In this document: piece by piece, positions 1 to 64,000 of the stretch
Layout: each line of letters begins with the position of its first letter
Numbering within the stretch: position 1 is the first letter of the stretch
NCBI RefSeq assembly: GCF_048403405.1
Contig: NZ_CP183129.1
Direction: 5' to 3' (one strand)
DNA length: 64,000 nucleotides
From: Escherichia coli
GTDB taxonomy: Bacteria; Pseudomonadota; Gammaproteobacteria; Enterobacterales; Enterobacteriaceae
Notes under the pieces: generated by a model
Seen by the model: only the letters and a program-made list of their open reading frames with translations
Databases searched by the model: none
What the model was told of the DNA's origin: nothing
Program-made: the position numbers and the translations under genes

Positions 1-264
1 GAAGCTATTTATGGCAATTATCAAAATAATGTTTTAGCCAATATTATTTTCGTCGACTTCCAGCAACAAGGTGCAAGAGGACTGACGAACGCGCCTGATG
101 AAGATCCGGACGATTTAAGCACGGGATATTACGGTTCAGCGTACCGGTCACCGGAAAACTGGACGACGGCACTGCGAAGCAGTCATTTCAGCGCGGCAGC
201 CCGTCGGGGGATTATTTCTGACAGGTTTGTAGAAGCAATTTTGCAGTTTTGGCGCGAAAGGTGA
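1..264 (+). CDS. 3' end of an unidentified protein-coding gene (5' part lies outside the window)
   Basis: Frame +1 is open from base 1 to TGA at 262-264 (EAIYGNYQNN...ILQFWRER*). It is absent from the ORF track because it has no start in the window. No family recognised. Confidence 0.4.
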   Translation, partial: EAIYGNYQNNVLANIIFVDFQQQGARGLTNAPDEDPDDLSTGYYGSAYRSPENWTTALRSSHFSAAARRGIISDRFVEAILQFWRER

Positions 265-271
265 GCGTTCA

Positions 272-922
272 TTAATTTGATTTATTTGCATCCATCAACG
301 CTTTTAACTGCTCCGGCGAAAACGGTGGTTTGCGTCGGTGCAGCATCGCATGGCAATTAGGGCACACAGGAAGCAAATCATTAACTGGATCCAGCTGGTA
401 ATCCTCTTTAATGGCTGAAAGCGGCACCAGGTGATGCATATGGATAAAGCCTTCTGCGATATCACCATAGATCTTCACCAGATCAACGCCGCATACGTTG
501 CACTGGCATCCATGATGTTCGACCGCTTTATCTCGGGCCTTTTTATCGCGTTCATAGCGGTTTACTGTCACCTTTATCGCCGCACCTTCAACGTATGTCT
601 CCTGCGACGGCAACTCATCCGGGAACAGAACGTCGGCTATGGTAGCTGCAGCGGCTTTATCCTGATGAATATGAAATCCCTGCTCTATGAGTAGCTTGAC
701 ACATTTAGATTTTATTCCGCCGGTGAAATCCGCAGGGGTAAATTGCGTCCCCGTCATCAATGTCGCTGCGATGCCAGCAATCGCCTTCGAGGGGTAACGT
801 CGGCCATGATATTCAATCTCATACAACCGTGCAGGCTGGAACTGATGAGTTTCTCCCGCATCCCATAAATGGATAGCTTCGATGATATACCGCCGCGGAA
901 GATGGTCGGGAAGTTTATTCAT
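272..922 (-). CDS. HNH endonuclease with an N-terminal putative DNA-recognition domain (type IV restriction-like)
   Basis: 216-aa ORF. The C-terminal HNH/zinc motif is visible: CQCNVCG...HMHHLVPLS...VCPNCHAMLH. The roughly 100-aa N-terminal domain (YIIEAIHLWDAGE...YHGRRYPSKAIAGIA) is unassigned. Convergent with the partial gene at 1-264. Confidence 0.8.
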   Translation of the reverse strand: MNKLPDHLPRRYIIEAIHLWDAGETHQFQPARLYEIEYHGRRYPSKAIAGIAATLMTGTQFTPADFTGGIKSKCVKLLIEQGFHIHQDKAAAATIADVLFPDELPSQETYVEGAAIKVTVNRYERDKKARDKAVEHHGCQCNVCGVDLVKIYGDIAEGFIHMHHLVPLSAIKEDYQLDPVNDLLPVCPNCHAMLHRRKPPFSPEQLKALMDANKSN

Positions 923-1001
923 GGGGAATACCCTTATACGTTCTCAGAACAGGCAGCAAAAAAACAAATGAGATCAAGGTAATATATCTTCACTTGCAGG
1001 C

Positions 1002-1244
1002 TTGAACAGCAGAAAATTTGCGAGCATGATCGCAATTATTTCACTGCCAGGGATATCAATGGCTTCCAGTAAATCGCTACAGCAGGCAATTGCCAATATA
1101 AAAATCTGGCATAAGGGTGAACAGCGCGCACCGCATAAGCCATTGTTATTGCTATACGTATTAGCGGGATACCTGAATGGACATCCACGCCTTTTCGATT
1201 ATTGTAGTGGAACAGTCTACGAGGATGCAGTTCGAAGTGAGTAA
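1002..1244 (+). pseudogene. Truncated N-terminal fragment of a restriction-endonuclease-like protein
   Basis: 80-aa ORF containing WHKGEQRAPHKPLLLLYVLAGYL. I recall this motif type from N-termini of modified-DNA-binding HNH restriction proteins (ScoMcrA-like, phosphorothioate-binding class). The ORF stops after 80 codons with no catalytic domain following. Confidence 0.4.
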
Positions 1245-1300
1245 GTAAAGGTTGCTGGAAACGATCAATGCCGCCATACAATGATATTTGAGGATCAACA

Positions 1301-1486
1301 ATGAGTAATAAAAACTACGAAAGTCACCGCAAAGCGATTGTTAGTAAAGGTATACCACCCGCTCTATTAAATAGGCTCACCAATTCGGATGTTCAGGTGA
1401 TCAATACCTTCTTAACACGAGTGAGCAAACTGGAACTATCTCAACAAGAGAAAGACTGGATCATAAAAATCATCTCTATGGTTTAG
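1301..1486 (+). CDS. Small hypothetical protein (61 aa)
   Basis: ATG preceded by GAGGA about 6 nt upstream. No recognisable family. Convergent with the AbiEii-like gene. Confidence 0.3.
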   Translation: MSNKNYESHRKAIVSKGIPPALLNRLTNSDVQVINTFLTRVSKLELSQQEKDWIIKIISMV

Positions 1487-1523
1487 AGAATTTCAGAATT
1501 TCAAGTAAAGACAATGCTGCATA

Positions 1524-2471
1524 TCAAGCATTCAGGATGGCTAGCGCTAAGCTCCTAAACCTGGAGTAAACCTCATCCCATGTGATCTTTCGCTCTCCAT
1601 ACACCATTGGCGAAACAAACTGCTGATAGCGCATCTGGTAGAGAGGATTGTTCGCCAACTCATCCAGTCCCATTTTTAGCTCATCAACTGGAGACGCGCA
1701 AAACTGCGGGTACTGGTTGCCGTAACGCTGAATGTCCTGCTCAATAGTTTGTTGAACAAAATCAACGAGCAGACTCATATCAACATGACTCGTCTCAACA
1801 ATACAGTTTGTATCGTAGATATGACGTACCAGCGATGCATCATCAAATCGCTCAACATCTCGCACAACTGCCGCAGTACGACGTAACATCGCCACCAGCT
1901 TTTCAGCCTGTGTGCTAATGATAGTTGCGCATGGAAACGCTGAAACAATAGCCGCTTTTCCCGTGATCCCTGTTACCAGTGAATGAATATCCCGTAATTC
2001 AGAAGGCTCCAGTAACTTCGCTTCCATCAATTCCAGCCGGATAAAAGGACGCAAACAAGGTGCCTGCACCACTCGCTGTGGATAACGAACAGGTATGTCA
2101 TTATAACGATATTCATCCCGCGTCACTTTTGGGTAATCATCATCAAAATTGAACACACCCGATGAAGCTATTGCACTGGAAACTGCCTGAACAATTTCTT
2201 TACGGGTATTTTTTCGCTGAGTGCGGGAAAGTGCCTGAAATGCATCCTTAGGCACCAGTTTGATATCCACATCTTCCGACATGCGATTAAGTGCGACACC
2301 TGATTTTGCCAGAGCGGTTCCTCCGGCAAACACCAATTGATGAGTATCGAACACCAGAGGTTTAAGCAATTGCAAAAGCTCAACGATATAGTGATCTTTT
2401 TCCACAATTGCGACAGACTCAATACCAAGCGCGTCAGCCACTTCAGAAAAAAGAGTGGTTAAATCATCCAT
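1524..2471 (-). CDS. Nucleotidyltransferase, AbiEii/AbiGii toxin family (DUF1814-like)
   Basis: 315-aa ORF. Its size, the N-terminal region (EKDHYIVELL...LVFAGGTALAKS...RMSEDVDI) and the 8-nt overlap with an upstream small wHTH-like gene fit the AbiEi/AbiEii type IV TA layout. Confidence 0.7.
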   Translation of the reverse strand: MDDLTTLFSEVADALGIESVAIVEKDHYIVELLQLLKPLVFDTHQLVFAGGTALAKSGVALNRMSEDVDIKLVPKDAFQALSRTQRKNTRKEIVQAVSSAIASSGVFNFDDDYPKVTRDEYRYNDIPVRYPQRVVQAPCLRPFIRLELMEAKLLEPSELRDIHSLVTGITGKAAIVSAFPCATIISTQAEKLVAMLRRTAAVVRDVERFDDASLVRHIYDTNCIVETSHVDMSLLVDFVQQTIEQDIQRYGNQYPQFCASPVDELKMGLDELANNPLYQMRYQQFVSPMVYGERKITWDEVYSRFRSLALAILNA

Positions 2472-2859
2472 TTAATCTGCTGTTCCCTACAGATAATACG
2501 CGTTTAAAACGCCGGGGGGTTTTTATCTCGGGTGAAGCTGGGATCTGCGTAGAAGTACCGCTATTGTATGCCTGCGTTGCGCCAGCAAAACGATAGCGTA
2601 CTTTCAGGCGTTCCAGCGTTTCGACAATCACCGCTGAAGAGCCTCCGGGAGCCGCTGGCATTACCTTGCCTGTAATACCGTTCCGCCGTGCTTTGGTATA
2701 CACGCCATAACCAACCTTCAACAGTTGCCCTTCCCTGACAAGCTCGCGCAATACCCGACCAACCTGATCGTAGCCTGCAATATCTTTAAAGTCGTCACGA
2801 GTGAATACGTAACGTTTAGAACGTTTCAGTCGTGACTGAATGCGTGCTTTTATCGTCAT
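2464..2859 (-). CDS. AbiEi/DUF6088-like antitoxin or transcriptional regulator
   Basis: I chose the start MTIKARIQ... (ATG at 2857-2859) because AGGAGG lies 5 nt upstream, giving 131 aa. The product contains VFTRDDFKDIAGYDQVGRVLRELVREGQLLKVGYGVYTKA, a winged-helix-like segment typical of AbiEi N-termini. It overlaps the toxin start by 8 nt. Confidence 0.6.
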   Translation of the reverse strand: MTIKARIQSRLKRSKRYVFTRDDFKDIAGYDQVGRVLRELVREGQLLKVGYGVYTKARRNGITGKVMPAAPGGSSAVIVETLERLKVRYRFAGATQAYNSGTSTQIPASPEIKTPRRFKRVLSVGNSRLNG

Positions 2860-2928
2860 ATTCGCCTCCTGAGTCATTGCATAAAGAGTAGCAAAAATAC
2901 GACATTTTAGATAGCAAACATACGACAT

Positions 2929-3783
2929 TCATTTTGCTGATAACGCTGACGGAAAGTGCTTCGCCACGATATCATTCATCTTCTCCACCAGATCCAAACG
3001 TTTGAAAGTGATATGCCCACTGCCCTTCTGAAAGTAGCGAATAGTGAACAACTCATCTTCGAAAATCTGCTGATGCGGATTATCGCGCACAAAATCCATA
3101 AACCGGATGGAGATATCATGCCGATTATCGGGGATAGGTTTGCCATCCAGCAAATAGAGCATACGCTCCAGATCGGCAAGCTGATCTCGCCGCCAGCCCC
3201 AGTTCAGGCTGTAGCCCCATCTGTCATGATTCACCAGATTGTTAACGATAATCTTCTTACCGAAATAACAGGGATTATTGGTTTTGTAGTCCCAGCTCAA
3301 TCCCTTAAATACATTGATAACCCCACGTTCGAAAACGTCCTGCTTATTGTGGTGGAGTTGTTCAAAGGTACTCAGGATGTTGGCTTCGCTAATCGCCGGG
3401 AGATCGCCCTCCTCCAGGTTCTTTGCCCACTGACTGCGAGCTTCGGCATCCATCAGAGTCAACATACCGGACTTCAGCATGAGCTCGCGCCAGATGCTGC
3501 GGTCGATATTGCGGGTGATCACCGGCATCGCTTTGTCGGTTGGCTGCATCAGCCAGCAGTCAAAGGCATATCCATTCCGCATTGCCCAGGTTCCAGCCAC
3601 ATCACCGCCAATACTGGATGTCAGGCTGGAGATATCATGAAGTTTTTGGATTAACGTCGCTATCTGGTTCAGTGCACTATCACGACCCGTCACGATACGC
3701 TCAATGCTGGTCGAGCAAATTAGCTCGTTATGATCGGTTAAGACTTCAGCTTCTGTTTGCATAATCTTTTGTCCGTATAGCAA
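2929..3783 (-). CDS. DUF4942-like protein (the YeeW-position gene of CP4-type islands)
   Basis: 284-aa ORF directly downstream of the CbtA-like toxin, where CP4-type elements carry DUF4942/YeeW. The start is ambiguous (M1 at 3783 or M8 at 3762). Confidence 0.55.
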   Translation of the reverse strand: MLYGQKIMQTEAEVLTDHNELICSTSIERIVTGRDSALNQIATLIQKLHDISSLTSSIGGDVAGTWAMRNGYAFDCWLMQPTDKAMPVITRNIDRSIWRELMLKSGMLTLMDAEARSQWAKNLEEGDLPAISEANILSTFEQLHHNKQDVFERGVINVFKGLSWDYKTNNPCYFGKKIIVNNLVNHDRWGYSLNWGWRRDQLADLERMLYLLDGKPIPDNRHDISIRFMDFVRDNPHQQIFEDELFTIRYFQKGSGHITFKRLDLVEKMNDIVAKHFPSALSAK

Positions 3784-3873
3784 ATGCGCCAGCCATGAAC
3801 AGCAGGCGCATTATGCAGGGAGTTATGAGAGAAGTAATTTTGGCGATGTAAATCGGGAAGGAGACTCGCAGAT

Positions 3874-4215
3874 TCACCGTGCCGTGGTGTTATGGCAGCG
3901 GCGCAGCAGACCTGTAGCCTGTCGCGCCCGTAAAATATCGACCGCACGAAGATAAGGCGTCTGTTCCTTCCAGCTAAATCCTTTCCTGTCGATACGGATC
4001 AATTCGTACTTCTCCACCAGAAAATTGACGGCATCGACCAGAGTGATCCCGGCGTCTATGTGTTCCTGAATCACCTTTTCATTGTTGAATGGTGTGTCAT
4101 TAAGATTCAGCCCGTAGTGCTGCTCCAGTAGGCGGGTCAGTAATGTTTGCCAGACCACGACGGGCGACAGGTATGACGTCGTCGCCCGCAGCGTCGTTGC
4201 AGGTATAATTTTCAT
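3874..4215 (-). CDS. CbtA/YeeV/YpjF-family type IV toxin
   Basis: 113 aa. [53 protein letters not shown] closely parallels E. coli CbtA-family toxins as I remember them. Confidence 0.85.
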
Positions 4216-4245
4216 AACGATGTTCCGTATTAAGGAGGTTAAAAC

Positions 4246-4581
4246 TCAGCGTTGAGCGGGATAAATAGCGATATAGACGTAACCACTGGAACCCAGCGTA
4301 TCGGCTTCGCAGGTTAGTTCTTTGGCGTATAGCGTGACGGTACGTTGTTGGCAGGGGGAGAGTTCACCGTCAGCCAGTTTCAGCTCCAGTTGTTTCATCA
4401 GCACCGGAAAAGCCTGGTCGATATGCAGCAGATCCGGGGAGCTGAATTTCCCGGTGATTGCGGCCCGATCAGCCAGGTAATGCAGGTTATGTCTTTCCTG
4501 TACCAGTCGAGCAGTGAAGCGTGGTGTTACGGTACAGGGAAGCCCCCATTCTTGTTGCATGACCTTGTCCTTTTGCAGCAT
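4246..4581 (-). CDS. CbeA/YeeU/YfjZ-family type IV antitoxin
   Basis: 111 aa. WGLPCTVTPRFTARLVQERHNLHYLADRAAITG...DQAFPVLMKQLELKL...TVTLYAKELTCEADTLGSSGYVYIAIYP matches the CbeA family. Its start overlaps the radC-like stop (TAATG). Confidence 0.85.
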   Translation of the reverse strand: MLQKDKVMQQEWGLPCTVTPRFTARLVQERHNLHYLADRAAITGKFSSPDLLHIDQAFPVLMKQLELKLADGELSPCQQRTVTLYAKELTCEADTLGSSGYVYIAIYPAQR

Positions 4582-5054
4582 TACAACCAGCCCCGTTCGG
4601 CAAAAGAGAGGACATCCCCCGCCCCAATAATGAAATGATCCAGCACCCTCACTTTCACCAAATCCAGTGTCTTAACAATATTCGTTGTAATAAGTCTGTC
4701 GGCCCGACTGGGTTCCGTCACGCCGGAGGGATGGTTATGCGCAAGGATCACTGCTGCGGCATTGTGCCGTAGCGCAGATTTCACAATCTCACGGGGATGT
4801 ACTTCTGTGCTGTTAATCGTGCCGAGAAATAGCGTTTCGTGTTCCAGCAGTCGGTTCTGGTTATCGAGGTAGAGCACAACAAACATTTCCCGCTCCTGTC
4901 GTGCCAGATGCAGTTGCAGCCAGGTTTTTGTGGAGTCAGAGGAAAGAAAAGATTCGCCAGGATTGCGTTGATATTTCTCCAGCAGACGCATCGCACGGCG
5001 GATAACGCGTTGTTCACTCACCGAAAATACCGGTGTTAGCATCAGTTCAGACAT
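4581..5054 (-). CDS. RadC-like JAB/MPN domain protein (YeeS/YkfG/YfjY family)
   Basis: 157 aa. The JAMM-type motif LAHNHPSGVTEPSRAD is visible. This is the typical CP4-type island position, upstream of the cbeA/cbtA pair. Confidence 0.85.
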   Translation of the reverse strand: MSELMLTPVFSVSEQRVIRRAMRLLEKYQRNPGESFLSSDSTKTWLQLHLARQEREMFVVLYLDNQNRLLEHETLFLGTINSTEVHPREIVKSALRHNAAAVILAHNHPSGVTEPSRADRLITTNIVKTLDLVKVRVLDHFIIGAGDVLSFAERGWL

Positions 5055-5083
5055 CGTATTTCCTTTACTATTAATAGCGTTGT

Positions 5084-5902
5084 TTATGAGGCCAGTTGCA
5101 ACATGTTTTCAGCCATCACCCACAGGGCGCGGTTGAGCCTGACATCGCCGTCGATGCCTTTAATGGCGCGGGTGTGCGTGCGACCACCTTTTGCCGTCCG
5201 CCCGTTTAAACCACCTTTGATCAGGTTCTCCTGAATACGCTGGTAGGTCGTCCACAGATCGCCGGATTCATCCTGCCAGCGGCGGGGAGCCAGCAACTGG
5301 GATTCCGTCACCGGCTGGTGCTCTTCGCCAAAGCGGTACGTCAGCGCCGCCTTTGCCAGCGCCTGTTGCGCAGGGGGAGGCAGCATCAGCGACTGCATGG
5401 CATCGCGTTTCTCTTCTACCTGGTCAAAAACACTGAGGACTTCATAAGCGCCTTCAATCACTTTCTCCACCACATTGCCTTTATGCGGTACCCGTACTTC
5501 ACCAAACGACTCGCCGCAGACCAGTCCGTTACAACAAACAGATCGAAACAGCCCTGGCAGCATCTGATAAGAACTGGAACCGTCATGGCTGTTGAGCAGA
5601 ATAATTTCCGGCACCTGGTTGCGATTGATCTTGTCTTCCCGGCGCAGACGCAGCATGTGTTTTGTATGCTCACGTTTACCCACATCACGAACACGGGTCT
5701 GGCAGGCAAAAAAAGGATGAAATCCTTCACGCTGGAGGTTATCGAGCAGGGTAATGGTGGGAATATAGGTATAGCGTTCGCTGCGTGATTCGTGCTTATT
5801 TTCCCCGAATACGCTGGGGACATACTGCATCAATTCGTCATGCGTTAATGGGCGATCGCGACGGATTTGATTTACGCGGCCAAAGCGGCTGGCTAAATTC
5901 AT
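5084..5902 (-). CDS. DUF932-family protein (YfjQ-like)
   Basis: 272-aa ORF. Its size and synteny (upstream of radC-like and cbeA/cbtA) match the conserved DUF932 gene of CP4-type islands. Assignment is from memory. Confidence 0.65.
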   Translation of the reverse strand: MNLASRFGRVNQIRRDRPLTHDELMQYVPSVFGENKHESRSERYTYIPTITLLDNLQREGFHPFFACQTRVRDVGKREHTKHMLRLRREDKINRNQVPEIILLNSHDGSSSYQMLPGLFRSVCCNGLVCGESFGEVRVPHKGNVVEKVIEGAYEVLSVFDQVEEKRDAMQSLMLPPPAQQALAKAALTYRFGEEHQPVTESQLLAPRRWQDESGDLWTTYQRIQENLIKGGLNGRTAKGGRTHTRAIKGIDGDVRLNRALWVMAENMLQLAS

Positions 5903-6089
5903 GGTAAATTCCTTAATAAAGAATATAAAAAACAGGGCCGCAGCTTCTGAAAAATTGCGGCTAATTTAATGCGTGATTAAAACGGACGGTAGTATAGGTG
6001 GGATAAAATAACAGGTACGTGCAGATATTAAATTACATTCCGGCAGTGCATATATGAAAGTGATATAGTGCTGAAATAATACATATCTG

Positions 6090-6120
6090 AATTCTCCCGG
6101 TGATAGTCACCGGGAGAATT
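6090..6120 (-). terminator. Perfect 14-bp-stem hairpin downstream of the 317-aa gene
   Basis: aattctcccggtga-tag-tcaccgggagaatt. It lies 19 nt after the stop at 6139. There is no strong U-run, so the terminator function is inferred. Confidence 0.45.
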
Positions 6121-6138
6121 TAAGTTTGAAATGACACC

Positions 6139-7092
6139 TCAACCACGGGATAATCTTGTTTCTATTCCCTGAACTCTTTCGTCTATTAACCTTTCAATAA
6201 CAGATATTTTATCTGACTTGTAAAATTCAACCAGAAAATCCAGACGCTCTTTATGCGTATCACTGATAGACTCCCGTTCCCGTTTTTCAGAAAGTTTACG
6301 TCTGAAGTTTTTTTGGTAAAACGCTTTATTTATTTTCTTTACCGCTTTCTGCTGGAGATCATCATCCGCTGACCATAAATCCAGCATGGAATAAACGGCG
6401 TGATAGGTTTCTACACTATTAAGTGGTTCCGGGATCTGAACGGGGTCCAACTGGTTTCCTATATTACTACCGTGCTCTTTCTGGAATTTATTAATGTAAT
6501 TATAAGCCCATATACAGACTTCGTCATTATCCTCATTAAGCCAGCGTAATTTTATTCTCTTATGTTCATTTGCCCTCCAGAATACAAGCCTCTCATATAG
6601 CCACTGTCTCATCAACGGTGCCTGATTAGTCTCAATATTAATATAGTCCAGTAATGCAACGATGATTGAGTATCTTTCGCTATGGCTTGCAGGAGAATCT
6701 GTTATTCCGGCTTTCTGATACCAGTTAATGTTTAAATTTGTGCCCAGCTTTTCGTTAATTGACTCCATACAGCGGTAATCAAGACACATCACGCCCCATA
6801 GCCAGAACGTCGCTCTTTCATTTTCTTTTAACCAACTAAAATATTTCTCCGGCAGAAGCATCGTATTAATCGACAGCTCCAGTGAGCGAATAAAATTACT
6901 TCGCTGAATGGGATCGGGATACCCGGCCTCGAGGGCTGTATTAATAATTCTCTCCGAAAGAGATGTATCTGGATTGTTCCCGTCAAACGCAAATTGATTT
7001 GCTCCCTGAATGTTTTTCCTGATGTACCAGAAAAGAAACCTGCTGGTTCGGATGTCCTTCACTGCTATTGATGAGCGCACATTAACGGCCAT
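6139..7092 (-). CDS. Hypothetical protein (317 aa), family not recognised
   Basis: Long AT-rich ORF with its own 5' region and a downstream hairpin. No motifs recognised. Confidence 0.55.
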   Translation of the reverse strand: MAVNVRSSIAVKDIRTSRFLFWYIRKNIQGANQFAFDGNNPDTSLSERIINTALEAGYPDPIQRSNFIRSLELSINTMLLPEKYFSWLKENERATFWLWGVMCLDYRCMESINEKLGTNLNINWYQKAGITDSPASHSERYSIIVALLDYINIETNQAPLMRQWLYERLVFWRANEHKRIKLRWLNEDNDEVCIWAYNYINKFQKEHGSNIGNQLDPVQIPEPLNSVETYHAVYSMLDLWSADDDLQQKAVKKINKAFYQKNFRRKLSEKRERESISDTHKERLDFLVEFYKSDKISVIERLIDERVQGIETRLSRG

Positions 7093-7683
7093 TGTTCTAC
7101 CTCGTCATCCTTGTTAAATCAGTCGAAATCAATAGCGTAATTATGACGTGTTTTCGAAGTAAAACCGTAGCAATAAATCAATAAAAGTGGAAAACACGTA
7201 GTAATATCGTATTATTCCATAGTAATAGAGTACCATTAACGTAGTTTTTTATTTATCACCATACTCACAGCTTCCGCCCGTAGAAAACGGCTGGATAGTC
7301 TTCAATTTTTCCACGTATAGCCCTGGTGGCTTTACGGGTGAAACCTCCCAGGATAACGAGTTGACATCTGGAAGATGTCATTCATGACCGCACTCATAGA
7401 TTAAATCAATGTATTAATTATAACTTAAGTGTAAAACTCTTTGTCTTCAAGAACAGATAATTAACTACGAACACCAGTAAATACCGGGCTTCTACTCTTT
7501 TTATCACCCTTTCTTTATGAATCAACATTGCCGGTATTAATATTATGTTTATCACTCATTCATTAGATTCAGCATATAGAGGGATGACACCAGAGACAGG
7601 GAAAAGTAATCCAGATCGGCATAGTTCAGTGAAAAGTTACTACAGCACTTATGGATATGTAACCAACCACAAGGAACTGAAGC

Positions 7684-8298
7684 ATGAAACTGAATGAACG
7701 ATATGGCAAGCCTAATGCACACTATATGAAACGTCTGGAAGAGATTACCCGTTATGCGATGGATGATTACGCCAGAATACTGGCTTTCAGAGTGGATTTA
7801 TTACTGCCAGTGGATAATAGCCATAAAGGGTATGACTCAGCGGTTATTACCCGTTTTATAGCCTCACTGAAAGCGCAGATAGCCGCATATTTACAACGGC
7901 GCAGGAGAGACGGTAAACGTGTTTATCCCTGTAAGCTGCGATATGCATGGGTAAGAGAATTTGGTGAACTGAATGGCAACAAGCATTATCACATGCTGTT
8001 GCTGGTTAATCGGGAAGTATTCAGAAACACCATGCTGAATACGGAGAATTCAGCGCAACCTCGCGGATTGCTGGTGGGAATGGTGGCGCGGGCATGGGCT
8101 GTGGCGCTTAGGCGTACCGGAGATATGGCAAATAAAGTCCCCTTTCATTTACCGGGCGTCTCTTATGAACTTGATCGCAGAAATGGCACAAATACGGACT
8201 TTTTCCGCAGCTACATATATCACATCAGTTATCTGGCGAAGGAGTACACCAAAAACCACGATGACGGTGAACGTAACTTTGGTTGTAGTCAGGGATAA
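7684..8298 (+). CDS. YagK/YfjJ-family protein (inovirus Gp2-like)
   Basis: 204 aa. The N-terminus (YMKRLEEITRYAMDDYARILAFRVDLLLP...) and HYHMLLLVN resemble the YagK/YfjJ proteins of CP4-type elements. Confidence 0.65.
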   Translation: MKLNERYGKPNAHYMKRLEEITRYAMDDYARILAFRVDLLLPVDNSHKGYDSAVITRFIASLKAQIAAYLQRRRRDGKRVYPCKLRYAWVREFGELNGNKHYHMLLLVNREVFRNTMLNTENSAQPRGLLVGMVARAWAVALRRTGDMANKVPFHLPGVSYELDRRNGTNTDFFRSYIYHISYLAKEYTKNHDDGERNFGCSQG

Positions 8299-8415
8299 GT
8301 AATTTATTACCGGAGAAGTGATTGTAATGGCGGAGTATGCAACATCATCTTAAATCAACGGGTTAGTGTTGCTGCTCCTGTCTTTTATCAACGTAAAGAC
8401 AGAAGGACAATCGTC

Positions 8416-8634
8416 ATGAGCAATCAACTGAATACCGATACTGACCTGATGAATGACAAACTGGTGACGATGGCATTTATTACCACGTTTACTGGCCTGA
8501 CTGACAAATGGTTTTATAAACTGATTAGTGAAGGCAAGTTTCCAAAGCCTATCAAACTGGGGCGTAGTTCCCGCTGGCGGGAAAGTGAAGTTAAACGCTG
8601 GCTGACGGAACGTATTGAAGAATCCCGCTATTAA
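8416..8634 (+). CDS. AlpA-family phage/island transcriptional regulator (MerR-like HTH)
   Basis: 72 aa. FITTFTGLTDKWFYKLISEGKFPKPIKLGRSSRWRESEVKRWL is the characteristic AlpA-family sequence. Confidence 0.8.
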   Translation: MSNQLNTDTDLMNDKLVTMAFITTFTGLTDKWFYKLISEGKFPKPIKLGRSSRWRESEVKRWLTERIEESRY

Positions 8635-8779
8635 TCCCCTGACACTATCTCTACACGCTTTACCCGTAACGCTATATCAGTGAGCGCCTGACAGGACCGT
8701 TGCGGTGCATCTATCGACGCGTAACTTCATTATACCCGGATGAAATACATTTCGTTTAACGTTGTCGAAAAATAATTAA

Positions 8780-8817
8780 CCGGGGAATAGCCTCCTTATT
8801 TAGCAGGAATTCCCCGG
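8780..8817. terminator. Hairpin between convergent alpA-like and 261-aa genes
   Basis: ccggggaat ... attccccgg. 9-bp stem with a large loop of about 20 nt. Function inferred. Confidence 0.3.
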
Positions 8818-8835
8818 ATGCTGCTACAGGTAAAA

Positions 8836-9621
8836 TTAGGAATTAAATGTCCAGCTCCCCGTATCGGTCACAATATCAGCTTCAATGATACGGTCACACT
8901 TCATATATTTGAACGTAGCCACATCACCGAATTTATATTTGGCTGGCAGGGTTCTGTTACCGACGCTCTCCATTTTACAGTTCCCTCTGTTTACCCGAAT
9001 GGATTTCAGCACCACGTTGTCATCAGTGATAGTGAGCTGAATAACACCATATTTGGTATTCCAGCCTTCATTGCTGACGGAGCTGCCGAACTGAACTTTA
9101 AACGGTGGTGTCGTAGATTGCTGTGCCTGCTGTTGCTGAGAGGGATCAGGTTTATTAGCCTGCTGGCTACCAACGCCATTAATGCCATTCTGAAGGAGGC
9201 TTCTGGAAACCTTAATGGTACCCGGCTTGCATGATACTGTGCTGGTTTCCTGCCCCATTGCATTCATGACAGTGTAATAAGCATCACCTGTACCATCATA
9301 TTCTGAGTAATTGACTGCAACCGCGCCTTCGATATCTTCATTTTCTCCACGTAATGTGAAAGAAGCGGTTCCTGCTCCCGGATTAGCCGCCAGAATCTGT
9401 TTCGCTTCGCCGGAAGGAATATCCAGTTTAATAACAGAGCCGCTCTCTTCGGAGTCACCGCCAGGATTTTCAAAACTGATATAAACGGTATTGCTGACGT
9501 GGCTGAGTGTCATTTGCTCGCCGTTATCAAGCATACATTGCAGGTCATAGGCCCCGACTGCATAAGCAGGGTGGAATGCAAATAAAGATACAAACAATGC
9601 AGGTATAATGATTAGTTTCAT
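8836..9621 (-). CDS. Exported hypothetical protein (261 aa)
   Basis: The N-terminus MKLIIIPALFVSLFAFHPAYA looks like a Sec signal peptide. A Q-rich linker (PDPSQQQQAQQSTTPP) separates two domains. The gene sits 12 nt downstream of the GTPase pseudogene. Confidence 0.55.
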   Translation of the reverse strand: MKLIIIPALFVSLFAFHPAYAVGAYDLQCMLDNGEQMTLSHVSNTVYISFENPGGDSEESGSVIKLDIPSGEAKQILAANPGAGTASFTLRGENEDIEGAVAVNYSEYDGTGDAYYTVMNAMGQETSTVSCKPGTIKVSRSLLQNGINGVGSQQANKPDPSQQQQAQQSTTPPFKVQFGSSVSNEGWNTKYGVIQLTITDDNVVLKSIRVNRGNCKMESVGNRTLPAKYKFGDVATFKYMKCDRIIEADIVTDTGSWTFNS

Positions 9622-9632
9622 TAAGCACTTCC

Positions 9633-10645
9633 CTATCCAAAAAAATGGTCCCAGGCATTACCAGCCCACTCGATAAGTTTGTCTTTACCCTTACGGGTAA
9701 GCTCTTTGACAGGCTTTGGTAACGGAAAAGAATCAATAACGTCGTCGAGTATCCCGGAGATTACGCTGCCGAAGCCGTTTTTTGCTTCCGTCTTGACCTC
9801 TTCGGTTTTGAACTCATCCTTAAACTGCGAAGCCGTGCTACTTTTAGCCCGATCAGGCAAAGCCCGAATAATAGTCTCTACCAGACGAAGAATGTTGTAG
9901 CCCTCATCGGCGGAGACAGGTGTCACCGGATAGTGCGTAAAACCAAATCGTTCAGTAATGTAGGCTTCTTTCTTTTCGATGTTGATGCGCTGTGCAGGAG
10001 ATGGCTGATGCAGATGAGTATCCCACTCGCGGAATGGCTCAATTTTATCAACCTGGTTAAGGACGAATAAAACGCGCTCACCCCCACCAGCAGGGAGCAG
10101 AACATTGTTGTAGAAATGCTCATCCGCAGAAAAGGCCCGATCGTCACCTTTTATTACCCACAGGATGAGATCCAGGGAGGGAAGCAAATTGCGGTATAAA
10201 TCTTCATACTCCTATCCCGCCGGGCATTCTCACCGACACCAGGTATATCAATTATCTTCAGCGAATGTTTTCCGAAGCGTATATGCAATTCCTGAACTTC
10301 ACGAGTACATGCCTCAACGTCGCTAACTGCACAAACCTCCCCTTTAAACAGCGCATTACATACGCTGCTTTTCCCCGCGCCAGTTTTTCCCATGGCACCA
10401 ATCACGGGTTCATAGTCGATGGCTTCACTGATTTTGTTCAACAGCTTTTCCCGCAGTGGCTGAGGGAAAATATCAAGAATATCCCTGATGTCGGGTATGT
10501 GCGGTGTGCTATCACCTTTTTGCTCGTTGCTACCATTACGTTCTGGAAATATATTGCTCCACATTCCCAAAATCCCGCCTTCCCTTCTGGTGACGCCACT
10601 GGCATCAGTAATCATCCGGCCTTCGCCCTTTACCGGGTCATCCAT
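9633..10645 (-). pseudogene. YfjP/YeeP/YkfA-family GTPase, frameshifted
   Basis: Two ORFs (163 aa and 184 aa) together make one GTPase. It has the P-loop GKTGAGKSS, then IIDIPGVGEN. The frame is lost near 10205-10215, where reading ...ARRDRSMKIY should be ...EYEDLYRNLLPSLDLILWVIKGDD. The NQVDK G4 motif lies in the second ORF. Confidence 0.75.
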
Positions 10646-10684
10646 ACGAGGTCTCCTTTTTTAATTTGAAATAAACGTTGTCTG

Positions 10685-11368
10685 TTACTCTCTGAAGGTC
10701 TGAATTACGTCACTTATGAAACGAAAGTGAGGGAGGGCTGAAATAAACTCTTCACTGGCAGTCAGAGCATCAAGTTCAGGCTTTCTGCGGAAAGAGGTAT
10801 CCAGAACGGTTACGGCGTTAACGTCTTCCATCCGAAACACCTGTAAATTTCTGGTGCGGGTAGCAACAAGAAACCAGTTTTTGGACTGAAATATCAGACG
10901 GCGGGGAGCTACTGCTTCGTAGCTTTTACCGTTAACCAATAATGTAACGGCGCGGTAGTCGCGGATAGCTTCCGCCAGTTTCAGAAAACAGGCAGTCTGC
11001 GTGACGGGAGAAGATAATGCCCCATGCCCAATAAGACACGGCGATACGCCGGAATTGCTGGCAATCAACCGGATCAACTTGCGGTTCTGAGCCGGAATGA
11101 TTCCTGAAATTCCTGAATTACGTATAAACGCAAATGTATTGGGTAAGTGCTCCCGGCCTGTTTGGCGGATAAGTCGGTAACTTCCGCTGCGATGCTCAAG
11201 ATCCAGATGGATCAGGCGTTGCTGAAAATCCCGCTGTAGGGTGCGTTCTGAGACACCAAATTCATCAGCTAATACTTTAAGCTCCAGAGATTCACCAGCC
11301 AGTAAGCGGCTGATAATGACTGATAGCCTGACAGACAGGCGGTCATGATGATCATGCTGTGTTTTCAT
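10685..11368 (-). CDS. HTH plus WYL-domain transcriptional regulator (YfjR-like)
   Basis: I chose the start MKTQHDHHD (227 aa). The product has an N-terminal HTH (LKVLADEFGVSERTLQRDFQ) and a C-terminal WYL-type segment (RRLIFQSKNWFLVATRTRNLQVFRMEDV). The ORF track extends 24 codons further upstream. Confidence 0.65.
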   Translation of the reverse strand: MKTQHDHHDRLSVRLSVIISRLLAGESLELKVLADEFGVSERTLQRDFQQRLIHLDLEHRSGSYRLIRQTGREHLPNTFAFIRNSGISGIIPAQNRKLIRLIASNSGVSPCLIGHGALSSPVTQTACFLKLAEAIRDYRAVTLLVNGKSYEAVAPRRLIFQSKNWFLVATRTRNLQVFRMEDVNAVTVLDTSFRRKPELDALTASEEFISALPHFRFISDVIQTFRE

Positions 11369-12036
11369 AGTGGGGACAGTCCTGTTCTCCCAAAATATCA
11401 TGGTGTTGATACGGGAGATTATGCCGTACAGGTACGACACGTTATGTCGTACTAAAGGGGAGTTGATTGAAAAAATAGTGGGGTAACTGCAGTTATCTAA
11501 TACTCTGAAATATAAGTTAATTGATTAACTCTAAGGCAAGGTCATCATCACAGAAACGACACAACCTGTCGCGTTGCGCATTGTAAGAAAGAGGGTATCT
11601 GATGCGTACGAAAATGATTTAGTTCTGAAAATAGTTGCAAATGAATCAATACATTCTTATTTTTACAAAAAGTTGGAATGCATAAGCCAATTGACCATTA
11701 GCAATGACAAATCCTTCTAGCGCACTTCGTTGATTAAATATAGATTTAGGTATCCAATCTATTCACACATAACGATTTGCTCCGCTGAACTAACCGAGCA
11801 ACACTGCAAAAAAATATACCACGCCGACAATCAAGAAAAGTACTCACCAGTATAAAGTATCAAGTAAATCAATGCGATGTAGAATAAACACCGGCCCTTA
11901 ATGTGATAGGAATCACATTCCTTCAGCCCTGCATTCCGGCATAATCATATCGGAAGGTTAAACTGCTCACGCCATATCCCTTTTTAGGGGGATATCTATG
12001 AATACCGTTTCAATCCACTAATACATAAGGTAATAA

Positions 12037-12579
12037 ATGGACGCAGAGAAAATTCAGTCAGATATAGATGCTCTTTTGACATACATGAACGATGACATGG
12101 AGAATCTTGGTGAAACAATAAAAACCGTTACATTTGGATTCGAAACAGGCCAGAACGACCGCATTGCTATAGACGAGTTGCTTCACTGGCGGGAAGAGTA
12201 TTTGTTCAAAATCATCAATATTTGCCATTCCCGCTCTCTATTACGTAAGGACTTTGGAGATTTTGAGCATGTATCCTTGACAGAAGAGGGTCAGAGTCGT
12301 GCTATATCAATCAAACACGGAAAAAATCGCTCTTACGAGTTAGGGGCCAGCATGCAAATCGCAACGTTAAATGTTCATGGGCCTGCACAGGTTGGTAACG
12401 GTAATACGCAAAACATCCACAATGTATTTAATCAATTACTTCAGCAGATCGAGAAATCTTCCGCTTCTGATGAAGAAAAACAGGAAGCCAAAAAACGCCT
12501 GGCGAAATTTTTGGAACATCCTTTGGTTGGTTCTATTGTCGGCGGTCTTGCTGGTTCCCTTCCTGGTCTAATGGGATGA
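12037..12579 (+). CDS. Hypothetical protein (180 aa) with a C-terminal glycine-zipper-like hydrophobic tail
   Basis: AAGG lies about 9 nt upstream of the ATG. The C-terminus is LVGSIVGGLAGSLPGLMG. The central segment HGPAQVGNGNTQNIHNV is low complexity. The stop overlaps the next start (ATGA). Confidence 0.6.
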   Translation: MDAEKIQSDIDALLTYMNDDMENLGETIKTVTFGFETGQNDRIAIDELLHWREEYLFKIINICHSRSLLRKDFGDFEHVSLTEEGQSRAISIKHGKNRSYELGASMQIATLNVHGPAQVGNGNTQNIHNVFNQLLQQIEKSSASDEEKQEAKKRLAKFLEHPLVGSIVGGLAGSLPGLMG

Positions 12580-12848
12580 TGGAAGATCTTAAAAAAACGA
12601 TCCGACTGCGCTGTGCATTCTGCCGTTCGGAACAGTTCGCCTTACCTTACGAGGGTTACTCCCCCCCAAGTCATAGCTTTGTCGTTTGTGCCAACTGCGG
12701 GAGGGAAAACGACGTCACATCTCTGCTCATCGTTGCTAAATCGAAAGGGATGGAAATAGCTGAAGAGTATGCTGATGAACTAGTTGAACAGATGACGAAA
12801 GATCTGTTTAAAACTTTTAAAAACCGTAAATTCATAAAGATAAAGTAA
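12576..12848 (+). CDS. Small zinc-ribbon protein (90 aa)
   Basis: Two CxxC pairs are visible (CAFCRS ... CANCGRE). The gene is translationally coupled to the upstream ORF by a 4-nt ATGA overlap. Confidence 0.6.
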   Translation: MMEDLKKTIRLRCAFCRSEQFALPYEGYSPPSHSFVVCANCGRENDVTSLLIVAKSKGMEIAEEYADELVEQMTKDLFKTFKNRKFIKIK

Positions 12849-12875
12849 CTGTTACAAAAGTTACATGGAGGACAT

Positions 12876-13850
12876 ATGTCAAGGACTAAAGTACTTTTTG
12901 CTTATTGCCATGAGTTAGATCGGTGTTTATCGATTGATGAAGCAAGAACAGAATTCTTTTCAAAAAAACCGCAAGACAGACAACGATTCACTTTCTCCTG
13001 CAGCGATCGCAACTGCAATGTCACCATTAGTGGTGTTAATTACCATGTCAAAGCGGAAGATGGTGAAAAATTCAAAGTTGCACATTTTCGTTCTCCACAT
13101 CCCCATAATCTGGGATGTGAATGGATGCAGTTTTCTGAGGAAGCTAACCAGCCCCGTCAGGCTAGTGAAACAGAGGCTGACTACACAGAAAGAAAGGCAA
13201 GGCAGAAGCTAAATGATTTTATCAATTGCTTCGATCCTTGTACTGATGAGACAGATTCTGGGCAAAAAAAAACTGGACAACTTACATCACTTTCGCAGGT
13301 AAACCATCTCGCCAAAGACAATGATTTGTCTAACGATAAATCCCACAAGTGGAGCCGTTATACACGAACTAACCAGCTACAGCGCCTAGTAGACACCTGG
13401 CAGGAAGCCAAGAAAACTCTTACATACGACGAGTTCAGAACATTAAAACTAAGAGTCACAAACTACGGAAAGGTTTATTTCCATGAATACATAACGCATA
13501 TTCAGAAAGGGCTAAAAAACCAATATGAAGGCGTCATTTTCGGCGGTGGTTCTTTGGTTAAACGTTATGGTCGTGGCTTTCTCATTCACTTTTTCGATAA
13601 ACATAACGATAAACCAATTCGTCTGTATATCGATAAGAACCTTATGGAGAAAGGGCGATTCAGTCATTATATTGATGAAATATTATCAACAGAGAATGTG
13701 AGATATTTTCGTGTCTTTTTGTTAAACCCAGAAGTTTCCGAAAAAAAAGACCGAACTGGCAAGCCAGTTATCAACCTTGAGATATCAAGCCTGCGACAAT
13801 TGGCGATTTACTACGAACTCAACTCTTCTGAAGATAATGATTTTGTTTGA
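12876..13850 (+). CDS. Hypothetical protein (324 aa) with an N-terminal Cys/His cluster
   Basis: Strong RBS (GGAGG 5 nt upstream). The N-terminus carries C42-x4-C47 ... H70-x4-H75-x-H77-x3-C81 (FSCSDRNCNV...VAHFRSPHPHNLGC), then an acidic/polar linker, then a roughly 160-aa C-terminal domain. No family recognised. Confidence 0.65.
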   Translation: MSRTKVLFAYCHELDRCLSIDEARTEFFSKKPQDRQRFTFSCSDRNCNVTISGVNYHVKAEDGEKFKVAHFRSPHPHNLGCEWMQFSEEANQPRQASETEADYTERKARQKLNDFINCFDPCTDETDSGQKKTGQLTSLSQVNHLAKDNDLSNDKSHKWSRYTRTNQLQRLVDTWQEAKKTLTYDEFRTLKLRVTNYGKVYFHEYITHIQKGLKNQYEGVIFGGGSLVKRYGRGFLIHFFDKHNDKPIRLYIDKNLMEKGRFSHYIDEILSTENVRYFRVFLLNPEVSEKKDRTGKPVINLEISSLRQLAIYYELNSSEDNDFV

Positions 13851-13887
13851 CAGTAGCATGCTAAATTTATAAAAAGGAGAAGTATTT

Positions 13888-14181
13888 ATGGTCCCTGGAT
13901 ATGTATACATATTAATCAACACAAGCATGCCTGGTTTAATTAAAATAGGTCGAACGCTACGCGACTCACGCATGCGTGCGCGTGAACTCTTCTCCACCGG
14001 AGTGCCAACACCGTTTCAAGTTGCTTTTGAGCTGTTCGCTGAACAACATGAAGCTCTCGAGGCTACGGTACATAATGAATTGAATGATTTTCGAGCTAAT
14101 GTGGCACGCGAGTTTTTCCGCTACCCACTCGACAAGGCCGTTGCATTACTAATTCAGCTGCCCCCTCCAAAACGCCACTGA
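13888..14181 (+). CDS. T5orf172 / GIY-YIG-like (MUG113-type) domain protein (97 aa)
   Basis: GYVYILINTSMPGLIKIGRTLRDSRMRARELFSTGVPTPFQVAFELF...HNELNDFRANVAREFF is the T5orf172 domain pattern. AGGAG lies 8-9 nt upstream. The ORF may be the 5' half of a frameshifted longer gene. Confidence 0.7.
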   Translation: MVPGYVYILINTSMPGLIKIGRTLRDSRMRARELFSTGVPTPFQVAFELFAEQHEALEATVHNELNDFRANVAREFFRYPLDKAVALLIQLPPPKRH

Positions 14182-14188
14182 ACAGTAT

Positions 14189-14539
14189 GTGGCCGAAGAT
14201 ATAACACAACGGCTTAGAGAAAAATATCCTTTATATATACCTCCAGAAATTGTAGCGGTGAGGATTGTTCAAATGCCCGGAGGTGTCTGGCTAGAGATAA
14301 CGACTGAGAAAAAAATCGCTAGATACCTCGTAGATCAGATAATCCAACGAACAGATCTAGCATTCATTGTTGACACAGACGAGGCATTCTTTCGGTCAGA
14401 AGATGATGTCCGTTTAAATGCGAATAAACTGGTAAATGATTACGATATTTACTCTATCGTCATGACTACGGACCTCTTTCATGATTACGCCTGCCAACAA
14501 ATAACACGCGCGCATCATGCCCAGAGAAATTTCGTCTGA
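14189..14539 (+). CDS. Hypothetical 116-aa ORF (GTG start), possibly the detached C-terminal part of the T5orf172 gene
   Basis: It starts 8 nt after the T5orf172 stop, in the +1 frame, with no RBS. Its frame is open back to 14153, overlapping a C5 run at 14161-14165. Confidence 0.4.
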   Translation: MAEDITQRLREKYPLYIPPEIVAVRIVQMPGGVWLEITTEKKIARYLVDQIIQRTDLAFIVDTDEAFFRSEDDVRLNANKLVNDYDIYSIVMTTDLFHDYACQQITRAHHAQRNFV

Positions 14540-14586
14540 TGCAACAGGCGTAACGATACCCCAAATTCGTTACTCACAGTAATCCA

Positions 14587-15800
14587 TGTCCAGTTTGGGT
14601 GTAAATATCACGCATAATCGTGCCATTCATATTTAGAGATCATCCGGCATAATCAATCTGCCAACGAAGGAGATCGCTACGCGTAAAGCCCGTTTTACTG
14701 AGCATCAGATCATCGCTGTGATTAAGTCAGTTGAAGCCGGACGAACCGTTAAAAATGTCTGCCGGGAGGCCGGTATCTCTGAAGCCACCTACTACAACAG
14801 GAAGTCCAGATACGGCGGCATGGAAACTTCTGATATTAAAATCTTGAGGACGAAAACCGCCGTCTCAAACAGATGTTTGCTGACCTGAGTCTGGAGAGCC
14901 GAGCGCTGAAAGACGTTATCGAAAAAAAGCTTTAAAACCAGCCTTTAAGCGTGAGCTGGTCACTCATCTGATAACGACATTCGGACTCAGTATCAGTCAG
15001 GCCTGCCGGAGTCTGAACCTGAGCATAACGTTTACCGTTACCGCCCGGATACCACGCGTGATGAACCCGTTATTGCCGCCCTGTAGGCTGCGGCTGAGCG
15101 ATACCCACGATACGGCTTTCCGAAGCTTTTCCAGATTCTGCGACGGCAAGGATACTCGTGGAATCACAAAAGGCTCCACCGTATTTACTGTCTGCTGAAG
15201 CTGAATTTTCGCCGTAAGGGCCAGCAACGGCTGCCGGTACGCATCCCTCACCACTGGCTACGCCAGAAGCGCTGAACCAGTGATGGTCTGTCGATTTCAT
15301 GCATGATGCGCTGGCCTGTGGCCGTCATTTTCGCACGTTCAATGTTATTGATGACTTTAATCGTGAGGCGTTATCGATTGAAATCGATCTGAATCTGCCA
15401 TCTCTGCGGGTGGTCCGTGTACTTGACAGGATCGCGGCAAACCGCGCTTATCCGGTCATGCTGCGCATGGATAATGGTCCGGAATTTATCTCTCTGGCGC
15501 TGGCTGAATGGGCAGAGATACACGCAGTAAAACTGGAGTTCATCCAGCCGGGTAAGCCGACGCAGAACGCTTTCATTGAGCGTTTTAACAGGATATACCG
15601 TACAGAAATACTCGATTTTTATCTGTTCAGAACGCTGAATGAAGTACGGGAAATTACGGAGAAATGGTAATCAGAATATAACTGTGAACGCCCGCATGAA
15701 TCACTGAACAATATGACACCGGAGGAATACCGACTTCACAATTATTTGGCCGGGATCTCAAAAAATGCATGGAACTAAAACGGGTCTATTTACAGGGCCA
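14587..15800 (+). mobile_element. Decayed IS3-family insertion sequence (orfA/orfB remnants); boundaries approximate
   Basis: An orfA-like segment (KARFTEHQIIAVIKSVEAGRTVKNVCREAGISEATYYN) has no ATG and is then frameshifted. The orfB-like DDE/rve core is spread over more than one frame (AERYPRYGF...HKRLHRIYCLLKLNFRRKG...). There is an in-frame TGA at 15281-15283, then FMHDALACGRHFRTFNVIDDFNREALSIEIDLNLP...PGKPTQNAFIERFNRIYRTEIL, then ...ERPHESLNNMTPEEY after another break. Terminal inverted repeats not confidently found. Confidence 0.75.
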
Positions 15801-16057
15801 TCAGTTAGAAAATGTGGCGTACAACGATAAACAGTTTGGTTGCATAAAAAAACGTAAGAGTTGGTTATCATTCTTTCAACGTAAGGGAATTACAGTAGCG
15901 GTAGGAAAAACTGATAGGTTATTTTACATTGAATTCAAAAAACTGTTTATTTAAGCCGTTAGCGATAAGTTTCATTGTAATTTAGCCGGAAAATGTTCCA
16001 TTGGGAAAACTGAATTGAGACTAATATTATATTAGATGAGAATATTTCTGATGTAAA

Positions 16058-16089
16058 TATACCGAGGAATGGAGGCATCCCTCGGTATA
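16058..16089 (-). terminator. Hairpin immediately downstream of brxL
   Basis: tataccgagg-(11 nt)-cctcggtata, 10-bp stem, 3 nt after the brxL stop. An AT-rich tract follows on the transcribed strand. Confidence 0.4.
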
Positions 16090-16091
16090 TG

Positions 16092-18167
16092 TTAATTCAC
16101 ACCCAGCGCCTTATAAACCGCATCAACCGGGTCTGAGTAAAAACTCACCTGAAACTTGGTAAATAACTCTGCCGGAACCGTTGGAATATCCATAGCCGAG
16201 GACATCGGCAACAGAACCCGTTTTGCGCCGCTGTCGAAGGCGAGCTGTAAACTGGCGGCAAGATCCTGCACCGGGTTAATTACTCCACCAAGGGTCATAC
16301 TGCCCAACACCACCATCTGTTCCTGCACCGGCTTTGCCAGCAATATCGAACATAAAGCGATAAGCGCAGCAAGACTGGTTGCGGTGCTAGGGCCAGTATT
16401 ATGCAGTTCAACGACATGAAGGTGATATTCATGATCAGAGAATTTCGCTGCCGCGCTTACCCGATTCAAATTGCCTTTGAAGTAATCGAAACCGACGCGG
16501 ATAGCTTCTTTCGCGGAGGTATTTGAACCCAGGCCCGATACACTATGCTTACCATTACCGGCAGTCATCTGCGTTTCAAAACGATACAGCCCGGTCATAC
16601 CGCTTTCTGCCTGAGTGACCAAATGCACAACGCCCGGCTTTGGCATTCCGGCAGGAATTAGTTCGCTGCCGCCCTGTTCCGGTACGCTTACAAAAAACTC
16701 TTCCAGCGTTTCGTTATCGATGTAGCTAAAGTTCACATCGAAGAACTCCAGGCCGCCCAGTTTTTTAAGTTGCTCTTTCACTCGACGACGAACTTCCATC
16801 GCATAGGTCAGGCAGACTCGTACATCTTCTTTGCTGTACGCGCCATCGGGATGCATGAGTTTTAACAACCCCGACACTGTACGTCGAACAGCAATCACGT
16901 CACGCTGATTGAGGTTATTTCCCAGCTTGAAGAATTTATCAATTGCATCGGAGAAGCTACGTTTACGCATCTCGCGCATGTATTCAGCGAGATAATCCGT
17001 AATCAAACCATAGCGATTGGTGAAAAATTCCGGGCGCATCTTAGGAATTTCCCAACCAGGAATATAGGCATGGAAGCGGTCAAAAAATGCAGTATCAATC
17101 ATCGCATCCGGGAACGGTGCTAGCAGATGGCTGGTTTTGACCAGTGTATCTACGCTCTGATTGATGTTGCCAACAAACACCATGGAGGCTTTGCCTTCAA
17201 TGGAGTCCCGACCACGAGAGAATGAGCCTGATGCCATGTAATCCTTCATGATCTGCACGCCATCTTTGTCTTTGAAGGTGATCCCTGCCACTTCATCAAA
17301 CGCGACGACGTCCCACATTCCCACAAGACCAATCTGCCGGCTGGCCATGTTGTAAAACAAGTTCGCCACCGTGGTTTGCCCGCCAGATACCAGCAGGGAG
17401 TTAGGAGAGCACTCTTTATAAACATGACTCTTACCTGTACCACGTGGACCAAGCTCGCAGACGTTATAGTTGTTTTCCACAAAGGGAATCATGCGAGTAA
17501 TCAGATGCCACTTGGTACGCTGCTCAATATTTGCAGGTTCCATCCCGACCGAACGTAACAGCACATCAATCCACTGGTCGCGATCAAACTGCTTGCGGGC
17601 TTCAAATACCTCGTCCATATCCATATTTGGCATCTGGATCGGCTTCAGTGTGAACAGCGAGAAAGGAGACGTTTTTTGCCCCTCTTCATAAAAGTAGTTC
17701 ACGGTGATCATGCACCAGATGCCACCAGTCAGCAGTTTCTCGTTGTCTTTCACCATCTGCGACGGCACCAGGGCATCTTTAATGCCAAGGTTAGAGAGCT
17801 GGGCTTCGTAAACGTCTTTCTTCTGATTTAGCTTTACCGTGACCTTATCGATAATCTTGTAAGAACCACGCTCGCGAATTAGTGATTTCACTTTTTCTGC
17901 TTCATCCGGGCGGACGTAGTTATCAGAAAGAATACGCTTAACCGACTGTAGCCCCTGCTCGACAACCTCATCGTCATCGGAGGCACAGTACATACCGAGT
18001 AGATATTCCAGTACGTAAACCGGAACATTCGCCCCTTCTTTAAGTTGCTTAGTCAGATCCTTACGCACCACGCGACCGCGAAAGTGCTGATTCAACAATG
18101 AATCCAGGTCCTGAGCCAACACAGAGGCCGTTTCCATGTTACTGGCTGAGTTATCCTGCTGTTGCAT
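16092..18167 (-). CDS. brxL: BREX protein BrxL (Lon-like protease/AAA+ domain)
   Basis: 691 aa. Walker A GPRGTGKSH and a C-terminal Lon-protease-like region. It is the last gene of the canonical type 1 BREX order. Confidence 0.9.
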   Translation of the reverse strand: MQQQDNSASNMETASVLAQDLDSLLNQHFRGRVVRKDLTKQLKEGANVPVYVLEYLLGMYCASDDDEVVEQGLQSVKRILSDNYVRPDEAEKVKSLIRERGSYKIIDKVTVKLNQKKDVYEAQLSNLGIKDALVPSQMVKDNEKLLTGGIWCMITVNYFYEEGQKTSPFSLFTLKPIQMPNMDMDEVFEARKQFDRDQWIDVLLRSVGMEPANIEQRTKWHLITRMIPFVENNYNVCELGPRGTGKSHVYKECSPNSLLVSGGQTTVANLFYNMASRQIGLVGMWDVVAFDEVAGITFKDKDGVQIMKDYMASGSFSRGRDSIEGKASMVFVGNINQSVDTLVKTSHLLAPFPDAMIDTAFFDRFHAYIPGWEIPKMRPEFFTNRYGLITDYLAEYMREMRKRSFSDAIDKFFKLGNNLNQRDVIAVRRTVSGLLKLMHPDGAYSKEDVRVCLTYAMEVRRRVKEQLKKLGGLEFFDVNFSYIDNETLEEFFVSVPEQGGSELIPAGMPKPGVVHLVTQAESGMTGLYRFETQMTAGNGKHSVSGLGSNTSAKEAIRVGFDYFKGNLNRVSAAAKFSDHEYHLHVVELHNTGPSTATSLAALIALCSILLAKPVQEQMVVLGSMTLGGVINPVQDLAASLQLAFDSGAKRVLLPMSSAMDIPTVPAELFTKFQVSFYSDPVDAVYKALGVN

Positions 18168-18177
18168 AACGCCTCAC

Positions 18178-20775
18178 TTAAAAGAAGTCATCCTGAAATG
18201 CCAGGTCGATCGTGATCGGGTAGCGACCATACTCTGTTGCGCTGTCCGCATTCTCCAGGATAAGAACATACTTGTTTTTACGATTGAATGCCGTCCCCAT
18301 GAGTTTCATGGTTACATCGCGGGTGCGTTTACCCATATCTTCGTTATCACTGTCGAAGCATACTGTTTCCGTGCCGGAGACGACCTGGTTGTTTTCATCG
18401 ACGATAAAGATATTCAGCGTGCGCGGCTCATTTAAATCATTCACTGCCGAAGTCTGAATAAAACCAATTTTATCAATGCTGTTAACCAGTTTGATCACCT
18501 GATCCCGCGCAACGACGGGCACGGGCTGCCGCTGGGGTTGCTTCTCAGCCGCTTTCTTTTCAAGCGCGCGAATCTTCAACACAGGAACACACACTTCCTG
18601 CAGCATGGCTCCGCCATGAACGAAACGAGCACCCCCTACGAAGTGGAAACGCTGTACTCCTTTGGGTAACAGGAATTCACTTTCATCGCTTGCGCCTGCA
18701 GTATCAGCCAGTTTGCCGTGCCAGCAAAATTCACTTTCAGGCAGTTGATGGCCTACAATAAAACGCTTATTCGCTTCAATCGTGTCTTTGGCTTTACTTT
18801 CCAGCTTCGTTTTATCCTGCTCCACCAGCGCTTGTTGTTGGAACAGGAAGCCGTGATCGGCGGTAACAAAAATTCGGCTGGCATTAAATCGGCTACGCAG
18901 GCGTGAAACCAGATCTTTTAGCTCAGTGATTGCACTTCGGCAGGCCTCAAACGTTTTATCTTCCGTTGCAGCCTTATCACCCATGGCATCTATAGTGTCG
19001 TGCCAGATATAAACTACGGAAGCGTTGCGGATTTGCTCGTTCACTTCCTGGTTATTGGCGTTCTGCAAGTCCTTTGCTTTCAGCGCTACACCATTCACCT
19101 TCGCAAGAATAGCGGCTCTTTTTTCAAACCCGGAAGTGGACATCCCATCGGCGTATACTACACCAGAATTATCAGGAAGATAGCTCAACGACTCATGAGG
19201 CAACAGTGCGGCCATGCCCAGTTGGGTATAGCTTGGGAGCACTCCGGTCTGGGAGCGCAGCTCTGCACTGAAGTGCTTCTCATAGTTGATATGCCTGCCC
19301 AGCTCTTCCGCCACTTCGTAGCGCAATGCATCCGAGATCACGACAAAAACACGTTTGACCTGCGAGGTGTCAAACTGACGTTTAACATTCTCTTTATAGA
19401 AATTGCGCTGCAGGGGTATGCCGCTAAACTGCCAGGCCTGCATACGGTTTTCCGCTTCCAGCAGTTTGTTCCAGCCGCGACTTAGTTCAGTCAGATACCA
19501 ATTGCTGTATAACTCTTCGATGAATTTATCCAGTTCATGCAGGATCATCGCCCCTTTGCTGTGCACTGGTGCAGCATATTCATTGAACAAACGATAGGTC
19601 TGATCGAAGCGATAAATTTCGTCACAATAGGCCTTCCAGAACGCACCTGTATCGGGGAAATTAAACCCGTCGGTGTAACGGTTACGCAAATTCAGCAAGC
19701 GTTCTGCCTGACGAATAGCATTCCAGATAGAAAGATACTCTGGGCGGGTTTGGCTCCAGTATTTCGCACTGCGCTCTGAAACCAACGCTTTAAACGCATC
19801 TCTGTCCAGAGTGGTGCTCTCTTCCTGCAACTGTGTCACCAGACCACGGATAATAAGTTGCTCAATAGCCTCGAAGGTTTCACATTTTGCCAGTGTATAT
19901 GGTGAGCTGTAGTTGTAGTGTTCTTTTGGCTGGAGCGTCTGCTGCAAATCCTCTGCACAGTAATCGTATTCTACTTTATAGCGACGATCGTTGCGCCACG
20001 CCCCCATAAAGGCCAGTGACGAGGCCCGACCAGCCGCGGTAGCCAGCACATTTTTACTCAACCAGTCACGATGTGCTTCATCACCCTGCGCCCAGAGATC
20101 GGTACAGAACAGTTTCAGAAGCAGATTTTCCATTGAAGGAGATTCAGACTGGTATCCCAACTCAAGGCGAAGAATTTCCCAAAGTACCTCATCCAGGCCA
20201 AGCTTCGTCAGTACGGCGAAAGTGTTCTCGAGTGCGCTATCATCTTGCTGCCGTGCTGCGACAAACTGCTGAACCAAAGCAAATAGTATTTCTTTGGTTT
20301 CGAAGGTACTGGCCCCGACCACCACCGCCAGCATTTTCTTATCGAGAGAGTTTTCCGTTTCGCGCTCGGTGACCCATCCCTTCAGGATCTGAGTTCGCTT
20401 AACGGTAAAGAAGGCTTTGCGAAGCTGAATATGTTCGCGTAAACCGAGTTGCGGGATACCCAGAGAATTCAGGGTGATCGCCGCATAATCAGCGTGGAAT
20501 TCGGTACTATAGAGGCGGATATCCAGCAACCAGTCCTGCTCGCGAGCAGGAACCTCACAGGTGAAATAGAGTAAAAATTTCTGCTCAGGCTCGTCGATTT
20601 CGAGTCGTTTTTTTGTTGCGAGCACAGAAACGCCACGCATATCCAGCAGCGTGACATTGTCGAGATCCAGCTCATTAATTGAATCAGTGAAGCGTTGTTC
20701 CGGGTCGTGCCAGAAGACGATACGGTTGTCGGTAAACTTCTGACGAAGCCCTGATTCCAGTTCTTTAAATTGCAT
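18178..20775 (-). CDS. pglZ: BREX protein PglZ (alkaline-phosphatase-superfamily)
   Basis: 865 aa. The N-terminus (FTDNRIVFWHDPEQRF) and the central PglZ-type region (VVISDALRYE...TADHGF) are visible. It sits between the embedded pair and brxL. Confidence 0.9.
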   Translation of the reverse strand: MQFKELESGLRQKFTDNRIVFWHDPEQRFTDSINELDLDNVTLLDMRGVSVLATKKRLEIDEPEQKFLLYFTCEVPAREQDWLLDIRLYSTEFHADYAAITLNSLGIPQLGLREHIQLRKAFFTVKRTQILKGWVTERETENSLDKKMLAVVVGASTFETKEILFALVQQFVAARQQDDSALENTFAVLTKLGLDEVLWEILRLELGYQSESPSMENLLLKLFCTDLWAQGDEAHRDWLSKNVLATAAGRASSLAFMGAWRNDRRYKVEYDYCAEDLQQTLQPKEHYNYSSPYTLAKCETFEAIEQLIIRGLVTQLQEESTTLDRDAFKALVSERSAKYWSQTRPEYLSIWNAIRQAERLLNLRNRYTDGFNFPDTGAFWKAYCDEIYRFDQTYRLFNEYAAPVHSKGAMILHELDKFIEELYSNWYLTELSRGWNKLLEAENRMQAWQFSGIPLQRNFYKENVKRQFDTSQVKRVFVVISDALRYEVAEELGRHINYEKHFSAELRSQTGVLPSYTQLGMAALLPHESLSYLPDNSGVVYADGMSTSGFEKRAAILAKVNGVALKAKDLQNANNQEVNEQIRNASVVYIWHDTIDAMGDKAATEDKTFEACRSAITELKDLVSRLRSRFNASRIFVTADHGFLFQQQALVEQDKTKLESKAKDTIEANKRFIVGHQLPESEFCWHGKLADTAGASDESEFLLPKGVQRFHFVGGARFVHGGAMLQEVCVPVLKIRALEKKAAEKQPQRQPVPVVARDQVIKLVNSIDKIGFIQTSAVNDLNEPRTLNIFIVDENNQVVSGTETVCFDSDNEDMGKRTRDVTMKLMGTAFNRKNKYVLILENADSATEYGRYPITIDLAFQDDFF

Positions 20776-21344
20776 TATTGATTCTCAAACCATTCGACCA
20801 GTTCATGAGCGCTAGGGCAAGCAGGGTGTCTGGCAGAACTCTGAATATCAAAACCGTGATGCGTTACCATTCTCCTGGCAAATGCGGTTTTAGAACTTCC
20901 CGGTCCCTGTTTTCCTAGCTCGCGTGAAATTACTTTTAAACGATCCCATGGCATTTCAGTTGTAGCTTCAGGTAACTCTTCATTAAATGTGTCTACTTTA
21001 AGCCATTTTTTCATTGCCTCTGAATCGGCAAGAAACCAAGCCTCAACTGCTTTGACTGCGATAAACGAGATGTCGACATCTTGATGGGCAATTCGGGCCC
21101 GTACATCAGCAACAGATGCCGCATCTTCCAGGTCGGTCAGAATACAGATCCGTTCAGCACCTACATTTCTGAGCCTAGCAACGAAATTATCAACATACTT
21201 CGGTAACAGGTTACCACCACCTTTGGCATCAATAACGGGAGTTACCAATTCAAAATTATTCGTGCGCAGAAATGCAATGAACGCTGGTGAATTCACGATG
21301 ATTGACTCAGTATCACCTTCAACGATAAAACCTATTTTTACCAT
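20775..21344 (-). CDS. Small TOPRIM-like protein (DUF4276/DUF4435/RloB class), partner of the upstream ATPase
   Basis: 189 aa. Candidate TOPRIM residues are visible: IGFIVEGDTE (conserved Glu) and ICILTDLED (DxD-like). The start overlaps the ATPase stop (ATGGTAA) and the stop overlaps the pglZ start (TAATG). Confidence 0.6.
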   Translation of the reverse strand: MVKIGFIVEGDTESIIVNSPAFIAFLRTNNFELVTPVIDAKGGGNLLPKYVDNFVARLRNVGAERICILTDLEDAASVADVRARIAHQDVDISFIAVKAVEAWFLADSEAMKKWLKVDTFNEELPEATTEMPWDRLKVISRELGKQGPGSSKTAFARRMVTHHGFDIQSSARHPACPSAHELVEWFENQ

Positions 21345-22459
21345 GGCAAACCGCCATCAAACATATTCATCAGCCACGCGGTATCCAGTGGGATTTCCTT
21401 TTTATCAACCCCCGCATCTGAAGCATGCATCAGCTGAGTTTTCCCCTCTTTTTTACTAACAAACCACAGTTCGTCTGGTTCCAGATTGCGAACAATAGAT
21501 TCACTATGGGTAGTAATAACAATTGGATGATTCAAAGAGGCATTTTCACGCATCAATTGCACAAGTTCCCCAATGGCTTTTGGGTGAATACCGCGTTCAG
21601 GCTCTTCAATAATGGTCATCCCCGTTTGCTGTGCTCGACTCAAGATGGCCGTCATAATACAAAGCGTGAAGATGGTGCCGTCAGAGATAAGATGGGCAGG
21701 AAAGCGGGCACGAGTTCCCTGTTCTTTAAAGGTCAATACCGTTGAGCCATCCAATTTTTGTTTCTCGGTCGATACATTTTCCATCCCCGGAACGATGAGT
21801 TCCATCCACTCCAGTATTTGCTCTTTAAATTCGCTATTCGATTCGAGAGCAGCAAGCACAGAAGCAATGTTTCGACCATGACTGTCCAGAAATGTCGAGT
21901 CAGTTTTGGCGCTATCGGGCTCTTTAGCACGTAACGGATCGATGCGAAAAACAACAATATTGGTCAAAAAAGCGTACAGTTCACTTTTCCCCAGTAGCAT
22001 TAGTGCCGTCATATCTGACGAGTAGTTAGGGATTAAAGTCGCAGGGATTTCATCACTATCGCTCAGGCGAATCATAAGAGTATCAGGGTGCTTACGATCA
22101 ATATAAATATCTCCATCAATGACCAACTTTTCAGTGATTGTTGGTTTTTTATCCATGTTTTTGATCGTCAAGTCATAGGTAAACTGTTTTCCTCCCAGCT
22201 CAATTTGAAGGTGCAGTGAAGCCGTAGTCCGATTTTCCTTACGCAGCTTGTAGCAATGAATCTGCTGAAAACCGCCAAAATCACGGATTGCTTGTGTCGC
22301 CCCGGTTTTCACTACGGCACCAAAAAAAGCCAATGCATCGGTAATGTTACTTTTGCCCGCACCATTGGCTCCAGCAAAGGTGATAAATGGTGGGCTTTCC
22401 ACAAGGGAAAGCTCCGCGATGCTCTTGTAGCCTTTAATAATCAGGGGATGTTGATCCAT
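21338..22459 (-). CDS. ABC-type (AAA_15/AAA_21-like, OLD/RloA/AriA-class) ATPase
   Basis: 373 aa. Walker A GANGAGKSN, an SDG signature-like motif, Walker B MTIIEEPERGIHP and His-loop VITTHS. The start overlaps the pglX stop (TAATG). Confidence 0.8.
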   Translation of the reverse strand: MDQHPLIIKGYKSIAELSLVESPPFITFAGANGAGKSNITDALAFFGAVVKTGATQAIRDFGGFQQIHCYKLRKENRTTASLHLQIELGGKQFTYDLTIKNMDKKPTITEKLVIDGDIYIDRKHPDTLMIRLSDSDEIPATLIPNYSSDMTALMLLGKSELYAFLTNIVVFRIDPLRAKEPDSAKTDSTFLDSHGRNIASVLAALESNSEFKEQILEWMELIVPGMENVSTEKQKLDGSTVLTFKEQGTRARFPAHLISDGTIFTLCIMTAILSRAQQTGMTIIEEPERGIHPKAIGELVQLMRENASLNHPIVITTHSESIVRNLEPDELWFVSKKEGKTQLMHASDAGVDKKEIPLDTAWLMNMFDGGLPW

Positions 22460-25400
22460 TATGCCTCCTGTGGCGCACTGCCGGTGATCGCCTTGACATC
22501 CGCCAGCAGATCGCCAAATTTGCCGTAGTTAACCTTAACGCCGTCATCCAGATCAATAGTGATACGTCTATCAGCATAGTGACGCAAGCGATCGTCAAAA
22601 TTGCGCAGCTCGTTGAATTTTTTAGTCAACCCATCCAGCTCTTTTTTCAGGCGTGTGGTGGCAGCGCCCGATTCTGCATTTTTAAGCTGATCGTTAACAA
22701 GATCGATATTTCCCTGGTAGCGTGCCAGCAGCGGAACTACATATTCGGTACGCATACGTGACAATGTGCCTTCATTATAACGGTGCAGATACACCAGGCA
22801 CTCAAACGCCTTCTCTTTACCTGAGCTGAATAGCCAGTAAATTGGGCGCTTCTTGTACATCTTCATATGATCTTTCCAGAACTGGGTGGAAAGATAGCGA
22901 CGGATGGTATCCAGCGAAGACTCGCCTTTTTTCGGCTTGATTGCGTACAAGCAGAGGCTTTCGGCGATGAAATCGAGGTTTTCTTGTAAATGTTCTTCGC
23001 CCCAGACTGTGCGAACGAACTCTTTAACGCGGGAGGTAACATCGTCATCGAACCAGTCAGAATCCATTAATGGCAGGATACCATCTTCATCGGCAGGGAA
23101 GGTTTGGTAGGCGCCTTCATCTACTAATTCAGAAAAGCCTTTGTTACCTTCGTGGGCGTAGACCAAGCCTTCGCGATCAAGGGAATAGCGGCCCATCATG
23201 CAGCCAATAGCCAGGCTAAGTGAGTTTATAACCTGAATCGCCTTAAATTGGTTATATTCATCTTTTGAAATTGAGCTTAATGACTGGAAAACATTATTTT
23301 CCAATGTTATTTCTGCCAAGGCAAGATTGTTTTCGTTTAAAATATTGCATTTTTCATAAAATATTTTGTTATTATCACATTCTAGCTCATGTGTTTTGAT
23401 TAACTTTTGATAAAAAACTTCAGTCTGGTTTTTTAATATGTTTACTAGGCTGCCGTTTTGAAACGCATCCTGATTGAAGGAAAACTGATAACTATTTTCC
23501 TGCTGACTCCAATTTTCTTTAGCCAGAGAAATTAGTTCAGCAGTGTTCAAGGATAGGCTCTCAATCATTTTCTCATCAAAAAATGCTGGTAATTTACTTA
23601 TATCCCCCGGTTGATAATTTAATGTTGGAGAGATAGCCTTTATTAAAGAGATAATAATATCACTATTAATAAATGCTAACACAGGCAGGTAAAGGTCTTC
23701 ATTATTAACAAATAACGAAGACCCTGCATTGTCAAATAATGAGGACTCTGAGACTCTTGCAGATGTCTTGCTTGAGGAAAGAGCGTTCCATGTAATCCCT
23801 TTTTTAAATATAAAATCTAAATTATAGTTATGCGAACGTACCTTTCCTGATTTTTCATCGGTAAAATTTTGAATTTCCCGACCATCGTCGAACCAATTTA
23901 CGACATAATCAAGATTACCGTACCACTTTCTATATTCACCACCTTTCTGATAAGGGAACCATTTCAGACCGGATTTTTTAGCTTGAATACGATCAGTAAA
24001 ATCAAAACCGATATTCGCGAAATTAACTTCATGCCAAAAACGTAAAAAACGCTCATTATCCGCTGTTGCCATTCCAAGGCGTGTTGAGGCAATTTGAGAT
24101 ATTTTTTTATTATCAAATAAATTAACCTCACTTTCGCTGAGCCAATACGCAATCGGTGCACCGGGGATTTTTTGGAAGTCATCGGCAGCGGCAGTCTTTA
24201 AACGATCGTTTTTAACCGGAAATTCTTTTGGATATCCTTCATCATTGATATCGTCATTCTCAGTATAAGAGAATGCCCCTTGATAAGAAGGAATGTGAAC
24301 ATTTCTAAACACTGTTGCATTGGTACCAAAGGCAATTTTCATAACGCCATTGCCCATATGTACCATCGTCTCAATAGTGTATTTATCCAATATATTCGCA
24401 CGCATATTTTCATAGCTAGACAAAAACATCCATGATTGCATAGTCACCATTGAGTTGTACGCAGCATCTTTGAGCCAGGAAAAACCCCGCTCAATAAACA
24501 TCGCAAACAAATCTGACTTACTGTCCGGGAATTGTTTCTTAGCGAACTCTTTCAGTTCACCGTTCATCCCTTTCCCACCCATATACGGCGGGTTCGCCAC
24601 AACCGCATCGTAACGCTGCGCCAAAATCCACGCCTGCTGAATATACGGAATCAGCTCTGCTGCCGCTTCTTTCTGCGGGATATCACCCTCGACAGCCAGA
24701 CGATATAGTCCACCCAGGAATGTCTTCAGCGCCGTTTCATCTTCCTGCGGCACCTGAATCAGTGATCCCAGCGTTTTTGCACTAGTGAACAAAGCCAGAG
24801 TACGCATCAGTAGCTTATATTCCGCGCTGTCGGTATTGGCCAGTGACGTCCCTTGGGTAAACATATCTCCCATGCTGCCGCGTTGCGCCTGCTGATGAAA
24901 GTTCAGCTTGGTCCACAGTTCAGCGATATCCAGTTTACTTTCCTGCAGCGAAACGATATTCAGGCGAACGCCACGGCCCAGAATACGACGATCGTCCTGA
25001 CGGGCAAGCATCAGCATCGCAAAACCGGAAAGCTGCGCCGCACGGTCATCAATATCTAGGCCGAAAATATTGTTTTCCAGAATCAGCTGCGGAATGTCAC
25101 GGGTACGGTAGCCACGCTCTTCGTAAATGGCCTTCAGCACGTTATAGGCTTCGGTCAGGATATGCCCGGAGCCGCAGGCCGGGTCCAGCACCTTAATACT
25201 TTCTGGTTCAATGCTTGATGGGGTAATAGCCGCCAGCTGTGCCTGCACTTCCGGCGTTTGTTCCGCTGGCTCAATGTAGTACGGCATTTTGCCTTTCAGG
25301 CTGGAGTCCGGATAGGTTTGCAGCCACTGGCGGCCCACCGAGTTCTGCACCAGATACTGCACAATCCAGTTCGGAGTAAACAGCTGGGTAGCGGCAGGAA

Positions 25401-26112
25401 TATCTTCGCTCTTCACCACCTTGCCGATCACATCATCTTTTTTCTCGGAAATATAAAACTGATACAACCAGCCGATCACTTCGACCTGTTTCCAGTCTTC
25501 TTCAGGAATCGTGTCCACCAGCCCGCGCAGAATAGAGTCGGTGCGAGTCAGGTTATCCGGCAATACCAGTTCGATATCATCATTGACTGCTTCGAACAGG
25601 AAAGGCATAGCGCCGTGCAGCGCATGGCACTGTGCAAGCAATAGTTCACGGTACAGCTCTTCGTCACGATCGCCCGCCAGCTTCATCTCCACCAGGCGTG
25701 ATTTGTCCAGCCCAAGTGCATCAGCCACTTCCGGCACATGATCCAGAACCTCAAAACTCCCTTCCAGGGTCGGGTGAGACAGCATACGGAAACCGTGATC
25801 AAGATAGCCATGCAGCTCCATATAGCGAATAGCGCAAAAGCGGTTAAACCAGGTGTAAGCGATGTGCTCCACCAGCACGTCATAGCCCTGCTTTTCTGCA
25901 CGCTTGACCAGACGTTCACGGCGTGAAGCCAGTGATTTATCCAGCGAGAACTGACCATATCGCACACTGTCGCCAAGATCGGTTGCTTGCGCTATTTGCA
26001 GGTTGCCTTTTTTATCGGCGTCAATACCCAGCGTGGTCAGTTTTTGCATGACCGCATCGCGGAACTGTTTACGTGCCACCGGGGCGTATTTTTTGATATT
26101 TGACGTATTCAT
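22459..26112 (-). CDS. pglX: BREX N6-adenine DNA methyltransferase PglX
   Basis: 1217 aa. SAM-binding VLDPACGSGHIL and catalytic VVANPPYMG motifs are visible. Canonical position after brxC. Confidence 0.9.
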   Translation of the reverse strand: MNTSNIKKYAPVARKQFRDAVMQKLTTLGIDADKKGNLQIAQATDLGDSVRYGQFSLDKSLASRRERLVKRAEKQGYDVLVEHIAYTWFNRFCAIRYMELHGYLDHGFRMLSHPTLEGSFEVLDHVPEVADALGLDKSRLVEMKLAGDRDEELYRELLLAQCHALHGAMPFLFEAVNDDIELVLPDNLTRTDSILRGLVDTIPEEDWKQVEVIGWLYQFYISEKKDDVIGKVVKSEDIPAATQLFTPNWIVQYLVQNSVGRQWLQTYPDSSLKGKMPYYIEPAEQTPEVQAQLAAITPSSIEPESIKVLDPACGSGHILTEAYNVLKAIYEERGYRTRDIPQLILENNIFGLDIDDRAAQLSGFAMLMLARQDDRRILGRGVRLNIVSLQESKLDIAELWTKLNFHQQAQRGSMGDMFTQGTSLANTDSAEYKLLMRTLALFTSAKTLGSLIQVPQEDETALKTFLGGLYRLAVEGDIPQKEAAAELIPYIQQAWILAQRYDAVVANPPYMGGKGMNGELKEFAKKQFPDSKSDLFAMFIERGFSWLKDAAYNSMVTMQSWMFLSSYENMRANILDKYTIETMVHMGNGVMKIAFGTNATVFRNVHIPSYQGAFSYTENDDINDEGYPKEFPVKNDRLKTAAADDFQKIPGAPIAYWLSESEVNLFDNKKISQIASTRLGMATADNERFLRFWHEVNFANIGFDFTDRIQAKKSGLKWFPYQKGGEYRKWYGNLDYVVNWFDDGREIQNFTDEKSGKVRSHNYNLDFIFKKGITWNALSSSKTSARVSESSLFDNAGSSLFVNNEDLYLPVLAFINSDIIISLIKAISPTLNYQPGDISKLPAFFDEKMIESLSLNTAELISLAKENWSQQENSYQFSFNQDAFQNGSLVNILKNQTEVFYQKLIKTHELECDNNKIFYEKCNILNENNLALAEITLENNVFQSLSSISKDEYNQFKAIQVINSLSLAIGCMMGRYSLDREGLVYAHEGNKGFSELVDEGAYQTFPADEDGILPLMDSDWFDDDVTSRVKEFVRTVWGEEHLQENLDFIAESLCLYAIKPKKGESSLDTIRRYLSTQFWKDHMKMYKKRPIYWLFSSGKEKAFECLVYLHRYNEGTLSRMRTEYVVPLLARYQGNIDLVNDQLKNAESGAATTRLKKELDGLTKKFNELRNFDDRLRHYADRRITIDLDDGVKVNYGKFGDLLADVKAITGSAPQEA

Positions 26113-26127
26113 ATGAAGTCCTGAAAA

Positions 26128-26146
26128 GGGCAGACAATGTCTGCCC
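26128..26146 (-). promoter_or_regulatory. Stem-loop in the 48-nt brxC-pglX spacer
   Basis: gggcagac-aat-gtctgccc (8-bp stem). On the mRNA strand it is followed by UUUUCAGG and then the pglX start region. It could be a weak attenuator or an RNA-stability/processing element. Confidence 0.35.
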
Positions 26147-26160
26147 TGAAAATGGGGAAA

Positions 26161-29100
26161 TTACTGAAGCTGTACGCGTTCACCTGCGTTAATGGCATCC
26201 ATTAGCGTTTTACGGAGTTGTTCCAGCGCTTTGTCTACCTGTTCGGCGTTATCCAGCGTTGTCACACCCGCCGCTCGTTCCATCGTTTTACGCGTGTTTA
26301 CGTAGATGGTTTTTTTCAGCTTGGGTTCAGGCTTAACTACGGGGTCGATAATCCCAGGCTGAGGAGCAGGTTTTGGATCAGACACTTTCTTACGCTGATC
26401 CTCAACCCAGCCGTTCAGCCGTTCATTCGCTTTAAATTGTAGCGCTCGAACCTCAGCCTGTTCTTCCATAATCTGTGGGATCAGGCCGTTCTGCTCCACT
26501 TTCTTACGCGATTGTTGCATCGGGTGTAAAAGCGAGTGTTGCAAGTCAGCAGGGACGTGCATCTCCTGCATGCTTTGCTTAAGTTCATTGATATGACCAT
26601 CGATCTGTAGCAGCGCATGGCTTCGATATTCTTCGACCAGACGCTGGTTGATGGTTTCAACGGTTTCAATCAGCGGGATAATCCGATGCAGTTCTCCATA
26701 AGGTCGTGCCTTGCTGTAGATCCCTTCCAGTTCCTGTAACGCCTTTTGGGCCGTTTCGTCTTTATCCAGCGCGTTACGGTTAGCTTTAAAACTGCCATTC
26801 AACGCCATACTCAAGCGCTGCCAGGTAGCGTATTGGTTTTTGTAGAAGCTAACCAAATCGTCCCAGTCTTCCGAGAAATCTTTAAGATCGTCAGCCGCTG
26901 CGGTGATTTTTTCAATGACCGCGTATTCCTCTTTCTCGTTAAGGATCCCGTTCAGCAATACCAGACCTTCTTCTATCTCTTTACGGCCAGGGTTTTGTCC
27001 ACTCTCTGCACGAGTTTTAAAAACAGTCAACTCGCTATTCCAGCGGCCAAAGAGTTCGCGAATATGAGAGACCAACGACTGTTCTTCACGCTCGTTAAAC
27101 GGCTCTCCAGCAATCTCTGCCATCAGCTGCGCAGCTTTAGTCAACTGTGCTTCATCATGGCGACGAACTTTATGCAGACGCAAATCGCTGTAACGACGTG
27201 AATTATTAAACGCGTCCCACGCCTGCTTCAGTGCGATTTCACTGCCTTGCAGAGTGAAGCTGTATTTACCGCTGCGTGCCAGCCGAGCAACCAGCAATTT
27301 GACTTCATCTTCCGGCCAGCCAAACGGGCGACGGCCAAAAGTGGTGAGAATATCCCGCAGGTAAACTGGCTTATGAGTCTCAATACTCATGCTGATCCAG
27401 TTATCCACTTCACGCATCGCCTCTGGGTTGGATTCTTCCATACCCCCGAGATCGAGCTGGGTATCATTTTCTACTGTCAACAGCGCGTGAGTTTCACGAT
27501 TTACGTCTCCGGTACTAAGACGCAGCAATTTTAGTTTAGAGAAACTGTTCTCGATAACGTAACCGCAGGCTGCATCCACGATAGCTAACGGCGAAGAGGA
27601 TTTCTTATCCAGCCGTTCGCCCAGCGCCCAGACATCAGCTTGAGCCAGCAAGCCTTCAATCTGCGCCTTAAGCGTTTTTTCACGCATACTATTTTCACGG
27701 CCTTTTTCCGCCAACAGCGTTGCCTGTTCCGGGCGCTGGCCGCTTTGCTTGCTGAGGAAAGCTTTGGTCTGAGCGTACATGGTCAGGTCTTGCCAGGTAC
27801 GAGCCTCATCAGGCAGGCAAATTAAGATGCAGTCTTTACTGTCCGTCATCAGCAGACTATTAGAATGCGCACCCTTATAGCTCTCGTAGTTCGAGTCCAG
27901 TGGCGTGAGCACTTTAACCACCAGATCGTTAAGATTCGCACCATCCAGCGGATGTCCGTTACAAAAACGACTGATATCAAAATCCTGCTTATTGGCCGGA
28001 TAGCGATATCTTTTGTTTTTCAGGATCTCTTCGAAAATGATGGTTGAGAGTTGCTTATTGATGGTGGTGAATTCCACGTCAATATTGCGGATTTCGTTTT
28101 CAATCTCTTTTTCTTCGTTAGTGAGAAAAACAAATTTGTCATCAATACGCGAGATCAGCATCTCAGCCTGCAGACGATTAAGGCTGGCTTCAATCTGTCG
28201 ACGGAGTTCCACTTTATCAGTATCAATACGCTCAATAGAGAGCGTGACGAGATTGTCGAGAGTACTTTTCAGCACATCGACGTAGCGGATCAGGAACAGT
28301 GTCTTTAGTAGTTTGCCGTCAAATTCAGTCAGTGACGGAGACTGGCAGGCCTGAATAATAGTGCGGCTAACTGCAGGTTCCAGGAAGCTTTCAATCGCTG
28401 AATAGAAGCGCCAGAACGGGACCAGACTATCCAGACCATCTGCGGAGATTTGCACAGCAGCCGACTGGAAGGCATCTAGCAAAGAGCGCTCCCCCATTGC
28501 CAGCTGCTTACCTGCGGCCCCTTTAGTACGGATTGATTCAAAGACTTTTTGCAGGATCTGGTAATGCCACGGTACAAACGGATAGTTATCCACGAACTCG
28601 CGGCTGTTTGTATAGGCTCGCAGAGTAGCGGTCGTTGTCGTGTCAAACGCCAACTGGTTACGCAGAATATCGCCTTTTTCCTGCCAGATAGCTTCCAGCG
28701 CCGGTATTGCCGCATCGGTTTTTACCAGCAGACGTTTCTGGATAACTTCTGAAGTATTCGAGCTGGAGAGTTGTAAGCGCGTTGAGAAACGTCCCTGAAT
28801 CTTGGAGAAGTCCTGACCATCACGACTGCTCATACCGCCAATAGCAGCATTAATGTCAGCCTGGGAGGTAACTATCACCCATGCCCGCCCACCACAAATA
28901 ACGCCCAAGTTTTCGGTGATAGTTTGCAGCTTGAGCATCATCTGAGCATCTTTACCAATGAACTGACCAACTTCATCGACCATAAACAGGATATTGCGAT
29001 TACCATGGCTGTCGAGCCACTCTTTCACCCACGTACAGAAATTTTTGATATCCAATGGGAAGTTCTTATCAAGTTGCTCGATCCATTGACGAGAAGACTC

Positions 29101-29775
29101 TTCACTCTGGCCTGTAGCAATACTCAGTGCCTGAGCCATCTGATCGTTTATCATCAGATAAACATCACGTTCGTCTTCCCAGCGAGACCCTGTAATGTCC
29201 GCGAAGGCTGCCCTAAAGGTATCAAATTGTCCACGCTTATCGAGCTCACGTTCCAGATGTGCAATATGTGGGAAGTCGCCACAATAACCAGCTAGTTCGT
29301 TAAAGACTTTCAGAAAGACTTTGAGTATGGCATCAACGCCATCTTCAACATTCGCACGTGAGTCAATATTGAATAATATGACATCGGTCGGATGTTGTAC
29401 CGATTTCCGAATATCAGCCAATAGCAGTGCATCATCAATTTTCTCTTCAAAGAAGGAAAGTGCATTACGAGTGACACCATTATGGCTTACTTCGCGGTTC
29501 GCCAGTAGATAGGATAAGATCTTAATGAAGTGTGATTTACCCGAACCAAAGAAGCCTGAAACCCAGACGCCTATTTTGTCAGCAAGCTGTAATCTGCCAG
29601 GGCCAGTAGCAGGGGCATATACTTCAAAGAACTGACGCAGGTGACCATCCAGCTCTCTGGTAATGACATACTCATCCAGTTCTATCCAGGCGCTTTCGTC
29701 GTCGGTCTGCTCGGCTTTAACCACGCCGTTAATATTACGTTTTAGCTGTTTCTCAAAAATTTGTTCAATATTCAT
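26161..29775 (-). CDS. brxC: BREX ATPase BrxC/PglY
   Basis: 1204 aa. P-loop GFFGSGKSHFIK near the N-terminus and Walker B-like ILFMVDEVGQ. Canonical position. Confidence 0.9.
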   Translation of the reverse strand: MNIEQIFEKQLKRNINGVVKAEQTDDESAWIELDEYVITRELDGHLRQFFEVYAPATGPGRLQLADKIGVWVSGFFGSGKSHFIKILSYLLANREVSHNGVTRNALSFFEEKIDDALLLADIRKSVQHPTDVILFNIDSRANVEDGVDAILKVFLKVFNELAGYCGDFPHIAHLERELDKRGQFDTFRAAFADITGSRWEDERDVYLMINDQMAQALSIATGQSEESSRQWIEQLDKNFPLDIKNFCTWVKEWLDSHGNRNILFMVDEVGQFIGKDAQMMLKLQTITENLGVICGGRAWVIVTSQADINAAIGGMSSRDGQDFSKIQGRFSTRLQLSSSNTSEVIQKRLLVKTDAAIPALEAIWQEKGDILRNQLAFDTTTTATLRAYTNSREFVDNYPFVPWHYQILQKVFESIRTKGAAGKQLAMGERSLLDAFQSAAVQISADGLDSLVPFWRFYSAIESFLEPAVSRTIIQACQSPSLTEFDGKLLKTLFLIRYVDVLKSTLDNLVTLSIERIDTDKVELRRQIEASLNRLQAEMLISRIDDKFVFLTNEEKEIENEIRNIDVEFTTINKQLSTIIFEEILKNKRYRYPANKQDFDISRFCNGHPLDGANLNDLVVKVLTPLDSNYESYKGAHSNSLLMTDSKDCILICLPDEARTWQDLTMYAQTKAFLSKQSGQRPEQATLLAEKGRENSMREKTLKAQIEGLLAQADVWALGERLDKKSSSPLAIVDAACGYVIENSFSKLKLLRLSTGDVNRETHALLTVENDTQLDLGGMEESNPEAMREVDNWISMSIETHKPVYLRDILTTFGRRPFGWPEDEVKLLVARLARSGKYSFTLQGSEIALKQAWDAFNNSRRYSDLRLHKVRRHDEAQLTKAAQLMAEIAGEPFNEREEQSLVSHIRELFGRWNSELTVFKTRAESGQNPGRKEIEEGLVLLNGILNEKEEYAVIEKITAAADDLKDFSEDWDDLVSFYKNQYATWQRLSMALNGSFKANRNALDKDETAQKALQELEGIYSKARPYGELHRIIPLIETVETINQRLVEEYRSHALLQIDGHINELKQSMQEMHVPADLQHSLLHPMQQSRKKVEQNGLIPQIMEEQAEVRALQFKANERLNGWVEDQRKKVSDPKPAPQPGIIDPVVKPEPKLKKTIYVNTRKTMERAAGVTTLDNAEQVDKALEQLRKTLMDAINAGERVQLQ

Positions 29776-29787
29776 TGCTGTCGTCTT

Positions 29788-30390
29788 TTAACGAGGAGTC
29801 AAAGTCGCCGCCGGTCTGGTTTCTGGTACCAGTCTGAAGGCGCGGTAATAGTTACGAGAATTAATGCCAGCGAGTGGAGAAAGATCGTATCCGCTATAGG
29901 TGCCTGGATAGAACATCAGCAATGGTGTAAATCCCATCACGTCCTGAAGTGCGCTCATTAGCTCATGACCACGAACCAACGGCCAGGCGTTACCAAGTCC
30001 CGTCAGAATGACAAATTGCTGCGCAGGAAGATCGACCGTGCGTGCAATATATTCCGCGATTTTTTTCTGGCTTAGCGGGGCAGCCAGATGCTTTTTCAGT
30101 GTCTCAAGGCCAAGCTCAGGCTCTCGTTGGCAGATACGTTCAAAGAGCTTACGTTCTTCCAACATATCGATGATAATCTGGAAGATATTTAGCGTTTTAT
30201 AGGTGTACTTTTTATCCAGTTTTTTGAATAAAAAGTGCAAGTACTCGCGGACCTGAAGCTCTTGTTTTGCCGGATAATCAAAGATCCAGAAGCCAATCTC
30301 ATTGCCGGAACCTTGGTTTTTCAAAAAACGGTCGTCGCCGATACGTTCTTCTAACTGTTTTAATCGGTATTCAAGGATCGGGTCATTCAT
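29788..30390 (-). CDS. brxB: BREX protein BrxB (DUF1788)
   Basis: 200 aa. Size and position between brxA and brxC fit. The start overlaps the brxA stop (4 nt). Confidence 0.8.
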   Translation of the reverse strand: MNDPILEYRLKQLEERIGDDRFLKNQGSGNEIGFWIFDYPAKQELQVREYLHFLFKKLDKKYTYKTLNIFQIIIDMLEERKLFERICQREPELGLETLKKHLAAPLSQKKIAEYIARTVDLPAQQFVILTGLGNAWPLVRGHELMSALQDVMGFTPLLMFYPGTYSGYDLSPLAGINSRNYYRAFRLVPETRPAATLTPR

Positions 30391-31007
30391 GCGTTACCCT
30401 CCAGAATAGGGAGCAGTTCGGCTTTGTTTAAACGATGCAAGGCCGCTGCAACAACTGGTAGCAGGAAAACGTTTTGTAAATTGCGGCGGCGTGGGCTATC
30501 CAGGTAACCAGCTTCTGCGAGAGCCTTAATAAGATTGTTACCCATCTTTTGGATCGATGAATCAGAAAAAGCTGCCAGTTCCGGGTGTAAACGGAGATTC
30601 TCATCCACAAACTCACTCCAACAATTTATACCAAGCTTTTCTTTAAACTGCTGACGAGCTGGATTTACAACTTCAGCAATAAACGTCGCAACAACTGGAG
30701 ACTGGATCATCAACGCAACCAACAACATTTGCAGACGCTCGCTTTCACTGCCATCAGCAATCAGTTGCCAGCACTCCCGATCCAGGGTCATCAATCGCAG
30801 CCTTAAGGTTCGGGCATAACGATTTGCCGTACTCGTGGAGGACGCCTGAAGAATATTTTCATTGATTATTTGCTGCTGCCAGGTTGTTTCATCTGGTTCA
30901 GAGAGCAACAGCTCAGCAATGGTTCGGCTCTCACGAACCATCAACGAACCACCCAGCAGATCGCCAATCCAGCGTTTGTCATTTTTTGTCATGGTATTTA
31001 TCATCAA
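30387..31007 (-). CDS. brxA: BREX protein BrxA (DUF1819)
   Basis: 206-aa ORF, first gene of the operon. The true start may be the internal MTKNDKRW (30990), and no strong RBS is seen at either candidate. Confidence 0.75.
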   Translation of the reverse strand: MMINTMTKNDKRWIGDLLGGSLMVRESRTIAELLLSEPDETTWQQQIINENILQASSTSTANRYARTLRLRLMTLDRECWQLIADGSESERLQMLLVALMIQSPVVATFIAEVVNPARQQFKEKLGINCWSEFVDENLRLHPELAAFSDSSIQKMGNNLIKALAEAGYLDSPRRRNLQNVFLLPVVAAALHRLNKAELLPILEGNA

Positions 31008-31530
31008 AAATCCGGAATGCTGCTCGCAAAAATCAAGTAATGATTGTAATCGGCATGCAAGATAGATGCTATGACTATGGTCAGCTCAATATACGTTCAT
31101 AGTACGAGTACAGTTATAAAAATGGGAGGGTTAACCAGTTCCGGTATCTTTTCCTACACAAACATATACTTGAGATCGTGCCCGCATCGTGGACAATGTT
31201 TAACCATGATGATTTTATATCAACGAAATCAATAGTTTTATTTGAGTTACGGGACGGGGAATGGACAGCAATACTCAAGAATTTACTTCATGCTGGCGAA
31301 TACCTTAGCTGATGCCGAGTCTGGAAAATGTAATGATGTGATGGACGACCTTTCCTGAAGCAGACAGTGCCATACTTTTACTGTCTGCGTTTGCTAAGGG
31401 AGTAAATCACATCACTACAAATAGTCCTTCTGTGTCAGCTTTTACGCCGAATGCTAAGCTCCTCTTTAGGGGGCGATCTTATGATTCCGGTGGCATTAGC
31501 TGGAATAAAAAAGAATTTATTGAGCCGGTT

Positions 31531-31553
31531 GCTCTTCCCCCCAGGGGAAGAGC
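31531..31553 (-). terminator. Hairpin downstream of the integrase remnant
   Basis: gctcttcccc-cca-ggggaagagc, 10-bp stem, about 20 nt after the integrase stop. There is no adjacent U-run. Confidence 0.3.
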
Positions 31554-31574
31554 ATGTGTGTGAATAGCGTTCTG

Positions 31575-32845
31575 TCACCTTCTCAGCGGATTGTTAACCT
31601 TTGCATATTCAAACGGACTGATACCCTTCTCTCTGTTCGCATCCAGAAAATCCGCCCACCACTGTAACATCAGCTTGCGCTCATCCAGATGTTCCGCTTT
31701 ATGGATATACGCCGCCCTCACCGAATTGCGTTCCATATGGCTCATCTGCCTTTCCACCGCATCCTTCGACCATAGCCCTGACTCAATTAACGAACTACAG
31801 ACCATTGTGCGGAAGCCGTGGCCGCAAACTTCAACCTTAGTGTCATAACCCATCACCCGTAGTGCACTGTTTACCGTGTTCTCGCTCATGGGCTTACGCG
31901 GATCATGATCGCCAATAAAAATCAGCTCATGTTCGCCACAGAACTGTTTTATCTGCTTCAGGGTCGCTAGCGCCTGCTTTGAAAGCGGCACTAGATGAGG
32001 TGTACGCATCTTTGATCCTCGCTGAGAATGTTTCACGCCGGGAATAGGCTCTCGCTCAGGCGGGATGGTCCACATCGACGTGTCGAAATCTATCTCCGAC
32101 CAGCGAGCAAAACGCAGCTCACTGGATCGAATAAAGATAAGCAGAGTAAGTTCAGTTGCCCAGCGGGTTAGTGGCCTGCCGGTGTATTCATCGATTTTCT
32201 GGAGTAATTCCGGGATACGCTTTAACTCCAGCGCCGGACGATGCTGTCGATTACTGGAAGCAACCGCCCCCGCCATCTCTTGCGCCGGATTGTAATCAAT
32301 TAACCCGCTTTGCACTGCATAACGCATGATGGCCGTAGTGCGCTGTTGAAGGCGGGAAGCCACTTCAAGACGTCCGGACTTCTCCACGGCTTTAATAGGA
32401 ATTAACAGATCGCGGGTGCCTAGTTCAGCAATGTTGCGAGTACCAATTGCCGGGAAGATATTCTCCTCCAAGCTCTTTTTAGACGATTAGCATGATATTC
32501 CGACCATTTTTGGTTGGTCACGAGCCACTATTTGGCAACCTTCTCGAAAGTAATAATCTCTTTCGCCTGCTCTTCTTTCACAGCACGTTTATGCTCACGA
32601 GGATCGATACCAGCAGCTACCAGCTTTCTGGCCTCTTCCCTTTTCTTCCGCGCATCCGCCAGCGAAACATCCGGGTAAACGCCGAACGCCATCAAATGTT
32701 GTTTACCACCAGAACGGAAACGAAATCACCAATACTTTGAACCGCCAGGTTTTACAAGTAAAGACATGCCGTCGCCGTCAACAAGTGAATACTCTTTCTC
32801 CTCTGACTTCACAGAACGAACTTTAGTATCCGTTAGGGCAATAAT
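31575..32845 (-). pseudogene. P4-type (tRNA-associated) tyrosine integrase, inactivated
   Basis: The N-terminus is ALTDTKVRSVKSEEKEYSLVDGDGMSLLVKPGGSKYW. An in-frame TGA follows at 32726-32728, then FRFRSGGKQHLMAFGVYPDVSLADARKKREEARKLVAAGIDP..., then an in-frame TAG at 32528-32530. A frameshift occurs in the T5/A5 run at 32476-32480. The C-terminal 298 aa are intact and carry tyrosine-recombinase motifs (HGFR...RAAYIH). The expected ATG position reads ATT. Confidence 0.85.
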
Positions 32846-33005
32846 GGTCTTCCTTCCATTGGTATCTCGTGAGTATACAAGCAATATCGAATCGGCAAAT
32901 ATGCTTATTAGTATACTCACAAGCCTGTTGATGTGGGTTGAGTCAGGTTGACTTCAGTTGAGGAGAAAAGCTGGAAAAGCCTTGCGTGGTGCGGATTTCA
33001 GGCAT

Positions 33006-33029
33006 AAAAAAAGACCTCAGTTGAGGTCT
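33006..33029 (-). terminator. leuX rho-independent terminator
   Basis: On the minus strand: agacctcaactgaggtct followed by a U-run (plus-strand A-run 33006-33011). It lies 14 nt downstream of the tRNA 3' end. Confidence 0.7.
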
Positions 33030-33042
33030 ATTTACATACTTT

Positions 33043-33127
33043 TGGTGCCGAAGGCCGGACTCGAACCGGCACGTATTTCTACGGTTGATTTTGAATCAAC
33101 TGCGTCTACCGATTTCGCCACTTCGGC
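33043..33127 (-). tRNA. leuX: tRNA-Leu (anticodon CAA)
   Basis: The reverse complement reads GCCGAAGTGGCGAAATCGGTAGACGCAGTTGATTCAAAATCAACCGTAGAAATACGTGCCGGTTCGAGTCCGGCCTTCGGCACCA. It has a cloverleaf with a long variable arm, a CAA anticodon in the loop TTCAAAA and an encoded CCA. Confidence 0.95.
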
Positions 33128-33322
33128 ACTGAAGAGGTATGCGGAAAACGTTGTGGATTATACCTGTCGCACGCCACCATGCAAGCGCCAGCTTGCTCGC
33201 ACCTCGCTAAGTGCTGAAATTTTCAGCATTGCATACAGCGATGTGTAACCTTTGTCACACTCCAGGCACCCCGCCCTGCCATGCTCTACACTTCCCAGAC
33301 AACACCAGAGAAGGACCAAAAA

Positions 33323-34342
33323 ATGTCGATGATAAAAAGCTACGCCGCAAAAGAGGCTGGCGGCGAACTGGAACTTTATGAGTACGATCCCGGTGAACTG
33401 AAGCCACAAGATGTTGAAGTGCAGGTGGATTACTGCGGGATCTGCCATTCCGATCTGTCGATGATCGACAACGAATGGGGATTTTCACAGTATCCGCTGG
33501 TTGCCGGGCATGAGGTGATTGGGCGCGTGGTGGCACTCGGGAGCGCCGCGCAGGATAAAGGTTTGCAGGTCGGTCAGCGTGTCGGGATTGGCTGGACGGC
33601 GCGTAGCTGTGGTCACTGCGATGCCTGTATTAGCGGTAATCAGATCAACTGCGAGCAAGGCGCGGTGCCAACAATTATGAATCGCGGCGGCTTTGCCAAG
33701 AAGTTGCGTGCGGACTGGCAATGGGTGATCCCACTGCCAGAAAATATTGATATCGAGTCCGCCGGGCCGCTGTTGTGCGGCGGTATCACGGTCTTTAAAC
33801 CACTGTTGATGCACCATATCACTGCTACCAGCCGCGTTGGGGTAATTGGTATTGGCGGGCTGGGGCATATCGCTATAAAACTTCTGCACGCAATGGGATG
33901 CGAGGTGACAGCCTTTAGTTCAAATCCGGCGAAAGAGCAGGAAGTACTGGCGATGGGTGCCGATAAAGTGGTGAATAGCCGCGATCCACAGGCACTGAAA
34001 ACTCTGGCGGGGCAGTTTGATCTCATTATCAATACTGTGAACGTCAGCCTCGACTGGCAGCCTTATTTTGAGGCGCTGACGTATGGCGGTAATTTCCACA
34101 CCGTCGGTGCGGTTCTCACGCCGTTGCCGGTTCCGGCCTTTACGCTGATTGCGGGCGATCGCAGTGTCTCTGGCTCTGCTACCGGTACACCTTATGAGTT
34201 GCGTAAGCTGATGCGCTTTGCCGCCCGCAGCAAGGTTGCGCCGACTACCGAACTGTTCCCGATGTCGAAAATTAACGACGCCATCCAGCATGTGCGCGAC
34301 GGTAAGGCGCGTTACCGCGTGGTGTTGAAAGCCGATTTTTGA
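33323..34342 (+). CDS. ahr: NADPH-dependent aldehyde reductase Ahr (zinc ADH family)
   Basis: The start [14 protein letters not shown] gives 339 aa. The zinc-ADH motif GHEVIGRV and the GIGGLGH Rossmann motif are visible. The product matches K-12 Ahr/YjgB from memory. Confidence 0.9.
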
Positions 34343-34345
34343 AAA

Positions 34346-34909
34346 TCATTCGCAGCGCTGATCTGAGGCGCTGCCCTCTTTCGCACATATTCTGTTTTGT
34401 CGTATCGCCAGCACAGCCTGCCGACATTGTTCGGTGACATTGGCAATATCATGGTTGATATCAATGCGCACAATATCCTGCTCATCTTCTTGTGGACGCT
34501 CCAGTGCCTCAAACTGACTTTTTAGTAACGCTACCGGCATAAAATGCCCAGCCCGACGCTGCATTCGCGCGAGAATAGTTTCATAGTCGCCATCTAACCA
34601 GAGGAAATGAACATGGGGGCTACCCTTGCGTAAAATATCACGATACTGTTTTTTTAATGATGAACAGACAATAAATCCTGTTTCATTCTTTTTATAAAGA
34701 CTGTATGAAGCATCATTTAAGCGTTCCAGCCAGGGAAGTCGATCTTCATCAGATAATGGAATACCCTGCGACATTTTATCTATATTTTTGGCTGGATGAA
34801 GATCGTCACCATCAATAAATTTAGCAGATAATAACGCGGCAACCTTGCTACCAATTAATGTTTTACCACTCCCTGAAACGCCCATCAAAATAAAGCTTTC
34901 ACCCGCCAT
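34346..34909 (-). CDS. idnK: D-gluconate kinase, thermosensitive
   Basis: 187 aa with P-loop GVSGSGKT. Matches K-12 IdnK. Divergent from idnD. Confidence 0.9.
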   Translation of the reverse strand: MAGESFILMGVSGSGKTLIGSKVAALLSAKFIDGDDLHPAKNIDKMSQGIPLSDEDRLPWLERLNDASYSLYKKNETGFIVCSSLKKQYRDILRKGSPHVHFLWLDGDYETILARMQRRAGHFMPVALLKSQFEALERPQEDEQDIVRIDINHDIANVTEQCRQAVLAIRQNRICAKEGSASDQRCE

Positions 34910-35010
34910 TTAAAATCTCCTGAATCATCTTACCTGCTGTGATACTACGCCTGGTGGCATAATAATTTCACGTTTTTTTATTTCTGCTGATAAGAATTAC
35001 AAGGCACATC

Positions 35011-35038
35011 ACGTTATGCGTAACATAGTAATGTAACA
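35011..35038. promoter_or_regulatory. Putative IdnR/GntR operator in the idnK-idnD divergent control region
   Basis: acGTTAtgcgTAACat (inverted repeat GTTA-N4-TAAC) followed by atgtaaca. GntR/IdnR-type operators are of the form ATGTTA-N4-TAACAT (recalled). Confidence 0.45.
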
Positions 35039-35125
35039 ATTTTCTAACGTGATCTTCATCACAAATAATGACAATTAAAACCGCTTAAATGCTTCCGAGG
35101 TGTCTACCTGACCAGTGAGAAATTT

Positions 35126-36157
35126 ATGCAAGTGAAAACACAGTCCTGCGTTGTTGCAGGCAAGAAAACTGTTGCCGTTACCGAGCAGACGATAGATTGG
35201 AATAATAATGGAACATTAGTACAAATAACCCGAGGTGGAATTTGCGGTTCCGATTTACATTATTATCAGGAAGGAAAAGTAGGTAATTTCATGATAAAGG
35301 CACCGATGGTGTTAGGTCATGAAGTTATCGGTAAAGTTATTCATAGCGACTCATCAGAATTACATGAAGGGCAAACGGTAGCCATTAATCCGTCTAAACC
35401 GTGCGGTCACTGCAAATACTGCATTGAACATAACGAGAATCAGTGTACAGATATGCGTTTTTTTGGCAGTGCCATGTATTTCCCTCATGTTGATGGTGGT
35501 TTTACCCGTTATAAAATGGTCGAAACGTCGCAATGTGTCCCTTATCCGGCCAAAGCTGACGAAAAGGTTATGGCTTTTGCCGAACCTTTAGCCGTCGCGA
35601 TTCATGCCGCACATCAGGCCGGCGAGTTACAGGGCAAGCGAGTATTTATTTCTGGTGTTGGGCCCATTGGCTGCCTGATTGTCAGTGCTGTGAAAACACT
35701 GGGGGCCGCGGAAATTGTCTGTGCCGATGTGAGTCCCCGTTCCCTTTCGCTGGGCAAAGAGATGGGGGCGGAGGTGCTCGTAAACCCACAAAACGACGAC
35801 ATGGATCACTGGAAAGCGGAAAAAGGCTATTTCGATGTCAGCTTTGAAGTGTCCGGTCATCCTTCATCAGTGAATACCTGTCTGGAGGTCACTCGTGCAC
35901 GCGGCGTAATGGTGCAGGTAGGTATGGGAGGCGCGATGGCAGAATTCCCAATGATGACATTGATTGGTAAGGAGATTTCACTCAAAGGCTCTTTCCGTTT
36001 TACCAGCGAATTTAATACCGCAGTGTCATGGCTGGCGAATGGCGTTATCAATCCACTGCCTTTACTGAGTGCTGAATATCCCTTCACTGACCTGGAAGAG
36101 GCGCTACGTTTCGCCGGTGATAAAACCCAGGCAGCAAAAGTCCAGCTTGTTTTCTAA
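35126..36157 (+). CDS. idnD: L-idonate 5-dehydrogenase
   Basis: 343 aa. Zinc-ADH family (GHEVIGKV, GVGPIGC). Matches K-12 IdnD. Confidence 0.9.
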   Translation: MQVKTQSCVVAGKKTVAVTEQTIDWNNNGTLVQITRGGICGSDLHYYQEGKVGNFMIKAPMVLGHEVIGKVIHSDSSELHEGQTVAINPSKPCGHCKYCIEHNENQCTDMRFFGSAMYFPHVDGGFTRYKMVETSQCVPYPAKADEKVMAFAEPLAVAIHAAHQAGELQGKRVFISGVGPIGCLIVSAVKTLGAAEIVCADVSPRSLSLGKEMGAEVLVNPQNDDMDHWKAEKGYFDVSFEVSGHPSSVNTCLEVTRARGVMVQVGMGGAMAEFPMMTLIGKEISLKGSFRFTSEFNTAVSWLANGVINPLPLLSAEYPFTDLEEALRFAGDKTQAAKVQLVF

Positions 36158-36180
36158 GAGATAAATAAAGGAATAATACA

Positions 36181-36945
36181 ATGAACGATCTATTTTCACT
36201 GGCAGGAAAAAATATCTTGATTACCGGTTCAGCACAGGGCATTGGCTTTTTACTGGCAACCGGCCTGGGTAAATATGGCGCACAAATAATTATTAATGAT
36301 ATTACTGCCGAACGCGCAGAACTTGCTGTAGAAAAACTCCACCAGGAGGGTATTCAGGCCGTTGCCGCACCTTTTAATGTTACTCATAAACATGAAATTG
36401 ATGCCGCCGTTGAACATATCGAAAAGAACATCGGCCCCATTGATGTGCTGGTGAATAACGCCGGTATCCAGCGCCGTCATCCTTTTACTGAGTTCCCTGA
36501 ACAAGAGTGGAATGATGTGATCGCAGTAAACCAGACCGCCGTGTTCCTGGTATCGCAAGCGGTAACTCGTCACATGGTTGAACGCAAGGCAGGTAAAGTT
36601 ATTAATATTTGCTCGATGCAAAGCGAACTGGGACGTGACACCATCACCCCTTATGCCGCATCGAAAGGGGCGGTAAAAATGCTCACCCGCGGCATGTGCG
36701 TCGAGCTGGCGCGCCACAATATTCAGGTCAACGGTATTGCGCCGGGCTATTTCAAAACAGAAATGACTAAAGCACTGGTTGAGGACGAAGCCTTCACCGC
36801 CTGGTTGTGCAAACGGACCCCCGCCGCACGCTGGGGAGATCCGCAGGAACTGATTGGTGCTGCGGTGTTCCTTTCTTCAAAAGCCTCTGATTTCGTAAAC
36901 GGCCACCTGTTGTTTGTTGATGGCGGCATGTTAGTGGCTGTTTAA
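36181..36945 (+). CDS. idnO: 5-keto-D-gluconate 5-reductase (SDR)
   Basis: 254 aa. SDR motifs TGSAQGIG and YAASKGA. Matches K-12 IdnO. Confidence 0.9.
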   Translation: MNDLFSLAGKNILITGSAQGIGFLLATGLGKYGAQIIINDITAERAELAVEKLHQEGIQAVAAPFNVTHKHEIDAAVEHIEKNIGPIDVLVNNAGIQRRHPFTEFPEQEWNDVIAVNQTAVFLVSQAVTRHMVERKAGKVINICSMQSELGRDTITPYAASKGAVKMLTRGMCVELARHNIQVNGIAPGYFKTEMTKALVEDEAFTAWLCKRTPAARWGDPQELIGAAVFLSSKASDFVNGHLLFVDGGMLVAV

Positions 36946-36962
36946 CAGCCACCACCCTACGT

Positions 36963-36984
36963 GCAGCGCGAAAGCGCTGCTTTT
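36963..36984 (+). terminator. Intra-operon hairpin between idnO and idnT
   Basis: gcagcgc-gaaa-gcgctgc followed by tttt. It could be an attenuator or a partial terminator within idnDOTR. Confidence 0.4.
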
Positions 36985-37009
36985 CTGGCACTAATAAGAG
37001 ATAAAGACT

Positions 37010-38329
37010 ATGCCATTAATCATTATTGCGGCAGGCGTCGCGCTGCTTCTTATCCTGATGATCGGCTTTAAAGTTAACGGCTTTATTGCCCTCGTTCTGG
37101 TAGCTGCCGTCGTCGGATTTGCCGAAGGGATGGATGCACAGGCCGTCCTGCACTCTATACAAAATGGTATCGGCAGCACGCTCGGCGGGCTGGCAATGAT
37201 CCTCGGTTTCGGGGCCATGTTAGGCAAGCTGATTTCTGATACGGGCGCGGCACAACGTATCGCCACTACGCTGATTGCTACTTTTGGTAAAAAACGCGTG
37301 CAATGGGCGCTAGTGATCACCGGTCTGGTTGTGGGCCTCGCCATGTTTTTTGAAGTGGGTTTTGTCCTGCTGTTGCCGTTGGTATTTACCATCGTGGCAT
37401 CATCTGGATTACCCCTGTTGTATGTTGGCGTACCGATGGTAGCAGCGCTCTCTGTAACCCACTGTTTTCTGCCGCCACATCCAGGGCCTACTGCCATCGC
37501 GACTATCTTTGAGGCTAATCTCGGAACGACTTTACTGTATGGATTTATCATTACCATTCCGACAGTTATTGTCGCAGGACCGCTGTTTTCTAAACTGCTA
37601 ACTCGCTTTGAGAAAGCACCACCGGAAGGCTTATTTAATCCTCATCTGTTTAGCGAAGAGGAGATGCCCTCCTTCTGGAACAGTATTTTCGCTGCCGTGA
37701 TCCCGGTCATCCTGATGGCTATCGCCGCCGTTTGTGAAATTACGTTACCGAAAACTAACGCCGTGCGCCTCTTCTTTGAATTTGTCGGTAACCCTGCCGT
37801 TGCGCTGTTTATTGCCATTGTTATTGCGATTTTCACACTGGGCCGACGTAATGGACGCACCATCGAGCAAATCATGGATATCATTGGGGATTCTATAGGC
37901 GCTATCGCGATGATTGTGTTTATTATCGCTGGCGGCGGCGCGTTTAAGCAGGTATTAGTAGATAGCGGTGTCGGGCAGTATATTTCACACTTAATGACCG
38001 GAACTACACTTTCGCCGTTATTGATGTGCTGGACTGTTGCGGCGCTGTTGCGTATCGCTCTGGGCTCTGCCACCGTCGCGGCCATTACCACCGCGGGTGT
38101 GGTGTTGCCGATTATCAACGTTACCCATACCGATCCCGCTTTAATGGTACTGGCAACCGGTGCGGGCAGCGTGATCGCATCACACGTAAACGACCCTGGC
38201 TTCTGGCTATTTAAAGGGTATTTTAATCTGACGGTTGGTGAAACGTTGCGTACCTGGACGGTGATGGAAACCCTTATTTCTATTATGGGTTTGCTGGGCG
38301 TGTTAGCCATTAACGCCGTATTGCACTGA
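37010..38329 (+). CDS. idnT: L-idonate/5-ketogluconate/gluconate transporter (GntP family)
   Basis: 439 aa polytopic membrane protein. Matches K-12 IdnT. Confidence 0.9.
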   Translation: MPLIIIAAGVALLLILMIGFKVNGFIALVLVAAVVGFAEGMDAQAVLHSIQNGIGSTLGGLAMILGFGAMLGKLISDTGAAQRIATTLIATFGKKRVQWALVITGLVVGLAMFFEVGFVLLLPLVFTIVASSGLPLLYVGVPMVAALSVTHCFLPPHPGPTAIATIFEANLGTTLLYGFIITIPTVIVAGPLFSKLLTRFEKAPPEGLFNPHLFSEEEMPSFWNSIFAAVIPVILMAIAAVCEITLPKTNAVRLFFEFVGNPAVALFIAIVIAIFTLGRRNGRTIEQIMDIIGDSIGAIAMIVFIIAGGGAFKQVLVDSGVGQYISHLMTGTTLSPLLMCWTVAALLRIALGSATVAAITTAGVVLPIINVTHTDPALMVLATGAGSVIASHVNDPGFWLFKGYFNLTVGETLRTWTVMETLISIMGLLGVLAINAVLH

Positions 38330-38394
38330 AAGAATAAAATATTGTGATGTAGTTTCGGGGGAAGATTGAAGATTCCCCGACGTTGGGAGAAGTT

Positions 38395-39393
38395 ATGCGC
38401 AATCACAGAATTTCTTTACAGGATATCGCTACGCTGGCTGGCGTAACAAAAATGACCGTGAGTCGTTATATCCGCTCGCCGAAAAAGGTGGCAAAGGAAA
38501 CAGGCGAGCGCATCGCCAAAATTATGGAAGAGATCAATTATATCCCTAATCGCGCTCCCGGCATGTTGTTGAATGCACAAAGTTATACCCTCGGTATCTT
38601 GATTCCGTCATTTCAAAATCAACTCTTCGCTGACATTCTCGCGGGAATAGAATCCGTCACCTCTGAGCATAATTATCAGACCCTTATTGCTAATTACAAT
38701 TACGATCGCGATTCCGAAGAAGAGTCGGTGATTAACCTGCTCTCTTATAACATTGACGGGATTATACTTTCGGAAAAATATCACACCATCAGGACGGTGA
38801 AATTTCTGCGTTCAGCCACCATTCCGGTCGTGGAATTGATGGATGTACAGGGAGAACGGCTGGATATGGAGGTCGGTTTTGATAATCGGCAGGCCGCTTT
38901 TGACATGGTGTGTACCATGCTGGAGAAGCGAGTCAGGCACAAAATTCTGTATCTCGGTTCCAAAGATGACACCCGCGATGAACAGCGTTATCAGGGGTAT
39001 TGCGATGCGATGATGCTGCATAATCTTTCCCCATTACGCATGAATCCACGCGCCATCTCATCCATTCATTTAGGAATGCAGTTAATGCGTGATGCCCTTA
39101 GCGCAAACCCGGATTTAGACGGTGTATTTTGCACCAATGACGATATTGCGATGGGTGCGCTTCTGCTGTGCCGCGAGCGAAACCTCGCCGTGCCAGAACA
39201 AATTTCCATTGCGGGTTTTCATGGGCTGGAGATTGGCAGGCAAATGATCCCAAGCCTCGCCAGCGTAATTACTCCCCGTTTTGATATTGGTCGGATGGCC
39301 GCCCAAATGTTGCTGAGCAAAATTAAGAATAACGATCACAACCACAACACTGTTGACCTCGGGTATCAGATTTATCACGGTAACACGCTTTAG
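38395..39393 (+). CDS. idnR: LacI-family regulator of the idn operon
   Basis: The start [26 protein letters not shown] gives 332 aa. The LacI-type HTH is visible. The ORF-track start at 38383 is a non-ATG extension. Confidence 0.9.
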
Positions 39394-39470
39394 GTTATTT
39401 TCTCTGCATTACACATATTCTCTTTGCCGGACGTTGCCTATACTCCAGGCAGGAAACTGGAGGAAATCTC

Positions 39471-40973
39471 ATGAGCGAACCCCTGTTAATTGCCCGCACG
39501 TCGGATACAGAACTGTTTTTATTGCCGAGAATGGCGAATCGTCACGGGCTGATTACTGGCGCAACGGGGACGGGTAAAACCGTTACGCTGCAAAAACTGG
39601 CAGAGTCATTGTCGGAAATCGGTGTTCCGGTGTTTATGGCCGATGTGAAAGGCGATCTGACCGGCATCGCGCAGGCAGGAACGGCGTCGGAAAAACTGCT
39701 CGCAAGGCTTAAAAATATCGGCGTAAATGACTGGCAACCTCATGTTAATCCGGTGGTGGTGTGGGATATCTTTGGCGAGAAAGGCCACCCGGTGCGGGCG
39801 ACGGTTTCGGATCTGGGGCCGCTGTTGCTGGCACGACTGTTGAATCTCAACGATGTGCAATCTGGCGTGCTGAATATCATCTTCCGCATTGCTGATGATC
39901 AGGGGCTGTTACTGCTCGACTTTAAAGATTTGCGGGCGATTACCCAGTACATCGGCGATAACGCCAAATCCTTCCAGAATCAGTATGGTAATATCAGTAG
40001 CGCATCGGTTGGTGCCATCCAGCGCGGGCTGTTATCGCTGGAACAGCAAGGCGCGGCGCACTTTTTTGGTGAGCCGATGCTGGATATCAAAGACTGGATG
40101 CGTACCGATGCCAACGGTAAAGGCGTTATCAATATCCTCAGCGCCGAGAAGCTTTATCAGATGCCGAAACTGTACGCCGCCAGCCTGCTGTGGATGCTTT
40201 CAGAATTGTATGAACAATTGCCTGAAGCGGGCGATCTGGAGAAACCAAAACTGGTGTTTTTCTTCGACGAAGCACATCTGCTGTTTAACGATGCACCGCA
40301 GGTACTGCTGGATAAGATTGAGCAGGTGATAAGGCTTATCCGCTCGAAAGGCGTGGGCGTCTGGTTCGTTTCGCAAAACCCGTCAGATATTCCGGATAAC
40401 GTGCTCGGGCAGCTCGGTAATCGCGTTCAACACGCTTTGCGTGCTTTTACGCCTAAAGATCAGAAAGCAGTGAAGGCAGCGGCGCAAACCATGCGCCCCA
40501 ACCCTGCATTTGATACGGAAAAGGCGATTCAGGAACTGGGCACCGGCGAGGCGTTGATCTCTTTTCTGGATGCGAAAGGAAGCCCTTCTGTGGTGGAACA
40601 GGCGATGGTGATTGCGCCTTGTTCGCGGATGGGACCGGTGACGGAAGATGAGCGTAATGGCTTGATTAATCACTCTCCGGTGTATGGCAAGTACGAGGAT
40701 GACGTGGACCGGGAATCCGCCTATGAGATGTTGCAAAAAGGCTTTCAGGCCAGTACCGAGCAGCAAAATAATCCTCCCGCGAAAGGGAAAGAGGTGGCGG
40801 TGGATGACGGTATTCTCGGTGGATTGAAGGATATTTTGTTTGGCACTACCGGACCACGCGGCGGGAAGAAAGATGGTGTGGTGCAAACAATGGCGAAAAG
40901 CGCCGCCCGCCAGGTGACGAATCAGATTGTGCGTGGTGTGCTGGGGAGTTTGCTGGGGGGGAGAAAAAGATAA
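39471..40973 (+). CDS. yjgR: DUF853-family P-loop NTPase (HerA/FtsK-like)
   Basis: 500 aa. Walker A GATGTGKT and Walker [10 protein letters not shown]. Matches K-12 YjgR. Confidence 0.85.
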
Positions 40974-40991
40974 GTCAGACGTGATCTGTGC

Positions 40992-41030
40992 CCCTCACCC
41001 TAACCCTCTCCCCAAAGGGGCGAGGGGACC
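40992..41030. repeat. Small GC-rich intergenic palindromic repeat, copy 1 (boxC-like; name uncertain)
   Basis: ccctcaccctaaccctctccccaaaggggcgaggggacc. It shares a 21-nt core (ccctcaccctaaccctctccc) plus a hairpin with the copy at 45065-45102. Confidence 0.55.
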
Positions 41031-41091
41031 GTTCGAACTCGTATTTGACTTTGTCAACAATAATAAAGGGAGCTTTCGCTCCCTTGTTAGA

Positions 41092-42174
41092 TTACGATTT
41101 TCTCATTAACAGCCACAGGCTGATTAAGAAGAAGCTGGCGCTTGGCAACAGTGCGCCGATAATCGGCGGGATGCCGTAAACCAACGTCAGCGGGCCGAAG
41201 ATCTGGTCCAGTACGTAGAAGACAAAACCGAAGCTGATACCGGTGACCACACGCACGCCCATCGGTACGCTACGCAGTGGGCCAAAGATAAACGACAGCG
41301 CCATCAGCATCATCACCGCCACGGATAGCGGCTGGAAGATTTTGCTCCACATGTTGAGCTGATAACGTCCAGCGTCCTGACCACTCGACTTCAGATACTT
41401 CACATAGTTGTGCAAACCACTGATGGAGAGTGCATCCGGGTCCAGCGCCACCACGCCCAGTTTGTCTGGCGTGAGGTTGGTTTTCCAGGTGCCGCTCACC
41501 GTCTGCGAACCGGTAATCTGTTTCGGATTGGTCAAATCAGATTCATCAACCTGCGACAGACGCCAGACTTTATGTTCAGGGTCAAACTTCGCGGTAGCGG
41601 CATAGCGTACGGATTGCAGACGACGATTCTCGTTAAAGGCATAAATACTGATGCCACCTAACTCTTCGTCACCTTTAACCCGCTCAATGTAGACGAAGTT
41701 GTTGCCATCTTTCGCCCATAAACCTTGCTGGGTAGAGAGCAACGAGCCGCCGTACATCGCCTGCGCACGGTAGTTACGCGCCATCTGCTCGCCCTGCGGC
41801 GCGACCCATTCACCAATCGCCATCGTCAGCAAGACCAGCGGAATGGCGGTTTTCATCACCGACAGCGCCACCTGCATACGGGTAAAACCAGAAGCCTGCA
41901 TGACTACCAGTTCGCTGCGCTGCGCCAGCATCCCAAGACCAAGCAACGCCCCAAGCAGAGCCGCCATCGGGAAGAAGATTTGCACATCTTTCGGCACGCT
42001 CAGCAAGGTATACATTCCTGCGCCTAACGCGTCGTAACTCCCCTGCCCGGCTTTTTTCAGCTGATCGACAAACTTGATAATGCCCGACAGCGACACCAGC
42101 ATGAACAGCGTCATCATGATGGTGGTGAAAATAGTTTTACCGATATAGCGGTCAAGTACGCCAAAAGGTTGCAT
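41092..42174 (-). CDS. lptG: LPS export ABC transporter permease LptG
   Basis: The start MQPFGVLDRYIGK gives 360 aa. The ATG overlaps the lptF TGA (TGATG). Matches K-12 LptG. Confidence 0.9.
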   Translation of the reverse strand: MQPFGVLDRYIGKTIFTTIMMTLFMLVSLSGIIKFVDQLKKAGQGSYDALGAGMYTLLSVPKDVQIFFPMAALLGALLGLGMLAQRSELVVMQASGFTRMQVALSVMKTAIPLVLLTMAIGEWVAPQGEQMARNYRAQAMYGGSLLSTQQGLWAKDGNNFVYIERVKGDEELGGISIYAFNENRRLQSVRYAATAKFDPEHKVWRLSQVDESDLTNPKQITGSQTVSGTWKTNLTPDKLGVVALDPDALSISGLHNYVKYLKSSGQDAGRYQLNMWSKIFQPLSVAVMMLMALSFIFGPLRSVPMGVRVVTGISFGFVFYVLDQIFGPLTLVYGIPPIIGALLPSASFFLISLWLLMRKS

Positions 42175-43274
42175 CACACCGCTCCTTTACGCGAAAAACT
42201 GGCGCGCAGGCGGCGGACCGGCACGGTGTCCCAAAGGTTGAGAACAATCGCCAAAGCCAGATAAATCAGGTTAACGGTCCACATCCACAGCGTCGGGTCC
42301 AGCTTACCTTTACCACCGTTCGATTTCAGGGAGGTCTGGATCAGGAAGAAAAGTAGATACAGCAGCATGGCTGGCAGCATCGACAGTACGCGTCCCTGAC
42401 GTGGGTTAACCACGCTCAACGGTACAACCATAAGTGCCATCATAAACACGGTGAATACCAACGTGATACGCCAGTTCAGTTCTGCGCGGGCACGATCGGT
42501 GTCAGTGTTCCACAATGTGCGCATGTCCATCTGGTCGGTATCGTTCGGGTCGAGCGCCACCGCCTGGTGACCAATGATCGCCTGATAATCCTGGAAGTCC
42601 GTAATGCGGAAATCACGTAACAGTGCAGTGCCTTCGAAGCGCGTTCCCTGGTTGAGAGTGACGACCTGGGAGCCGTCGCGCAGCTGGGTTAAATGTCCGG
42701 AATCGGCCACCACCACAGAAGGACGTGCATTACCTTTTGGTCGAATTTGCGCGAGGAATACATCTTTGAAATCGCTGCCGTCAACGCTTTCGATGAACAG
42801 CACCGAGCTGCCATTAGTCGCTTGCTGGAATTGCCCTTGCGCCAGCGCCGCCATGCCAGGGTTCGCTTTCGCTTCTGCTAACACTTCATCCTGATGACGC
42901 GATGACCACGGTCCCGCCCACATCACGTTAACCGCCGCGACGATTGCCGTGAATACCGCAAGGATCATTGCCGCTTTCACCAGAACCGCTTTGCTCAGGC
43001 CGCAGGCATGCATTACCGTAATTTCACTTTCGGTATACAGTTTGCCCAGCGTCATCAGCAGCCCGAGGAACAGGCTTAATGGCAGGATAAGCTGCGCCAT
43101 TTCCGGCACGCCCAACCCGAGAAGGGAGAGCACCAGATTCGCCGGAATATCGCCGTCAACCGCTGCGCCGAGGATCCTCACTAACTTTTGACAGAAGAAG
43201 ATCAAAAGCAAGATGAAGAGTATCGCCAGCTGGCTTTTGAGCGTCTCCCGCACCAGATATCTTATGATTATCAC
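42174..43274 (-). CDS. lptF: LPS export ABC transporter permease LptF
   Basis: 366 aa. Matches K-12 LptF. Divergent from pepA. Confidence 0.9.
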   Translation of the reverse strand: MIIIRYLVRETLKSQLAILFILLLIFFCQKLVRILGAAVDGDIPANLVLSLLGLGVPEMAQLILPLSLFLGLLMTLGKLYTESEITVMHACGLSKAVLVKAAMILAVFTAIVAAVNVMWAGPWSSRHQDEVLAEAKANPGMAALAQGQFQQATNGSSVLFIESVDGSDFKDVFLAQIRPKGNARPSVVVADSGHLTQLRDGSQVVTLNQGTRFEGTALLRDFRITDFQDYQAIIGHQAVALDPNDTDQMDMRTLWNTDTDRARAELNWRITLVFTVFMMALMVVPLSVVNPRQGRVLSMLPAMLLYLLFFLIQTSLKSNGGKGKLDPTLWMWTVNLIYLALAIVLNLWDTVPVRRLRASFSRKGAV

Positions 43275-43537
43275 TTTAAATACGCCCGTAAAAACTCGTC
43301 TTTTGCAGGATTTTAGCTTGTTTCATGGCTTAAACGTCATTTATTCTCTTGAGTCGTCGAAATCGTCGCTAAGATAATTATACTCAACGGATTCACCTCT
43401 CAGATTTTGTTCTGACGTGCCAATGCCGTAATAACGTTAAGATTAACACGAAGTCATCGCAACAGCGGACATGAGTTACGAAAGCTTGCAATTCTATCTG
43501 TAGCCACCGCCGTTGTCTTTAAGATTCAGGAGCGTAG

Positions 43538-45052
<1,515 letters not shown>

Positions 45053-45064
45053 GTTTGCGTTTTA

Positions 45065-45102
45065 CCCTCACCCTAACCCTCTCCCTAAGGGAGAGGGAAC
45101 CG
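45065..45102. repeat. Small GC-rich intergenic palindromic repeat, copy 2
   Basis: ccctcaccctaaccctctccctaagggagagggaaccg. It has the same 21-nt core as copy 1 and sits between pepA and holC. Confidence 0.55.
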
Positions 45103-45185
45103 ATCGAGCGCAATAGAAATTCATTGCTCATCTTTCAGGGTGAGGAATGCAGCAATATTTAAATCCACCACAAGAAGCCCCATAT

Positions 45186-45629
45186 ATGAAAAACGCGACG
45201 TTCTACCTTCTGGACAATGACACCACCGTCGATGGCTTAAGCGCCGTTGAGCAACTGGTGTGTGAAATTGCCGCAGAACGTTGGCGCAGCGGTAAGCGTG
45301 TGCTCATCGCCTGTGAAGATGAAAAGCAGGCTTACCGGCTGGATGAAGCCCTGTGGGCGCGTCCGGCAGAAAGCTTTGTCCCGCATAATTTAGCGGGAGA
45401 AGGACCGCGCGGCGGTGCGCCGGTGGAGATCGCCTGGCCGCAAAAGCGCAGCAGCAGCCCGCGCGATATATTGATTAGTCTGCGAACAAGCTTTGCAGAT
45501 TTTGCCACCGCTTTCACAGAAGTGGTAGACTTCGTTCCTTATGAAGATTCTCTGAAACAACTGGCGCGCGAACGCTATAAAGCCTACCGCGTGGCTGGTT
45601 TCAACCTGAATACGGCAACCTGGAAATAA
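45186..45629 (+). CDS. holC: DNA polymerase III chi subunit
   Basis: The start [13 protein letters not shown] gives 147 aa. The stop overlaps the valS start (TAATG). Matches K-12 HolC. Confidence 0.9.
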
Positions 45630-48484
45630 TGGAAAAGACATACAACCCACAAGATATCGAACAGCCGCTTTACGAGCACTGGGAAAAGCAGGGCTACTTT
45701 AAGCCTAATGGCGATGAAAGCCAGGAAAGTTTCTGCATCATGATCCCGCCGCCGAACGTCACCGGCAGTTTGCATATGGGTCACGCCTTCCAGCAAACCA
45801 TCATGGATACCATGATCCGCTATCAGCGCATGCAGGGCAAAAACACCCTGTGGCAGGTCGGTACTGACCACGCCGGGATCGCTACCCAGATGGTCGTTGA
45901 GCGCAAGATTGCCGCAGAAGAAGGTAAAACCCGTCACGACTACGGCCGCGAAGCTTTCATCGACAAAATCTGGGAATGGAAAGCGGAATCCGGCGGCACC
46001 ATTACCCGTCAGATGCGCCGTCTCGGCAACTCCGTGGACTGGGAGCGTGAACGCTTCACCATGGACGAAGGCCTGTCCAATGCGGTGAAAGAAGTTTTCG
46101 TTCGTCTGTATAAAGAAGACCTGATTTACCGTGGCAAACGCCTGGTAAACTGGGATCCGAAACTGCGCACCGCTATCTCTGACCTGGAAGTCGAAAACCG
46201 CGAATCGAAAGGTTCGATGTGGCACATCCGCTATCCGCTGGCTGACGGCGCGAAAACCGCAGACGGTAAAGATTACCTGGTGGTTGCGACTACCCGTCCG
46301 GAAACCCTGCTGGGCGATACCGGTGTAGCCGTTAACCCGGAAGATCCGCGTTACAAAGATCTGATTGGCAAATATGTCATTCTGCCGCTGGTTAACCGTC
46401 GTATTCCGATCGTTGGCGACGAACACGCCGACATGGAAAAAGGCACCGGCTGCGTGAAGATCACCCCGGCGCACGACTTTAACGACTATGAAGTCGGTAA
46501 ACGTCACGCCCTGCCGATGATCAACATCCTGACCTTTGACGGCGATATCCGTGAAAGCGCCCAGGTGTTCGATACCAAAGGTAACGAATCTGACGTTTAT
46601 TCCAGCGAGATCCCGGCAGAATTCCAGAAACTGGAGCGTTTTGCTGCACGTAAAGCGGTCGTTGCTGCGGTTGACGCACTCGGCCTGCTGGAAGAAATTA
46701 AACCGCACGACCTGACCGTTCCTTACGGCGACCGTGGCGGCGTAGTTATCGAACCGATGCTGACCGACCAGTGGTACGTGCGTGCCGATGTCCTGGCGAA
46801 ACCGGCGGTTGAAGCGGTTGAGAACGGCGACATTCAGTTCGTACCGAAGCAGTACGAAAACATGTACTTCTCCTGGATGCGCGATATTCAGGACTGGTGT
46901 ATCTCTCGTCAGCTGTGGTGGGGTCACCGTATCCCGGCATGGTATGACGAAGCGGGTAACGTTTATGTTGGCCGCAACGAAGACGAAGTGCGTAAAGAAA
47001 ATAACCTCGGTGCTGATGTTGTCCTGCGTCAGGACGAAGACGTTCTCGACACCTGGTTCTCTTCTGCGCTGTGGACCTTCTCTACCCTTGGCTGGCCGGA
47101 AAATACCGACGCCCTGCGTCAGTTCCACCCAACCAGCGTGATGGTATCTGGTTTCGACATCATCTTCTTCTGGATTGCCCGCATGATCATGATGACCATG
47201 CACTTCATCAAAGATGAAAATGGCAAACCGCAGGTGCCGTTCCACACTGTTTACATGACCGGTCTGATTCGTGACGACGAAGGCCAGAAGATGTCCAAAT
47301 CCAAGGGTAACGTTATCGACCCGCTGGATATGGTTGACGGTATTTCGCTGCCGGAACTGCTGGAGAAACGTACCGGCAATATGATGCAGCCGCAGCTGGC
47401 GGACAAAATCCGTAAGCGCACCGAGAAGCAGTTCCCGAACGGCATTGAGCCGCACGGTACTGACGCGCTGCGCTTCACCCTGGCGGCGCTGGCTTCTACC
47501 GGTCGTGACATCAACTGGGATATGAAGCGTCTGGAAGGCTACCGTAACTTCTGTAACAAGCTGTGGAACGCCAGCCGCTTTGTGCTGATGAACACAGAAG
47601 GTCAGGATTGCGGCTTCAACGGCGGCGAAATGACGCTATCGCTGGCGGACCGCTGGATTCTGGCGGAGTTCAACCAGACCATCAAAGCGTACCGCGAAGC
47701 GCTGGACAGCTTCCGCTTCGATATCGCTGCAGGCATTCTGTATGAATTCACCTGGAACCAGTTCTGTGACTGGTATCTCGAGCTGACCAAGCCGGTAATG
47801 AACGGTGGAACAGAAGCCGAACTGCGCGGTACTCGCCATACGCTGGTGACTGTACTGGAAGGTCTGCTGCGCCTCGCGCATCCGATCATTCCGTTCATCA
47901 CCGAAACCATCTGGCAGCGTGTGAAAGTACTTTGCGGTATCACTGCCGACACCATCATGCTGCAGCCGTTCCCGCAGTACGATGCGTCTCAGGTTGATGA
48001 AGCCGCACTGGCCGACACCGAGTGGCTGAAACAGGCGATCGTTGCTGTACGTAACATCCGTGCAGAAATGAACATCGCGCCGGGCAAACCGCTGGAACTG
48101 CTGCTGCGTGGTTGCAGCGCGGATGCAGAACGTCGCGTAAATGAAAACCGTGGCTTCCTGCAAACCCTGGCGCGTCTGGAAAGCATCACCGTGCTGCCTG
48201 CCGATGACAAAGGTCCGGTTTCCGTTACGAAGATCATCGACGGCGTAGAGCTGCTGATCCCGATGGCTGGCCTCATCAACAAAGAAGATGAGCTGGCGCG
48301 TCTGGCGAAAGAAGTGGCGAAGATCGAAGGCGAAATCAGCCGTATCGAGAACAAGCTGGCGAATGAAGGCTTTGTCGCCCGCGCACCGGAAGCGGTCATC
48401 GCGAAAGAGCGTGAGAAGCTGGAAGGCTATGCGGAAGCGAAAGCGAAGCTGATTGAACAGCAGGCTGTTATCGCCGCGCTGTAA
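45629..48484 (+). CDS. valS: Valyl-tRNA synthetase
   Basis: 951 aa. Class I motifs [13 protein letters not shown] (HIGH) and KMSKSKGN (KMSKS) are visible. Confidence 0.95.
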
Positions 48485-48506
48485 TCAAAACACAGTGATG
48501 AAAACG

Positions 48507-48534
48507 AAGGCCGGAGCATGCTCCGGCCTTTTTT
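48507..48534. terminator. Bidirectional rho-independent terminator between valS and yjgN
   Basis: aaggccggagc-atg-ctccggcctt followed by tttt. An A-run lies upstream. Confidence 0.8.
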
Positions 48535-48539
48535 ATCTC

Positions 48540-49736
48540 TTACAGAAATGGTAAAGAAGGCATAACTCCCCGAGAAATACCGGCTAAGAAGCCTTTATCT
48601 GGTTGTTCTTCTTTATTGATTAAAGGAAGGTCATCCAAATCGCCCAGCAAATACGTATTTTTTGCCTGCCAGTCAATCATCCATATTTTCAACAGTGGAT
48701 AAGCCAGACCGCCCGTAATCCCGGATATCACCACCAACGCACACATGCGATAAAGCATACCGTGGTACGTTAAAGTTGAGCGAAAACGAATACGCCCATC
48801 ATTCAGTGACAGGTTGCTCATAAAATGATTTCGCAACGACACCGTTAAATAACTGGTGCTAACAGCAATCCCAAAATAATAAATTAACTGCGCGATTATC
48901 ATTTTACGTTGCATTTCCATAAATTGCTGTAAATTCTCAATATCATCATTTGCATACCCAGAACTATCATACTCATTTAATATTTGTTCGAAGATAATAT
49001 AACCAGCAACAGCGAGAAAAGGTAATAAAGCTAAAAATGCGAGGATGGCATATTTTATACAATACGCAGTATCTAATTTCACCTTGAAACGATGTATACC
49101 GAAACTGGTATTGCTCCAGAGAAAACTCATTACCAGACTATATAAAGTACCATTAAAAATACCAATGGAAACAATACCAACTATTGTCATCAGAACCACA
49201 GATATAATAACGCTACTTGAACTATTGGCATGTAGCATCTTTGTCGAGATAAAGAAAACAGTCCCCATCCCAACGGCCATTAAAATCGGCAAGAAAAAGG
49301 TCACCCACCAGAACCCTTTCATAGAGCAATTAAAACTAAATCTTACGCCGTTGAGACTGGTCATCAAGGCCTGATAACGCAGTCCTTTTGCTGCCATAAA
49401 TATAAGCAAAACCAACAGTGACAAAGTCAAAACACAGCCAACAAGCGGCATATCTGCTGACACTGTCATTAAGATTGCGAAATAGAAAAAAACAAAAACA
49501 AGACAACTAAAAAAAACATTCCCACCGGTAATTCCATAAGAAAATCGTTGTCCGTTAACTTCCATATTAGCATAGAGATAACGCTTACATTTCATTAATG
49601 CCCATGGTAAATAGATACCTAGCGTTATAATCGTTAACAACACATTCACCACACAAATAAGAAAATATCTCTCACCTGTACCATGAAAAACAAACGAATG
49701 GGACGGAACATCCATTTCATTAATAACTTGAGCCAT
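48540..49736 (-). CDS. yjgN: DUF898-family inner membrane protein
   Basis: The start MAQVINEMDVPSH gives 398 aa, as in K-12 YjgN. Polytopic membrane protein. The ORF-track start is 9 codons upstream. Confidence 0.8.
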   Translation of the reverse strand: MAQVINEMDVPSHSFVFHGTGERYFLICVVNVLLTIITLGIYLPWALMKCKRYLYANMEVNGQRFSYGITGGNVFFSCLVFVFFYFAILMTVSADMPLVGCVLTLSLLVLLIFMAAKGLRYQALMTSLNGVRFSFNCSMKGFWWVTFFLPILMAVGMGTVFFISTKMLHANSSSSVIISVVLMTIVGIVSIGIFNGTLYSLVMSFLWSNTSFGIHRFKVKLDTAYCIKYAILAFLALLPFLAVAGYIIFEQILNEYDSSGYANDDIENLQQFMEMQRKMIIAQLIYYFGIAVSTSYLTVSLRNHFMSNLSLNDGRIRFRSTLTYHGMLYRMCALVVISGITGGLAYPLLKIWMIDWQAKNTYLLGDLDDLPLINKEEQPDKGFLAGISRGVMPSLPFL

Positions 49737-49928
49737 AAAAATTCCCTGAATTAAAAAATCCATTGATATAATTTATAGATACAGACAGTAAAATGTTCTG
49801 CCACGTTACAATACTCTTATCAGTAATAGGCTGGCAAAAACTTTATTGCTTTATAAGATGCTTGCGCACGTAAGAAGAGAGTGGTATTAAACAAATGTAT
49901 AATTACTTTATTTTTATTGGGTTAAACT

Positions 49929-50432
49929 ATGAATAACATTGCGCCGCAATCACCTGTAATGCGTCGCCTGACGCTGCAGGATAATCCTGCTATTGCCCGC
50001 GTCATTCGTCAGGTATCCGCCGAATACGGTCTTACCGCTGATAAAGGCTACACCGTCGCCGATCCGAATCTTGACGAGCTGTATCAAGTGTATAGTCAGC
50101 CTGGCCATGCATATTGGGTGGTTGAGTACGAGGGTGAAGTGGTCGGCGGCGGTGGGATTGCGCCATTAACCGGGAGTGAGTCGGACATTTGCGAACTGCA
50201 AAAGATGTATTTTCTTCCGGCTATTCGCGGTAAAGGGCTAGCGAAAAAACTGGCCGTAATGGCGATGGAGCAGGCACGAGAGATGGGCTTCAAACGCTGC
50301 TATCTGGAAACGACCGCTTTTTTAAAGGAAGCCATTGCGCTTTATGAGCATTTGGGCTTTGAGCATATCGACTATGCGCTTGGCTGCACGGGCCATGTCG
50401 ATTGTGAAGTGCGGATGCTACGCGAACTCTAA
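49929..50432 (+). CDS. yjgM: GNAT-family N-acetyltransferase
   Basis: 167 aa. Acetyl-CoA motif RGKGLAKKL. Matches K-12 YjgM. Confidence 0.85.
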
Positions 50433-50436
50433 AAAA

Positions 50437-50468
50437 ATGCCCGCTAGTATGTGCTATCGGGCATTTTA
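50437..50468. terminator. Bidirectional terminator between yjgM and rraB
   Basis: atgcccg...cgggcat stem flanked by an A-run (50431-50437) and a T-run (50464-50467). Confidence 0.6.
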
Positions 50469-50477
50469 ATCAATTAA

Positions 50478-50894
50478 TTAGTGGCGAACCCCGTCATCGT
50501 CTTCATCGACAAAATCTTCATCGTCGCCATCTTCGCCGTTAGGATCTTCAAAGTAAGTGCCCCAACCGTCGTACTCAACGTCAAATTTCTCCGCCAGCGT
50601 CATCAGTTGTTCAACCTGGGCATCGATCAGATCGGCATTCAACGCGCACTCGCTGAGGATGTCGCAGCAAATCACGATATCACCATCTTCAACTTCCAGC
50701 TCTTCTGGATCGGTCACTTCGTAACCGAGTTTAAACGCTTCAACTGCCGCTTTTTCCAGAGTTTCCAGATCGTCTGCGGAAAGATGGTGTTCGATGGTGT
50801 ACAGCGCGTCCGGATCGCTGCCATCTTCCAGTAATTCTTCAATAATCAAACGTGTTTCTTCACGCTGTTCTTCCAGTTGTTCCGGGTTTGCCAT
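50478..50894 (-). CDS. rraB: RNase E inhibitor RraB
   Basis: 138 aa, highly acidic. Matches K-12 RraB/YjgD. Confidence 0.9.
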
Positions 50895-50991
50895 GGCTCA
50901 TTCCTCTTAATGTCCTGCCGATACTCTTATTGTCACACACCACTGACATTGCCTCCACCTTTGTGATAAAGATTTATGCTTTAGACTTGCA

Positions 50992-51030
50992 AATGAATAA
51001 TCATCCATATAAATTGAATTTTAATTCATT
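50992..51030 (+). promoter_or_regulatory. argI operator: two ARG boxes separated by 3 bp
   Basis: aaTGAATaatcATcCAta (50992-51009) and atTGAATtttaATTCAtt (51013-51030). The recalled consensus is wnTGAATwwwwATTCAnw. The site lies just upstream of argI. Confidence 0.65.
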
Positions 51031-51055
51031 GAGGCGTTAGCCACAGGAGGGATCT

Positions 51056-52060
51056 ATGTCCGGGTTTTATCATAAGCATTTCCTGAAATTACTCGATTTC
51101 ACGCCAGCTGAACTCAACAGCCTGCTGCAGTTAGCCGCGAAGCTGAAAGCCGATAAGAAAAGCGGTAAAGAAGAAGCCAAACTCACTGGTAAAAACATCG
51201 CGCTCATCTTCGAAAAAGACTCGACCCGTACCCGATGCTCTTTCGAAGTTGCCGCATATGACCAGGGTGCTCGCGTTACTTATCTCGGCCCAAGCGGCAG
51301 CCAAATTGGTCATAAAGAGTCGATTAAAGACACTGCCCGCGTGCTTGGTCGCATGTATGACGGTATTCAGTATCGCGGCTATGGTCAGGAGATTGTCGAA
51401 ACACTGGCGGAATACGCTGGCGTGCCGGTATGGAACGGCCTGACCAATGAGTTCCACCCCACTCAGCTGCTGGCGGATCTTCTCACCATGCAGGAGCATT
51501 TGCCCGGCAAAGCGTTCAACGAAATGACGCTGGTCTATGCAGGTGACGCACGTAACAACATGGGCAATTCGATGCTCGAAGCTGCAGCGCTTACCGGTCT
51601 GGATTTGCGTCTGGTCGCGCCACAGGCATGCTGGCCAGAAGCTGCGCTGGTTACGGAATGCCGCGCCCTGGCACAGCAAAATGGCGGGAATATTACGCTA
51701 ACGGAAGATGTAGCCAAGGGAGTAGAAGGTGCTGACTTTATCTATACCGATGTATGGGTGTCGATGGGGGAAGCAAAAGAGAAATGGGCAGAACGGATTG
51801 CATTACTGCGTGATTATCAGGTGAACAGCAAGATGATGCAGTTGACCGGTAACCCGGAGGTCAAATTCCTCCACTGCCTGCCCGCGTTTCATGACGACCA
51901 GACGACGCTTGGTAAGAAAATGGCGGAAGAGTTTGGCCTACATGGCGGAATGGAAGTGACTGATGAGGTCTTCGAATCTGCTGCCAGCATTGTTTTTGAT
52001 CAGGCGGAAAACCGCATGCATACCATCAAAGCGGTGATGGTCGCGACGCTCAGTAAATAA
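51056..52060 (+). CDS. argI: Ornithine carbamoyltransferase chain I
   Basis: 334 aa. The STRTR carbamoyl-phosphate motif and HCLP motif are visible. The position next to rraB is as in K-12 argI. Confidence 0.9.
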
Positions 52061-52076
52061 TTGACATCGCTATAAA

Positions 52077-52109
52077 GATGCCGGGAAATACAAAAAATAT
52101 CCCGGCATC
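52077..52109. terminator. Terminator hairpin between argI and yjgL
   Basis: gatgccggga-(13 nt)-tcccggcatc, with an AT-rich tail. Confidence 0.55.
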
Positions 52110-52117
52110 ATATTATT

Positions 52118-53785
52118 TTATGCAGTGTGAGTTCTATTCTTCCACCCCAATTTTTCTATTACTGTTCGTAAATCTTCCGGAGGATTTAATTTTTCTAACT
52201 GTTCTTTATTAATATATTCATATATATTTATTTTCCCATTCCGGAGGATTTTCATCATTCTTGTTCTAATTTTTAATTCATTCCCCATCTTTTCTTCAAA
52301 AATCTTAACGACATAACCCGGTTGTTTTTTTACAATTTCATTTGTTTTTTCTTCATTACCATAAACATATCCTAACTCATTAAGATACAGCTGTTCGCCC
52401 TCATACTTCTTAAGTAATTGATAGAAGTACCATTTAGCAAAATCAGGTTGCTTCATGAAAAAACCCTTCAAAAAAATATCATTTACTAAAATGCTGACAG
52501 GCACTTCATTAAATAGCAACTTAACATCATCAAATAACCTTAGTATTAATCGTGATTTTTCTTGATTGCTTAAGTTAAAATCATTGACATATGCAACCAA
52601 CTTATCCCAAATCAATTCCTGTAATTTACGGCTATTTTTATAGGGTTCTTTATCGAGATTGAAAAATAAGGTCTCAGCTATTTTAATTTTAGATTGATCG
52701 CAGCTAAAATCTTTAGATTGATCGCGGCTAAAATCAATATGATTTATCACAGAGCATGCATGCTTTATCTTTGCTGAATCACCAATATATTGCATGCTTT
52801 TATTAAAACACCAATCCAGTATTCTTACATCATTAATATATGGGGATTTTAAAAAAGTCTCCAGAATCGAAACGATGACCGGTGCAAGGTTAACTTTTGC
52901 ATCATCTAAGGAATCAATAAGAATATGAGACAGGTTAACTTTGATGTCGTTAATTTCATTGTCAGTAGCTTTTTTATTATTAATAAGATAATTATTTAAT
53001 ACGTTAAGGTCATCTATTTCTTTCAGTATCCCTTTATTACCCAGCAAGTATGAAATCGATTCATTACATACATAAGGCATGAATAGCAGATGTTCTTTCC
53101 TTATTGCTAATAATGCATTATTCAATGGTTTTTCTAATAAATCCGTAATCGTAGAATCAACTGAACCTTTACAACTCACCTGCGAGTTATTTAAGTCATG
53201 AGAATTATTTAACTCCTGCGGAATATTTAATAGACGAGCTATTTCCTTGTTAGCTTCGCGTTGGTAACACGCCAGAATCTTGTTAGTAATCAGGTGTAAT
53301 GAACTCTCATCTTTTCTTTCAAAGGACTTCCCTTCATAACGATTAGTCGAACCATCAGATTGTTGAAATATAATAGCCGTATGTCCTTGACGAGTCCCCA
53401 TAGTAGTGATAGTGGAAAGTGTAATTTCTATTTCCACCTTAGATAAATCCGCTCGTTCCCCTTCAGGATTATTCATAACAAACTTCATTATCTCACTGCC
53501 ATCATTATTTTTGATATAAGATGAGGACTCAATATGAGCCATCATATTTCTTCCCGCTTCATTGGAGCGTTTGCTAAAATCCACATAACCCAGGGTAAAT
53601 ATTTTTACCAAAAACTCCAAAAATGTCTTAGGATCAAGGATATTTCTTGTATTATCCTGCCCCTCGGCATTACGGGCAAAATTATTTATTCCAACACGCC
53701 AGGTATTTAAAACTTCATTTTTTTGTTTAAAATTGTCGGCTAATGTAATGTGTTGAGAATAATTCAAATCTGATATTTTGCTCAT
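52118..53785 (-). CDS. yjgL: YjgL-like protein of unknown function (AT-rich gene containing repeats)
   Basis: 555 aa. The N-terminus MSKISDLNYSQHITLADNFKQK... matches K-12 YjgL from memory. It is shorter than the roughly 604 aa I recall for K-12, with few ELNN-type repeats and an in-frame 24-bp tandem duplication. Confidence 0.75.
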   Translation of the reverse strand: MSKISDLNYSQHITLADNFKQKNEVLNTWRVGINNFARNAEGQDNTRNILDPKTFLEFLVKIFTLGYVDFSKRSNEAGRNMMAHIESSSYIKNNDGSEIMKFVMNNPEGERADLSKVEIEITLSTITTMGTRQGHTAIIFQQSDGSTNRYEGKSFERKDESSLHLITNKILACYQREANKEIARLLNIPQELNNSHDLNNSQVSCKGSVDSTITDLLEKPLNNALLAIRKEHLLFMPYVCNESISYLLGNKGILKEIDDLNVLNNYLINNKKATDNEINDIKVNLSHILIDSLDDAKVNLAPVIVSILETFLKSPYINDVRILDWCFNKSMQYIGDSAKIKHACSVINHIDFSRDQSKDFSCDQSKIKIAETLFFNLDKEPYKNSRKLQELIWDKLVAYVNDFNLSNQEKSRLILRLFDDVKLLFNEVPVSILVNDIFLKGFFMKQPDFAKWYFYQLLKKYEGEQLYLNELGYVYGNEEKTNEIVKKQPGYVVKIFEEKMGNELKIRTRMMKILRNGKINIYEYINKEQLEKLNPPEDLRTVIEKLGWKNRTHTA

Positions 53786-53907
53786 GACGAACTCCTTGAG
53801 TTAATAAGAACGTCTAAGCATTACAAATTTTACTCACAAAAAAATATCAAAAAACGCTCTTTTCACAAACTCGCCGTAAACCTGGAGTTATTTACGGCGA
53901 AAAGTCA

Positions 53908-54372
<465 letters not shown>

Positions 54373-54504
54373 TTAATTAAAACAACGTTTCATTTCTATC
54401 GTTATACGAAAAGATGATCAATTCCGCTAGCCTTAACGCGTGAATTATTGTCTTATCACAACTTATCGGCAGGCGCGTTCCCGCCTTTCGGGTCAAGGCC
54501 CGCA

Positions 54505-55098
54505 TCACTCCTTGAGAATAGTTTTTATCGCTTCCCCCGCCAGCGCAGCTGTTGCACAGAGTTGTTCGATGGAGTGCCCCTCCCGTGCCTTCGCAGAAAG
54601 CCCTGACATCACGGTACTCATAAAATCAGTCACACATTGTGCGCTTTGTGGATGCCGCCTGGCGATATAGTCATAAATGGTCGTTTCTGCGGCGTGATAA
54701 TATTGAACGGCAATATCACGCGCTTGTGGATCATGACAATGAATACCTTCAAGAACCATACAGCCAGCGCAGCCGCCGTTTTGGCTATATCTGCGCGCCG
54801 CTTCTTTTAATACCTCAACCAGGCACTCGCCTACCGGACGATCATCACGAAGAATATCGGCAAGCGGAATAGCTTCCGTACCGACATATTCATTGAGTAC
54901 ACGGCTAAATAACCCAGCCTTACTGCCAAAAGCCGCGTAGAGGCTCGGGGGGTTAATACCAAGATAATCAGTAACTTCAGCAACACTGACAGCATCGAAA
55001 CCTTTTTGGTGAAAAAGCACTTTTGCCGCAGAGACTGCCTGCTCAGGAGCGAAACGTCTGGGACGACCTGGAACGCGAGATTGTTTTTTAGTGACCAT
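54505..55098 (-). CDS. bdcR: TetR-family repressor BdcR (YjgJ)
   Basis: 197 aa with a TetR N-terminal HTH. Divergent from bdcA. Confidence 0.85.
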   Translation of the reverse strand: MVTKKQSRVPGRPRRFAPEQAVSAAKVLFHQKGFDAVSVAEVTDYLGINPPSLYAAFGSKAGLFSRVLNEYVGTEAIPLADILRDDRPVGECLVEVLKEAARRYSQNGGCAGCMVLEGIHCHDPQARDIAVQYYHAAETTIYDYIARRHPQSAQCVTDFMSTVMSGLSAKAREGHSIEQLCATAALAGEAIKTILKE

Positions 55099-55168
55099 TA
55101 CAAAACTTGTTGACAGAAAGTTAAAACAGTTTTGTAATGCATGTTACATAATAAATCAAGGAGTCCTT

Positions 55169-55882
55169 ATGGGCGCTTTTACAGGTAAGACAGTTCTCAT
55201 CCTCGGTGGTAGCCGTGGAATCGGTGCCGCTATCGTACGTCGTTTCGTCACCGATGGGGCCAATGTACGATTCACCTATGCGGGGTCGAAAGATGCCGCT
55301 GAACGCCTGGCACAAGAGACTGGAGCGACAGCAGTATTCACAGATAGTGCTGACAGAGACGCTGTTATTGATGTCGTTCGTAAGAGCGGCGCATTGGATA
55401 TCCTGGTGGTAAATGCAGGTATTGGCGTCTTTGGCGATGCCCTGGAATTAAATGCCGACGATATTGATCGCCTTTTCAAAATCAATATTCATGCTCCTTA
55501 TCATGCCTCTGTTGAAGCCGCCCGGCAGATGCCCGAAGGCGGGCGCATCTTAATCATCGGCTCCGTGAATGGCGATCGTATGCCTGTTGCAGGCATGGCT
55601 GCTTATGCCGCCAGTAAATCTGCCCTGCAAGGCATGGCGCGCGGGCTGGCCCGTGATTTTGGACCGCGAGGGATCACCATTAACGTCGTCCAGCCTGGGC
55701 CAATAGATACCGACGCTAATCCCGCCAACGGGCCAATGCGCGATATGTTGCATGGTTTTATGGCTATCAAAAGACATGGGCAACCGGAAGAGGTCGCTGG
55801 AATGGTCGCATGGTTAGCAGGGCCAGAAGCCAGTTTTGTAACCGGCGCGATGCATACCATTGATGGCGCGTTTGGCGCATAA
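55169..55882 (+). CDS. bdcA: SDR-family c-di-GMP-binding biofilm dispersal protein BdcA (YjgI)
   Basis: The start MGAFTGKTVLILGGSRGIG gives 237 aa, with GGAG upstream. SDR motif YAASKSA. The ORF-track start at 55091 is rejected. Confidence 0.85.
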   Translation: MGAFTGKTVLILGGSRGIGAAIVRRFVTDGANVRFTYAGSKDAAERLAQETGATAVFTDSADRDAVIDVVRKSGALDILVVNAGIGVFGDALELNADDIDRLFKINIHAPYHASVEAARQMPEGGRILIIGSVNGDRMPVAGMAAYAASKSALQGMARGLARDFGPRGITINVVQPGPIDTDANPANGPMRDMLHGFMAIKRHGQPEEVAGMVAWLAGPEASFVTGAMHTIDGAFGA

Positions 55883-56013
55883 GCGACTACGCTCAATTAA
55901 GCCCAGCCATTATCCATGATGTCTGGGTTTTGTTTACTCACGTCGTCCCCCTAAAAGCGGCTCCCGGTAAATATAAATCTTCTGTTCATGTCGTAAATCT
56001 TGAGGATAACCAA

Positions 56014-56409
56014 ATGGTAGAAAGAACTCCTGTTTTCCCTGCTGGCCGACATTCACTGTATGCTGAGCATCGTTATTCTGCGGCTATTCGTTCCGGCGAT
56101 TTGCTGTTTGTTTCCGGGCAAGTAGGAAGTCGAGAGGACGGAACACCAGAACCCGATTTTCAGCAACAAGTCAGACTGGCATTTGATAATTTGCATGCGA
56201 CCCTGGCTGCCGCGGGATGCACTTTTGACGATATCATTGATGTTACGAGCTTTCATACCGATCCAGAAAAACAATTTGAAGACATCATGACGGTGAAAAA
56301 TGAAATATTTAGCGCCCCACCTTATCCAACCTGGACGGCGGTGGGCGTTACATGGCTGGCAGGCTTTGATTTTGAAATTAAAGTGATAGCGCGCATCCCT
56401 GAGCTATAA
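56014..56409 (+). CDS. yjgH: RidA/YjgF-family protein YjgH
   Basis: The start MVERTPVFPAGRH gives 131 aa, as in K-12 YjgH. Confidence 0.85.
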   Translation: MVERTPVFPAGRHSLYAEHRYSAAIRSGDLLFVSGQVGSREDGTPEPDFQQQVRLAFDNLHATLAAAGCTFDDIIDVTSFHTDPEKQFEDIMTVKNEIFSAPPYPTWTAVGVTWLAGFDFEIKVIARIPEL

Positions 56410-56689
56410 GCAATAGTGTTAGCCGTTCGTTTTCACCCTCCGCCCTATAAGTCGGATGAATGGAATAAAATGCATTTCTGATTGCGTGAAAATGAAAAAG
56501 AAAAAAGCAGGAAATGTCTGCAATTATTGATACCGAACGACACTTCCCCTCCAGAATCATAGAAAATAAAAATGCATATAGTTTGACTTTTAATTCAAAT
56601 AAACCGTTTGCGCCGACAAAATATTGCATCAAATGCTTGCGCTGCTTCTGACGATGAGTATAATGCCGGACAATTTGCCGGGAGGATGT

Positions 56690-56824
56690 ATGGTTCAGTG
56701 TGTTCGACATTTTGTCTTACCGCGTCTGAAAAAAGACGCTGGCCTGCCGTTTTTCTTCCCGTTGATCACCCATTCCCAGCCCCTCAATCGAGGGGCTTTT
56801 TTTTGCCCAGGCGTCAGGAGATAA
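56690..56824 (+). CDS. pyrL: pyrBI operon leader peptide
   Basis: 44 codons: MVQCVRHFVLPRLKKDAGLPFFFPLITHSQPLNRGAFFCPGVRR. The gene spans the attenuator hairpin and ends 3 nt before pyrB. Confidence 0.85.
   Translation: MVQCVRHFVLPRLKKDAGLPFFFPLITHSQPLNRGAFFCPGVRR
56778..56804 (+). terminator. pyrBI attenuator (UTP-sensitive intrinsic terminator)
   Basis: agcccctc-aatc-gaggggct followed by T8, inside pyrL. Confidence 0.85.
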
Positions 56825-56827
56825 AAG

Positions 56828-57763
56828 ATGGCTAATCCGCTATATCAGAAACATATCATTTCCATAAACGACCTTAGTCGCGATGACCTTAATCTGGTGC
56901 TGGCGACAGCGGCGAAACTGAAAGCAAACCCGCAACCAGAGCTGTTGAAGCACAAAGTCATTGCCAGCTGTTTCTTCGAAGCCTCTACCCGTACCCGCCT
57001 CTCTTTCGAAACTTCCATGCACCGCCTGGGTGCCAGCGTGGTGGGCTTCTCCGACAGCGCCAATACATCACTGGGTAAAAAAGGCGAAACGCTGGCCGAT
57101 ACCATTTCGGTTATCAGCACTTACGTCGATGCGATAGTGATGCGTCATCCGCAGGAAGGGGCGGCGCGCCTGGCCACCGAATTTTCTGGCAATGTACCGG
57201 TACTGAATGCCGGTGATGGCTCCAACCAACATCCGACGCAAACCTTGCTGGACTTATTCACCATTCAGGAAACCCAGGGGCGTCTGGACAATCTCCACGT
57301 CGCAATGGTTGGTGACCTGAAATATGGCCGCACCGTTCACTCCCTGACTCAGGCGTTAGCGAAGTTCGACGGCAACCGTTTTTACTTCATCGCGCCGGAC
57401 GCGCTGGCAATGCCGCAATACATCCTTGATATGCTCGATGAAAAAGGGATCGCCTGGAGTCTGCACAGCTCTATTGAAGAAGTGATGGCGGAAGTAGACA
57501 TCCTGTACATGACCCGCGTGCAAAAAGAGCGTCTGGACCCGTCCGAGTACGCCAACGTGAAAGCGCAGTTTGTTCTTCGCGCCAGCGATCTTCACAACGC
57601 CAAAGCCAATATGAAAGTGCTGCATCCGCTGCCGCGTGTTGATGAGATTGCGACGGATGTTGATAAAACGCCACACGCCTGGTACTTCCAGCAGGCAGGC
57701 AACGGGATTTTCGCTCGCCAGGCGTTACTGGCACTGGTTCTGAATCGCGATCTGGTACTGTAA
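56828..57763 (+). CDS. pyrB: Aspartate carbamoyltransferase catalytic chain
   Basis: 311 aa. The STRTR and HPLPR motifs are visible. Confidence 0.95.
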
Positions 57764-57775
57764 GGGGGAATAGAG

Positions 57776-58237
57776 ATGACACACGATAATAAATTGCAGG
57801 TTGAAGCTATTAAACGCGGCACGGTAATTGACCATATCCCCGCCCAGATCGGTTTTAAGCTGTTGAGTTTGTTCAAGCTGACCGAAACGGATCAGCGCAT
57901 CACCATTGGTCTGAACCTGCCTTCTGGCGAGATGGGCCGCAAAGATCTGATCAAAATCGAAAATACCTTTTTGAGTGAAGATCAAGTAGACCAACTGGCA
58001 TTGTATGCACCGCAAGCCACGGTTAACCGTATCGACAACTATGAAGTGGTTGGCAAATCGCGCCCCAGTCTGCCGGAGCGCATCGACAATGTGCTGGTCT
58101 GCCCGAACAGCAACTGTATCAGCCATGCCGAACCGGTTTCTTCCAGCTTTGCCGTGCGAAAACGCGCCAATGACATCGCGCTCAAATGCAAATACTGTGA
58201 AAAAGAGTTTTCCCATAATGTGGTGCTGGCCAATTAA
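57776..58237 (+). CDS. pyrI: Aspartate carbamoyltransferase regulatory chain
   Basis: 153 aa. The C-terminal zinc cluster CPNSNCISH...CKYCEKEF is visible. Confidence 0.95.
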
Positions 58238-58309
58238 TTGCGGTTGGTAATAAAAGTCTGGCTCCCTATAATGAGCCAGACTTTTTACCGCTGTAATAAA
58301 GGAGAAATC

Positions 58310-58696
58310 ATGAGCAAAACTATCGCGACGGAAAATGCACCGGCAGCTATCGGTCCTTACGTACAGGGCGTTGATCTGGGCAATATGATCATCACCTCCG
58401 GTCAGATCCCGGTAAATCCGAAAACGGGCGAAGTACCGGCAGACGTCGCTGCACAGGCTCGTCAGTCGCTGGATAACGTAAAAGCGATCGTCGAAGCCGC
58501 AGGCCTGAAAGTGGGCGACATCGTTAAAACCACCGTGTTTGTGAAAGATCTGAACGACTTCGCAACCGTTAATGCTACCTACGAAGCCTTCTTCACCGAA
58601 CACAACGCCACCTTCCCGGCACGTTCTTGCGTTGAAGTTGCCCGTCTGCCGAAAGACGTGAAGATTGAGATCGAAGCGATCGCTGTTCGTCGCTAA
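58310..58696 (+). CDS. ridA: Enamine/imine deaminase RidA (YjgF)
   Basis: The start MSKTIATENAPAAIGPYVQG gives 128 aa, with GGAG upstream. The ORF-track extension is rejected. Confidence 0.9.
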   Translation: MSKTIATENAPAAIGPYVQGVDLGNMIITSGQIPVNPKTGEVPADVAAQARQSLDNVKAIVEAAGLKVGDIVKTTVFVKDLNDFATVNATYEAFFTEHNATFPARSCVEVARLPKDVKIEIEAIAVRR

Positions 58697-58706
58697 TCTT
58701 GATGGA

Positions 58707-58730
58707 AATCCGGGCTATCATGCCCGGATT
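58707..58730 (+). terminator. Hairpin after ridA
   Basis: aatccgggc-tatcat-gcccggatt. A degenerate second copy (aatccgggccaccatgcccag) lies at about 58871-58891. Confidence 0.45.
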
Positions 58731-58754
58731 AAGTCTGATGACAAACGCAAAATC

Positions 58755-58843
58755 GCCTGATGCGCTACGCTTATCAGGCCTACGTGATTCCTGCAATTTA
58801 TTGAATTTGTAGGCCGGATTGGGCGTTTACGCCGCATCCGGCA
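58755..58843. repeat. REP/BIME element (two inverted REP units)
   Basis: gcctgatgcgctacgcttatcaggcctac and gtaggccggattgggcgtttacgccgcatccggca are classic E. coli REP sequences in opposite orientation. Confidence 0.8.
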
Positions 58844-58901
58844 TGAACAAAGCTCACTTTGTCTGCAATCTGAATCCGGGCCACCATGCCCAGTTTATTC
58901 T

Positions 58902-61598
58902 TTACTGCCAGCCGTAACGACGGCTATAGAACCCTTTCACCAACTGGGTTAACGTCATATACCCTGCCAGAATCGCAACCAGCCACGGGAAATAGCTTAA
59001 CGGCAGCGCCTGCAGCTGCAGATAACTGGCCAGCGGTGAAAACGGCAATGCGATCCCGACAATCATCACGATCACGGTCATGATCATTAACGGCCACGAT
59101 GCACAGCTCTGAATAAACGGTACACGACGGGTGCGGATCATATGCACAATCAGCGTTTGCGACAGTAAGCCCACCACAAACCAGCCCGACTGGAACAGCG
59201 TTTGCGTTTCCGGCGTGTTGGCATGGAATACCCACCACATCAGGCAAAACGTCAGAATATCGAAGATCGAGCTGATCGGTCCGAAGAAGATCATAAAGCG
59301 CCCCAGATCCGCCGGATTCCAACGCTGCGGCTTTTGAATTTGCTCGTCGTCGACGTTATCAAACGGGATCGCCACCTGTGACACATCGTACAGCAGGTTC
59401 TGAATAAGCAAGTGTAACGGCAACATCGGCAGGAAGGGCAAGAAAGCACTCGCCACCAGCACGCTGAACACATTACCGAAGTTAGAACTCGCCGTCATTT
59501 TGATGTATTTCAGCATGTTGGCGAAAGTGCGACGTCCCTCAATAACCCCCTCTTCCAGCACCATCAGGCTTTTTTCCAGCAGGATGATATCAGCCGCTTC
59601 ACGGGCAATATCTACCGCGCCGTCCACAGAAATGCCGATATCCGCAGCACGTAAGGCGGGCGCATCATTAATACCATCGCCCATAAAGCCAACCACATGC
59701 CCTTCGCGCTTCAGTAAGGTCACAATGCGTTCTTTATGCATCGGCGTCAGGCGAGCAAACAGCGTGGTGCGCTGTGCGAGATTTGCCAGTTCATCGTCAG
59801 ATAGCGTTTCAATATCACTACCAATGACCACCTCTCCCGCGTCCAGCCCCACTTCATGGCACACTTTCGCTGCAACTAACTCACTGTCGCCAGTAAGGAT
59901 TTTTACGGTAATGCCACTCGCTTTTAATGCCTTCAGTGCCGGAGCAGTTGTCTCTTTTGGCGGATCAAGGAAAGCAATATATCCTTCGAGGATCAGGTCG
60001 GATTCATCCGCTCGCTGGTAATCGCCTTCACGCGCTGGCAGGTATTTCGTCGCCACCGCAACCACGCGCAGCCCCTGACGATTCAGCGTATCAGTAACCC
60101 GCTTAATCTTACGCAGCATGGTGTCATCGAGCGGCACAATCTCGCCATTGTGACGCACCTGCGAACACACATTGAGGATTTCCTGCAATGCGCCTTTGCA
60201 AACCAGCTGATGGTGCTCGGTATTTTCTGCCACTACCACCGACATCCGGCGACGCTCGAAATCAAACGGAATCTCATCAATTTTTTGCCAACGGCTGGCC
60301 AGCGAGCGCGCTGACTCTTCATCCGTACCTTCGAGCACCGCGGTATCAAGCAGGTTTTTAAGTCCGGTCTGGTAATGACTGTTCAACCACGCGCTATGCA
60401 GCACGCGTTCGCTGGTTTTACCGGAGATATCGGTATGATTCTCCAGCACAATTTTGTCCTGCGTCAGGGTGCCGGTTTTATCAGTGCACAGAATATCCAT
60501 TGCGCCAAAGTTCTGAATGGCATCCAGATGCTTGACGATCACTTTCTGTTTCGACAGCTTTACTGCGCCGCGCGCCAGCGTCGAGGTAACAATCATCGGC
60601 AACATTTCTGGCGTTAAGCCTACCGCGACCGAAAGCGCAAACAGTGCCGCTTCCCACCAGTCACCTTTGGTGTAACCGTTGATAAGCAACACCACCGGAG
60701 CCATCACCAGCATAAAGCGAATCAGCAGCATACTGACGCGGCTGATCCCTTGCTGAAAGGCATTCGGCTCGCTTTCCTGCTCACTAACACGCCCCGCCAG
60801 TTGACCAAACCAAGTGTTGGCTCCTGTAGCAATCACCATTGCTTGTGCCGTGCCGCTCACCACGGTGGTGCCCATAAAACACAGGGTGTCGCACTCCAGC
60901 GGATTGCTGTGCTCCGGCTGGCGAGTAGTAGCGGCTTTTTCCACGGGCAGAGACTCACCGGTTAACGACGCCTGAGCGACGAACAGATCCCGCGCCTGCA
61001 AGATACGTAAATCTGCCGGGATCATATCCCCTGCCGCCAGTTTTATAATATCGCCGGGCACCAGCTGGTCGATCGGGATCTCCAGCCAGCCATTTTCGCC
61101 TTTGTCGTTAATTACGCGCAGCACCGTCGCAGTATTGCTGACCATCGCTTTCAGGGCATCTGCCGCTTTAGTGGAACGTGCTTCCTGAATAAAGTTCAGC
61201 AACGTAGAAATAGCGACCATTAGCGCGATAACGCCCGCGGCAAATAAATCTTCCGTGGCGTAAGAAATAGCGCCGAGAATGGTGAGTAAAATATTAAAGG
61301 GGTTGCGATAGCAGACCCATAAATGTACCCACCACGGCGACGGTTGTTGTGCGGGTAATTTATTTTCACCATGTTGTTCGCGGGCAGATTCCACTTCCGC
61401 CTGATTTAATCCCTCCGGATGGGTGTCGAACGTTTTCCACAATTCTTCTTCGGGCATCACCGCCATTTTCAGGCAATGCGCACTTAAGGACGGCGGGACC
61501 GCCGTATTCACTGTCTGCTGCGCGCCAGGCAATGGATCGCGATGAACCAGACGGGAAGGTAAATGGCGAATGAACCGGGTAAAAATTTCTTTAAACAT
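58902..61598 (-). CDS. mgtA: Mg2+-importing P-type ATPase
   Basis: 898 aa. The P-type phosphorylation motif CTDKTGTLT and hinge motif MGDGINDAPAL are visible. Confidence 0.95.
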   Translation of the reverse strand: MFKEIFTRFIRHLPSRLVHRDPLPGAQQTVNTAVPPSLSAHCLKMAVMPEEELWKTFDTHPEGLNQAEVESAREQHGENKLPAQQPSPWWVHLWVCYRNPFNILLTILGAISYATEDLFAAGVIALMVAISTLLNFIQEARSTKAADALKAMVSNTATVLRVINDKGENGWLEIPIDQLVPGDIIKLAAGDMIPADLRILQARDLFVAQASLTGESLPVEKAATTRQPEHSNPLECDTLCFMGTTVVSGTAQAMVIATGANTWFGQLAGRVSEQESEPNAFQQGISRVSMLLIRFMLVMAPVVLLINGYTKGDWWEAALFALSVAVGLTPEMLPMIVTSTLARGAVKLSKQKVIVKHLDAIQNFGAMDILCTDKTGTLTQDKIVLENHTDISGKTSERVLHSAWLNSHYQTGLKNLLDTAVLEGTDEESARSLASRWQKIDEIPFDFERRRMSVVVAENTEHHQLVCKGALQEILNVCSQVRHNGEIVPLDDTMLRKIKRVTDTLNRQGLRVVAVATKYLPAREGDYQRADESDLILEGYIAFLDPPKETTAPALKALKASGITVKILTGDSELVAAKVCHEVGLDAGEVVIGSDIETLSDDELANLAQRTTLFARLTPMHKERIVTLLKREGHVVGFMGDGINDAPALRAADIGISVDGAVDIAREAADIILLEKSLMVLEEGVIEGRRTFANMLKYIKMTASSNFGNVFSVLVASAFLPFLPMLPLHLLIQNLLYDVSQVAIPFDNVDDEQIQKPQRWNPADLGRFMIFFGPISSIFDILTFCLMWWVFHANTPETQTLFQSGWFVVGLLSQTLIVHMIRTRRVPFIQSCASWPLMIMTVIVMIVGIALPFSPLASYLQLQALPLSYFPWLVAILAGYMTLTQLVKGFYSRRYGWQ

Positions 61599-61862
61599 AA
61601 GGAGTCCCTCCGCACTGTCTGAAACAGTACAGAAATGTCTTCAGGCGTGGCGAAGCCTTACCTGAAGGTAATAAAGCTGAGCTGGGACGTTAAAACGTCA
61701 CGGCCTTACGCATCCGGTAACGCCGTGAAAAGACGGGCTTACCGGAAAAGTTTTAATCTCCGTCGAGGGAGAGGCGTGGGATCAGGTTCCATATAACCTC
61801 CGGTAAGTGAAAAAAGCGCCGCAAATAATAAGGAGAATCCAATAATATTCGTAGCATCTATG
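61599..61862 (-). promoter_or_regulatory. mgtA 5' leader (Mg2+- and proline-responsive attenuator region)
   Basis: A long untranslated leader contains the mgtL mini-ORF. The upstream limit is set from the recalled leader length of about 264 nt, not mapped here. Confidence 0.55.
61739..61792 (-). CDS. mgtL: mgtA leader peptide
   Basis: 17 codons: [17 protein letters not shown], stop TAA. Read directly from the reverse complement. Confidence 0.85.
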
Positions 61863-61976
61863 GCGATATAATACCTGCTGGCAACTAAACCAACGATAAA
61901 CCAGACTTTACCCATTGCTGAATGCACGGGTAAAGTTAGGCTCAAATAATTAAACAACACGTTACGGGACAACAGG

Positions 61977-62924
61977 ATGCAAAATCGGCTGACCATCAAA
62001 GACATCGCGCGCTTAAGCGGCGTGGGGAAATCTACGGTTTCCCGGGTGCTGAATAACGAAAGCGGCGTGAGCCAGCGCACGCGCGAGCGTGTTGAAGCAG
62101 TGATGAATCAGCATGGATTTTCCCCTTCCCGCTCTGCGCGCGCTATGCGTGGTCAAAGCGATAAAGTGGTCGCCATCATTGTTACCCGTCTGGATTCGTT
62201 GTCAGAAAATCTCGCCGTTCAAACCATGCTGCCAGCGTTCTATGAACAAGGTTACGACCCAATCATGATGGAAAGTCAGTTTTCCCCGCAATTAGTTGCC
62301 GAACATTTGGGGGTGCTGAAACGGCGTAATATCGACGGCGTAGTGCTGTTCGGTTTTACCGGCATAACAGAAGAAATGTTAGCCCACTGGCAGTCATCGC
62401 TGGTTCTGCTGGCGCGTGACGCAAAAGGCTTTGCTTCGGTCTGTTATGACGACGAAGGGGCAATCAAGATCCTGATGCAACGGCTGTATGACCAGGGACA
62501 TCGTAATATCAGTTATCTCGGCGTGCCGCATAGTGACGTGACGACCGGTAAGCGACGTCACGAAGCCTACCTGGCGTTCTGCAAAGCGCATAAATTGCAT
62601 CCCGTTGCCGCTCTGCCAGGGCTTGCTATGAAGCAAGGCTATGAAAACGTAGCAAAAGTGATTACGCCTGAAACTACCGCGTTACTGTGCGCAACCGACA
62701 CGCTGGCACTTGGCGCAAGTAAATACCTGCAAGAGCAACGCATCGACACCTTGCAACTGGCGAGCGTCGGTAATACACCGTTAATGAAATTCCTCCATCC
62801 GGAGATCGTCACCGTTGATCCCGGTTACGCCGAAGCTGGACGCCAGGCGGCCTGCCAGTTGATCGCGCAGGTAACCGGGCGCAGCGAACCGCAACAAATC
62901 ATCATCCCCGCCACCCTGTCCTGA
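61977..62924 (+). CDS. treR: Trehalose operon repressor (LacI family)
   Basis: 315 aa. The N-terminal HTH LTIKDIARLSGVGKSTVSRVLN is visible. Matches K-12 TreR. Confidence 0.9.
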   Translation: MQNRLTIKDIARLSGVGKSTVSRVLNNESGVSQRTRERVEAVMNQHGFSPSRSARAMRGQSDKVVAIIVTRLDSLSENLAVQTMLPAFYEQGYDPIMMESQFSPQLVAEHLGVLKRRNIDGVVLFGFTGITEEMLAHWQSSLVLLARDAKGFASVCYDDEGAIKILMQRLYDQGHRNISYLGVPHSDVTTGKRRHEAYLAFCKAHKLHPVAALPGLAMKQGYENVAKVITPETTALLCATDTLALGASKYLQEQRIDTLQLASVGNTPLMKFLHPEIVTVDPGYAEAGRQAACQLIAQVTGRSEPQQIIIPATLS

Positions 62925-63042
62925 TCGTTTCCTGAACGATAAATTGTGATCTTCGCTGCGTTTCGGGAACGTTCCCGTTTTTAAATTTTTCCGCGCAATA
63001 TATTCTGCAGCCAACCAAAAATGTCATCTGCCATGGGGCTTT

Positions 63043-64000
63043 ATGATGAGCAAAATAAACCAAACGGATATCGATCGGTTGATTGAACTGGTCGGCGGGC
63101 GCGGCAATATTGCGACAGTGAGCCACTGTATAACTCGCCTGCGCTTTGTCCTCAACCAACCGGCCAATGCCAGACCGAAAGAAATTGAGCAACTCCCCAT
63201 GGTGAAAGGCTGTTTCACCAATGCCGGGCAATTTCAGGTGGTAATTGGCACCAACGTGGGTGATTACTATCAAGCACTGATAGCGTCAACCGGACAGGCG
63301 CAGGTTGATAAAGAGCAGGTAAAAAAAGCCGCACGGCAGAATATGAAATGGCATGAGCAGTTGATCTCTCATTTCGCGGAGATCTTCTTCCCGTTGCTGC
63401 CCGCGTTGATTAGTGGTGGTTTGATCCTCGGTTTTCGCAATGTGATCGGCGATTTGCCCATGAGCAACGGTCAGACGCTGGCGCAAATGTACCCTTCCCT
63501 GCAAACGATCTACGATTTTCTGTGGTTGATCGGTGAAGCGATCTTCTTCTACCTACCGGTCGGGATTTGCTGGTCAGCGGTGAAAAAAATGGGCGGTACA
63601 CCGATCCTCGGTATCGTGCTTGGCGTAACGCTGGTTTCTCCACAGCTGATGAACGCTTATCTGCTCGGGCAGCAGCTGCCGGAAGTATGGGACTTTGGCA
63701 TGTTCAGCATCGCCAAAGTGGGCTATCAGGCGCAGGTGATCCCGGCACTGTTAGCCGGGCTGGCGCTGGGCGTTATTGAAACTCGTCTTAAGCGCATCGT
63801 GCCGGATTACCTCTATCTGGTGGTGGTGCCCGTCTGTTCGCTGATCCTCGCGGTGTTCCTCGCCCATGCGCTGATTGGTCCGTTTGGTCGCATGATTGGC
63901 AATGGCGTTGCCTTTGCGGTACGTCACCTGATGACCGGCAGCTTTGCTCCGATTGGCGCGGCATTGTTTGGCTTCCTGTACGCCCCGCTGGTGATCACCG
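63043..64000 (+). CDS. treB: PTS trehalose-specific EIIBC component (5' part; continues beyond the window)
   Basis: The frame is open from ATG 63043 to the window end: MMSKINQTDIDRLIELVGGRGNIATVSHCITRLRF. The EIIB Cys motif is followed by membrane segments. It is absent from the ORF track because it has no stop in the window. Confidence 0.9.
   Translation, partial: MMSKINQTDIDRLIELVGGRGNIATVSHCITRLRFVLNQPANARPKEIEQLPMVKGCFTNAGQFQVVIGTNVGDYYQALIASTGQAQVDKEQVKKAARQNMKWHEQLISHFAEIFFPLLPALISGGLILGFRNVIGDLPMSNGQTLAQMYPSLQTIYDFLWLIGEAIFFYLPVGICWSAVKKMGGTPILGIVLGVTLVSPQLMNAYLLGQQLPEVWDFGMFSIAKVGYQAQVIPALLAGLALGVIETRLKRIVPDYLYLVVVPVCSLILAVFLAHALIGPFGRMIGNGVAFAVRHLMTGSFAPIGAALFGFLYAPLVIT

Follow-up and report, generated by a model that had tools for sequence, protein, structure and literature searches.

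What is the role of a tightly coupled pair of small genes, ORF1 and ORF2, carried by the leuX island of Escherichia coli 3.2 kb from BREX-1 and with a T5orf172/PDC-S57 gene alongside? We propose that the two genes form an uncharacterised phage-defence module, probably of the abortive-infection type, an explanation that we hold tentatively and, taken in full, at somewhat under an even chance. A preliminary description of the locus had read the pair as toxin and antitoxin or as effector and regulator, and this interpretation as a whole is partly supported by the present analysis. The window refers throughout to the whole stretch of 64,000 nucleotides that was analysed, and the features of the pair are placed within it in Table 1.

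Table 1. Position and character of the features of the ORF1/ORF2 pair in the window.
Feature	ORF1 residues	Nucleotides	Strand	Character	Basis
ORF1	1-180	12037..12579	+	180 aa; winged-helix domain, conserved beta-motif, helical hairpin, glycine-zipper tail	ORF list and sequence
Acidic winged-helix domain	1-95	12037..12321	+	LTEEGQSR conserved at 81-88	
Conserved motif MQIATLNVHGPAQVGNGNTQNI, RHIM-related by homology	106-127	12352..12417	+	core A-Q-V-G-N-G-N at 12385-12405	
Two helices (121-140, 145-160), then F-L-E-H-P-L hinge	121-160	12397..12516	+	invariant K152	
Uncharged glycine-zipper tail PLVGSIVGGLAGSLPGLMG	162-180	12520..12576	+	G-x3-G-x3-G-x3-G at 165-177	
ORF2		12576..12848	+	90 aa; four-Cys zinc ribbon, residues 13-41 (nt 12612-12698), and one long helix, residues 47-82 (nt 12714-12821)	
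ATGA stop/start overlap		12576..12579	+	translational coupling	sequence

Both ORFs are real genes, as judged from their homologue clusters at 90% identity (about 100 or more for each ORF, 109 for ORF1) and from the recurrence of the same pair, in the same order and with the same tight junction, in unrelated phyla. ORF1 ends ...LEHPLVGSIVGGLAGSLPGLMG, and its TGA stop (12577-12579) shares the ATGA with the ATG of ORF2 (12576-12578); an alternative in-frame ATG for ORF2 at 12579 would turn the overlap into TGATG. Junctions of this type are always a stop/start overlap or a gap of at most about 50 nt, with TGATG, TAATG and gaps of 1-2 nt at several loci and, by its gene calls, up to about 50 nt in L002. 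The coupled unit that the preliminary description saw in the ATGA overlap therefore holds up, as the unit is conserved and its junction recurs in other phyla, and homologues stand as adjacent pairs from the Gammaproteobacteria to Planctomycetota, Spirochaetota and Chlorobiota. Fused ORF1-ORF2 proteins, sought as Rosetta stones, were rejected, the longer matches being mis-called starts or a frameshift artefact. In E. coli, ORF1 heads a cluster of genes that share its strand and have no + strand terminator up to the GIY-YIG gene; a simple promoter and terminator scan of the locus gave no informative sites.

ORF1 belongs to a large family. An exhaustive profile search returned 742 representatives at E<=1e-3. 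Searches of ORF1 against Pfam, NCBIfam, PHROGs and PADLOC gave sub-threshold or unnamed matches only, among them the function-unknown phrog_16834 and phrog_5789, which overlap its C-terminal module; no PADLOC model was matched, and matches to DUF1542, GroEL and DegS were rejected as compositional. A PDB sequence search with ORF1 and ORF3 returned nothing meaningful, and no description of the ORF1/ORF2 family was found in the literature on bacterial RHIM with phage defence and on novel systems embedded in restriction-modification (R-M) loci.

ORF1 has three parts. Its N-terminal domain has a winged helix-turn-helix fold closest to the MarR, PadR and DtxR repressors, with a net charge of -9; each of the 25 aligned members has a negatively charged domain here (mean charge -6.3), the domain lacks the basic surface of a DNA-binding domain, and ORF1 matches no HTH family in Pfam or NCBIfam. 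The same type of winged-helix domain is also found inside a 1446-aa KAP NTPase protein. The central segment, including HGPAQVGNGNTQNIHNV (residues 114-130), had been taken for a low-complexity linker, yet it is neither a linker nor drifting: the motif segment is the most conserved element of ORF1, I108, Q118, G120 and N123 are invariant in the family alignment, and Q118, G120 and N123 account for three of its 17 invariant columns. The linker reading also missed the homology of this segment to the RHIM-positive motif of a sister subfamily. In the AF2 model, residues 97-120 have a pLDDT below 50, motif residues 121-127 are helical, and the motif has no beta structure. Across all six frames of the window, [IVLA]Q[IVL]G..N occurs once, in ORF1, and ORF2 and ORF3 are without it; a second motif-bearing protein in cis was rejected, as none is encoded in the 64 kb.

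The third part consists of the hairpin and tail. Residues 131-160 are modelled by AF2 with a pLDDT of 84-89, K152 (K53 of alignment A2) is invariant among 36 module sequences, and in the family alignment P162 and L163 are invariant while H161 is kept in at least 90%. The tail of ORF1 is a perfect zipper (G165, G169, G173 and G177), and the glycine zipper remarked on in the preliminary description proves to be a feature of the family: among 217 distinct tails (mean length 18.8 aa, 20% Gly), 175 contain small-x3-small-x3-small and 153 contain GxxxG. The further claim of a hydrophobic, membrane-type tail stands as far as the zipper repeat is concerned, but as a transmembrane helix the tail would be a borderline case: in ORF1 its Kyte-Doolittle mean is 1.29 over 19 aa, where the classical threshold is about 1.6, the family mean is 1.28, and just 32 of the 217 tails reach 1.6. 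ORF1 has neither a signal peptide nor a second transmembrane segment, and Rick_17kDa_Anti gave one weak match (0.021) among the 36 module sequences.

The C-terminal module of ORF1 is reused widely. It also terminates hundreds of proteins with unrelated N-termini, always ending within 11 residues of the protein C-terminus and carrying the tail in every case; it occurs without the winged helix in 51 of the 145 top representatives, and module-only proteins of 72-76 aa exist. Swappable N-terminal domains on an always-terminal module are the pattern expected of a shared output module.

ORF2 is modelled by AF2 with a mean pLDDT of 88.6, and the CAFC...CANC remarked on earlier is present as C13-x2-C16 and C38-x2-C41, all four cysteines being invariant. 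ORF2 matches PADLOC PDC-M14A at E = 4.4e-9, covering positions 13-99 of the 152-position profile, and a distant homologue matches it at 1.3e-5; the NCBIfam model ECs_2282 CxxC matches ORF2 at 1.6e-5, under that model's cut-off. Longer PDC-M14A-like relatives were sought and rejected, as all of the 120 listed of 242 matches have 80-98 aa. The gammaproteobacterial set has a basic long helix (mean +4.8). ORF2 tracks the N-terminal winged-helix domain and not the tail: it accompanies every intact winged-helix locus, one Desulfovibrio/Mailhella clade excepted, and a zinc-ribbon partner is found in none of 24 loci of module proteins with other N-domains.

The genomic context, which the preliminary description missed, points to phage defence. 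In E. coli the pair is sporadic: a 3.1-kb query around it (window 11500-14600) was matched in 34 of 5426 complete genomes, with 25 genomes holding at least 80% of the query. Of 14 independent loci from outside the Gammaproteobacteria, 9 (L003-5, L020, L022, L025, L030, L056, L057-60, L061-62 and L063-64) carry the pair within a type I R-M operon, at a site between hsdM and hsdS/hsdR, where the cargo embedded alongside includes RhuM, Bro-N, Schlafen AlbA_2, DUF3644, PIN_12, TIR, KAP NTPase and AAA_15/21. The pair adjoins a type IIG enzyme in L024, and in L028 and L029 it lies in an apparent type III-like R-M cluster, with a UvrD/PD-(D/E)XK protein on one side and an N6_N4 methylase followed by an 881-aa ORF on the other. 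The pair is thus placed recurrently among known defence genes in unrelated genomes. Mobile DNA is also among the settings: L021 adjoins P2-type tail genes, some loci adjoin integrases, and the phage and plasmid collections yielded one temperate phage and one IncF plasmid and no others, the plasmid carrying the pair and the phage, a temperate Cronobacter phage, carrying a stand-alone module protein in moron position. The neighbours of such stand-alone module proteins are mobile-element genes and not clear defence genes. Those of the pair differ completely from locus to locus, and the fetched related loci contain no recurrent large partner or NLR. ORF3 (12876-13850) was rejected as a third component, as it follows the pair in E. 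coli and Rahnella only and is replaced elsewhere by unrelated genes or none; a WYL regulator was likewise rejected as a dedicated partner, being common to just one Enterobacter locus.

The relation of the central motif to RHIM is seen through the sister subfamily, with core G-I-Q-I-G-D-H-N, which passes the 20-bit gathering score of the Pfam RHIM model (PF12721) with 21.3, 20.1 and 21.7 bits. This model matches 13 of the 36 module sequences at E<=10, the best at 2.1e-5 and several at the 20-bit cut-off. When a module profile of both subfamilies was run against 177,635 PDB sequences, the RIPK1 RHIM fibril cores came top at a borderline E = 0.034, with itinasgpiQiGdhNtQN set against YTIFNSSGIQIGNHNYMD in the RIPK1 alignment. 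The matches are therefore reciprocal, from the Pfam model to the family and from the both-subfamily profile to RIPK1, and the family invariants Q-phi-G-x-x-N fall on the RHIM core. The winged-helix subfamily itself was negative in both direct tests: ORF1, whole or as the module alone, has no Pfam RHIM match at E<=0.1 or at E<=10, and a motif profile from this subfamily alone matched nothing in the PDB, RHIM chains included. Its core is G-P-A-Q-V-G, where RHIM, BASS3 and PP have G-phi-Q-phi-G in common; compared with the RHIM core, ORF1 (G-P-A-Q-V-G-N-G-N) has Q, G and N(+5), all three of them invariant, with Ala at the first hydrophobic position and the preceding Gly one residue out of register.

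We propose a model in which ORF1 would act as a chain of sensor, switch and effector. The acidic winged-helix domain would be the regulatory or sensing end and work with ORF2, the Q-x-G-x-x-N beta-motif would drive triggered self-assembly, and the hairpin and glycine-zipper tail would be the output, the tails of clustered copies inserting into or perturbing the inner membrane so that the infected cell is stopped. ORF2, a zinc ribbon with a mostly basic long helix, would be made together with ORF1 by coupled translation and would either keep ORF1 soluble and inactive in a complex or sense a phage cue; we infer direct contact between ORF2 and the ORF1 N-domain. The effector/regulator relationship suggested earlier is kept here as the most plausible reading. 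Taking the parts of the model separately, a function of the pair in defence is likely, membrane perturbation driven by oligomerisation is possible at rather less than even chances, and amyloid-type, RHIM-like assembly is doubtful. A bolder version would make the C-terminal module a one-chain prokaryotic counterpart of RHIM cell-death signalling, in which nucleated cross-beta assembly of the motif aligns the zipper tails into a membrane lesion, the interchangeable N-domains, the acidic winged helix with its zinc-ribbon partner among them, serve as sensors and the pair guards type I R-M, firing once restriction is knocked out by a phage, in the manner of PrrC with EcoprrI; we consider this unlikely.

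Other explanations account for part of these observations. If the pair were the addiction module of the preliminary description, the tail would make ORF1 a small toxin that depolarises the membrane, ORF2 would be its stoichiometric protein antitoxin, and stabilisation of the island or plasmid would be the main role, with any effect on phage secondary. Tight coupling of two genes on mobile DNA (leuX island, IncF plasmid, sites by integrases), the conserved glycine-zipper tail and the complementary charges of the ORF1 N-domain and the ORF2 helix would all suit this, but the putative toxic module is found in many single-gene proteins without a partner, where it must be self-restrained, ORF2 is absent beside the Desulfovibrio-clade homologues, known small membrane toxins are simpler in build than ORF1, and the pair matches no toxin-antitoxin family in Pfam, NCBIfam or PADLOC. 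Since ORF2 follows the winged helix, and the tail module occurs without a zinc-ribbon partner, a simple tail toxin with a zinc-ribbon antitoxin fits poorly, and we regard it as improbable. A regulatory or accessory pair, with ORF1 as a membrane-tethered winged-helix regulator and ORF2 as a zinc-ribbon co-regulator that control or scaffold R-M or BREX-type systems with no killing output, would agree with the repressor-like fold, with the frequency of nucleic acid binding among zinc ribbons, with the embedding in type I R-M operons and with the place of the pair at the head of its unterminated same-strand cluster. It is quite improbable in our judgement, given that a uniformly acidic winged helix is atypical of DNA-binding regulators, that the same module is borne by non-DNA-binding N-domains, that wholly different neighbours leave no constant regulatory target, and that neither the beta-motif nor the hydrophobic tail has an obvious role in a repressor.

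The remaining two alternatives turn on the motif. As a homotypic adaptor of effector-associated-domain (EAD) or BASS type, the module would link ORF1 to a second protein with the motif, encoded at another place in the genome (for example of STAND, KAP or TGP type), and ORF1 would be one arm of a larger signalling system. Two motif-bearing proteins are indeed normally needed in amyloid signalling (10.1101/2020.01.06.895854), the ORF1 winged helix is found within the KAP NTPase protein, and Pfam EAD10 matches weakly across the motif and first helix (0.0038 and 0.43); yet these scores are below the cut-off, the window lacks a second motif, the fetched loci lack a recurrent large partner, and the module is always C-terminal and always tailed, which together leave the adaptor very improbable. 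Alternatively, the RHIM likeness may be coincidental, the module being an ordinary oligomerisation segment with a tail anchor in a membrane-associated accessory protein of mobile elements whose role, for example superinfection exclusion at the envelope, is unrelated to regulated cell death. RHIM is a short, compositionally simple, N/Q/G-rich motif that convergence can produce, and the failure of the ORF1 subfamily in both direct tests, the absence of beta structure from the AF2 motif and the generic mobile DNA around the stand-alone subfamily are all in keeping with coincidence. Against it stand the strict invariance of Q, G and N at RHIM-core spacing across very distant phyla, the reciprocal matches, and an R-M-embedded context typical of defence cargo, and we hold this alternative, too, to be improbable.

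If the pair does protect against phage, as the defence model holds, it would be a compact (270 codons) and widespread addition to the defence repertoire and would account for cargo that recurs, without a name, in type I R-M operons. Should the motif assemble like RHIM, amyloid-controlled cell death would reach ordinary unicellular bacteria, beyond the animals, fungi, filamentous bacteria and single E. coli system (Bab/Agp) from which it is known so far, with bearing on a possible prokaryotic origin of RHIM. The architecture would be new, with an internal motif, a single protein and a C-terminal glycine-zipper output, and would provide an uncomplicated system, open to genetics, in which to study a membrane effector gated by nucleation; on the one-chain reading, functional amyloids of RHIM type would be common among unicellular bacteria, with at least 742 clusters at 50% identity, and would be self-contained and in no need of an NLR partner. 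On a conservative reading, the result is a protein family that is new and, within it, a C-terminal module open to reuse, with no name or function in Pfam, NCBIfam, PHROGs or PADLOC, the last of which covers the ORF2-like component alone, as PDC-M14A.

Among known systems, abortive-infection genes inside type I R-M operons include PrrC in EcoprrI, RloC and AbiL-type ATPases. They occupy the same niche as the pair, between hsdM and hsdS/hsdR, a placement that points to the embedded gene as a guard or a second line of defence, but the pair has no nuclease or ATPase domain, its predicted output is the membrane and not tRNA, and in E. coli it adjoins BREX and is not within a type I operon. PADLOC PDC-M14 is approached through ORF2 and its distant homologue, which match PDC-M14A; ORF1 matches no model, so the partner gene probably differs from that of PDC-M14, a system of which our literature search found no mention. 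Glycine-zipper proteins and small membrane toxins (Pfam Gly-zipper families; CdzC/CdzD, PMC5380434) share with the ORF1 tail the (G/A/S)-x3 repeat and an uncharged segment of about 19 aa, although ORF1 as a whole is larger and regulated, with the tail a small portion of it.

The metazoan and viral RHIM proteins (PF12721; RIPK1, RIPK3, ZBP1, TRIF, M45/ICP6) are alike in the Q-phi-G-x-x-N core and its flanks, T-I-N-I-S-N-S-Q-G-I-Q-I-G-D-H-N aligning with Y-T-I-F-N-S-S-G-I-Q-I-G-N-H-N, whereas all beyond about 20 residues differs, ORF1 itself falls short of the model, and homology is inseparable from convergence on these data. In known amyloid signalling the same motif is present in two adjacent proteins, while the present pair has a single copy and, as partner, a 90-aa zinc ribbon in place of a STAND/NLR or large sensor. 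The BASS3/Bell-NLR pairs of filamentous bacteria and fungal PP/HET-S-type systems have a G-phi-Q-phi-G core like that of the sister subfamily and join the motif to a predicted membrane-targeting helical domain, and their adjacent genes can overlap by 4 bp, as ORF1 and ORF2 do (10.1101/2020.01.06.895854). Unlike them, the pair has no NLR/STAND partner and no paired motif, the domain order of ORF1 is reversed and its core is G-P-A-Q-V-G; the hosts also differ, Actinobacteria and Cyanobacteria for BASS3/Bell-NLR against unicellular Proteobacteria and many other phyla for the pair. The precedent is Bab/Agp (BASS11) of E. coli ECOR25, an amyloid-controlled abortive-infection system (bioRxiv 10.1101/2024.11.07.622273). 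In Bab the motif is C-terminal and the hydrophobic helix N-terminal, whereas in ORF1 the motif is central and the hydrophobic segment at the extreme C-terminus; ORF2, furthermore, is a zinc ribbon without the motif, and the motifs belong to different families, BASS11 in the one system and Q-phi-G-x-x-N in the other. Common to the two systems are the location in a defence island of E. coli, the side-by-side arrangement of the two genes, and a small protein in which a short motif of amyloid type is attached to a helical domain bearing a hydrophobic segment for membrane targeting, and the logic proposed for both is that assembly of the motif would activate a membrane effector and so lead to cell death.

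We propose that ORF1 and ORF2 probably constitute a two-gene module related to defence, and offer, more tentatively, a model in which it acts by abortive infection, through self-assembly of ORF1 and membrane damage. ORF2 and the winged-helix domain would hold ORF1 inactive, or would sense a cue; self-assembly would be driven by the conserved beta-motif, and the helical-hairpin and glycine-zipper ends, once clustered, would damage the membrane. That this assembly is a RHIM-like amyloid is an appealing idea with indirect backing, which we consider less likely than not.

The preliminary description of the pair is borne out in its coordinates, the ATGA overlap of the ORF1 stop and ORF2 start, the Gly-x3-Gly tail, the Cys pairs of ORF2 (CAFC at 13-16, CANC at 38-41) and the central segment of ORF1 (residues 114-130, HGPAQVGNGNTQNIHNV), all present as written; ORF1 ends in PLVGSIVGGLAGSLPGLMG, with residues 165-177 forming a perfect G-x3-G-x3-G-x3-G. 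Its reading of the central segment as a low-complexity linker is contradicted by the family-invariant columns Q118, G120 and N123 there, which with I108 are among the invariant columns of the family alignment, so that the supposed linker is a family signature. In the AF2 model of ORF1, built from a 25-sequence alignment (mean pLDDT 77), residues 97-120 fall below a pLDDT of 50 and two helices span residues 121-160; after them come the hinge H161-P162-L163, which is invariant, and the tail. The winged-helix domain is acidic (charge -9 in ORF1, negative in 25 of 25 aligned members), unlike that of regulators of the MarR, PadR or DtxR type. The family tail is a conserved glycine zipper, which may span the membrane, dip into it or only lie against it. 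The 217 distinct tails have a mean length of 18.8 aa and 20% Gly, charged residues are absent from 157, small-x3-small-x3-small occurs in 175 and GxxxG in 153, and the Kyte-Doolittle mean is only 1.28, with 32 of the 217 reaching 1.6.

Homologues form 109 clusters for ORF1 and 90 for ORF2, all unnamed and lacking Pfam domains; both genes are labelled 'hypothetical protein' in the identical strain 4621. Several E. coli chromosomes match the surrounding 3.1 kb at 100% identity, and of 5426 complete E. coli genomes only 34 carry it. Surveyed at one genome per species, full-length ORF1 relatives extend across Enterobacterales, Pseudomonas, Aeromonas, Methylotenera, Victivallales, Desulfovibrionaceae, Geothermobacter, Planctomycetota, Deferribacteraceae, Treponema, Myxococcota and Chlorobium, and a zinc-ribbon gene lies directly 3' of every intact one except in the Desulfovibrio/Mailhella clade. 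Remote ORF1 homologues (33-42% identity) each have an 80-90-aa CxxC...CxxC protein next downstream, the partner at locus L002 being 74 aa as called, with its start called too late. At most loci read the two genes overlap by 1-4 nt or are separated by 1-2 nt (TGATG, TAATG, ATGA), the gap at L002 being about 17-50 nt. The AF2 model of ORF2 is confident (pLDDT 88.6) and comprises a zinc ribbon (10-46) and one long helix (47-82); ORF2 and a remote homologue match the PADLOC candidate PDC-M14A (4.4e-9 and 1.3e-5), and ORF2 matches the NCBIfam ECs_2282 CxxC model below that model's cut-off. Because ORF2 co-occurs with the winged-helix domain and not with the tail module, and because the two carry opposite mean charges in the gammaproteobacterial set (-6.3 for the domain, +4.8 for the ORF2 helix), the most economical inference is that ORF2 contacts that domain.

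Residues about 100-180 of ORF1 recur as the C-terminus of many proteins with unrelated N-termini. An exhaustive profile search of 1.84 billion representatives, besides the genome scan, yielded 742 proteins at E<=1e-3, of which 314 reach E<=1e-10. Of the 150 best hits, 145 were new representatives: 88 have both parts, 51 the module only and 6 the N-domain only, and wherever the module is present at most 11 residues follow it. The module is joined to a beta-rich domain of about 100 aa, to several helical domains of 160-210 aa without a Pfam match or to an FkbH_N-containing protein, or stands alone as a protein of 72-76 aa. A fixed C-terminal module with exchangeable N-domains is, we infer, the pattern expected of a common output with different inputs. 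The ORF1-type winged-helix domain also occurs inside the metagenomic protein P0344, a 1446-aa KAP-family P-loop NTPase, whose architecture is conflict-system-like, reusing the putative sensor domain. Among the 36 aligned module sequences and the protein P0298, sub-threshold matches were noted to Pfam T4_RIIA1 (five members, best 0.009) and to effector-associated domain 10, EAD10 (0.0038 and 0.43), the latter extending over the motif and first helix.

The RHIM resemblance lies in the sister subfamily, whose motif reads ...T-I-N-I-S-N-S-Q-G-I-Q-I-G-D-H-N-T-Q-N-I and whose proteins score 21.3, 20.1 and 21.7 bits against Pfam RHIM (curated cut-off 20). At E<=10, 13 of the 36 module sequences match RHIM, the best at 2.1e-5, and the RHIM core coincides with the family invariants Q-x-G-x-x-N. 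Conversely, when all 177,635 distinct PDB sequences were searched with a profile built from the 36 modules, the top two matches were RIPK1 RHIM fibril peptides (9m6m, 8ib0; E = 0.034), with other RIPK1 chains and an RNR-like viral protein bearing RHIM ranking below them; the motif profile of the winged-helix subfamily alone returned nothing from the PDB. Since ORF1 itself has no Pfam RHIM match and its core reads G-P-A-Q-V-G, as against the G-phi-Q-phi-G common to RHIM, BASS3 and PP (10.1101/2020.01.06.895854), its link to RHIM rests on homology of the whole module to the RHIM-positive subfamily (tblastn 7e-17 over residues 108-179; profile E-values 1e-15 to 1e-23). A competing explanation is that the likeness of the motif is due to chance and that ORF1 is a tail-anchored protein with another function. 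Dyrka et al. counted, in Pfam, 24 bacterial proteins annotated as RHIM and limited their analysis to the ten with Bell domains; some of the others may belong to the sister subfamily.

The pair is embedded in a type I R-M operon at nine independent loci spread over diverse phyla, with hsdM on one side and hsdS/hsdR on the other, beside the usual kind of embedded cargo, which includes RhuM, Bro-N, Schlafen AlbA_2/Fic-like, DUF3644, PIN_12, TIR, KAP NTPase, AAA_15/21 and DUF2188 proteins, and it could accordingly be read as a regulatory accessory of R-M systems. Elsewhere, at L024 it adjoins a Schlafen protein and an MmeI-like enzyme of type IIG, and at L021 it adjoins P2-type genes for baseplate and tail, probably in a prophage; on an IncF plasmid it lies near KlcA in opposite orientation. 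At L028 and L029, in what is probably a type III-like cluster, the partnerless homologues have a UvrD/PD-(D/E)XK protein on one side and on the other an N6_N4 DNA methylase, after which L028 carries an 881-aa ORF. A plain toxin-antitoxin module, one of the pair types named in the preliminary description, is a further rival, as is an adaptor whose partner would be encoded at another place in the genome; downstream of module proteins with other N-termini no zinc-ribbon gene was found (0 of 24 loci). The stand-alone module protein of the temperate Cronobacter phage ENT39118, the only phage with a match among 50,697 records, is encoded on the opposite strand and flanked by the Q antiterminator and HicB/holin/endolysin genes, a classic moron position. 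Other stand-alone module proteins neighbour mostly resolvases, integrases and transposases.

In the window, the pair occupies an island at leuX, which probably marks one of the island's ends; BREX, a CbtA/YeeU toxin-antitoxin system, AbiEii, RadC and DUF932 belong to this island as well. Upstream of the pair, the opposite strand encodes a WYL regulator and a GTPase disrupted by a frameshift; downstream follow ORF3, a short T5orf172/GIY-YIG gene, the remnant of an IS3 element and a BREX-1 system that is complete. ORF3 has no family in Pfam, NCBIfam or PHROG and a weak PADLOC match to REase_II (9.4e-4); apart from this window, Rahnella victoriana (82% identity, L010:8840-9799) is the sole place where it follows the pair, and, recurring only in Rahnella, it was ruled out as a member of the conserved unit, as was the WYL gene. 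The PDC-S57 match of the 97-aa ORF spans only positions 5-91 of a 212-position profile, and this ORF and the 116-aa ORF after it are parts of one split gene or else form a unit of two genes. The two additional genes between pglZ and pglX may constitute an embedded system within BREX.

Features of the window and of homologous loci
Feature	Location	Strand	Remarks
YeeP/LeoA-like GTPase	window 9633-10645	-	frameshift splits gene into 184-aa and 163-aa ORFs
WYL-domain regulator	window 10685-11440	-	adjoins GTPase; divergent from ORF1 across 596 nt
ORF1	window 12037-12579	+	180 aa, read from sequence
ORF2	window 12576-12848	+	90 aa, read from sequence
ORF3	window 12876-13850	+	324 aa; begins 27 nt past ORF2
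T5orf172/GIY-YIG ORF	window 13888-14181	+	97 aa; PADLOC candidate PDC-S57, 2.5e-28
116-aa ORF	window 14189-14539	+	other frame, after 97-aa ORF; weak HEPN_STY4199 match (0.031)
isrN sRNA	window 14934-15075	-	inside IS3 remnant region; Rfam, gathering level
BREX-1 cluster (brxL, pglZ, pglX, brxC...)	window 16092-31007	-	two additional genes amid pglZ and pglX
Additional BREX-1 genes	window 20775-21344, 21338-22459	-	189-aa hypothetical protein, 373-aa AAA ATPase
tRNA-Leu(CAA) leuX	window 33043-33127	-	probably island end
Ysr276	window 44099-44293	-	Rfam, gathering level
Magnesium riboswitch	window 61692-61807	-	Rfam, gathering level
Desulfovibrio/Mailhella ORF1 homologues	L028 7995-8504, L029 6395-6904, L026 908-1417		169 aa, no zinc-ribbon partner
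ORF1-type winged-helix domain	P0344 residues 164-256		within 1446-aa KAP-family protein
gp16 (YP_007238143.1)	L065 (phage ENT39118, NC_019934.1) 4992-5486	opposite	stand-alone; RHIM-like motif and Gly tail

Our literature search found no description of the ORF1/ORF2 family, of PDC-M14 or of an RHIM-type motif in Proteobacterial defence genes. BASS/FASS systems are defined by a motif shared between two adjacent proteins; ORF1 and ORF2 share no such motif. The nearest experimentally characterised precedent is Bab/Agp (10.1101/2024.11.07.622273), from which the pair differs in the family and the position of its motif, in its partner and in its effector; we class the pair as a putative case of abortive infection under assembly or amyloid control.

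Follow-up and report, generated by a model that had tools for sequence, protein, structure and literature searches.

An unnamed protein family with a predicted zinc domain and OB fold, carried by mobile elements and found in an Escherichia coli defence island

Main

The internal domain of MCM10, a eukaryotic replication factor, combines an OB fold with a CCCH zinc finger that follows it (PDB 3ebe and 7y01), and OB domains also occur in bacterial SSB and in RPA. CoiA-like competence nucleases are comparable only in broad outline, as nucleic-acid-related proteins with a Cys/His metal site at the N-terminus. The TerY-P anti-phage system comprises a TerY vWA protein, a PP2C phosphatase and a Ser/Thr kinase fused to an OB domain. 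ArdC, an anti-restriction protein that binds single strands and is encoded by conjugative plasmids, is transcribed opposite the transfer genes in pMET1, and the F plasmid carries, between traF and traQ/trbB of its transfer operon, the sense gene trbA followed tail to tail by the lone antisense gene artA.

Here we describe a 324-aa protein encoded in a 64,000-nucleotide stretch of E. coli DNA (contig NZ_CP183129.1; hereafter the window). Its likeness to MCM10 is at the fold level only (9–13% identity): its ligands are CCHC with other spacing and lie ahead of the OB fold, with a variable linker between, and there is no sign of common descent between the eukaryotic factor and this family of bacterial mobile-element cargo. 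It differs from the OB domains of bacterial SSB and RPA by additional helices and strands N-terminal to the barrel, by its added zinc domain and by the lack of an acidic C-terminal tip motif. Unlike a CoiA-like nuclease, it has no family match, no PD-(D/E)xK fold and no conserved catalytic residues. With TerY-P it has in common the presence of an OB-fold protein, but the cassette boundary at 12025 leaves the TerY-P genes outside. Putative single-strand binding, a plasmid-borne setting and an orientation opposite transfer genes are shared with ArdC, yet there is no sequence match, no metalloprotease domain and no location at the Dtr end or in the leading region. The trbA/artA pair occupies the same slot in the same geometry as the family gene and its partner gene described below, but TrbA and ArtA, both of them small and hydrophobic membrane proteins, show no detectable similarity to either product, and we rejected them as homologues.

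Results

A conserved gene without a curated family

12867 to 12872, plus strand: GGAGGA Shine-Dalgarno sequence, 3 nt ahead of the ATG, read from the sequence
12876 to 13850, plus strand: 324-aa gene of an unnamed family (predicted zinc domain plus OB fold), defined by ORF call, family and dN/dS

A first-pass annotation made from the sequence had pointed to a 324-aa ORF with a Cys/His segment, and both are present exactly at 12876–13850. Residues 40–81 read FSCSDRNCNVTISGVNYHVKAEDGEKFKVAHFRSPHPHNLGC, containing C42-x4-C47 ... H70-x4-H75-x-H77-x3-C81. The ORF is, as was also noted then, the largest of a local same-strand group of 180, 90, 324, 97 and 116 aa. Its family comprises 56 close clusters and 369 representatives at 50% identity clustering, nearly all of 310–340 aa with an identical two-domain layout, and ranges over at least Enterobacterales, Vibrionaceae, one alphaproteobacterial plasmid and Aliarcobacter. 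These numbers, together with dN/dS values of 0.07–0.24 against orthologues, place the gene far beyond chance, and the ratios indicate that it is under purifying selection, also in the clade that lacks the partner gene.

The representatives are all unnamed, with no match in Pfam, NCBIfam, PADLOC, PHROG or PDB. Pfam gave nothing at E ≤ 1 for the 324-aa protein and nothing at E ≤ 0.01 for 63 diverse members; two profiles searched against PDB sequences returned nothing at E ≤ 10; no PADLOC model was convincing for any member scanned, and no PHROG matched the family. A set of 50,697 phage records held no family homologue, which speaks neither for nor against a phage-related role. An Rfam scan of 11000–14800 produced no match, and nothing was found in the literature on OB/zinc proteins of conjugative elements or on PDC-M14/PDC-S57.

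The N-terminal domain is a predicted metal site

12876 to 13250, plus strand: N-terminal domain, residues 1–125, beta-beta-alpha-beta-beta-beta-alpha-alpha in the AF2 model, bearing the putative metal ligands
12906 to 12908, plus strand: C11 codon, Cys in 127 of 128 aligned members; possible fifth ligand or structural Cys
12999 to 13016, plus strand: C42-x4-C47 putative zinc knuckle, both Cys invariant in the alignment, spacing of 4 in 127 of 128
13104 to 13118, plus strand: H77-x3-C81, both invariant in the alignment, spacing of 3 in 127 of 128; C81 just ahead of helix 82–90 in the AF2 model

The AF2 model of the 324-aa protein (pLDDT 89.2, pTM 0.86) replaced an earlier one built from a shallow alignment, in which the N-terminal domain was poor; in the later model this domain has pLDDT >90 except at residues 61–70. 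Conservation was read from an alignment of 128 family members at 20–90% identity. Only C42, C47, H77 and C81 are invariant, and C11 is 99% conserved. Position 70 is His in 111 members and Tyr in 13, while position 75 varies freely (D38/H27/Q11...), as does position 57 (H37/R25/D23/K10...). Of the cluster originally described, the C-x4-C and H-x3-C parts stand, and the H-x4-H-x-H part is not conserved. Lack of Cys/His conservation among homologues had been named as grounds for rejecting that description, and does not refute it because the core is invariant. The four invariant residues with fixed local spacing, two on a knuckle and two at the N-terminus of a helix, match what a structural zinc site of the treble-clef-like kind would show. 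From conservation and predicted fold, the domain most likely binds one metal, presumably zinc; it has no PDB match by sequence or fold.

The same region had been likened to the zinc finger/HFxH segment at the N-terminus of CoiA-like nucleases, in which case catalysis would lie in the C-terminal part or, HNH-like, in the N-terminal domain. The Cys/His cluster is real, and the model places a knuckle, a beta-hairpin and a helix in the order that is the general topology of His-Me finger nucleases. But the strand 50–54 ends in a variable H57, the candidate general base, which is His in only 37/128 members; H75 is His in only 27/128, and there is no HNH Pfam match. Outside the metal ligands, no Asp, Glu, Lys or His, nor any other polar residue, is invariant across the 128 members, and the acidic/Lys set of a PD-(D/E)xK or other catalytic signature, which the first-pass annotation had suggested looking for among homologues, is not conserved. 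The protein and diverse members matched no CoiA, HNH, PD-(D/E)xK or other nuclease model in Pfam, NCBIfam or PADLOC; CoiA profiles (Pfam PF06054 and related) gave no match at E ≤ 1 for the protein or at E ≤ 0.01 for 63 members. One weak PADLOC REase_II match (E 9e-4, residues 111–211) was rejected as spurious: it spans the variable linker and is missing in six other members.

The C-terminal domain is a predicted OB barrel

13251 to 13367, plus strand: variable linker, residues 126–164, of varying length in alignments, with a disordered core at 128–147 (pLDDT <50)
13368 to 13829, plus strand: C-terminal basic domain of predicted OB fold, residues 165–318 (beta1-3, helices 254–270, beta4-5)

The C-terminal domain was modelled at pLDDT ~97. 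It has the strand–helix order beta1-3, alpha, beta4-5, a barrel of five strands with a helix linking strands 3 and 4, and its Foldseek matches were E. coli SSB, AspRS/LysRS, RPA and MCM10; the SSB profile PF00436 matched neither the 324-aa protein nor diverse members. The predicted structure is that of an OB barrel, not a nuclease fold. A linker followed by a C-terminal domain of ~160 aa had been proposed before: the domain is there, at 165–318, but the supposed linker is partly structured, with helices 82–90 and 100–110 belonging to the N-terminal domain and disorder confined to 128–147. A fold unrelated to nucleic acids would also have counted against the first-pass description; the one predicted is of a nucleic-acid-binding type. 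The domain is basic across the family (median pI 9.4; >8 in 91% of members) and carries conserved aromatic and basic residues and a conserved KRYGxGF hairpin loop at residues 229–235. The N-terminal zinc domain is predicted to pack against this barrel. On these features of model and alignment, the 324-aa protein most likely binds nucleic acid.

Most family members have a convergent partner gene

In most family members a ~130-aa partner gene lies tail to tail with the family gene, their 3' ends overlapping; a convergent overlapping ORF was found in 24 of the 27 loci examined, with overlaps of 13–70 nt. Partner genes are clearly homologous across the Enterobacterales and Vibrio loci. Within conjugative elements the partner runs in the direction of the transfer operon and the family gene is antisense. 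The partner is also present in non-conjugative settings such as Tn7-like cargo, which makes a need confined to donor cells less likely. Intact copies without a partner include the clade of the window copy, which itself has none, and a copy in a type I R-M operon. Neither the family nor the partner matched a TA family.

Partner-like ORFs were also seen standing alone on ~90 Klebsiella/Raoultella MOBH plasmids, at weak similarity (50% coverage, E 5e-5), and were left out of account on that ground.

The family is carried by several kinds of mobile element

Family genes occur on plasmids, on conjugative elements and in defence islands, with plasmids and ICEs as the main carriers. The module occupies differing slots in at least three unrelated types of transfer system. 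Relative to pCRY-type operons, it is carried by an insertion of 1,326 nt that separates virB10 from virB11; in F-type operons the family gene is antisense between traF and trbB, and on a Serratia plasmid it follows traI. On Vibrio pVA1-type plasmids it lies beside H-NS, and in a large same-strand block resembling an ICE backbone it is antisense between SSB and topoisomerase genes. Elsewhere it was found beside a KAP NTPase in Tn7-like cargo, embedded within a type I R-M operon, following hsdS, on a Pantoea chromosome and, in some relatives, directly downstream of TerY-P, near Mrr and type I R-M genes. In some contigs TA genes adjoin it (PIN, ParE/RelB and Hok).

In the window the gene follows an independent gene pair

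12025 to 13834, plus strand: 1.81-kb cassette (180, 90 and 324 aa), bounded by blastn block boundaries
12037 to 12579, plus strand: 180-aa gene with a C-terminal glycine-zipper tail, upstream gene of an independent, widespread pair (dN/dS 0.06)
12576 to 12848, plus strand: 90-aa CxxC...CxxC zinc-ribbon gene, second of the pair, overlapping the 180-aa gene by 4 nt

The 1.81-kb cassette recurs at 80–89% nucleotide identity in Hafnia, Rahnella, Ewingella and one partial metagenome contig, with unrelated flanks. A promoter and terminator scan showed no plus-strand terminator inside it and was otherwise uninformative. The 90-aa protein matches PADLOC PDC-M14A (4e-9) and NCBIfam ECs_2282_CxxC (1.6e-5, below cut-off). 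No PDC model, including the PDC-M14 components, recognises the 324-aa protein or its homologues.

The 180-aa/90-aa pair also occurs elsewhere without the 324-aa gene, which occupies a variable third slot. A copy of the pair lies beside KlcA in an IncF leading-region neighbourhood. The pair is a portable core whose third gene can be exchanged, as is typical of modular defence systems. A domain in common between the 324-aa protein and alternative third-slot proteins (a TIGR02642 protein and a HEPN-like protein of 244 aa) was sought with hhalign and not found. The cluster that the first-pass annotation drew is a same-strand group, but its 180-aa and 90-aa genes form an independent pair and a downstream GIY-YIG fragment falls outside the cassette. 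We rejected the 180-, 90-, 324-, 97- and 116-aa ORFs as one system: the conserved block stops at 13834, and neither the GIY-YIG fragment nor the 116-aa ORF is conserved along with it.

In Ewingella, Hafnia and Rahnella, a complete TerY-P triad is followed directly, on the same strand, by the 180/90/~330-aa cassette. A tblastn search with the three TerY-P proteins found none of these genes in the window, only in relatives (loci L002, L028 and L029). Kinship of the family's OB domain with that of the TerY-P kinase was tried with hhalign, with a negative result.

Discussion

The best explanation, to which we give an even chance, is that the 324-aa gene encodes a non-enzymatic nucleic-acid-binding protein that is one component of a mobile-element conflict module, a candidate new system. 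Domain predictions and family distribution are consistent with a protein that would recognise nucleic acid rather than cut it, ssDNA being the leading guess, and that would form the recognition or blocking part of a module for defence, exclusion or addiction, in conflict between mobile elements or between host and invader. The non-catalytic, sensor-type half of the earlier 'sensor or nuclease' proposal is compatible with the data; the nuclease half is not supported. Gene neighbourhood cannot separate defence from anti-defence, addiction, exclusion or transfer regulation.

With the partner in sense and the family gene antisense in a transfer operon, tra transcription should co-express the partner and oppose the family gene. 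Speculatively, the partner could act as an antidote while the element itself makes ssDNA; this antidote and antisense logic is pure inference. In its fullest form, which we offer tentatively and think rather unlikely to hold, the zinc-plus-OB protein and its ~130-aa partner would be an unrecognised conflict system, carried as a ~1.3-kb cassette in the transfer operons of several unrelated conjugative classes. It would target single-stranded nucleic acid from invaders (for example rival plasmids, or ssDNA and replicating phages) and be off only during the element's own transfer, switched by partner protein from the tra transcript and by antisense read-through. Copies without a partner would be exaptations in other defence cassettes, such as the 180-aa/90-aa pair with TerY-P, or type I R-M operons. 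If the conflict-module explanation holds, an unnamed and fairly widespread family would add a new zinc-domain-plus-OB architecture to the inter-element and anti-phage proteins, and its lone antisense placement would be a testable model for how an element spares its own transfer intermediate from a single-strand-directed weapon.

An accessory role in conjugation, unlikely in our estimation, would make the protein a single-strand or operator binder that tunes tra expression by convergent transcription, or a handler of the transferred strand. The window copy would then be a displaced remnant that plays no part in defence. In all conjugative or ICE-like contexts examined, the family gene lies antisense within a set of transfer or DNA-processing genes or next to one, and the partner runs operon-wise. 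The family gene is often near relaxase, coupling protein, SSB, topoisomerase or H-NS genes, and the predicted OB fold suits single-strand handling. However, the insertion is missing from otherwise equivalent pCRY/pMET1-type operons, and the module is therefore not required for transfer. It takes differing slots in at least three unrelated transfer-system types. Its presence in settings without conjugation (Tn7-like cargo, a type I R-M operon, TerY-P islands and a Pantoea chromosome) is how cargo behaves, not a core transfer factor; purifying selection, moreover, persists outside conjugative elements.

Tight coupling of two genes with overlapping 3' ends across divergent members, carriage by plasmids, ICEs and transposons, and the TA genes adjoining in some contigs would all fit a toxin–antitoxin-like addiction module that stabilises its carrier. 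The large protein would then be a non-enzymatic toxin that coats nucleic acid and blocks replication or transcription, with the partner as antitoxin. We consider this distinctly unlikely: the copies without a partner are intact and under purifying selection, whereas an unopposed toxin would hardly be tolerated unless some other gene neutralised it, and no TA family was matched. The convergent arrangement, which is unusual for protein–protein TA pairs, also argues against it.

To the idea of an anti-defence or establishment factor we attach little credence. Such a factor, like ArdC or a plasmid SSB, would bind the single strand as it arrives, or act by mimicking or occupying nucleic acid, so that the element is protected in a new host. 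In its favour are the predicted OB fold and zinc domain, which would suit single-strand binding, the predominance of plasmids and ICEs among carriers, the orientation opposite the tra operon (as for ardC in pMET1) and the location of the 180-aa/90-aa pair beside KlcA in an IncF leading-region neighbourhood. But family genes are found well within tra operons or next to them, in DNA that reaches the recipient last, and not in leading regions; the copies of the window clade, like others that lack the partner, belong to chromosomal defence islands or R-M operons, where anti-defence genes are unexpected; and there is no similarity to the ArdC, SSB or PsiB families.

Least probable by far is a nuclease, CoiA-like or other, which the lack of a nuclease fold and of conserved catalytic residues leaves unsupported and, on alignment and model, largely refuted already; the gene is best annotated as real and conserved, and as neither nuclease nor CoiA-like.

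The window copy has lost its partner and, on the conflict-module explanation, has been captured as third gene of the independent 180-aa/90-aa pair. Its cassette lies next to BREX in an E. coli defence island that also carries HEC-01 and AbiE. The surrounding region is decaying, with a frameshifted GTPase gene, the truncated GIY-YIG gene and an IS3 pseudogene, and the copy may for this reason be a passenger.

A 324-aa gene in a mobile defence island

The first-pass annotation had called a 324-aa protein at 12876-13850 with a Cys/His-rich segment. We confirmed both, the reading frame lying on the plus strand and the segment comprising residues 40-81, in a product that RefSeq labels 'hypothetical protein'. 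The gene is located in a mobile defence island on the E. coli chromosome: several complete genomes are 100% identical over 3.3 kb, and most of this region is present in only 25 of 5,426 genomes. Upstream lie AbiE, CbtA/YeeU, RadC, a GTPase broken by a frameshift and the gene of a WYL regulator; downstream, a truncated GIY-YIG gene and an IS3 pseudogene precede a BREX type 1 operon.

9633-10645 (-), GTPase that a frameshift divides into two ORFs of 163 and 184 aa, with weak LeoBC/LeoA-like PADLOC matches
10685-11440 (-), WYL-domain regulator beside the split GTPase, divergent from the three-gene cassette that ends in the 324-aa gene
11441-12036, 600-bp spacer between regulator and cassette, with no Rfam match
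12845-12864 (+), short palindrome GTAAC-T-GTTAC overlapping the stop codon of the cassette's 90-aa gene
12867-12872, GGAGGA ribosome-binding site ahead of the 324-aa gene
12876-13850 (+), 324-aa gene
13888-14181 (+), 97-aa T5orf172/GIY-YIG ORF, covering only positions 5-91 of the 212-position PADLOC PDC-S57 profile (2.5e-28)
14189-14539 (+), 116-aa ORF following in another frame, with a weak HEPN_STY4199 match (E 0.03)
14718-15670, IS3 pseudogene abutting the GIY-YIG/116-aa stretch
20775-21344 (-) and 21338-22459 (-), HEC-01 pair between pglZ and pglX of the BREX-1 operon

A third GTTAC lies 5 nt beyond the palindrome, just 5' of the Shine-Dalgarno sequence; the palindrome could be a small hairpin, an operator or chance. 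The GIY-YIG/116-aa stretch resembles a single-gene defence candidate that has been truncated or frameshifted. The HEC-01 genes match the PADLOC candidate system essentially full-length (HEC-01B, 5e-100; HEC-01A, 1e-181, an AAA ATPase related to the AbiL/AriA type), and the pair looks like a defence system nested within BREX.

A family with a conserved four-ligand site

A word-indexed search returned 56 close clusters, every one unnamed, from Enterobacterales and Vibrio, and an exhaustive profile search returned 369 representatives clustered at 50% identity (239 with E below 1e-10), nearly all 310-340 aa long and aligning end to end. No member scanned matched Pfam, NCBIfam, PADLOC or PHROGs, and no PDB chain matched by sequence, even at E<=10. 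Homologues occur in 36 plasmid records and in none of 50,697 phage records. We found no literature, curated model or source name for the family or for the partner gene described below, and both appear undescribed so far.

The core of the Cys/His cluster highlighted in the first-pass annotation is conserved among homologues. C11, C42, C47, H70, H77 and C81 are invariant in 33 close sequences, and H70 drops out of this set in 63 diverse ones; across 128 sequences of 20-90% identity, C42, C47, H77 and C81 alone are invariant, with C11 kept in 127. All but one of the 128 keep the spacings C-x4-C and H-x3-C (127/128), and the gap between the two halves ranges from 29 to 41 residues. At position 70, 111 sequences have H and 13 have Y; H57 and H75 vary freely. 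Judged by this alignment, the conserved unit is C-x4-C...H-x3-C, and the longer histidine-rich string originally highlighted is not kept as a whole.

Predicted structure

A model from a shallow alignment was mediocre (pLDDT 73); with the 128 sequences, AlphaFold reached pLDDT 89.2 and pTM 0.86.

Residues 1-125, N-terminal domain, beta-beta-alpha-beta-beta-beta-alpha-alpha
Residues 128-147, disordered linker
Residues 165-318, C-terminal domain (pLDDT ~97), beta1-3, helices, beta4-5

In the model, C42 and C47 sit on a knuckle between strands and H77 and C81 just ahead of helix 82-90, an arrangement that would correspond to knuckle-plus-helix, the general layout of structural zinc sites. The N-terminal domain has no PDB match by sequence or fold. 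The C-terminal domain is predicted to be an OB barrel; it is basic, with a median pI of 9.4 and a pI over 8 in 91% of members, and its aromatics and a hairpin loop, KRYGxGF, are conserved. Its closest structural analogue, the internal domain of MCM10 (OB fold plus zinc finger), matches at the fold level only, with about 10% identity and a different domain order and ligand pattern. Membership tests placed the protein in none of the CoiA, HNH, SSB, TerY-P or PDC-M14 families.

A convergent partner on mobile elements

Of 16 species-level genome loci compared, only that of Rahnella keeps the neighbours that the gene has in the window. Almost all the others have a convergent 92-169-aa ORF whose 3' end overlaps that of the large gene by 13-70 nt. 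These partners are clearly homologous across Enterobacterales and Vibrio loci (tblastn E 1e-5 to 1e-44); distant ones share only weak Y-R, LTI and DxxD motifs with them, and the partner has no family match. The two-gene module occupies the following positions.

Between virB10 and virB11, large gene on the opposite strand, in VirB-type ICE/plasmid operons of the pCRY/pMET1/ICEKp1 family
Between traF and trbB, in F-type operons of a Providencia plasmid and metagenomic contigs
After traI, Serratia pE13
Beside H-NS, Vibrio pVA1-type plasmids
Between SSB and topoisomerase genes, in an ICE-like backbone gene block
Beside a KAP NTPase, as cargo of a Tn7-like element in Aliarcobacter
Adjoining a PIN toxin gene, metagenomic contig

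We read the SSB/topoisomerase block, from its Pfam content, as PFGI-1/ICEclc-like. virB10 and virB11 directly overlap in pMET1 (PMC2262945), and blastn found exactly 1,326 nt absent at this point from pCRY-type records, so the module is an insertion. The clean ~1,326-nt insertion is visible at 6001-7325 of the Kosakonia locus L003 (and in L004-L009 and L012) against pCRY NC_005814.1 11241-13524; the two genes overlap in pCRY as well. At L003 and like loci only a few bases separate the start of the antisense large gene from that of virB11, which means that the promoters of both must fall within coding sequence.

In all conjugative/ICE-like contexts examined, the partner runs in the direction of the surrounding operon and the large gene alone is antisense to it. 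The F-plasmid trbA/artA pair shares slot and geometry with the module but not sequence. A distant homologue (25% identity) in a type I R-M operon has no convergent partner; it follows hsdS and reads in the same direction. On large MOBH/MPF_F plasmids, Klebsiella pneumoniae pKP04VIM (L037 5875-6294) and ~90 similar ones, a 139-aa ORF with weak resemblance to the partner occurs without the large gene, within a long run of small hypothetical genes that all read the same way.

Proposed role

The family combines mobile-element cargo behaviour and a convergent partner conserved in most lineages with a conserved four-ligand metal site, a predicted OB barrel, a basic C-terminal domain and no catalytic signature. 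We class the 324-aa protein with zinc-plus-OB nucleic-acid-binding proteins carried as mobile-element cargo, and infer that it binds zinc and nucleic acid, possibly single strands, in a recognition or blocking role within a conflict module. Speculatively, tra transcription of a conjugative element would co-express the partner and run antisense through the large gene, and would thereby keep the large protein off while its own element makes single-stranded DNA. We regard family and partner as a candidate new conflict module that can be put to the test, and its unusual genomic behaviour makes experiments worthwhile.

That the protein regulates conjugation or handles the transferred strand is a conceivable, if minor, possibility. 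An addiction module we consider unlikely, and an anti-defence factor highly unlikely. The nuclease of CoiA-like type first suggested is scarcely credible: its metal site and nucleic-acid-type fold survive, but every test run disfavours the activity, fold comparison giving no nuclease fold, and an enzyme of any kind is disfavoured because no polar residue beyond the metal ligands is invariant in the 128 sequences.

The window trio as a portable core with a variable third gene

The partner is missing in the window, Rahnella and Pantoea Mb-10, and tblastn found no remnant in the window at E<=1. In the closest clade, as sampled in Ewingella, Hafnia and a metagenome contig, the called downstream gene is an unrelated one rather than a small convergent ORF. 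The block common to the window, Hafnia, Rahnella and Ewingella is exactly 12025-13834: a 180-aa gene, an overlapping 90-aa zinc-ribbon gene and the 324-aa gene. In the last three genera a complete TerY-P triad directly precedes it (PADLOC TerY 6e-173, PP2C 8e-109, STK_OB 5e-265), and Mrr and type I R-M genes adjoin it; TerY-P is absent from the window. TerY-P with an OB-fused kinase is described as a stand-alone anti-phage system in PMC11090510, citing Gao et al. 2020.

No plus-strand terminator was found between the cassette genes, and dN/dS values (180-aa gene, 0.06; 90-aa gene, 0.15-0.21; 324-aa gene, 0.19-0.24) indicate purifying selection on all three. The 180/90-aa pair also forms an independent unit of 109 clusters, Pseudomonas and Aeromonas included.

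Pair alone, Pseudomonas island
Pair, then a TIGR02642 protein, Edwardsiella prophage, just upstream of holin
Pair, then an unrelated 244-aa protein with an R-x4-H motif, Enterobacter IncF plasmid, beside KlcA

By hhalign, neither the alternative third-slot proteins nor the TerY-P kinase are related to the 324-aa family. Because the pair occurs independently with other, unrelated third genes, the comparison indicates that the trio is a portable two-gene core with the 324-aa gene in a variable third slot. Pfam, NCBIfam and PADLOC gave no match for the 244-aa protein (L039 7349-8083, Enterobacter cloacae IncF plasmid OW849460.1); its RNFFAH is an instance of R-x4-H, the minimal HEPN RNase motif. 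The 180-aa protein (12037-12579, +) ends in a conserved tail, VGSIVGGLAGSLPG, that resembles a glycine zipper in having G at each fourth residue and suggests membrane insertion.

Follow-up and report, generated by a model that had tools for sequence, protein, structure and literature searches.

The locus is very probably an eight-gene operon on the minus strand of an Escherichia coli leuX genomic island, in which a type 1 BREX system carries a captured two-gene module, giving the order brxA-brxB-brxC-pglX-(ABC ATPase-TOPRIM/DUF4276)-pglZ-brxL (Table 1). It lies in a 64,000-nucleotide stretch of contig NZ_CP183129.1 (assembly GCF_048403405.1), the whole of which is called the window below. The ORF map places the six type 1 BREX genes on the (-) strand at positions 16092-31007, in the canonical order brxA-brxB-brxC-pglX-pglZ-brxL. 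The gene count is nevertheless eight rather than six, because a module of an ABC ATPase and a small TOPRIM nuclease is situated between pglX and pglZ. An earlier note on this DNA had described a complete type 1 BREX system of six canonical genes. The completeness stands, but the description as six genes only does not, two intact ORFs having been overlooked. In other respects the locus is an ordinary representative of a known kind of BREX system, intact and annotated before, and the two-gene cassette is its only non-canonical feature.

Organization of the operon and its island

All six core proteins match their PADLOC profiles from end to end (BrxA 2-199 of 200, BrxB 5-192 of 193, BrxC 1-1190 of 1190, PglX 1-1171 of 1174, PglZ 1-855 of 855 and BrxL 5-680 of 680), and the Pfam families concur with PADLOC for each of them. 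The eight ORFs of the operon are full length, and the ORF check found no internal stop in any of them. The six core genes are thus intact and in canonical order, as had been claimed, by the evidence of PADLOC, Pfam and the stop-free ORFs. The motifs that had been named earlier (BrxC P-loop, PglX NPPY, BrxL AAA+ and Lon-like regions) were all located. BrxC has a Walker A motif, GFFGSGKS, at residue 74 and a Walker B motif, LFMVDE, at residue 263. PglX has the NPPY catalytic motif at residue 507 and the SAM-binding motif DPACGSGH at residue 310, while BrxL has a Walker A motif, GPRGTGKS, at residue 240 together with the BrxL_ATPase and Lon_C domains. The brxA stop and the brxB start overlap as ATGA. 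The mechanical ORF of brxA reaches a TTG at 31007, but the ATG at 30992, which is used in RefSeq and is conserved among homologues in the alignment, is more likely to be the start.

Table 1. Coordinates of the operon and its flanking features in the window
Feature	Coordinates	Strand	Remarks
brxL	16092..18167	-	691 aa, Lon-like ATPase; PADLOC BrxL 1169 bits; Pfam BrxL_N, BrxL_ATPase, Lon_C
pglZ	18178..20775	-	865 aa; PADLOC PglZ 1065 bits, full length; Pfam PF08665
DUF4276/TOPRIM protein (PADLOC HEC-01B)	20775..21344	-	189 aa; E 5.2e-100, 1-188 of 188
ABC ATPase (AAA_21/AAA_15; PADLOC HEC-01A)	21338..22459	-	373 aa; E 1.2e-181, 1-371 of 371
pglX	22459..26112	-	1217 aa, N6-adenine methyltransferase and specificity subunit; PADLOC PglX 1486 bits
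RNA hairpin in the 48-nt brxC-pglX spacer	26127..26147	-	GGGCAGACA-UUG-UGUCUGCCC, then UUUU
brxC	26161..29775	-	1204 aa, P-loop ATPase; PADLOC BrxC 1444 bits, full length
brxB	29788..30390	-	200 aa; PADLOC BrxB E 4.8e-67; Pfam PF08747
brxA	30387..30992	-	201 aa; PADLOC BrxA E 1.8e-94; Pfam PF08849
brxA leader and probable promoter region	30993..31085	-	conserved; contains conserved TACAAT
Island-specific non-coding spacer, integrase to BREX leader	31086..31574	.	ORFs of at most 54 aa; no Rfam family
P4-type tyrosine integrase pseudogene	31575..32842	-	Pfam Phage_integrase on the remaining ORF
tRNA-Leu(CAA) leuX, island attachment site	33043..33127	-	ARAGORN and Rfam

The locus is identical to that in eight complete RefSeq genomes except for one homopolymer base, and PGAP already names brxC, pglX, pglZ and brxL in those genomes. 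Strains that carry the operon include MS 69-1 and TUM14771. The integrase next to leuX has lost its start codon (ATG to ATT) and one nucleotide at codon 121, as judged against the intact copy of 422 aa that strain S30 has on its plasmid C. RefSeq flags a frameshift and an internal stop in the copy of strain MS 69-1. The integrase flanking the upstream region is therefore dead, as the earlier note had it. Directly beyond the end of brxL comes an IS3 pseudogene, and a GTPase gene in another part of the island carries a frameshift. The window lacks the IS2 copy of strain MS 69-1, and coordinates below 7843 are offset by 1336 bp.

The type 1 BREX system of E. coli HS agrees with the present one in its six core genes and their order and likewise has no annotated BrxR. 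The proteins of the two systems are 68% (BrxA), 73% (BrxB), 69% (BrxC), 67% (PglX) and 66% (PglZ) identical, and BrxL is 97% identical over the tblastn match. The brxA leader and the hairpin between brxC and pglX are also common to both loci. The chromosomal site and the integrase differ, the attachment site being leuX here and thrW in HS (PMC9009780). At the junction between pglX and pglZ, E. coli HS has a 176-bp non-coding spacer where the present locus has two genes.

The ATPase-TOPRIM pair between pglX and pglZ

The cassette is tightly fitted into the operon. The pglX stop overlaps the ATPase start (TAATG), with an AGGAGG ribosome-binding site ahead of it; the ATPase and TOPRIM genes overlap by 7 nt (ATGGTAA); and the TOPRIM stop overlaps the pglZ start, again as TAATG. 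The ATPase has a Walker A motif, GANGAGKS, at residue 30, with the lysine K36, and its IIEEPE and TTHS motifs are invariant in the family, as is its C-terminal tail DGGLPW. The acidic TOPRIM residues of the partner protein are E9 and D71. In fold searches, the AF2 model of the ATPase is nearest to the PtuA, Rad50 and SMC heads, and the fold of the TOPRIM protein is nearest to OLD, GajA and AriB. Searches of PDB sequences with the two proteins gave only generic ABC matches or none. Both genes are under purifying selection: dN/dS is 0.07-0.11 for the pair and 0.07-0.09 for the ATPase, or about 0.1 for the cassette.

The pair has the architecture of PADLOC HEC-01, an ABC ATPase gene followed by the gene of a small TOPRIM protein, and adjacent HEC-01A and HEC-01B genes were found. 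HEC-01 is an ABC ATPase and TOPRIM candidate system (Payne et al. 2024 preprint, bioRxiv 10.1101/2024.01.29.577857). The name stands for "Hma-embedded candidate 01", having been defined from Hma-embedded copies, whereas the present copy is BREX-embedded. Generic AAA_21 and AAA_15 domains are present in the ATPase according to Pfam. In PADLOC its match to HEC-01A is better than that to AriA by more than 150 orders of magnitude, and that to mad3 is weak (E 1.8e-19). No PADLOC match to mad4 was found for the cassette; DUF4276 has been reported as the Mad4 fold family (PMC12065111). PARIS, OLD, Gabija and the Mad3-Mad4 pair of MADS have a general logic in common with the cassette, that of an ABC ATPase sensor and a TOPRIM nuclease. 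However, the ATPase and the TOPRIM protein are separate ORFs here, in an operon without a helicase gene, and not fused as they are in OLD and GajA or accompanied by a GajB helicase. The cassette lacks DUF4435, a helicase partner and a MADS context.

Of 5426 complete E. coli genomes, 26 have the cassette, in every case between pglX and pglZ. In nearly all of the 80 sufficiently long loci from other species, the DUF4276 gene comes directly after the ATPase gene. The tree of the ATPase comprises 86 homologous loci, of which 23 are BREX-embedded and 37 have no BREX neighbour within 5-10 kb, the remaining 26 being on contigs too short to tell the embedded from the stand-alone state. Embedded and stand-alone copies lie mixed among one another in the tree. 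Stand-alone copies, one of them from Pseudomonas vanderleydeniana, adjoin polA or two-component genes, or sit within mobile elements. Embedded copies occupy the same slot between pglX and pglZ in Pseudomonas aeruginosa, where BrxR and a TIR gene are also present, and in Providencia/Proteus, beside an ICE-type traI gene and with a GmrSD-type gene. This distribution suggests that the pair is a self-contained mobile module of the ABC-ATPase/TOPRIM-nuclease class, which would have been captured repeatedly at the pglX-pglZ junction.

A similar arrangement is known from the StySA BREX system of Salmonella Typhimurium LT2 and D23580 (STM4491-4498), which likewise has eight genes in a leuX island (PMC9009780, PMC11341690). 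As here, an ATPase and TOPRIM-class pair lies exactly between pglX and pglZ, and there is no BrxR (PMC9009780, PMC11341690). The pair itself is different (PMC9009780). By the published domain annotation and the family scans, the partner of the ATPase is DUF4435 (AriB type) in Salmonella and DUF4276 (HEC-01B type) here, and the ATPases belong to different sub-families. For LT2, a promoter of pglZ is reported within the DUF4435 gene.

Upstream region and PglX specificity

The earlier note had also stated that no WYL/BrxR regulator adjoins the operon, and this was confirmed by Pfam, tblastn and the ORF map. The BrxR-specific Pfam families WHD_BrxR and BrxR_CTD were not found, no tblastn match of P. 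aeruginosa BrxR in the whole window was better than E 0.28, and there is no wHTH-WYL-WCX gene directly upstream of brxA. A weak WYL-domain protein is encoded at 10685-11368, 4.7 kb beyond brxL in a separate gene module of the island. It lacks WHD_BrxR and BrxR_CTD and was rejected as a BrxR candidate. Between 30993 and 31574 only mechanical ORFs of at most 54 aa are found. The region is thus free of ORFs, as had been noted, but it is 582 bp rather than 566 bp long, because the brxA start is taken as the ATG at 30992. The suggestion that the missing BrxR is a peculiarity of this locus was not upheld. Its absence is ordinary among the characterised BREX systems of E. coli and Salmonella, since E. 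coli HS has no annotated upstream BrxR and Salmonella BREX is constitutive. BrxR is reported to be absent from the E. coli and Bacillus cereus BREX systems (PMC9122589).

The leader of brxA is the sole upstream stretch in common with the Yersinia ruckeri locus (90% identity over 186 bp including the brxA start), and its last 61 bp are also kept in E. coli HS. This conservation indicates that the leader is probably the BREX promoter region. Scans of 15800-33200 for consensus promoters and terminators gave sites no commoner than in shuffled sequence and did not single out a brxA promoter. A sigma-54-like reading of the leader (TAGCAT-N5-TTGCA) was dropped, because the -12 element of this reading is not kept in E. 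coli HS. The spacer between the leader and the integrase occurs in E. coli only in the 27-29 genomes that match the segment, with eight of these copies on plasmids. The Rfam scan of the whole window found no family inside or upstream of the operon. The transcription of Salmonella BREX is constitutive, from a promoter upstream of brxA (PMC11341690). By analogy, the present operon, having no dedicated BrxR repressor, would probably be transcribed constitutively from the conserved leader of about 93 bp that precedes brxA. The hairpin between brxC and pglX has a minimum free energy of -17.8 kcal/mol (z -3.2) and is kept in Y. ruckeri and also in E. coli HS, where both sides of the stem are changed.

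In the PDB sequence matches, PglX can be aligned from end to end with the solved structures of HS BrxX and Salmonella PglX. Despite the overall identity to E. coli HS PglX, the alignment is uneven, the N- and C-terminal parts being near-identical and the middle gap-rich and poorly aligned. The divergent part, at about residues 540-970, is the target-recognition domain. It is unrelated to that of HS, which recognises GGTAAG, and is less than 60% identical to that of every plasmid-borne PglX searched, none of which goes beyond 58% identity. A specific methylation motif therefore cannot be predicted from the similarity of this domain to those of HS and the plasmid-borne PglX proteins. The GATCAG specificity of Salmonella PglX is not shared here either. 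At the level of the family, it is reasonable to predict m6A on one strand of an asymmetric 6-bp site, together with the exclusion of unmodified phage. Together with BrxA, BrxB, BrxC and PglZ, PglX would methylate one adenine of a non-palindromic site set by its target-recognition domain, and phage DNA without this methylation would be blocked by the six-protein BREX system.

Possible role of the embedded pair

By analogy with PARIS and PrrC, the cassette is a candidate defence module that would most likely provide a second line of defence. A phage product, perhaps an anti-BREX protein, may be recognised by the ATPase, which would then release or activate the TOPRIM nuclease and so bring about abortive infection. 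A role as backup effectors has been reported for OLD-type ABC and TOPRIM modules found in BREX loci (PMC12839542). However, the Salmonella PARIS pair showed no activity and no response to Ocr (PMC11341690), which counts against a guard role of the analogous cassette, and HEC-01 gave no protection against any phage assayed by Payne et al. (bioRxiv 10.1101/2024.01.29.577857). A more specific proposal is that the pglX-pglZ junction is a docking slot for interchangeable ABC-ATPase/TOPRIM guards, and that the DUF4276 pair senses anti-BREX proteins and is silent until BREX is inhibited. The occupants of the slot are a DUF4435-type PARIS in Salmonella and a DUF4276-type HEC-01 here, in Yersinia, in Pseudomonas and in the Providencia/Proteus element. 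A guard that is silent until BREX is inhibited would explain the negative plaque assays of both HEC-01 and the Salmonella pair. The proposal as a whole is tentative and rather doubtful.

The embedded pair might instead serve this BREX lineage as an accessory or regulatory subunit, for instance by tuning its activity or supplying a missing nuclease. The tight translational coupling into the operon would fit such a role, as would the invariable embedding of the cassette in BREX in E. coli, and deletion of ariA or ariB in Salmonella shifts the efficiency of plating under BREX about 10-fold (PMC11341690). Nevertheless this is unlikely, as closely related pairs without BREX are found by housekeeping genes or in mobile elements, intermixed in the tree with the embedded ones, and the six-gene BREX system of E. 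coli HS is functional without such genes. That the pair is a true PARIS (AriA/AriB), with an Ocr-like trigger and tRNA cleavage as in Salmonella D23580 and LT2, is very improbable. The PADLOC match to AriA coincides in its coordinates with the generic AAA_21 match of Pfam. The nuclease partner and its homologues are DUF4276 (PF14103) and not DUF4435, without an AriB match in PADLOC, and no AriA structure appears in the PDB sequence matches or among the top 50 Foldseek matches. The two proteins are also far smaller than AriA and AriB, which are 55 and 35 kDa (PMC11464382).

Two further accounts remain, and both are very improbable. The earlier view, of a plain six-gene type 1 BREX system whose only oddity is the missing BrxR, agrees with the intact, ordered core genes and with the failure to find a BrxR. 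As a full account it is refuted, since the ORF map and the family matches show two more intact genes, both under purifying selection, between pglX and pglZ; the absence of BrxR is moreover the usual state in the characterised E. coli and Salmonella systems. Equally improbable is that the locus is no longer functional and survives only as the decaying remains of a mobile island. The dead integrase, the IS3 pseudogene next to brxL and the frameshifted GTPase gene of the island speak for decay. Within the operon, however, eight ORFs are full length, dN/dS relative to the Y. ruckeri copy is 0.02-0.19, and identical copies occur in eight independent complete genomes.

The reading of the locus as a BREX system with a captured ATPase-TOPRIM module does not in itself open a new question, because the feature is annotated and BREX-embedded defence genes have been published as a phenomenon. 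If active, the locus would be a natural two-layer defence, consisting of BREX and a nested ATPase-nuclease module, in commensal and clinical E. coli, on chromosomes and on large plasmids. It also offers a clean comparison with Salmonella StySA, in which the same island and the same slot hold a different guard module, so that a guarding function of embedded modules towards BREX could be put to the test.

Gene content and integrity of the BREX operon

The BREX region consists of eight consecutive minus-strand open reading frames, not six. All six BREX proteins give end-to-end PADLOC profile matches together with the expected Pfam families, and no internal stop was found in their reading frames. 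The earlier note, which described an intact six-gene operon, was correct for these genes but overlooked two further genes inside its own coordinates. The motifs it named are present: BrxC carries a P-loop (Walker A GFFGSGKS, Walker B LFMVDE), PglX has NPPY at 507 as well as DPACGSGH at 310, and the AAA+ and Lon-like regions of BrxL are represented by a Walker A motif and the BrxL_ATPase and Lon_C domains. From what is known of the family, the system would methylate host DNA at a site specified by PglX and block unmodified phage.

Features of the BREX operon and the surrounding island
Feature	Coordinates	Strand
AbiEi/AbiEii abortive-infection pair	1524-2859	-
CbtA/YeeU toxin-antitoxin pair, radC, DUF932 gene	about 3874-5902	
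Frameshifted GTPase gene	9633-10645	-
HTH-WYL protein gene (227 aa)	10685-11368	-
Four small co-oriented genes	12037-14181	+
isrN sRNA match	14934-15075	-
brxL	16092-18167	-
pglZ	18178-20775	-
189-aa ORF (DUF4276/TOPRIM)	20775-21344	-
373-aa ORF (ABC ATPase)	21338-22459	-
pglX	22459-26112	-
Stem-loop in brxC-pglX spacer	26127-26147	-
brxC	26161-29775	-
brxB	29788-30390	-
brxA	30387-30992 (mechanical ORF to 31007)	-
Probable leader and promoter	30993-31085	
Island-specific spacer (489 bp)	31086-31574	
Integrase gene	31575-32842	
leuX, tRNA-Leu(CAA)	33043-33127	

The spacer between brxC and pglX contains a 9-bp stem-loop followed by UUUU (-17.8 kcal/mol, z -3.2). It is kept in the BREX loci of Yersinia ruckeri and of E. 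coli HS, a characterised type 1 system, with a two-sided stem change in HS. Lying between the two genes, it might serve as an attenuator or as an element of mRNA stability.

With the Y. ruckeri locus as reference, pglX has a dN/dS of 0.19 and the remaining BREX genes lie at 0.02-0.05; the values of the ATPase and TOPRIM genes are 0.07 and 0.08, respectively. Compared with E. coli S30 plasmid C, brxA, brxB and brxL have zero non-synonymous and at most trace synonymous changes, whereas brxC, pglX and the inserted pair have diverged (dS 0.09-0.56). This difference indicates a recombined block that takes in the 3' portion of brxC together with pglX and the pair. PglX is 67% identical to HS PglX, the N- and C-terminal parts being near-identical and the middle target-recognition region poorly aligned. 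No plasmid-borne PglX with >58% identity in the target-recognition region was found, and similarity gives no motif prediction.

The ATPase-TOPRIM pair between pglX and pglZ

The two additional genes are joined to their neighbours by overlaps: TAATG behind an AGGAGG site at the pglX/ATPase stop-start junction, ATGGTAA between the two genes, and TAATG at the TOPRIM/pglZ junction. Of the two products, the first is an ABC ATPase with matches to Pfam AAA_21 and AAA_15 and with the Walker A motif GANGAGKS; IIEEPE and TTHS are invariant across the family. The folds nearest to its AlphaFold model (pLDDT 85) are the PtuA heads of Septu and retrons and the heads of Rad50 and SMC; AriA was not found among the top 50 fold matches. 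The second product belongs to DUF4276, and its conserved acidic residues (E9, E13, D71, E73, E101, D107) appear to fit a TOPRIM metal site, in agreement with Payne et al. (bioRxiv 10.1101/2024.01.29.577857). Over their full lengths the proteins match the PADLOC candidate-system profiles HEC-01A (ATPase, E 1.2e-181) and HEC-01B (DUF4276 protein, E 5.2e-100).

At the C-terminal end of the ATPase (21338-21385, minus strand), all 41 homologues compared (52-89% identity) share GGLPW, and the D before it is nearly invariant. In the AlphaFold model the tail is disordered (pLDDT below 50). It may act as a peptide that docks to the TOPRIM partner; alternatively, its conservation could in part reflect the overlap with the start of the following gene.

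A scan for ATPase relatives with one genome per species gave 80 loci, and in nearly all of those extending far enough a DUF4276 gene directly follows the ATPase gene. The ATPase tree comprises the window copy and 86 homologous loci, from the scan and from protein look-up. The pair is embedded between pglX and pglZ in 23 of the 86, and 37 are free of BREX genes for at least 5 kb to each side; the remaining 26 contigs are too short to judge. Embedded examples occur in Y. ruckeri, Pseudoalteromonas, Ectothiorhodospira, several Burkholderiales, P. aeruginosa and Providencia/Proteus. Among the stand-alone copies, some adjoin polA, two-component genes or a type I RM methylase, and others lie within integrative elements. 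Embedded copies are interspersed with these across the tree; the BREX copy of P. aeruginosa, for instance, has as its sister a P. coronafaciens copy that stands alone. The two genes thus form a mobile unit, which has repeatedly entered the pglX-pglZ junction. In E. coli it is present in 26 of 5426 complete genomes (20 chromosomal, 6 plasmid), and every copy has pglX on one side and pglZ on the other; 399 E. coli genomes have a detectable type-A pglZ.

The junction also collects other defence genes, and in related BREX loci such genes occupy further gene junctions as well. The P. aeruginosa order is BrxR-brxABC-pglX-[pair]-[TIR protein]-pglZ-brxL, with the TIR-domain gene at 11785-12774 of both loci (L085/L086). 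In Providencia/Proteus, where the locus adjoins an ICE-type traI gene, it is brxABC-[GmrSD-type gene]-pglX-[pair]-pglZ-brxL, the GmrSD_N (BrxU-like) gene lying between brxC and pglX (4572-6335 of L090/L091).

Regulation and the leuX island

Upstream of brxA, only about 93 bp are shared with the Y. ruckeri locus, and HS shares the final 61 bp of these. The block includes a TACAAT that is invariant; it is the probable leader and promoter of the operon. The conserved leader and the Salmonella precedent suggest that BREX expression would be constitutive. The spacer beyond is specific to this island type: within E. coli it has matches in just 27-29 genomes, in eight of which it lies on a plasmid.

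The absence of an adjacent BrxR, proposed previously, was confirmed. The interval between brxA and the integrase gene contains only mechanical ORFs of <=54 aa and no Rfam family, and tblastn with BrxR from the related P. aeruginosa locus L086 found no match in the window. This absence is unremarkable, because no BrxR-type gene is annotated upstream of the HS operon, the E. coli and B. cereus systems are reported not to include BrxR (PMC9122589), and in Salmonella a promoter upstream of brxA drives constitutive BREX transcription (PMC11341690). An HTH-WYL protein is encoded 4.7 kb beyond brxL, in front of the frameshifted GTPase gene, in a module distinct from BREX. It was rejected as a BrxR: it has no significant similarity to BrxR, lacks the WHD_BrxR and BrxR_CTD domains and has only sub-threshold HTH_11 and WYL matches; it matches the PADLOC CRISPR-associated-type WYL model (E 1.3e-16).

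The whole unit of integrase, spacer, eight genes and IS3 remnant (window 14673-32842) also occurs on large E. coli plasmids, among them S30 plasmid C (L088 3600-21765). The S30 integrase is intact (422 aa); against it, the window copy has ATT for the ATG start and a 1-nt deletion at codon 121, and is indeed dead, as had been noted. The BREX locus adjoins leuX, and the core genes ahr and idnK-idnR come next; the locus is therefore part of the variable leuX island. The AbiEi/AbiEii pair at the far end (E 1.7e-53, 1.1e-126) and the CbtA/YeeU pair make this a small defence island.

The window is E. coli chromosomal sequence. Positions 16000-32500 were reported to be 100.0% identical to eight complete RefSeq genomes (e.g. 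MS 69-1, TUM14771), the sole difference found being a C6 versus C7 run at 31537, in a hairpin after the integrase gene. A second single-base homopolymer difference from MS 69-1 lies at 38375. The IS2 copy interrupting a YagK/YfjJ-family gene in MS 69-1 is absent from the window (about 7843-7849), which offsets MS 69-1 annotation coordinates below 7843 by 1336 bp. Four small genes between the WYL module and the IS3 remnant have no assigned function; the second has a weak PDC-M14A match, and the last, a GIY-YIG/T5orf172 fragment of 97 aa, aligns with candidate PDC-S57 over its N-terminal half only (both PADLOC). The isrN match (Rfam, 137 bits) lies within a frameshifted IS3-family transposase pseudogene just downstream of brxL.

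Relation to PARIS and the Salmonella StySA locus

The BREX locus of Salmonella LT2/D23580 (StySA) also lies at leuX and has a two-gene insertion between pglX and pglZ, annotated as an ATPase and a DUF4435 protein and treated as PARIS, the AriA/AriB system (PMC9009780; PMC11341690). The loci share site and slot but differ, by published annotation and family scans, in the nuclease partner, which is DUF4276 in the window. The PADLOC AriA match of the window ATPase (E 6e-26) has coordinates identical to the generic AAA_21 match, and sequence searches found no AriA structure for it. The pair is therefore a different module in the same slot, following the same logic, and is unlikely to be PARIS.

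The analysis establishes which genes the operon contains, that they are intact and integrated into it, and their folds, distribution and selection; the function of the pair can be proposed by analogy with PARIS and PrrC. The ATPase would sense a phage factor and then free or activate the TOPRIM nuclease, and the response may serve as a backup or abortive layer. The sensing and activation step is the least certain of those proposed. Against it, HEC-01 failed to protect in its single published test (bioRxiv 10.1101/2024.01.29.577857), and the Salmonella pair showed neither activity nor an Ocr response (PMC11341690).

Defence genes embedded in BREX, ABC and TOPRIM modules in particular, have been published (bioRxiv 10.1101/2024.01.29.577857; PMC12839542), and brxC, pglX, pglZ and brxL are already named by PGAP in the matching RefSeq genomes; the locus is an uncharacterised example of a published type. 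Its interest is modest and lies in the finding that Salmonella and E. coli carry two different ATPase-TOPRIM modules in the same slot of related BREX loci in the same island.

Follow-up and report, generated by a model that had tools for sequence, protein, structure and literature searches.

The locus considered here raises the question of what two additional genes are doing inside a type 1 BREX operon of Escherichia coli, and whether they belong to BREX itself, to the PARIS family that has been reported at the same position in Salmonella, or to another kind of system. The window is the whole stretch of DNA analysed, 64,000 nt of contig NZ_CP183129.1 (assembly GCF_048403405.1).

The BREX operon and its island

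The BREX operon and the inserted pair have their home in an E. coli leuX island. The BREX type 1 core is complete and co-oriented, with Pfam matches for six of six genes (brxA, brxB, brxC, pglX, pglZ and brxL), and an identical locus in RefSeq is annotated as BREX-1. All genes of the operon, including pglX, the 373-aa ORF, the 189-aa ORF and pglZ, lie on the minus strand.

16092-18167, minus strand: brxL (Pfam BrxL_ATPase, BrxL_N, Lon_C)
18178-20775, minus strand: pglZ (Pfam PglZ, 2.1e-63)
20775-21344, minus strand: 189-aa DUF4276-type TOPRIM-like protein, HEC-01B type (RefSeq 'hypothetical protein', WP_000238714.1)
21338-22459, minus strand: 373-aa ABC ATPase, HEC-01A type (RefSeq 'AAA family ATPase', WP_000371966.1)
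22459-26112, minus strand: pglX, BREX-1 methyltransferase (Pfam Eco57I, N6_Mtase, MmeI_Mtase)
26161-29775, minus strand: brxC (Pfam BrxC domains)
29788-30390, minus strand: brxB (Pfam BrxB)
30387-30992, minus strand: brxA (Pfam BrxA; start codon per RefSeq annotation)
~31576-32843: P4-type integrase, frameshifted, adjoining leuX
33043-33127, minus strand: tRNA-Leu(CAA) gene leuX, the island attachment site

Within pglX, the target-recognition region (~23100-24500) is AT-rich (GC 0.365) and swapped between alleles, showing 40-60% identity to that of strain N17.

Junctions, composition and selection

The initial annotation had placed two extra genes between pglX and pglZ and had described all three junctions as overlapping; the genes are present, and the junctions are as claimed when read on the minus strand.

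22469->22464, minus strand: AGGAGG, a strong Shine-Dalgarno sequence 4 nt upstream, at the pglX/ATPase junction
22461->22457, minus strand: TAATG, pglX stop and ATPase start
21344->21338, minus strand: ATGGTAA, small-gene start and ATPase stop, a 7-nt overlap
20777->20773, minus strand: TAATG, small-gene stop and pglZ start

The sequence of the pglX/ATPase junction is identical in Yersinia ruckeri L001, and the 7-nt overlap between the ATPase gene and the small gene (pattern CC[AGT]TGGT[AG]A) is kept in 63 of 78 loci. Within the region of the pair, promoter and terminator predictions did not rise above chance. The pair had also been thought more AT-rich than its BREX flanks, as it indeed is, chiefly at third codon positions; GC and GC3 are 0.437 and 0.35 for the small gene and 0.447 and 0.44 for the ATPase gene, against 0.49 and 0.54 for pglZ and brxL. 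Relative to the Y. ruckeri orthologues, the small gene has a dN/dS of 0.084 and the ATPase gene one of 0.067, and homologues of the pair proteins number in the hundreds. By these measures both ORFs are real genes, and the dN/dS of ~0.07-0.08 indicates that the pair is under purifying selection and has retained a function.

Distribution of the pair and the cargo slot

The ATPase gene stands immediately upstream of the small gene in ~78 of 80 species-level loci. The pair lies inside BREX in only 17 of these 80 loci and outside it in the other 63, where its neighbours are heterogeneous and unrelated. Because the two genes travel together while so few of the loci are in BREX, the pair is, as judged from genomic distribution, an autonomous and horizontally mobile two-gene cassette. 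Conjugative E. coli plasmids carry it, as do integrative islands; apart from this BREX island, however, the family is rare on plasmids, and it is absent from phages. Among E. coli genomes that have this BREX lineage, 26 of 26 carry the pair. An unrelated AriB-like pair occupies the pglX-pglZ slot of E. coli R18, which belongs to another BREX lineage, and in some other proteobacteria several such cassettes are stacked there. Comparison of these loci indicates that the space between pglX and pglZ serves as a cargo slot.

Assignment to the HEC-01 family

Both proteins match, over their full length, the two PADLOC profiles of a catalogued family. The ATPase matches HEC-01A (PDLC04176) with an E-value of 1.2e-181, residues 1-373 aligning with positions 1-371 of 371, and the small protein matches HEC-01B (PDLC04185) with an E-value of 5.2e-100, residues 1-189 aligning with positions 1-188 of 188; the adjacent, co-oriented HEC-01B gene that the family requires is there, with its 7-nt overlap. 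On profile evidence, then, the pair is HEC-01, a candidate defence family with a DUF4276-type partner, and the earlier suspicion that it represents a subtype distinct from PARIS was right. HEC-01 stands for Hma-embedded candidate 01 and was entered in PADLOC-DB v2 by Payne et al. (bioRxiv 10.1101/2024.01.29.577857). In that work, HEC-01 could be cloned and expressed in E. coli with no toxicity reported, and the one homologue assayed protected against none of the phages tried (bioRxiv 10.1101/2024.01.29.577857). Membership therefore supplies a name and not a function, the family being one without a demonstrated phenotype.

The ATPase

The ABC-class motifs that had been read from the 373-aa protein are all invariant in an alignment of 41 homologues, as are Q56 and SDGT (residues 259-262), so that the ABC catalytic set is intact.

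22349-22372, minus strand: Walker A, GANGAGKS, aa 30-37 (G30-S37), invariant in 41 homologues
22010-22234, minus strand: hypervariable beta-rich insert, aa 76-150, the least conserved block of the alignment
21596-21619, minus strand: Walker B / D-loop, MTIIEEPE, aa 281-288, with I284, E285, E286, P287 and E288 invariant in 41 homologues
21506-21514, minus strand: H-loop, TTH, aa 316-318, invariant in 41 homologues
21338-21376, minus strand: C-terminal tail, ...LDTAWLxNxFDGGLPW, invariant yet of low model confidence

Structure comparison finds an ABC-head fold, and the solved sequences closest to the ATPase profile are Ts OLD and the OLD nuclease of retron-Eco8. The Pfam families AAA_21 and AAA_15 both match, although these are generic and common to HEC-01, AbiL, Septu, Gabija, MADS and others. 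Two E. coli islands that share 98-100% identity elsewhere have just 40-63% in the beta-rich insert, a pattern which indicates that the insert is swapped by recombination; because it is exchanged between such near-identical islands, the insert is probably the specificity, or trigger-recognition, region of the protein. At the opposite extreme, the tail is invariant at L358, D359, A361, W362, N365, G369, G370, L371, P372 and W373 (41 homologues), yet residues 361-373 are modelled with pLDDT <50; it may serve as a peptide for docking the partner.

The small protein

For the 189-aa protein, the initial annotation had singled out acidic motifs of TOPRIM type. The conservation of acidic residues stands, with E9, E13, D71, E73, E101 and D107 invariant or nearly so in the homologue alignment, but 'TDLED' is not a D-x-D, since D74 is variable and the motif is instead D-x-E.

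21318-21320, minus strand: Glu9, the TOPRIM-type Glu at the end of strand 1, nearly invariant
21126-21134, minus strand: Asp71-Leu72-Glu73, D-x-E replacing the TOPRIM DxD, after strand 3; D71 invariant, E73 in at least 90% of sequences
21024-21044, minus strand: E101...D107, EAWFLAD motif, further conserved acidic residues, invariant

A high-confidence structural model has the order b1-a-b2-a-b3-a-b4, with strand 1 at residues 2-8 and strand 3 at residues 65-71, followed by a C-terminal helical bundle of its own. The DUF4276 profile (PF14103) aligns over 1-189 of its 192 positions with an E-value of 1.2e-5, its score of 26.1 bits falling below the cut-off of 30.2; PF14103 matches are precomputed for most of the homologue clusters. 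A Foldseek search of the model against the PDB returned nothing significant, and the sequence profile had no match in the PDB; the closest solved relative is the TOPRIM region of Bp OLD. DUF4276 and HEC-01B have been assigned to TOPRIM independently (PMC12065111; bioRxiv 10.1101/2024.01.29.577857; PMC11464382). Overall, the predicted structure gives moderate support to a TOPRIM-like protein with D-x-E in place of the canonical DxD, and the proposal of an ABC ATPase with a small TOPRIM-like partner, in effect a split OLD-type architecture, is supported to that extent.

Proposed function and alternative explanations

The reading we favour, and consider reasonably probable, is that of a HEC-01-type cassette in the BREX cargo slot which joins a sensor ATPase to a predicted nuclease and provides back-up or abortive defence. 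Expression of the pair would come from BREX transcription, with translational coupling to the gene on either side. If PARIS, OLD and Gabija are a guide, the ATPase, which is SMC/Rad50/OLD-like, would keep its partner, a predicted metal-dependent nuclease of the DUF4276-type TOPRIM-like kind, inactive; the beta-rich insert of the ATPase (aa ~76-150) would sense a trigger coming from the phage, a plausible candidate being a factor that counters restriction or BREX; an ATP-dependent rearrangement would then free or activate the nuclease; and cleavage of tRNA or DNA would arrest the infected cell and so back up BREX. What is inferred in this scheme is that the small protein is an active nuclease, what sets it off, that infection ends abortively and that the pair works together with BREX. 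The idea of a guard for BREX is not new, being already present in the literature, and the relatives tried so far have given negative results, HEC-01 conferring no protection (bioRxiv 10.1101/2024.01.29.577857) and the Salmonella PARIS failing to respond to Ocr or Gp5 (PMC11341690).

The pair might instead belong integrally to this BREX lineage as an accessory, for instance an extra effector or regulator that works only with PglX and PglZ. The overlapping junctions, the lack of any internal promoter or terminator scoring above chance, the 26 of 26 E. coli genomes and the occurrence of ATPase-DUF4276 pairs within the methylation-based MADS (PMC12065111, PMC11464382) are consistent with this, yet it is unlikely, given the 63 of 80 loci that lie outside BREX among unrelated neighbours, a GC3 unlike that of the BREX genes and the non-homologous cassettes that fill the slot elsewhere. 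Moreover, the BREX of E. coli HS is functional without any insert (PMC9009780), and deletion of the Salmonella pair leaves methylation and defence essentially intact (PMC11341690). Slightly more plausible, while still doubtful, is a selfish addiction (toxin-antitoxin-like) module in which a nuclease toxin restrained by the ATPase stabilizes the carrier island or plasmid. The tight two-gene architecture with its conserved overlap, the presence on conjugative plasmids and integrative islands, the scattered and heterogeneous contexts and the Pfam description of AAA_21 as a 'putative AbiEii toxin, Type IV TA system' domain would all suit such a module; weighing against it are the expression of HEC-01 in E. 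coli with no report of toxicity, the scarcity of the family on other plasmids and its absence from phages, and an enrichment within defence systems, with BREX accounting for 17 of the 80 loci, that suits a defence role better.

A bona fide PARIS (AriA/AriB), as in the Salmonella StySA BREX, which senses Ocr-type DNA mimics and cleaves tRNA-Lys, is highly improbable. The two-gene logic of ABC ATPase and TOPRIM-like protein is the same, the slot is shared with the Salmonella pair (PMC9009780, PMC11341690) and PADLOC 'AriA' models match the ATPase, although what stands behind those models is a pair of generic Pfam profiles, AAA_21 and AAA_15. Against it stands the small protein, which at E<=1 has no match to DUF4435 (PF14491), the defining domain of AriB, nor to RloB (PF13707) or OLD-like_TOPRIM (PF20469) in Pfam, nor to AriB or AbiLii in PADLOC. 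Neither AriA nor AriB was among the matches of the pair proteins in PDB sequence and profile searches, hhalign of the small protein with the AriB-like/DUF4435 family gave a probability of 2%, and in BLASTP the similarity to the R18 pair is limited to the Walker B region. The proteins are also much smaller, at 373 and 189 aa versus ~55 and 35 kDa for AriA and AriB, respectively. The earlier placement of the pair with PARIS, RloA/RloB or AbiL thus fails on its small protein. That a pair is reported from this position in Salmonella StySA holds true (PMC9009780, PMC11341690), but that pair, an ATPase with a DUF4435 protein, is of a different family.

Comparison with known systems

With PARIS the pair shares an ABC ATPase gene followed by a gene for a TOPRIM-type partner and, plausibly, a sensor-effector logic; with the PARIS of Salmonella StySA (STM4493/STM4494) it further shares its place between pglX and pglZ, in a leuX BREX island of an enterobacterium. 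In contrast, AriB is a DUF4435 protein of ~300 aa, whereas the partner here is DUF4276-like, 189 aa long and without detectable sequence or profile similarity to it, and AriA has helical inserts where the 373-aa ATPase has a beta-rich one. The Ocr trigger and the tRNA-Lys target are known for PARIS only, and the BREX-embedded PARIS of Salmonella itself showed no activity, neither Ocr nor Gp5 acting as a trigger (PMC11341690).

AbiL (AbiLi/AbiLii) and RloA/RloB likewise combine an ABC ATPase with a small TOPRIM-like partner and are often nested in R-M loci; however, the PADLOC AbiLi match of the ATPase (2.8e-29) is far weaker than that to HEC-01A, and the small partner matches neither RloB nor AbiLii. 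Mad3-Mad4 of MADS are also an AAA_15/21 ABC ATPase and a DUF4276 protein embedded in a methylation-based defence locus (PMC12065111, PMC11464382), but the other mad genes are absent from this BREX-1 locus, the MAD3 equivalog NF047739 of NCBIfam reaches 85.3 bits where its cut-off is 420, and NCBIfam has no match for the small protein.

The closest solved relatives of both halves are found in the OLD family (P2 Old, Bp/Ts OLD, GajA and retron-Eco8 OLD), which has in principle the same coupling of an ABC ATPase to a metal-dependent TOPRIM nuclease, predicted in the present case. In OLD classes 1-2 the two are fused, whereas here they are separate genes, and the small protein differs by its D-x-E in place of DxD, its own C-terminal helical bundle and the lack of a PF20469 match; by sequence, the likeness is at the superfamily level only. 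HEC-01 as published is likewise an ABC ATPase with a small TOPRIM-like partner embedded in a larger defence system, that system being Hma in the published case and type 1 BREX here.

The BREX operon and its embedded gene pair

A complete type 1 BREX operon lies on the minus strand of the window, with a 373-aa ABC-type ATPase and a 189-aa protein encoded between its pglX and pglZ.

Genes of the BREX operon and the embedded pair
30387-30992, minus strand, brxA
29788-30390, minus strand, brxB
26161-29775, minus strand, brxC
22459-26112, minus strand, pglX
21338-22459, minus strand, 373-aa ORF (ATPase), between pglX and pglZ
20775-21344, minus strand, 189-aa ORF (small protein), between pglX and pglZ
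18178-20775, minus strand, pglZ
16092-18167, minus strand, brxL

The initial annotation had correctly read the position of this pair and its general architecture, and the three overlapping junctions that it described (TAATG, ATGGTAA and TAATG, as read on the minus strand) are borne out. The ATPase start is preceded by a strong AGGAGG, and a scan of the pair for promoter-like or terminator-like sites found none above shuffled expectation, there being fewer than in shuffled sequence. Eight complete genomes carry the pair at 100 % identity, all 26 of the E. coli genomes with the window's BREX lineage have it, and its dN/dS of 0.07-0.08 denotes strong purifying selection. The GC3 values of its two genes are 0.35 and 0.44, as against 0.54 for pglZ and brxL.

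From 10000 to 33500, the window is 99.99 % identical to strain TUM14771, in which the operon island adjoins leuX, the tRNA-Leu(CAA) gene (window 33043-33127), and is flanked by a frameshifted P4-type integrase; leuX is a known defence hotspot in E. coli (PMC12707154). Strain MS 69-1 likewise has the identical locus. The rest of the leuX island (window ~775-7100, equivalent to L081:1-6318 in the locus set) encodes an AbiEii/AbiGii-family toxin with a DUF6088 partner, a CbtA/YeeU toxin-antitoxin pair, RadC, DUF932 and DUF4942 proteins, a truncated phosphorothioate-dependent restriction gene and an HNH endonuclease. Downstream of brxL, uncharacterized genes cluster at 10685-14181, comprising a gene at 10685-11440 (minus strand) whose RefSeq name is WYL-domain protein and which has no Pfam match at 1e-5, three co-oriented hypothetical genes at 12037-13850 (plus strand) and a small GIY-YIG nuclease gene at 13888-14181, followed by an IS3 remnant. 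The hypothetical genes include a 90-aa ORF at 12576-12848, and a Pfam scan of the other two (12037-12579 and 12876-13850) returned no match. This group may be another uncharacterized defence module.

The ATPase

The 373-aa protein matches Pfam AAA_21 (9.6e-25) and AAA_15, as well as, from end to end, the PADLOC model HEC-01A (1.2e-181), the ATPase of a candidate defence family. Its Walker A, Q-loop, SDGT signature-like motif, Walker B (IEEPE) and H-loop are invariant across 41 homologues. The solved sequences nearest to the family profile are Ts OLD (3e-7) and the retron-Eco8 OLD nuclease (1e-5, full-length alignment), and AriA, the ATPase of PARIS, is not among the profile's matches to solved sequences at E<=0.01. 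Identity with MAD3 of the MADS system was also considered and set aside, the NCBIfam score being far under the cut-off.

Comparison values for the ATPase
Rad50, 18.7
Retron PtuA, 17.5
SMC, 17.4
Eco8 OLD, 15.5
AriA, 15.0
Ts OLD, 12.5

The least conserved block family-wide is a beta-rich insert (aa ~76-150), and it is the leading candidate for a surface that determines specificity or recognizes a trigger. Among the most conserved positions are the C-terminal ~13 residues (…WLMNMFDGGLPW; window 21338-21376, minus strand), over which the structural model has a pLDDT <50; this invariant tail (…DGGLPW) may be a docking peptide. Its last Pro-Trp-stop codons double as the Met-Val start of the partner.

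The small protein

The sole Pfam match of the 189-aa protein is DUF4276 (E 1.2e-5, full length, just under the gathering score), and PADLOC HEC-01B matches it from end to end (5.2e-100). It has no match to DUF4435, RloB or OLD-like_TOPRIM in Pfam, to the AriB or AbiLii models in PADLOC, or to any NCBIfam model. The predicted structure (pLDDT 96.4) has a b-a-b-a-b-a-b core and a C-terminal helical bundle, with conserved acids at the places of the TOPRIM catalytic residues, namely E9 after strand 1 and D71-x-E73 after strand 3; E101 and D107 are also conserved, and D74 is not. A Foldseek search of the model against the PDB gave nothing significant (best E 0.046, to unrelated alpha/beta proteins), sequence and profile searches against PDB chains gave no match, and comparison scores were barely above those of generic Rossmann-like matches. 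Given the conserved acids and the model on the one hand, and these scores and the Foldseek result on the other, a TOPRIM-like fold is plausible, supported here rather than proven; three papers likewise assign TOPRIM (PMC12065111; bioRxiv 10.1101/2024.01.29.577857; PMC11464382).

Unrelated cassettes in one BREX slot

The initial annotation had likened the architecture of the pair to that of PARIS, RloAB and AbiL; assignment to any of these gives way to full-length HEC-01A/B matches and a DUF4276-type partner. That it is true PARIS is an explanation with a precedent in the StySA insert of Salmonella, which is annotated as an ATPase plus DUF4435 and has been handled as PARIS (PMC9009780, PMC11341690), but it is rejected because the defining domain fails, the small protein having no DUF4435/AriB match. 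The label should be HEC-01/DUF4276-type.

A second E. coli BREX-1 lineage, represented by strain R18, has a pglZ that is 84.6 % identical to that of the window, and its pglX-pglZ slot (L083:7310-9099, NZ_CP186506.1) holds a 363-aa AAA_21 ATPase and a 233-aa protein that matches PADLOC AriB (9.4e-15) and whose homologues bear the DUF4435 name. With relatives of 277 aa, the 233-aa protein appears to be truncated at its C terminus. Similarity between the window and R18 ATPases is limited to the Walker B region, and the small proteins have none; when the DUF4276-like and AriB-like/DUF4435 families were compared by hhalign, the probability was 2 %, with only the strand-1 'VEG' motif aligned. Since the two pairs share only the ATPase Walker B region, at least two unrelated cassettes, each an ATPase with a predicted nuclease, fill the same BREX slot in E. 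coli. Pairs in this slot should not be named PARIS from position or architecture alone.

Between pglX and pglZ of several beta- and gammaproteobacterial BREX loci there are two to four additional cassettes (L015:4746-8743; L019:10727-18386; L037:1782-7259 and 9153-13045; L047:3561-8822; also L011, L036, L043 and L044), stacked as ATPase plus small partner with 4-nt overlaps. AAA_21 ATPases account for 13 of the 40 extra ORFs, their partners including DUF3226, and the PADLOC models PDC-M25 (PDC-M25A/B) and PDC-M38 (PDC-M38A) match slot ORFs; YhcG/DUF1016 nucleases, HipA and a Schlafen-like gene likewise occur in the stacks. Surveys in the literature of genes embedded in BREX are in line with these observations (PMC11341690; PMC12839542; bioRxiv 10.1101/2024.01.29.577857).

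Autonomy and spread of the cassette

A species-level scan, with one genome per species, gave 80 loci with relatives of the small protein. The ATPase gene lies directly upstream in ~78 of these, and 63 of the 78 retain the same 7-nt overlap, and with it the dual-coding constraint, in the pattern CC[AGT]TGGT[AG]A, which codes …Pro-Trp-stop and Met/Val-Val…. Only 17 of the 80 loci lie between pglX and pglZ of BREX-1 hosts. The island of Yersinia ruckeri is essentially the same, and its junctions are identical. A second preferred host system was sought for the 63 non-BREX loci and dropped, as the neighbours are heterogeneous: in a census of immediate neighbours, no Pfam family occurred in more than 3 of the 105 flanking proteins.

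The small-protein family is small (358 clusters at 50 % identity among 1.84 billion representatives) and always stand-alone. In a phage collection the cassette was absent save for two unannotated fragments of ~2.5 kb, so there is no evidence that it is phage- or satellite-borne, and in a plasmid collection it occurred only on 11 E. coli plasmids, all with at least 95 % amino-acid identity to the window protein; the six plasmids of this kind among the E. coli genomes all have the pair between pglX and pglZ. The pair is, then, an autonomous cassette in a cargo slot. That it is instead an integral BREX accessory is disfavoured, because most relatives lie outside BREX. In Pseudomonas (L002-L009, L012, L049 and L057), a conserved ORF of 140-160 aa without a Pfam match lies ~300 nt upstream of the ATPase gene (e.g. 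L002:8118-8597) and could encode a third component or regulator.

Allelic mosaic between E. coli islands

The islands of strain N17 and the window are 98-100 % identical outside two tracts. The first is the PglX target-recognition region (23100-24500, minus strand), which is 40-60 % identical between the two and has a GC content of 0.365 as compared with 0.51 in the remaining gene; it looks like a swapped target-recognition domain. The second is the middle of the ATPase gene (21300-22300, minus strand; 64-87 % identical). Both alleles encode the same ATPase residues 1-75 and 344-373, and identity across residues 91-150, taken in 30-residue blocks, is just 40-63 %. The small gene and pglZ are essentially unchanged, the N17 small protein sharing RefSeq accession WP_000238714.1 with that of TUM14771. 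Synonymous sites in the divergent region are saturated (pS 0.77), and recent positive selection is therefore rejected in favour of an old allele imported by recombination; the N17 centre is Enterobacter-like, resembling an Enterobacter hormaechei protein.

Proposed function and relation to known systems

If PARIS, OLD and Gabija are taken as models, the ATPase would most likely restrain its partner and serve as sensor, with the DUF4276 protein acting as a metal-dependent nuclease freed on a phage cue; the outcome would be a back-up or abortive layer co-expressed with BREX. In the only published test, HEC-01 gave no protection (bioRxiv 10.1101/2024.01.29.577857), and neither Ocr nor Gp5 triggered the BREX-embedded PARIS of Salmonella (PMC11341690). 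A bolder proposal, which we regard as unlikely, is that the HEC-01-type cassette exists specifically to guard BREX. Binding of the ATPase insert (aa ~76-150) to a phage inhibitor of PglX, or to some other anti-BREX factor, would unleash the nuclease; BREX lineages would convergently recruit non-homologous ABC-ATPase/TOPRIM pairs into the slot (HEC-01-type here, AriB-like in E. coli R18 and Salmonella, PDC-M25-type stacks in betaproteobacteria), and recombination would shuffle the sensor-insert alleles much as it does PglX target-recognition domains. That the pair is a selfish addiction module is improbable.

As it stands, the window locus is chiefly an annotation correction, and its importance is modest unless a phenotype is found. 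The E. coli background is tractable, and the putative sensor insert offers natural allelic variants for swaps. The HEC-01 family and the nesting of ABC-ATPase/TOPRIM modules in BREX are already published; added here are the non-homologous occupants of one slot in E. coli, the evidence that the cassette is autonomous and conserves a 7-nt overlap, and the recombinational swapping of the ATPase insert. If active, the pair would provide the first function for DUF4276 and for the Mad3-Mad4 module of MADS and, after PARIS, a second, mechanistically distinct ABC-ATPase/TOPRIM back-up wired into BREX.
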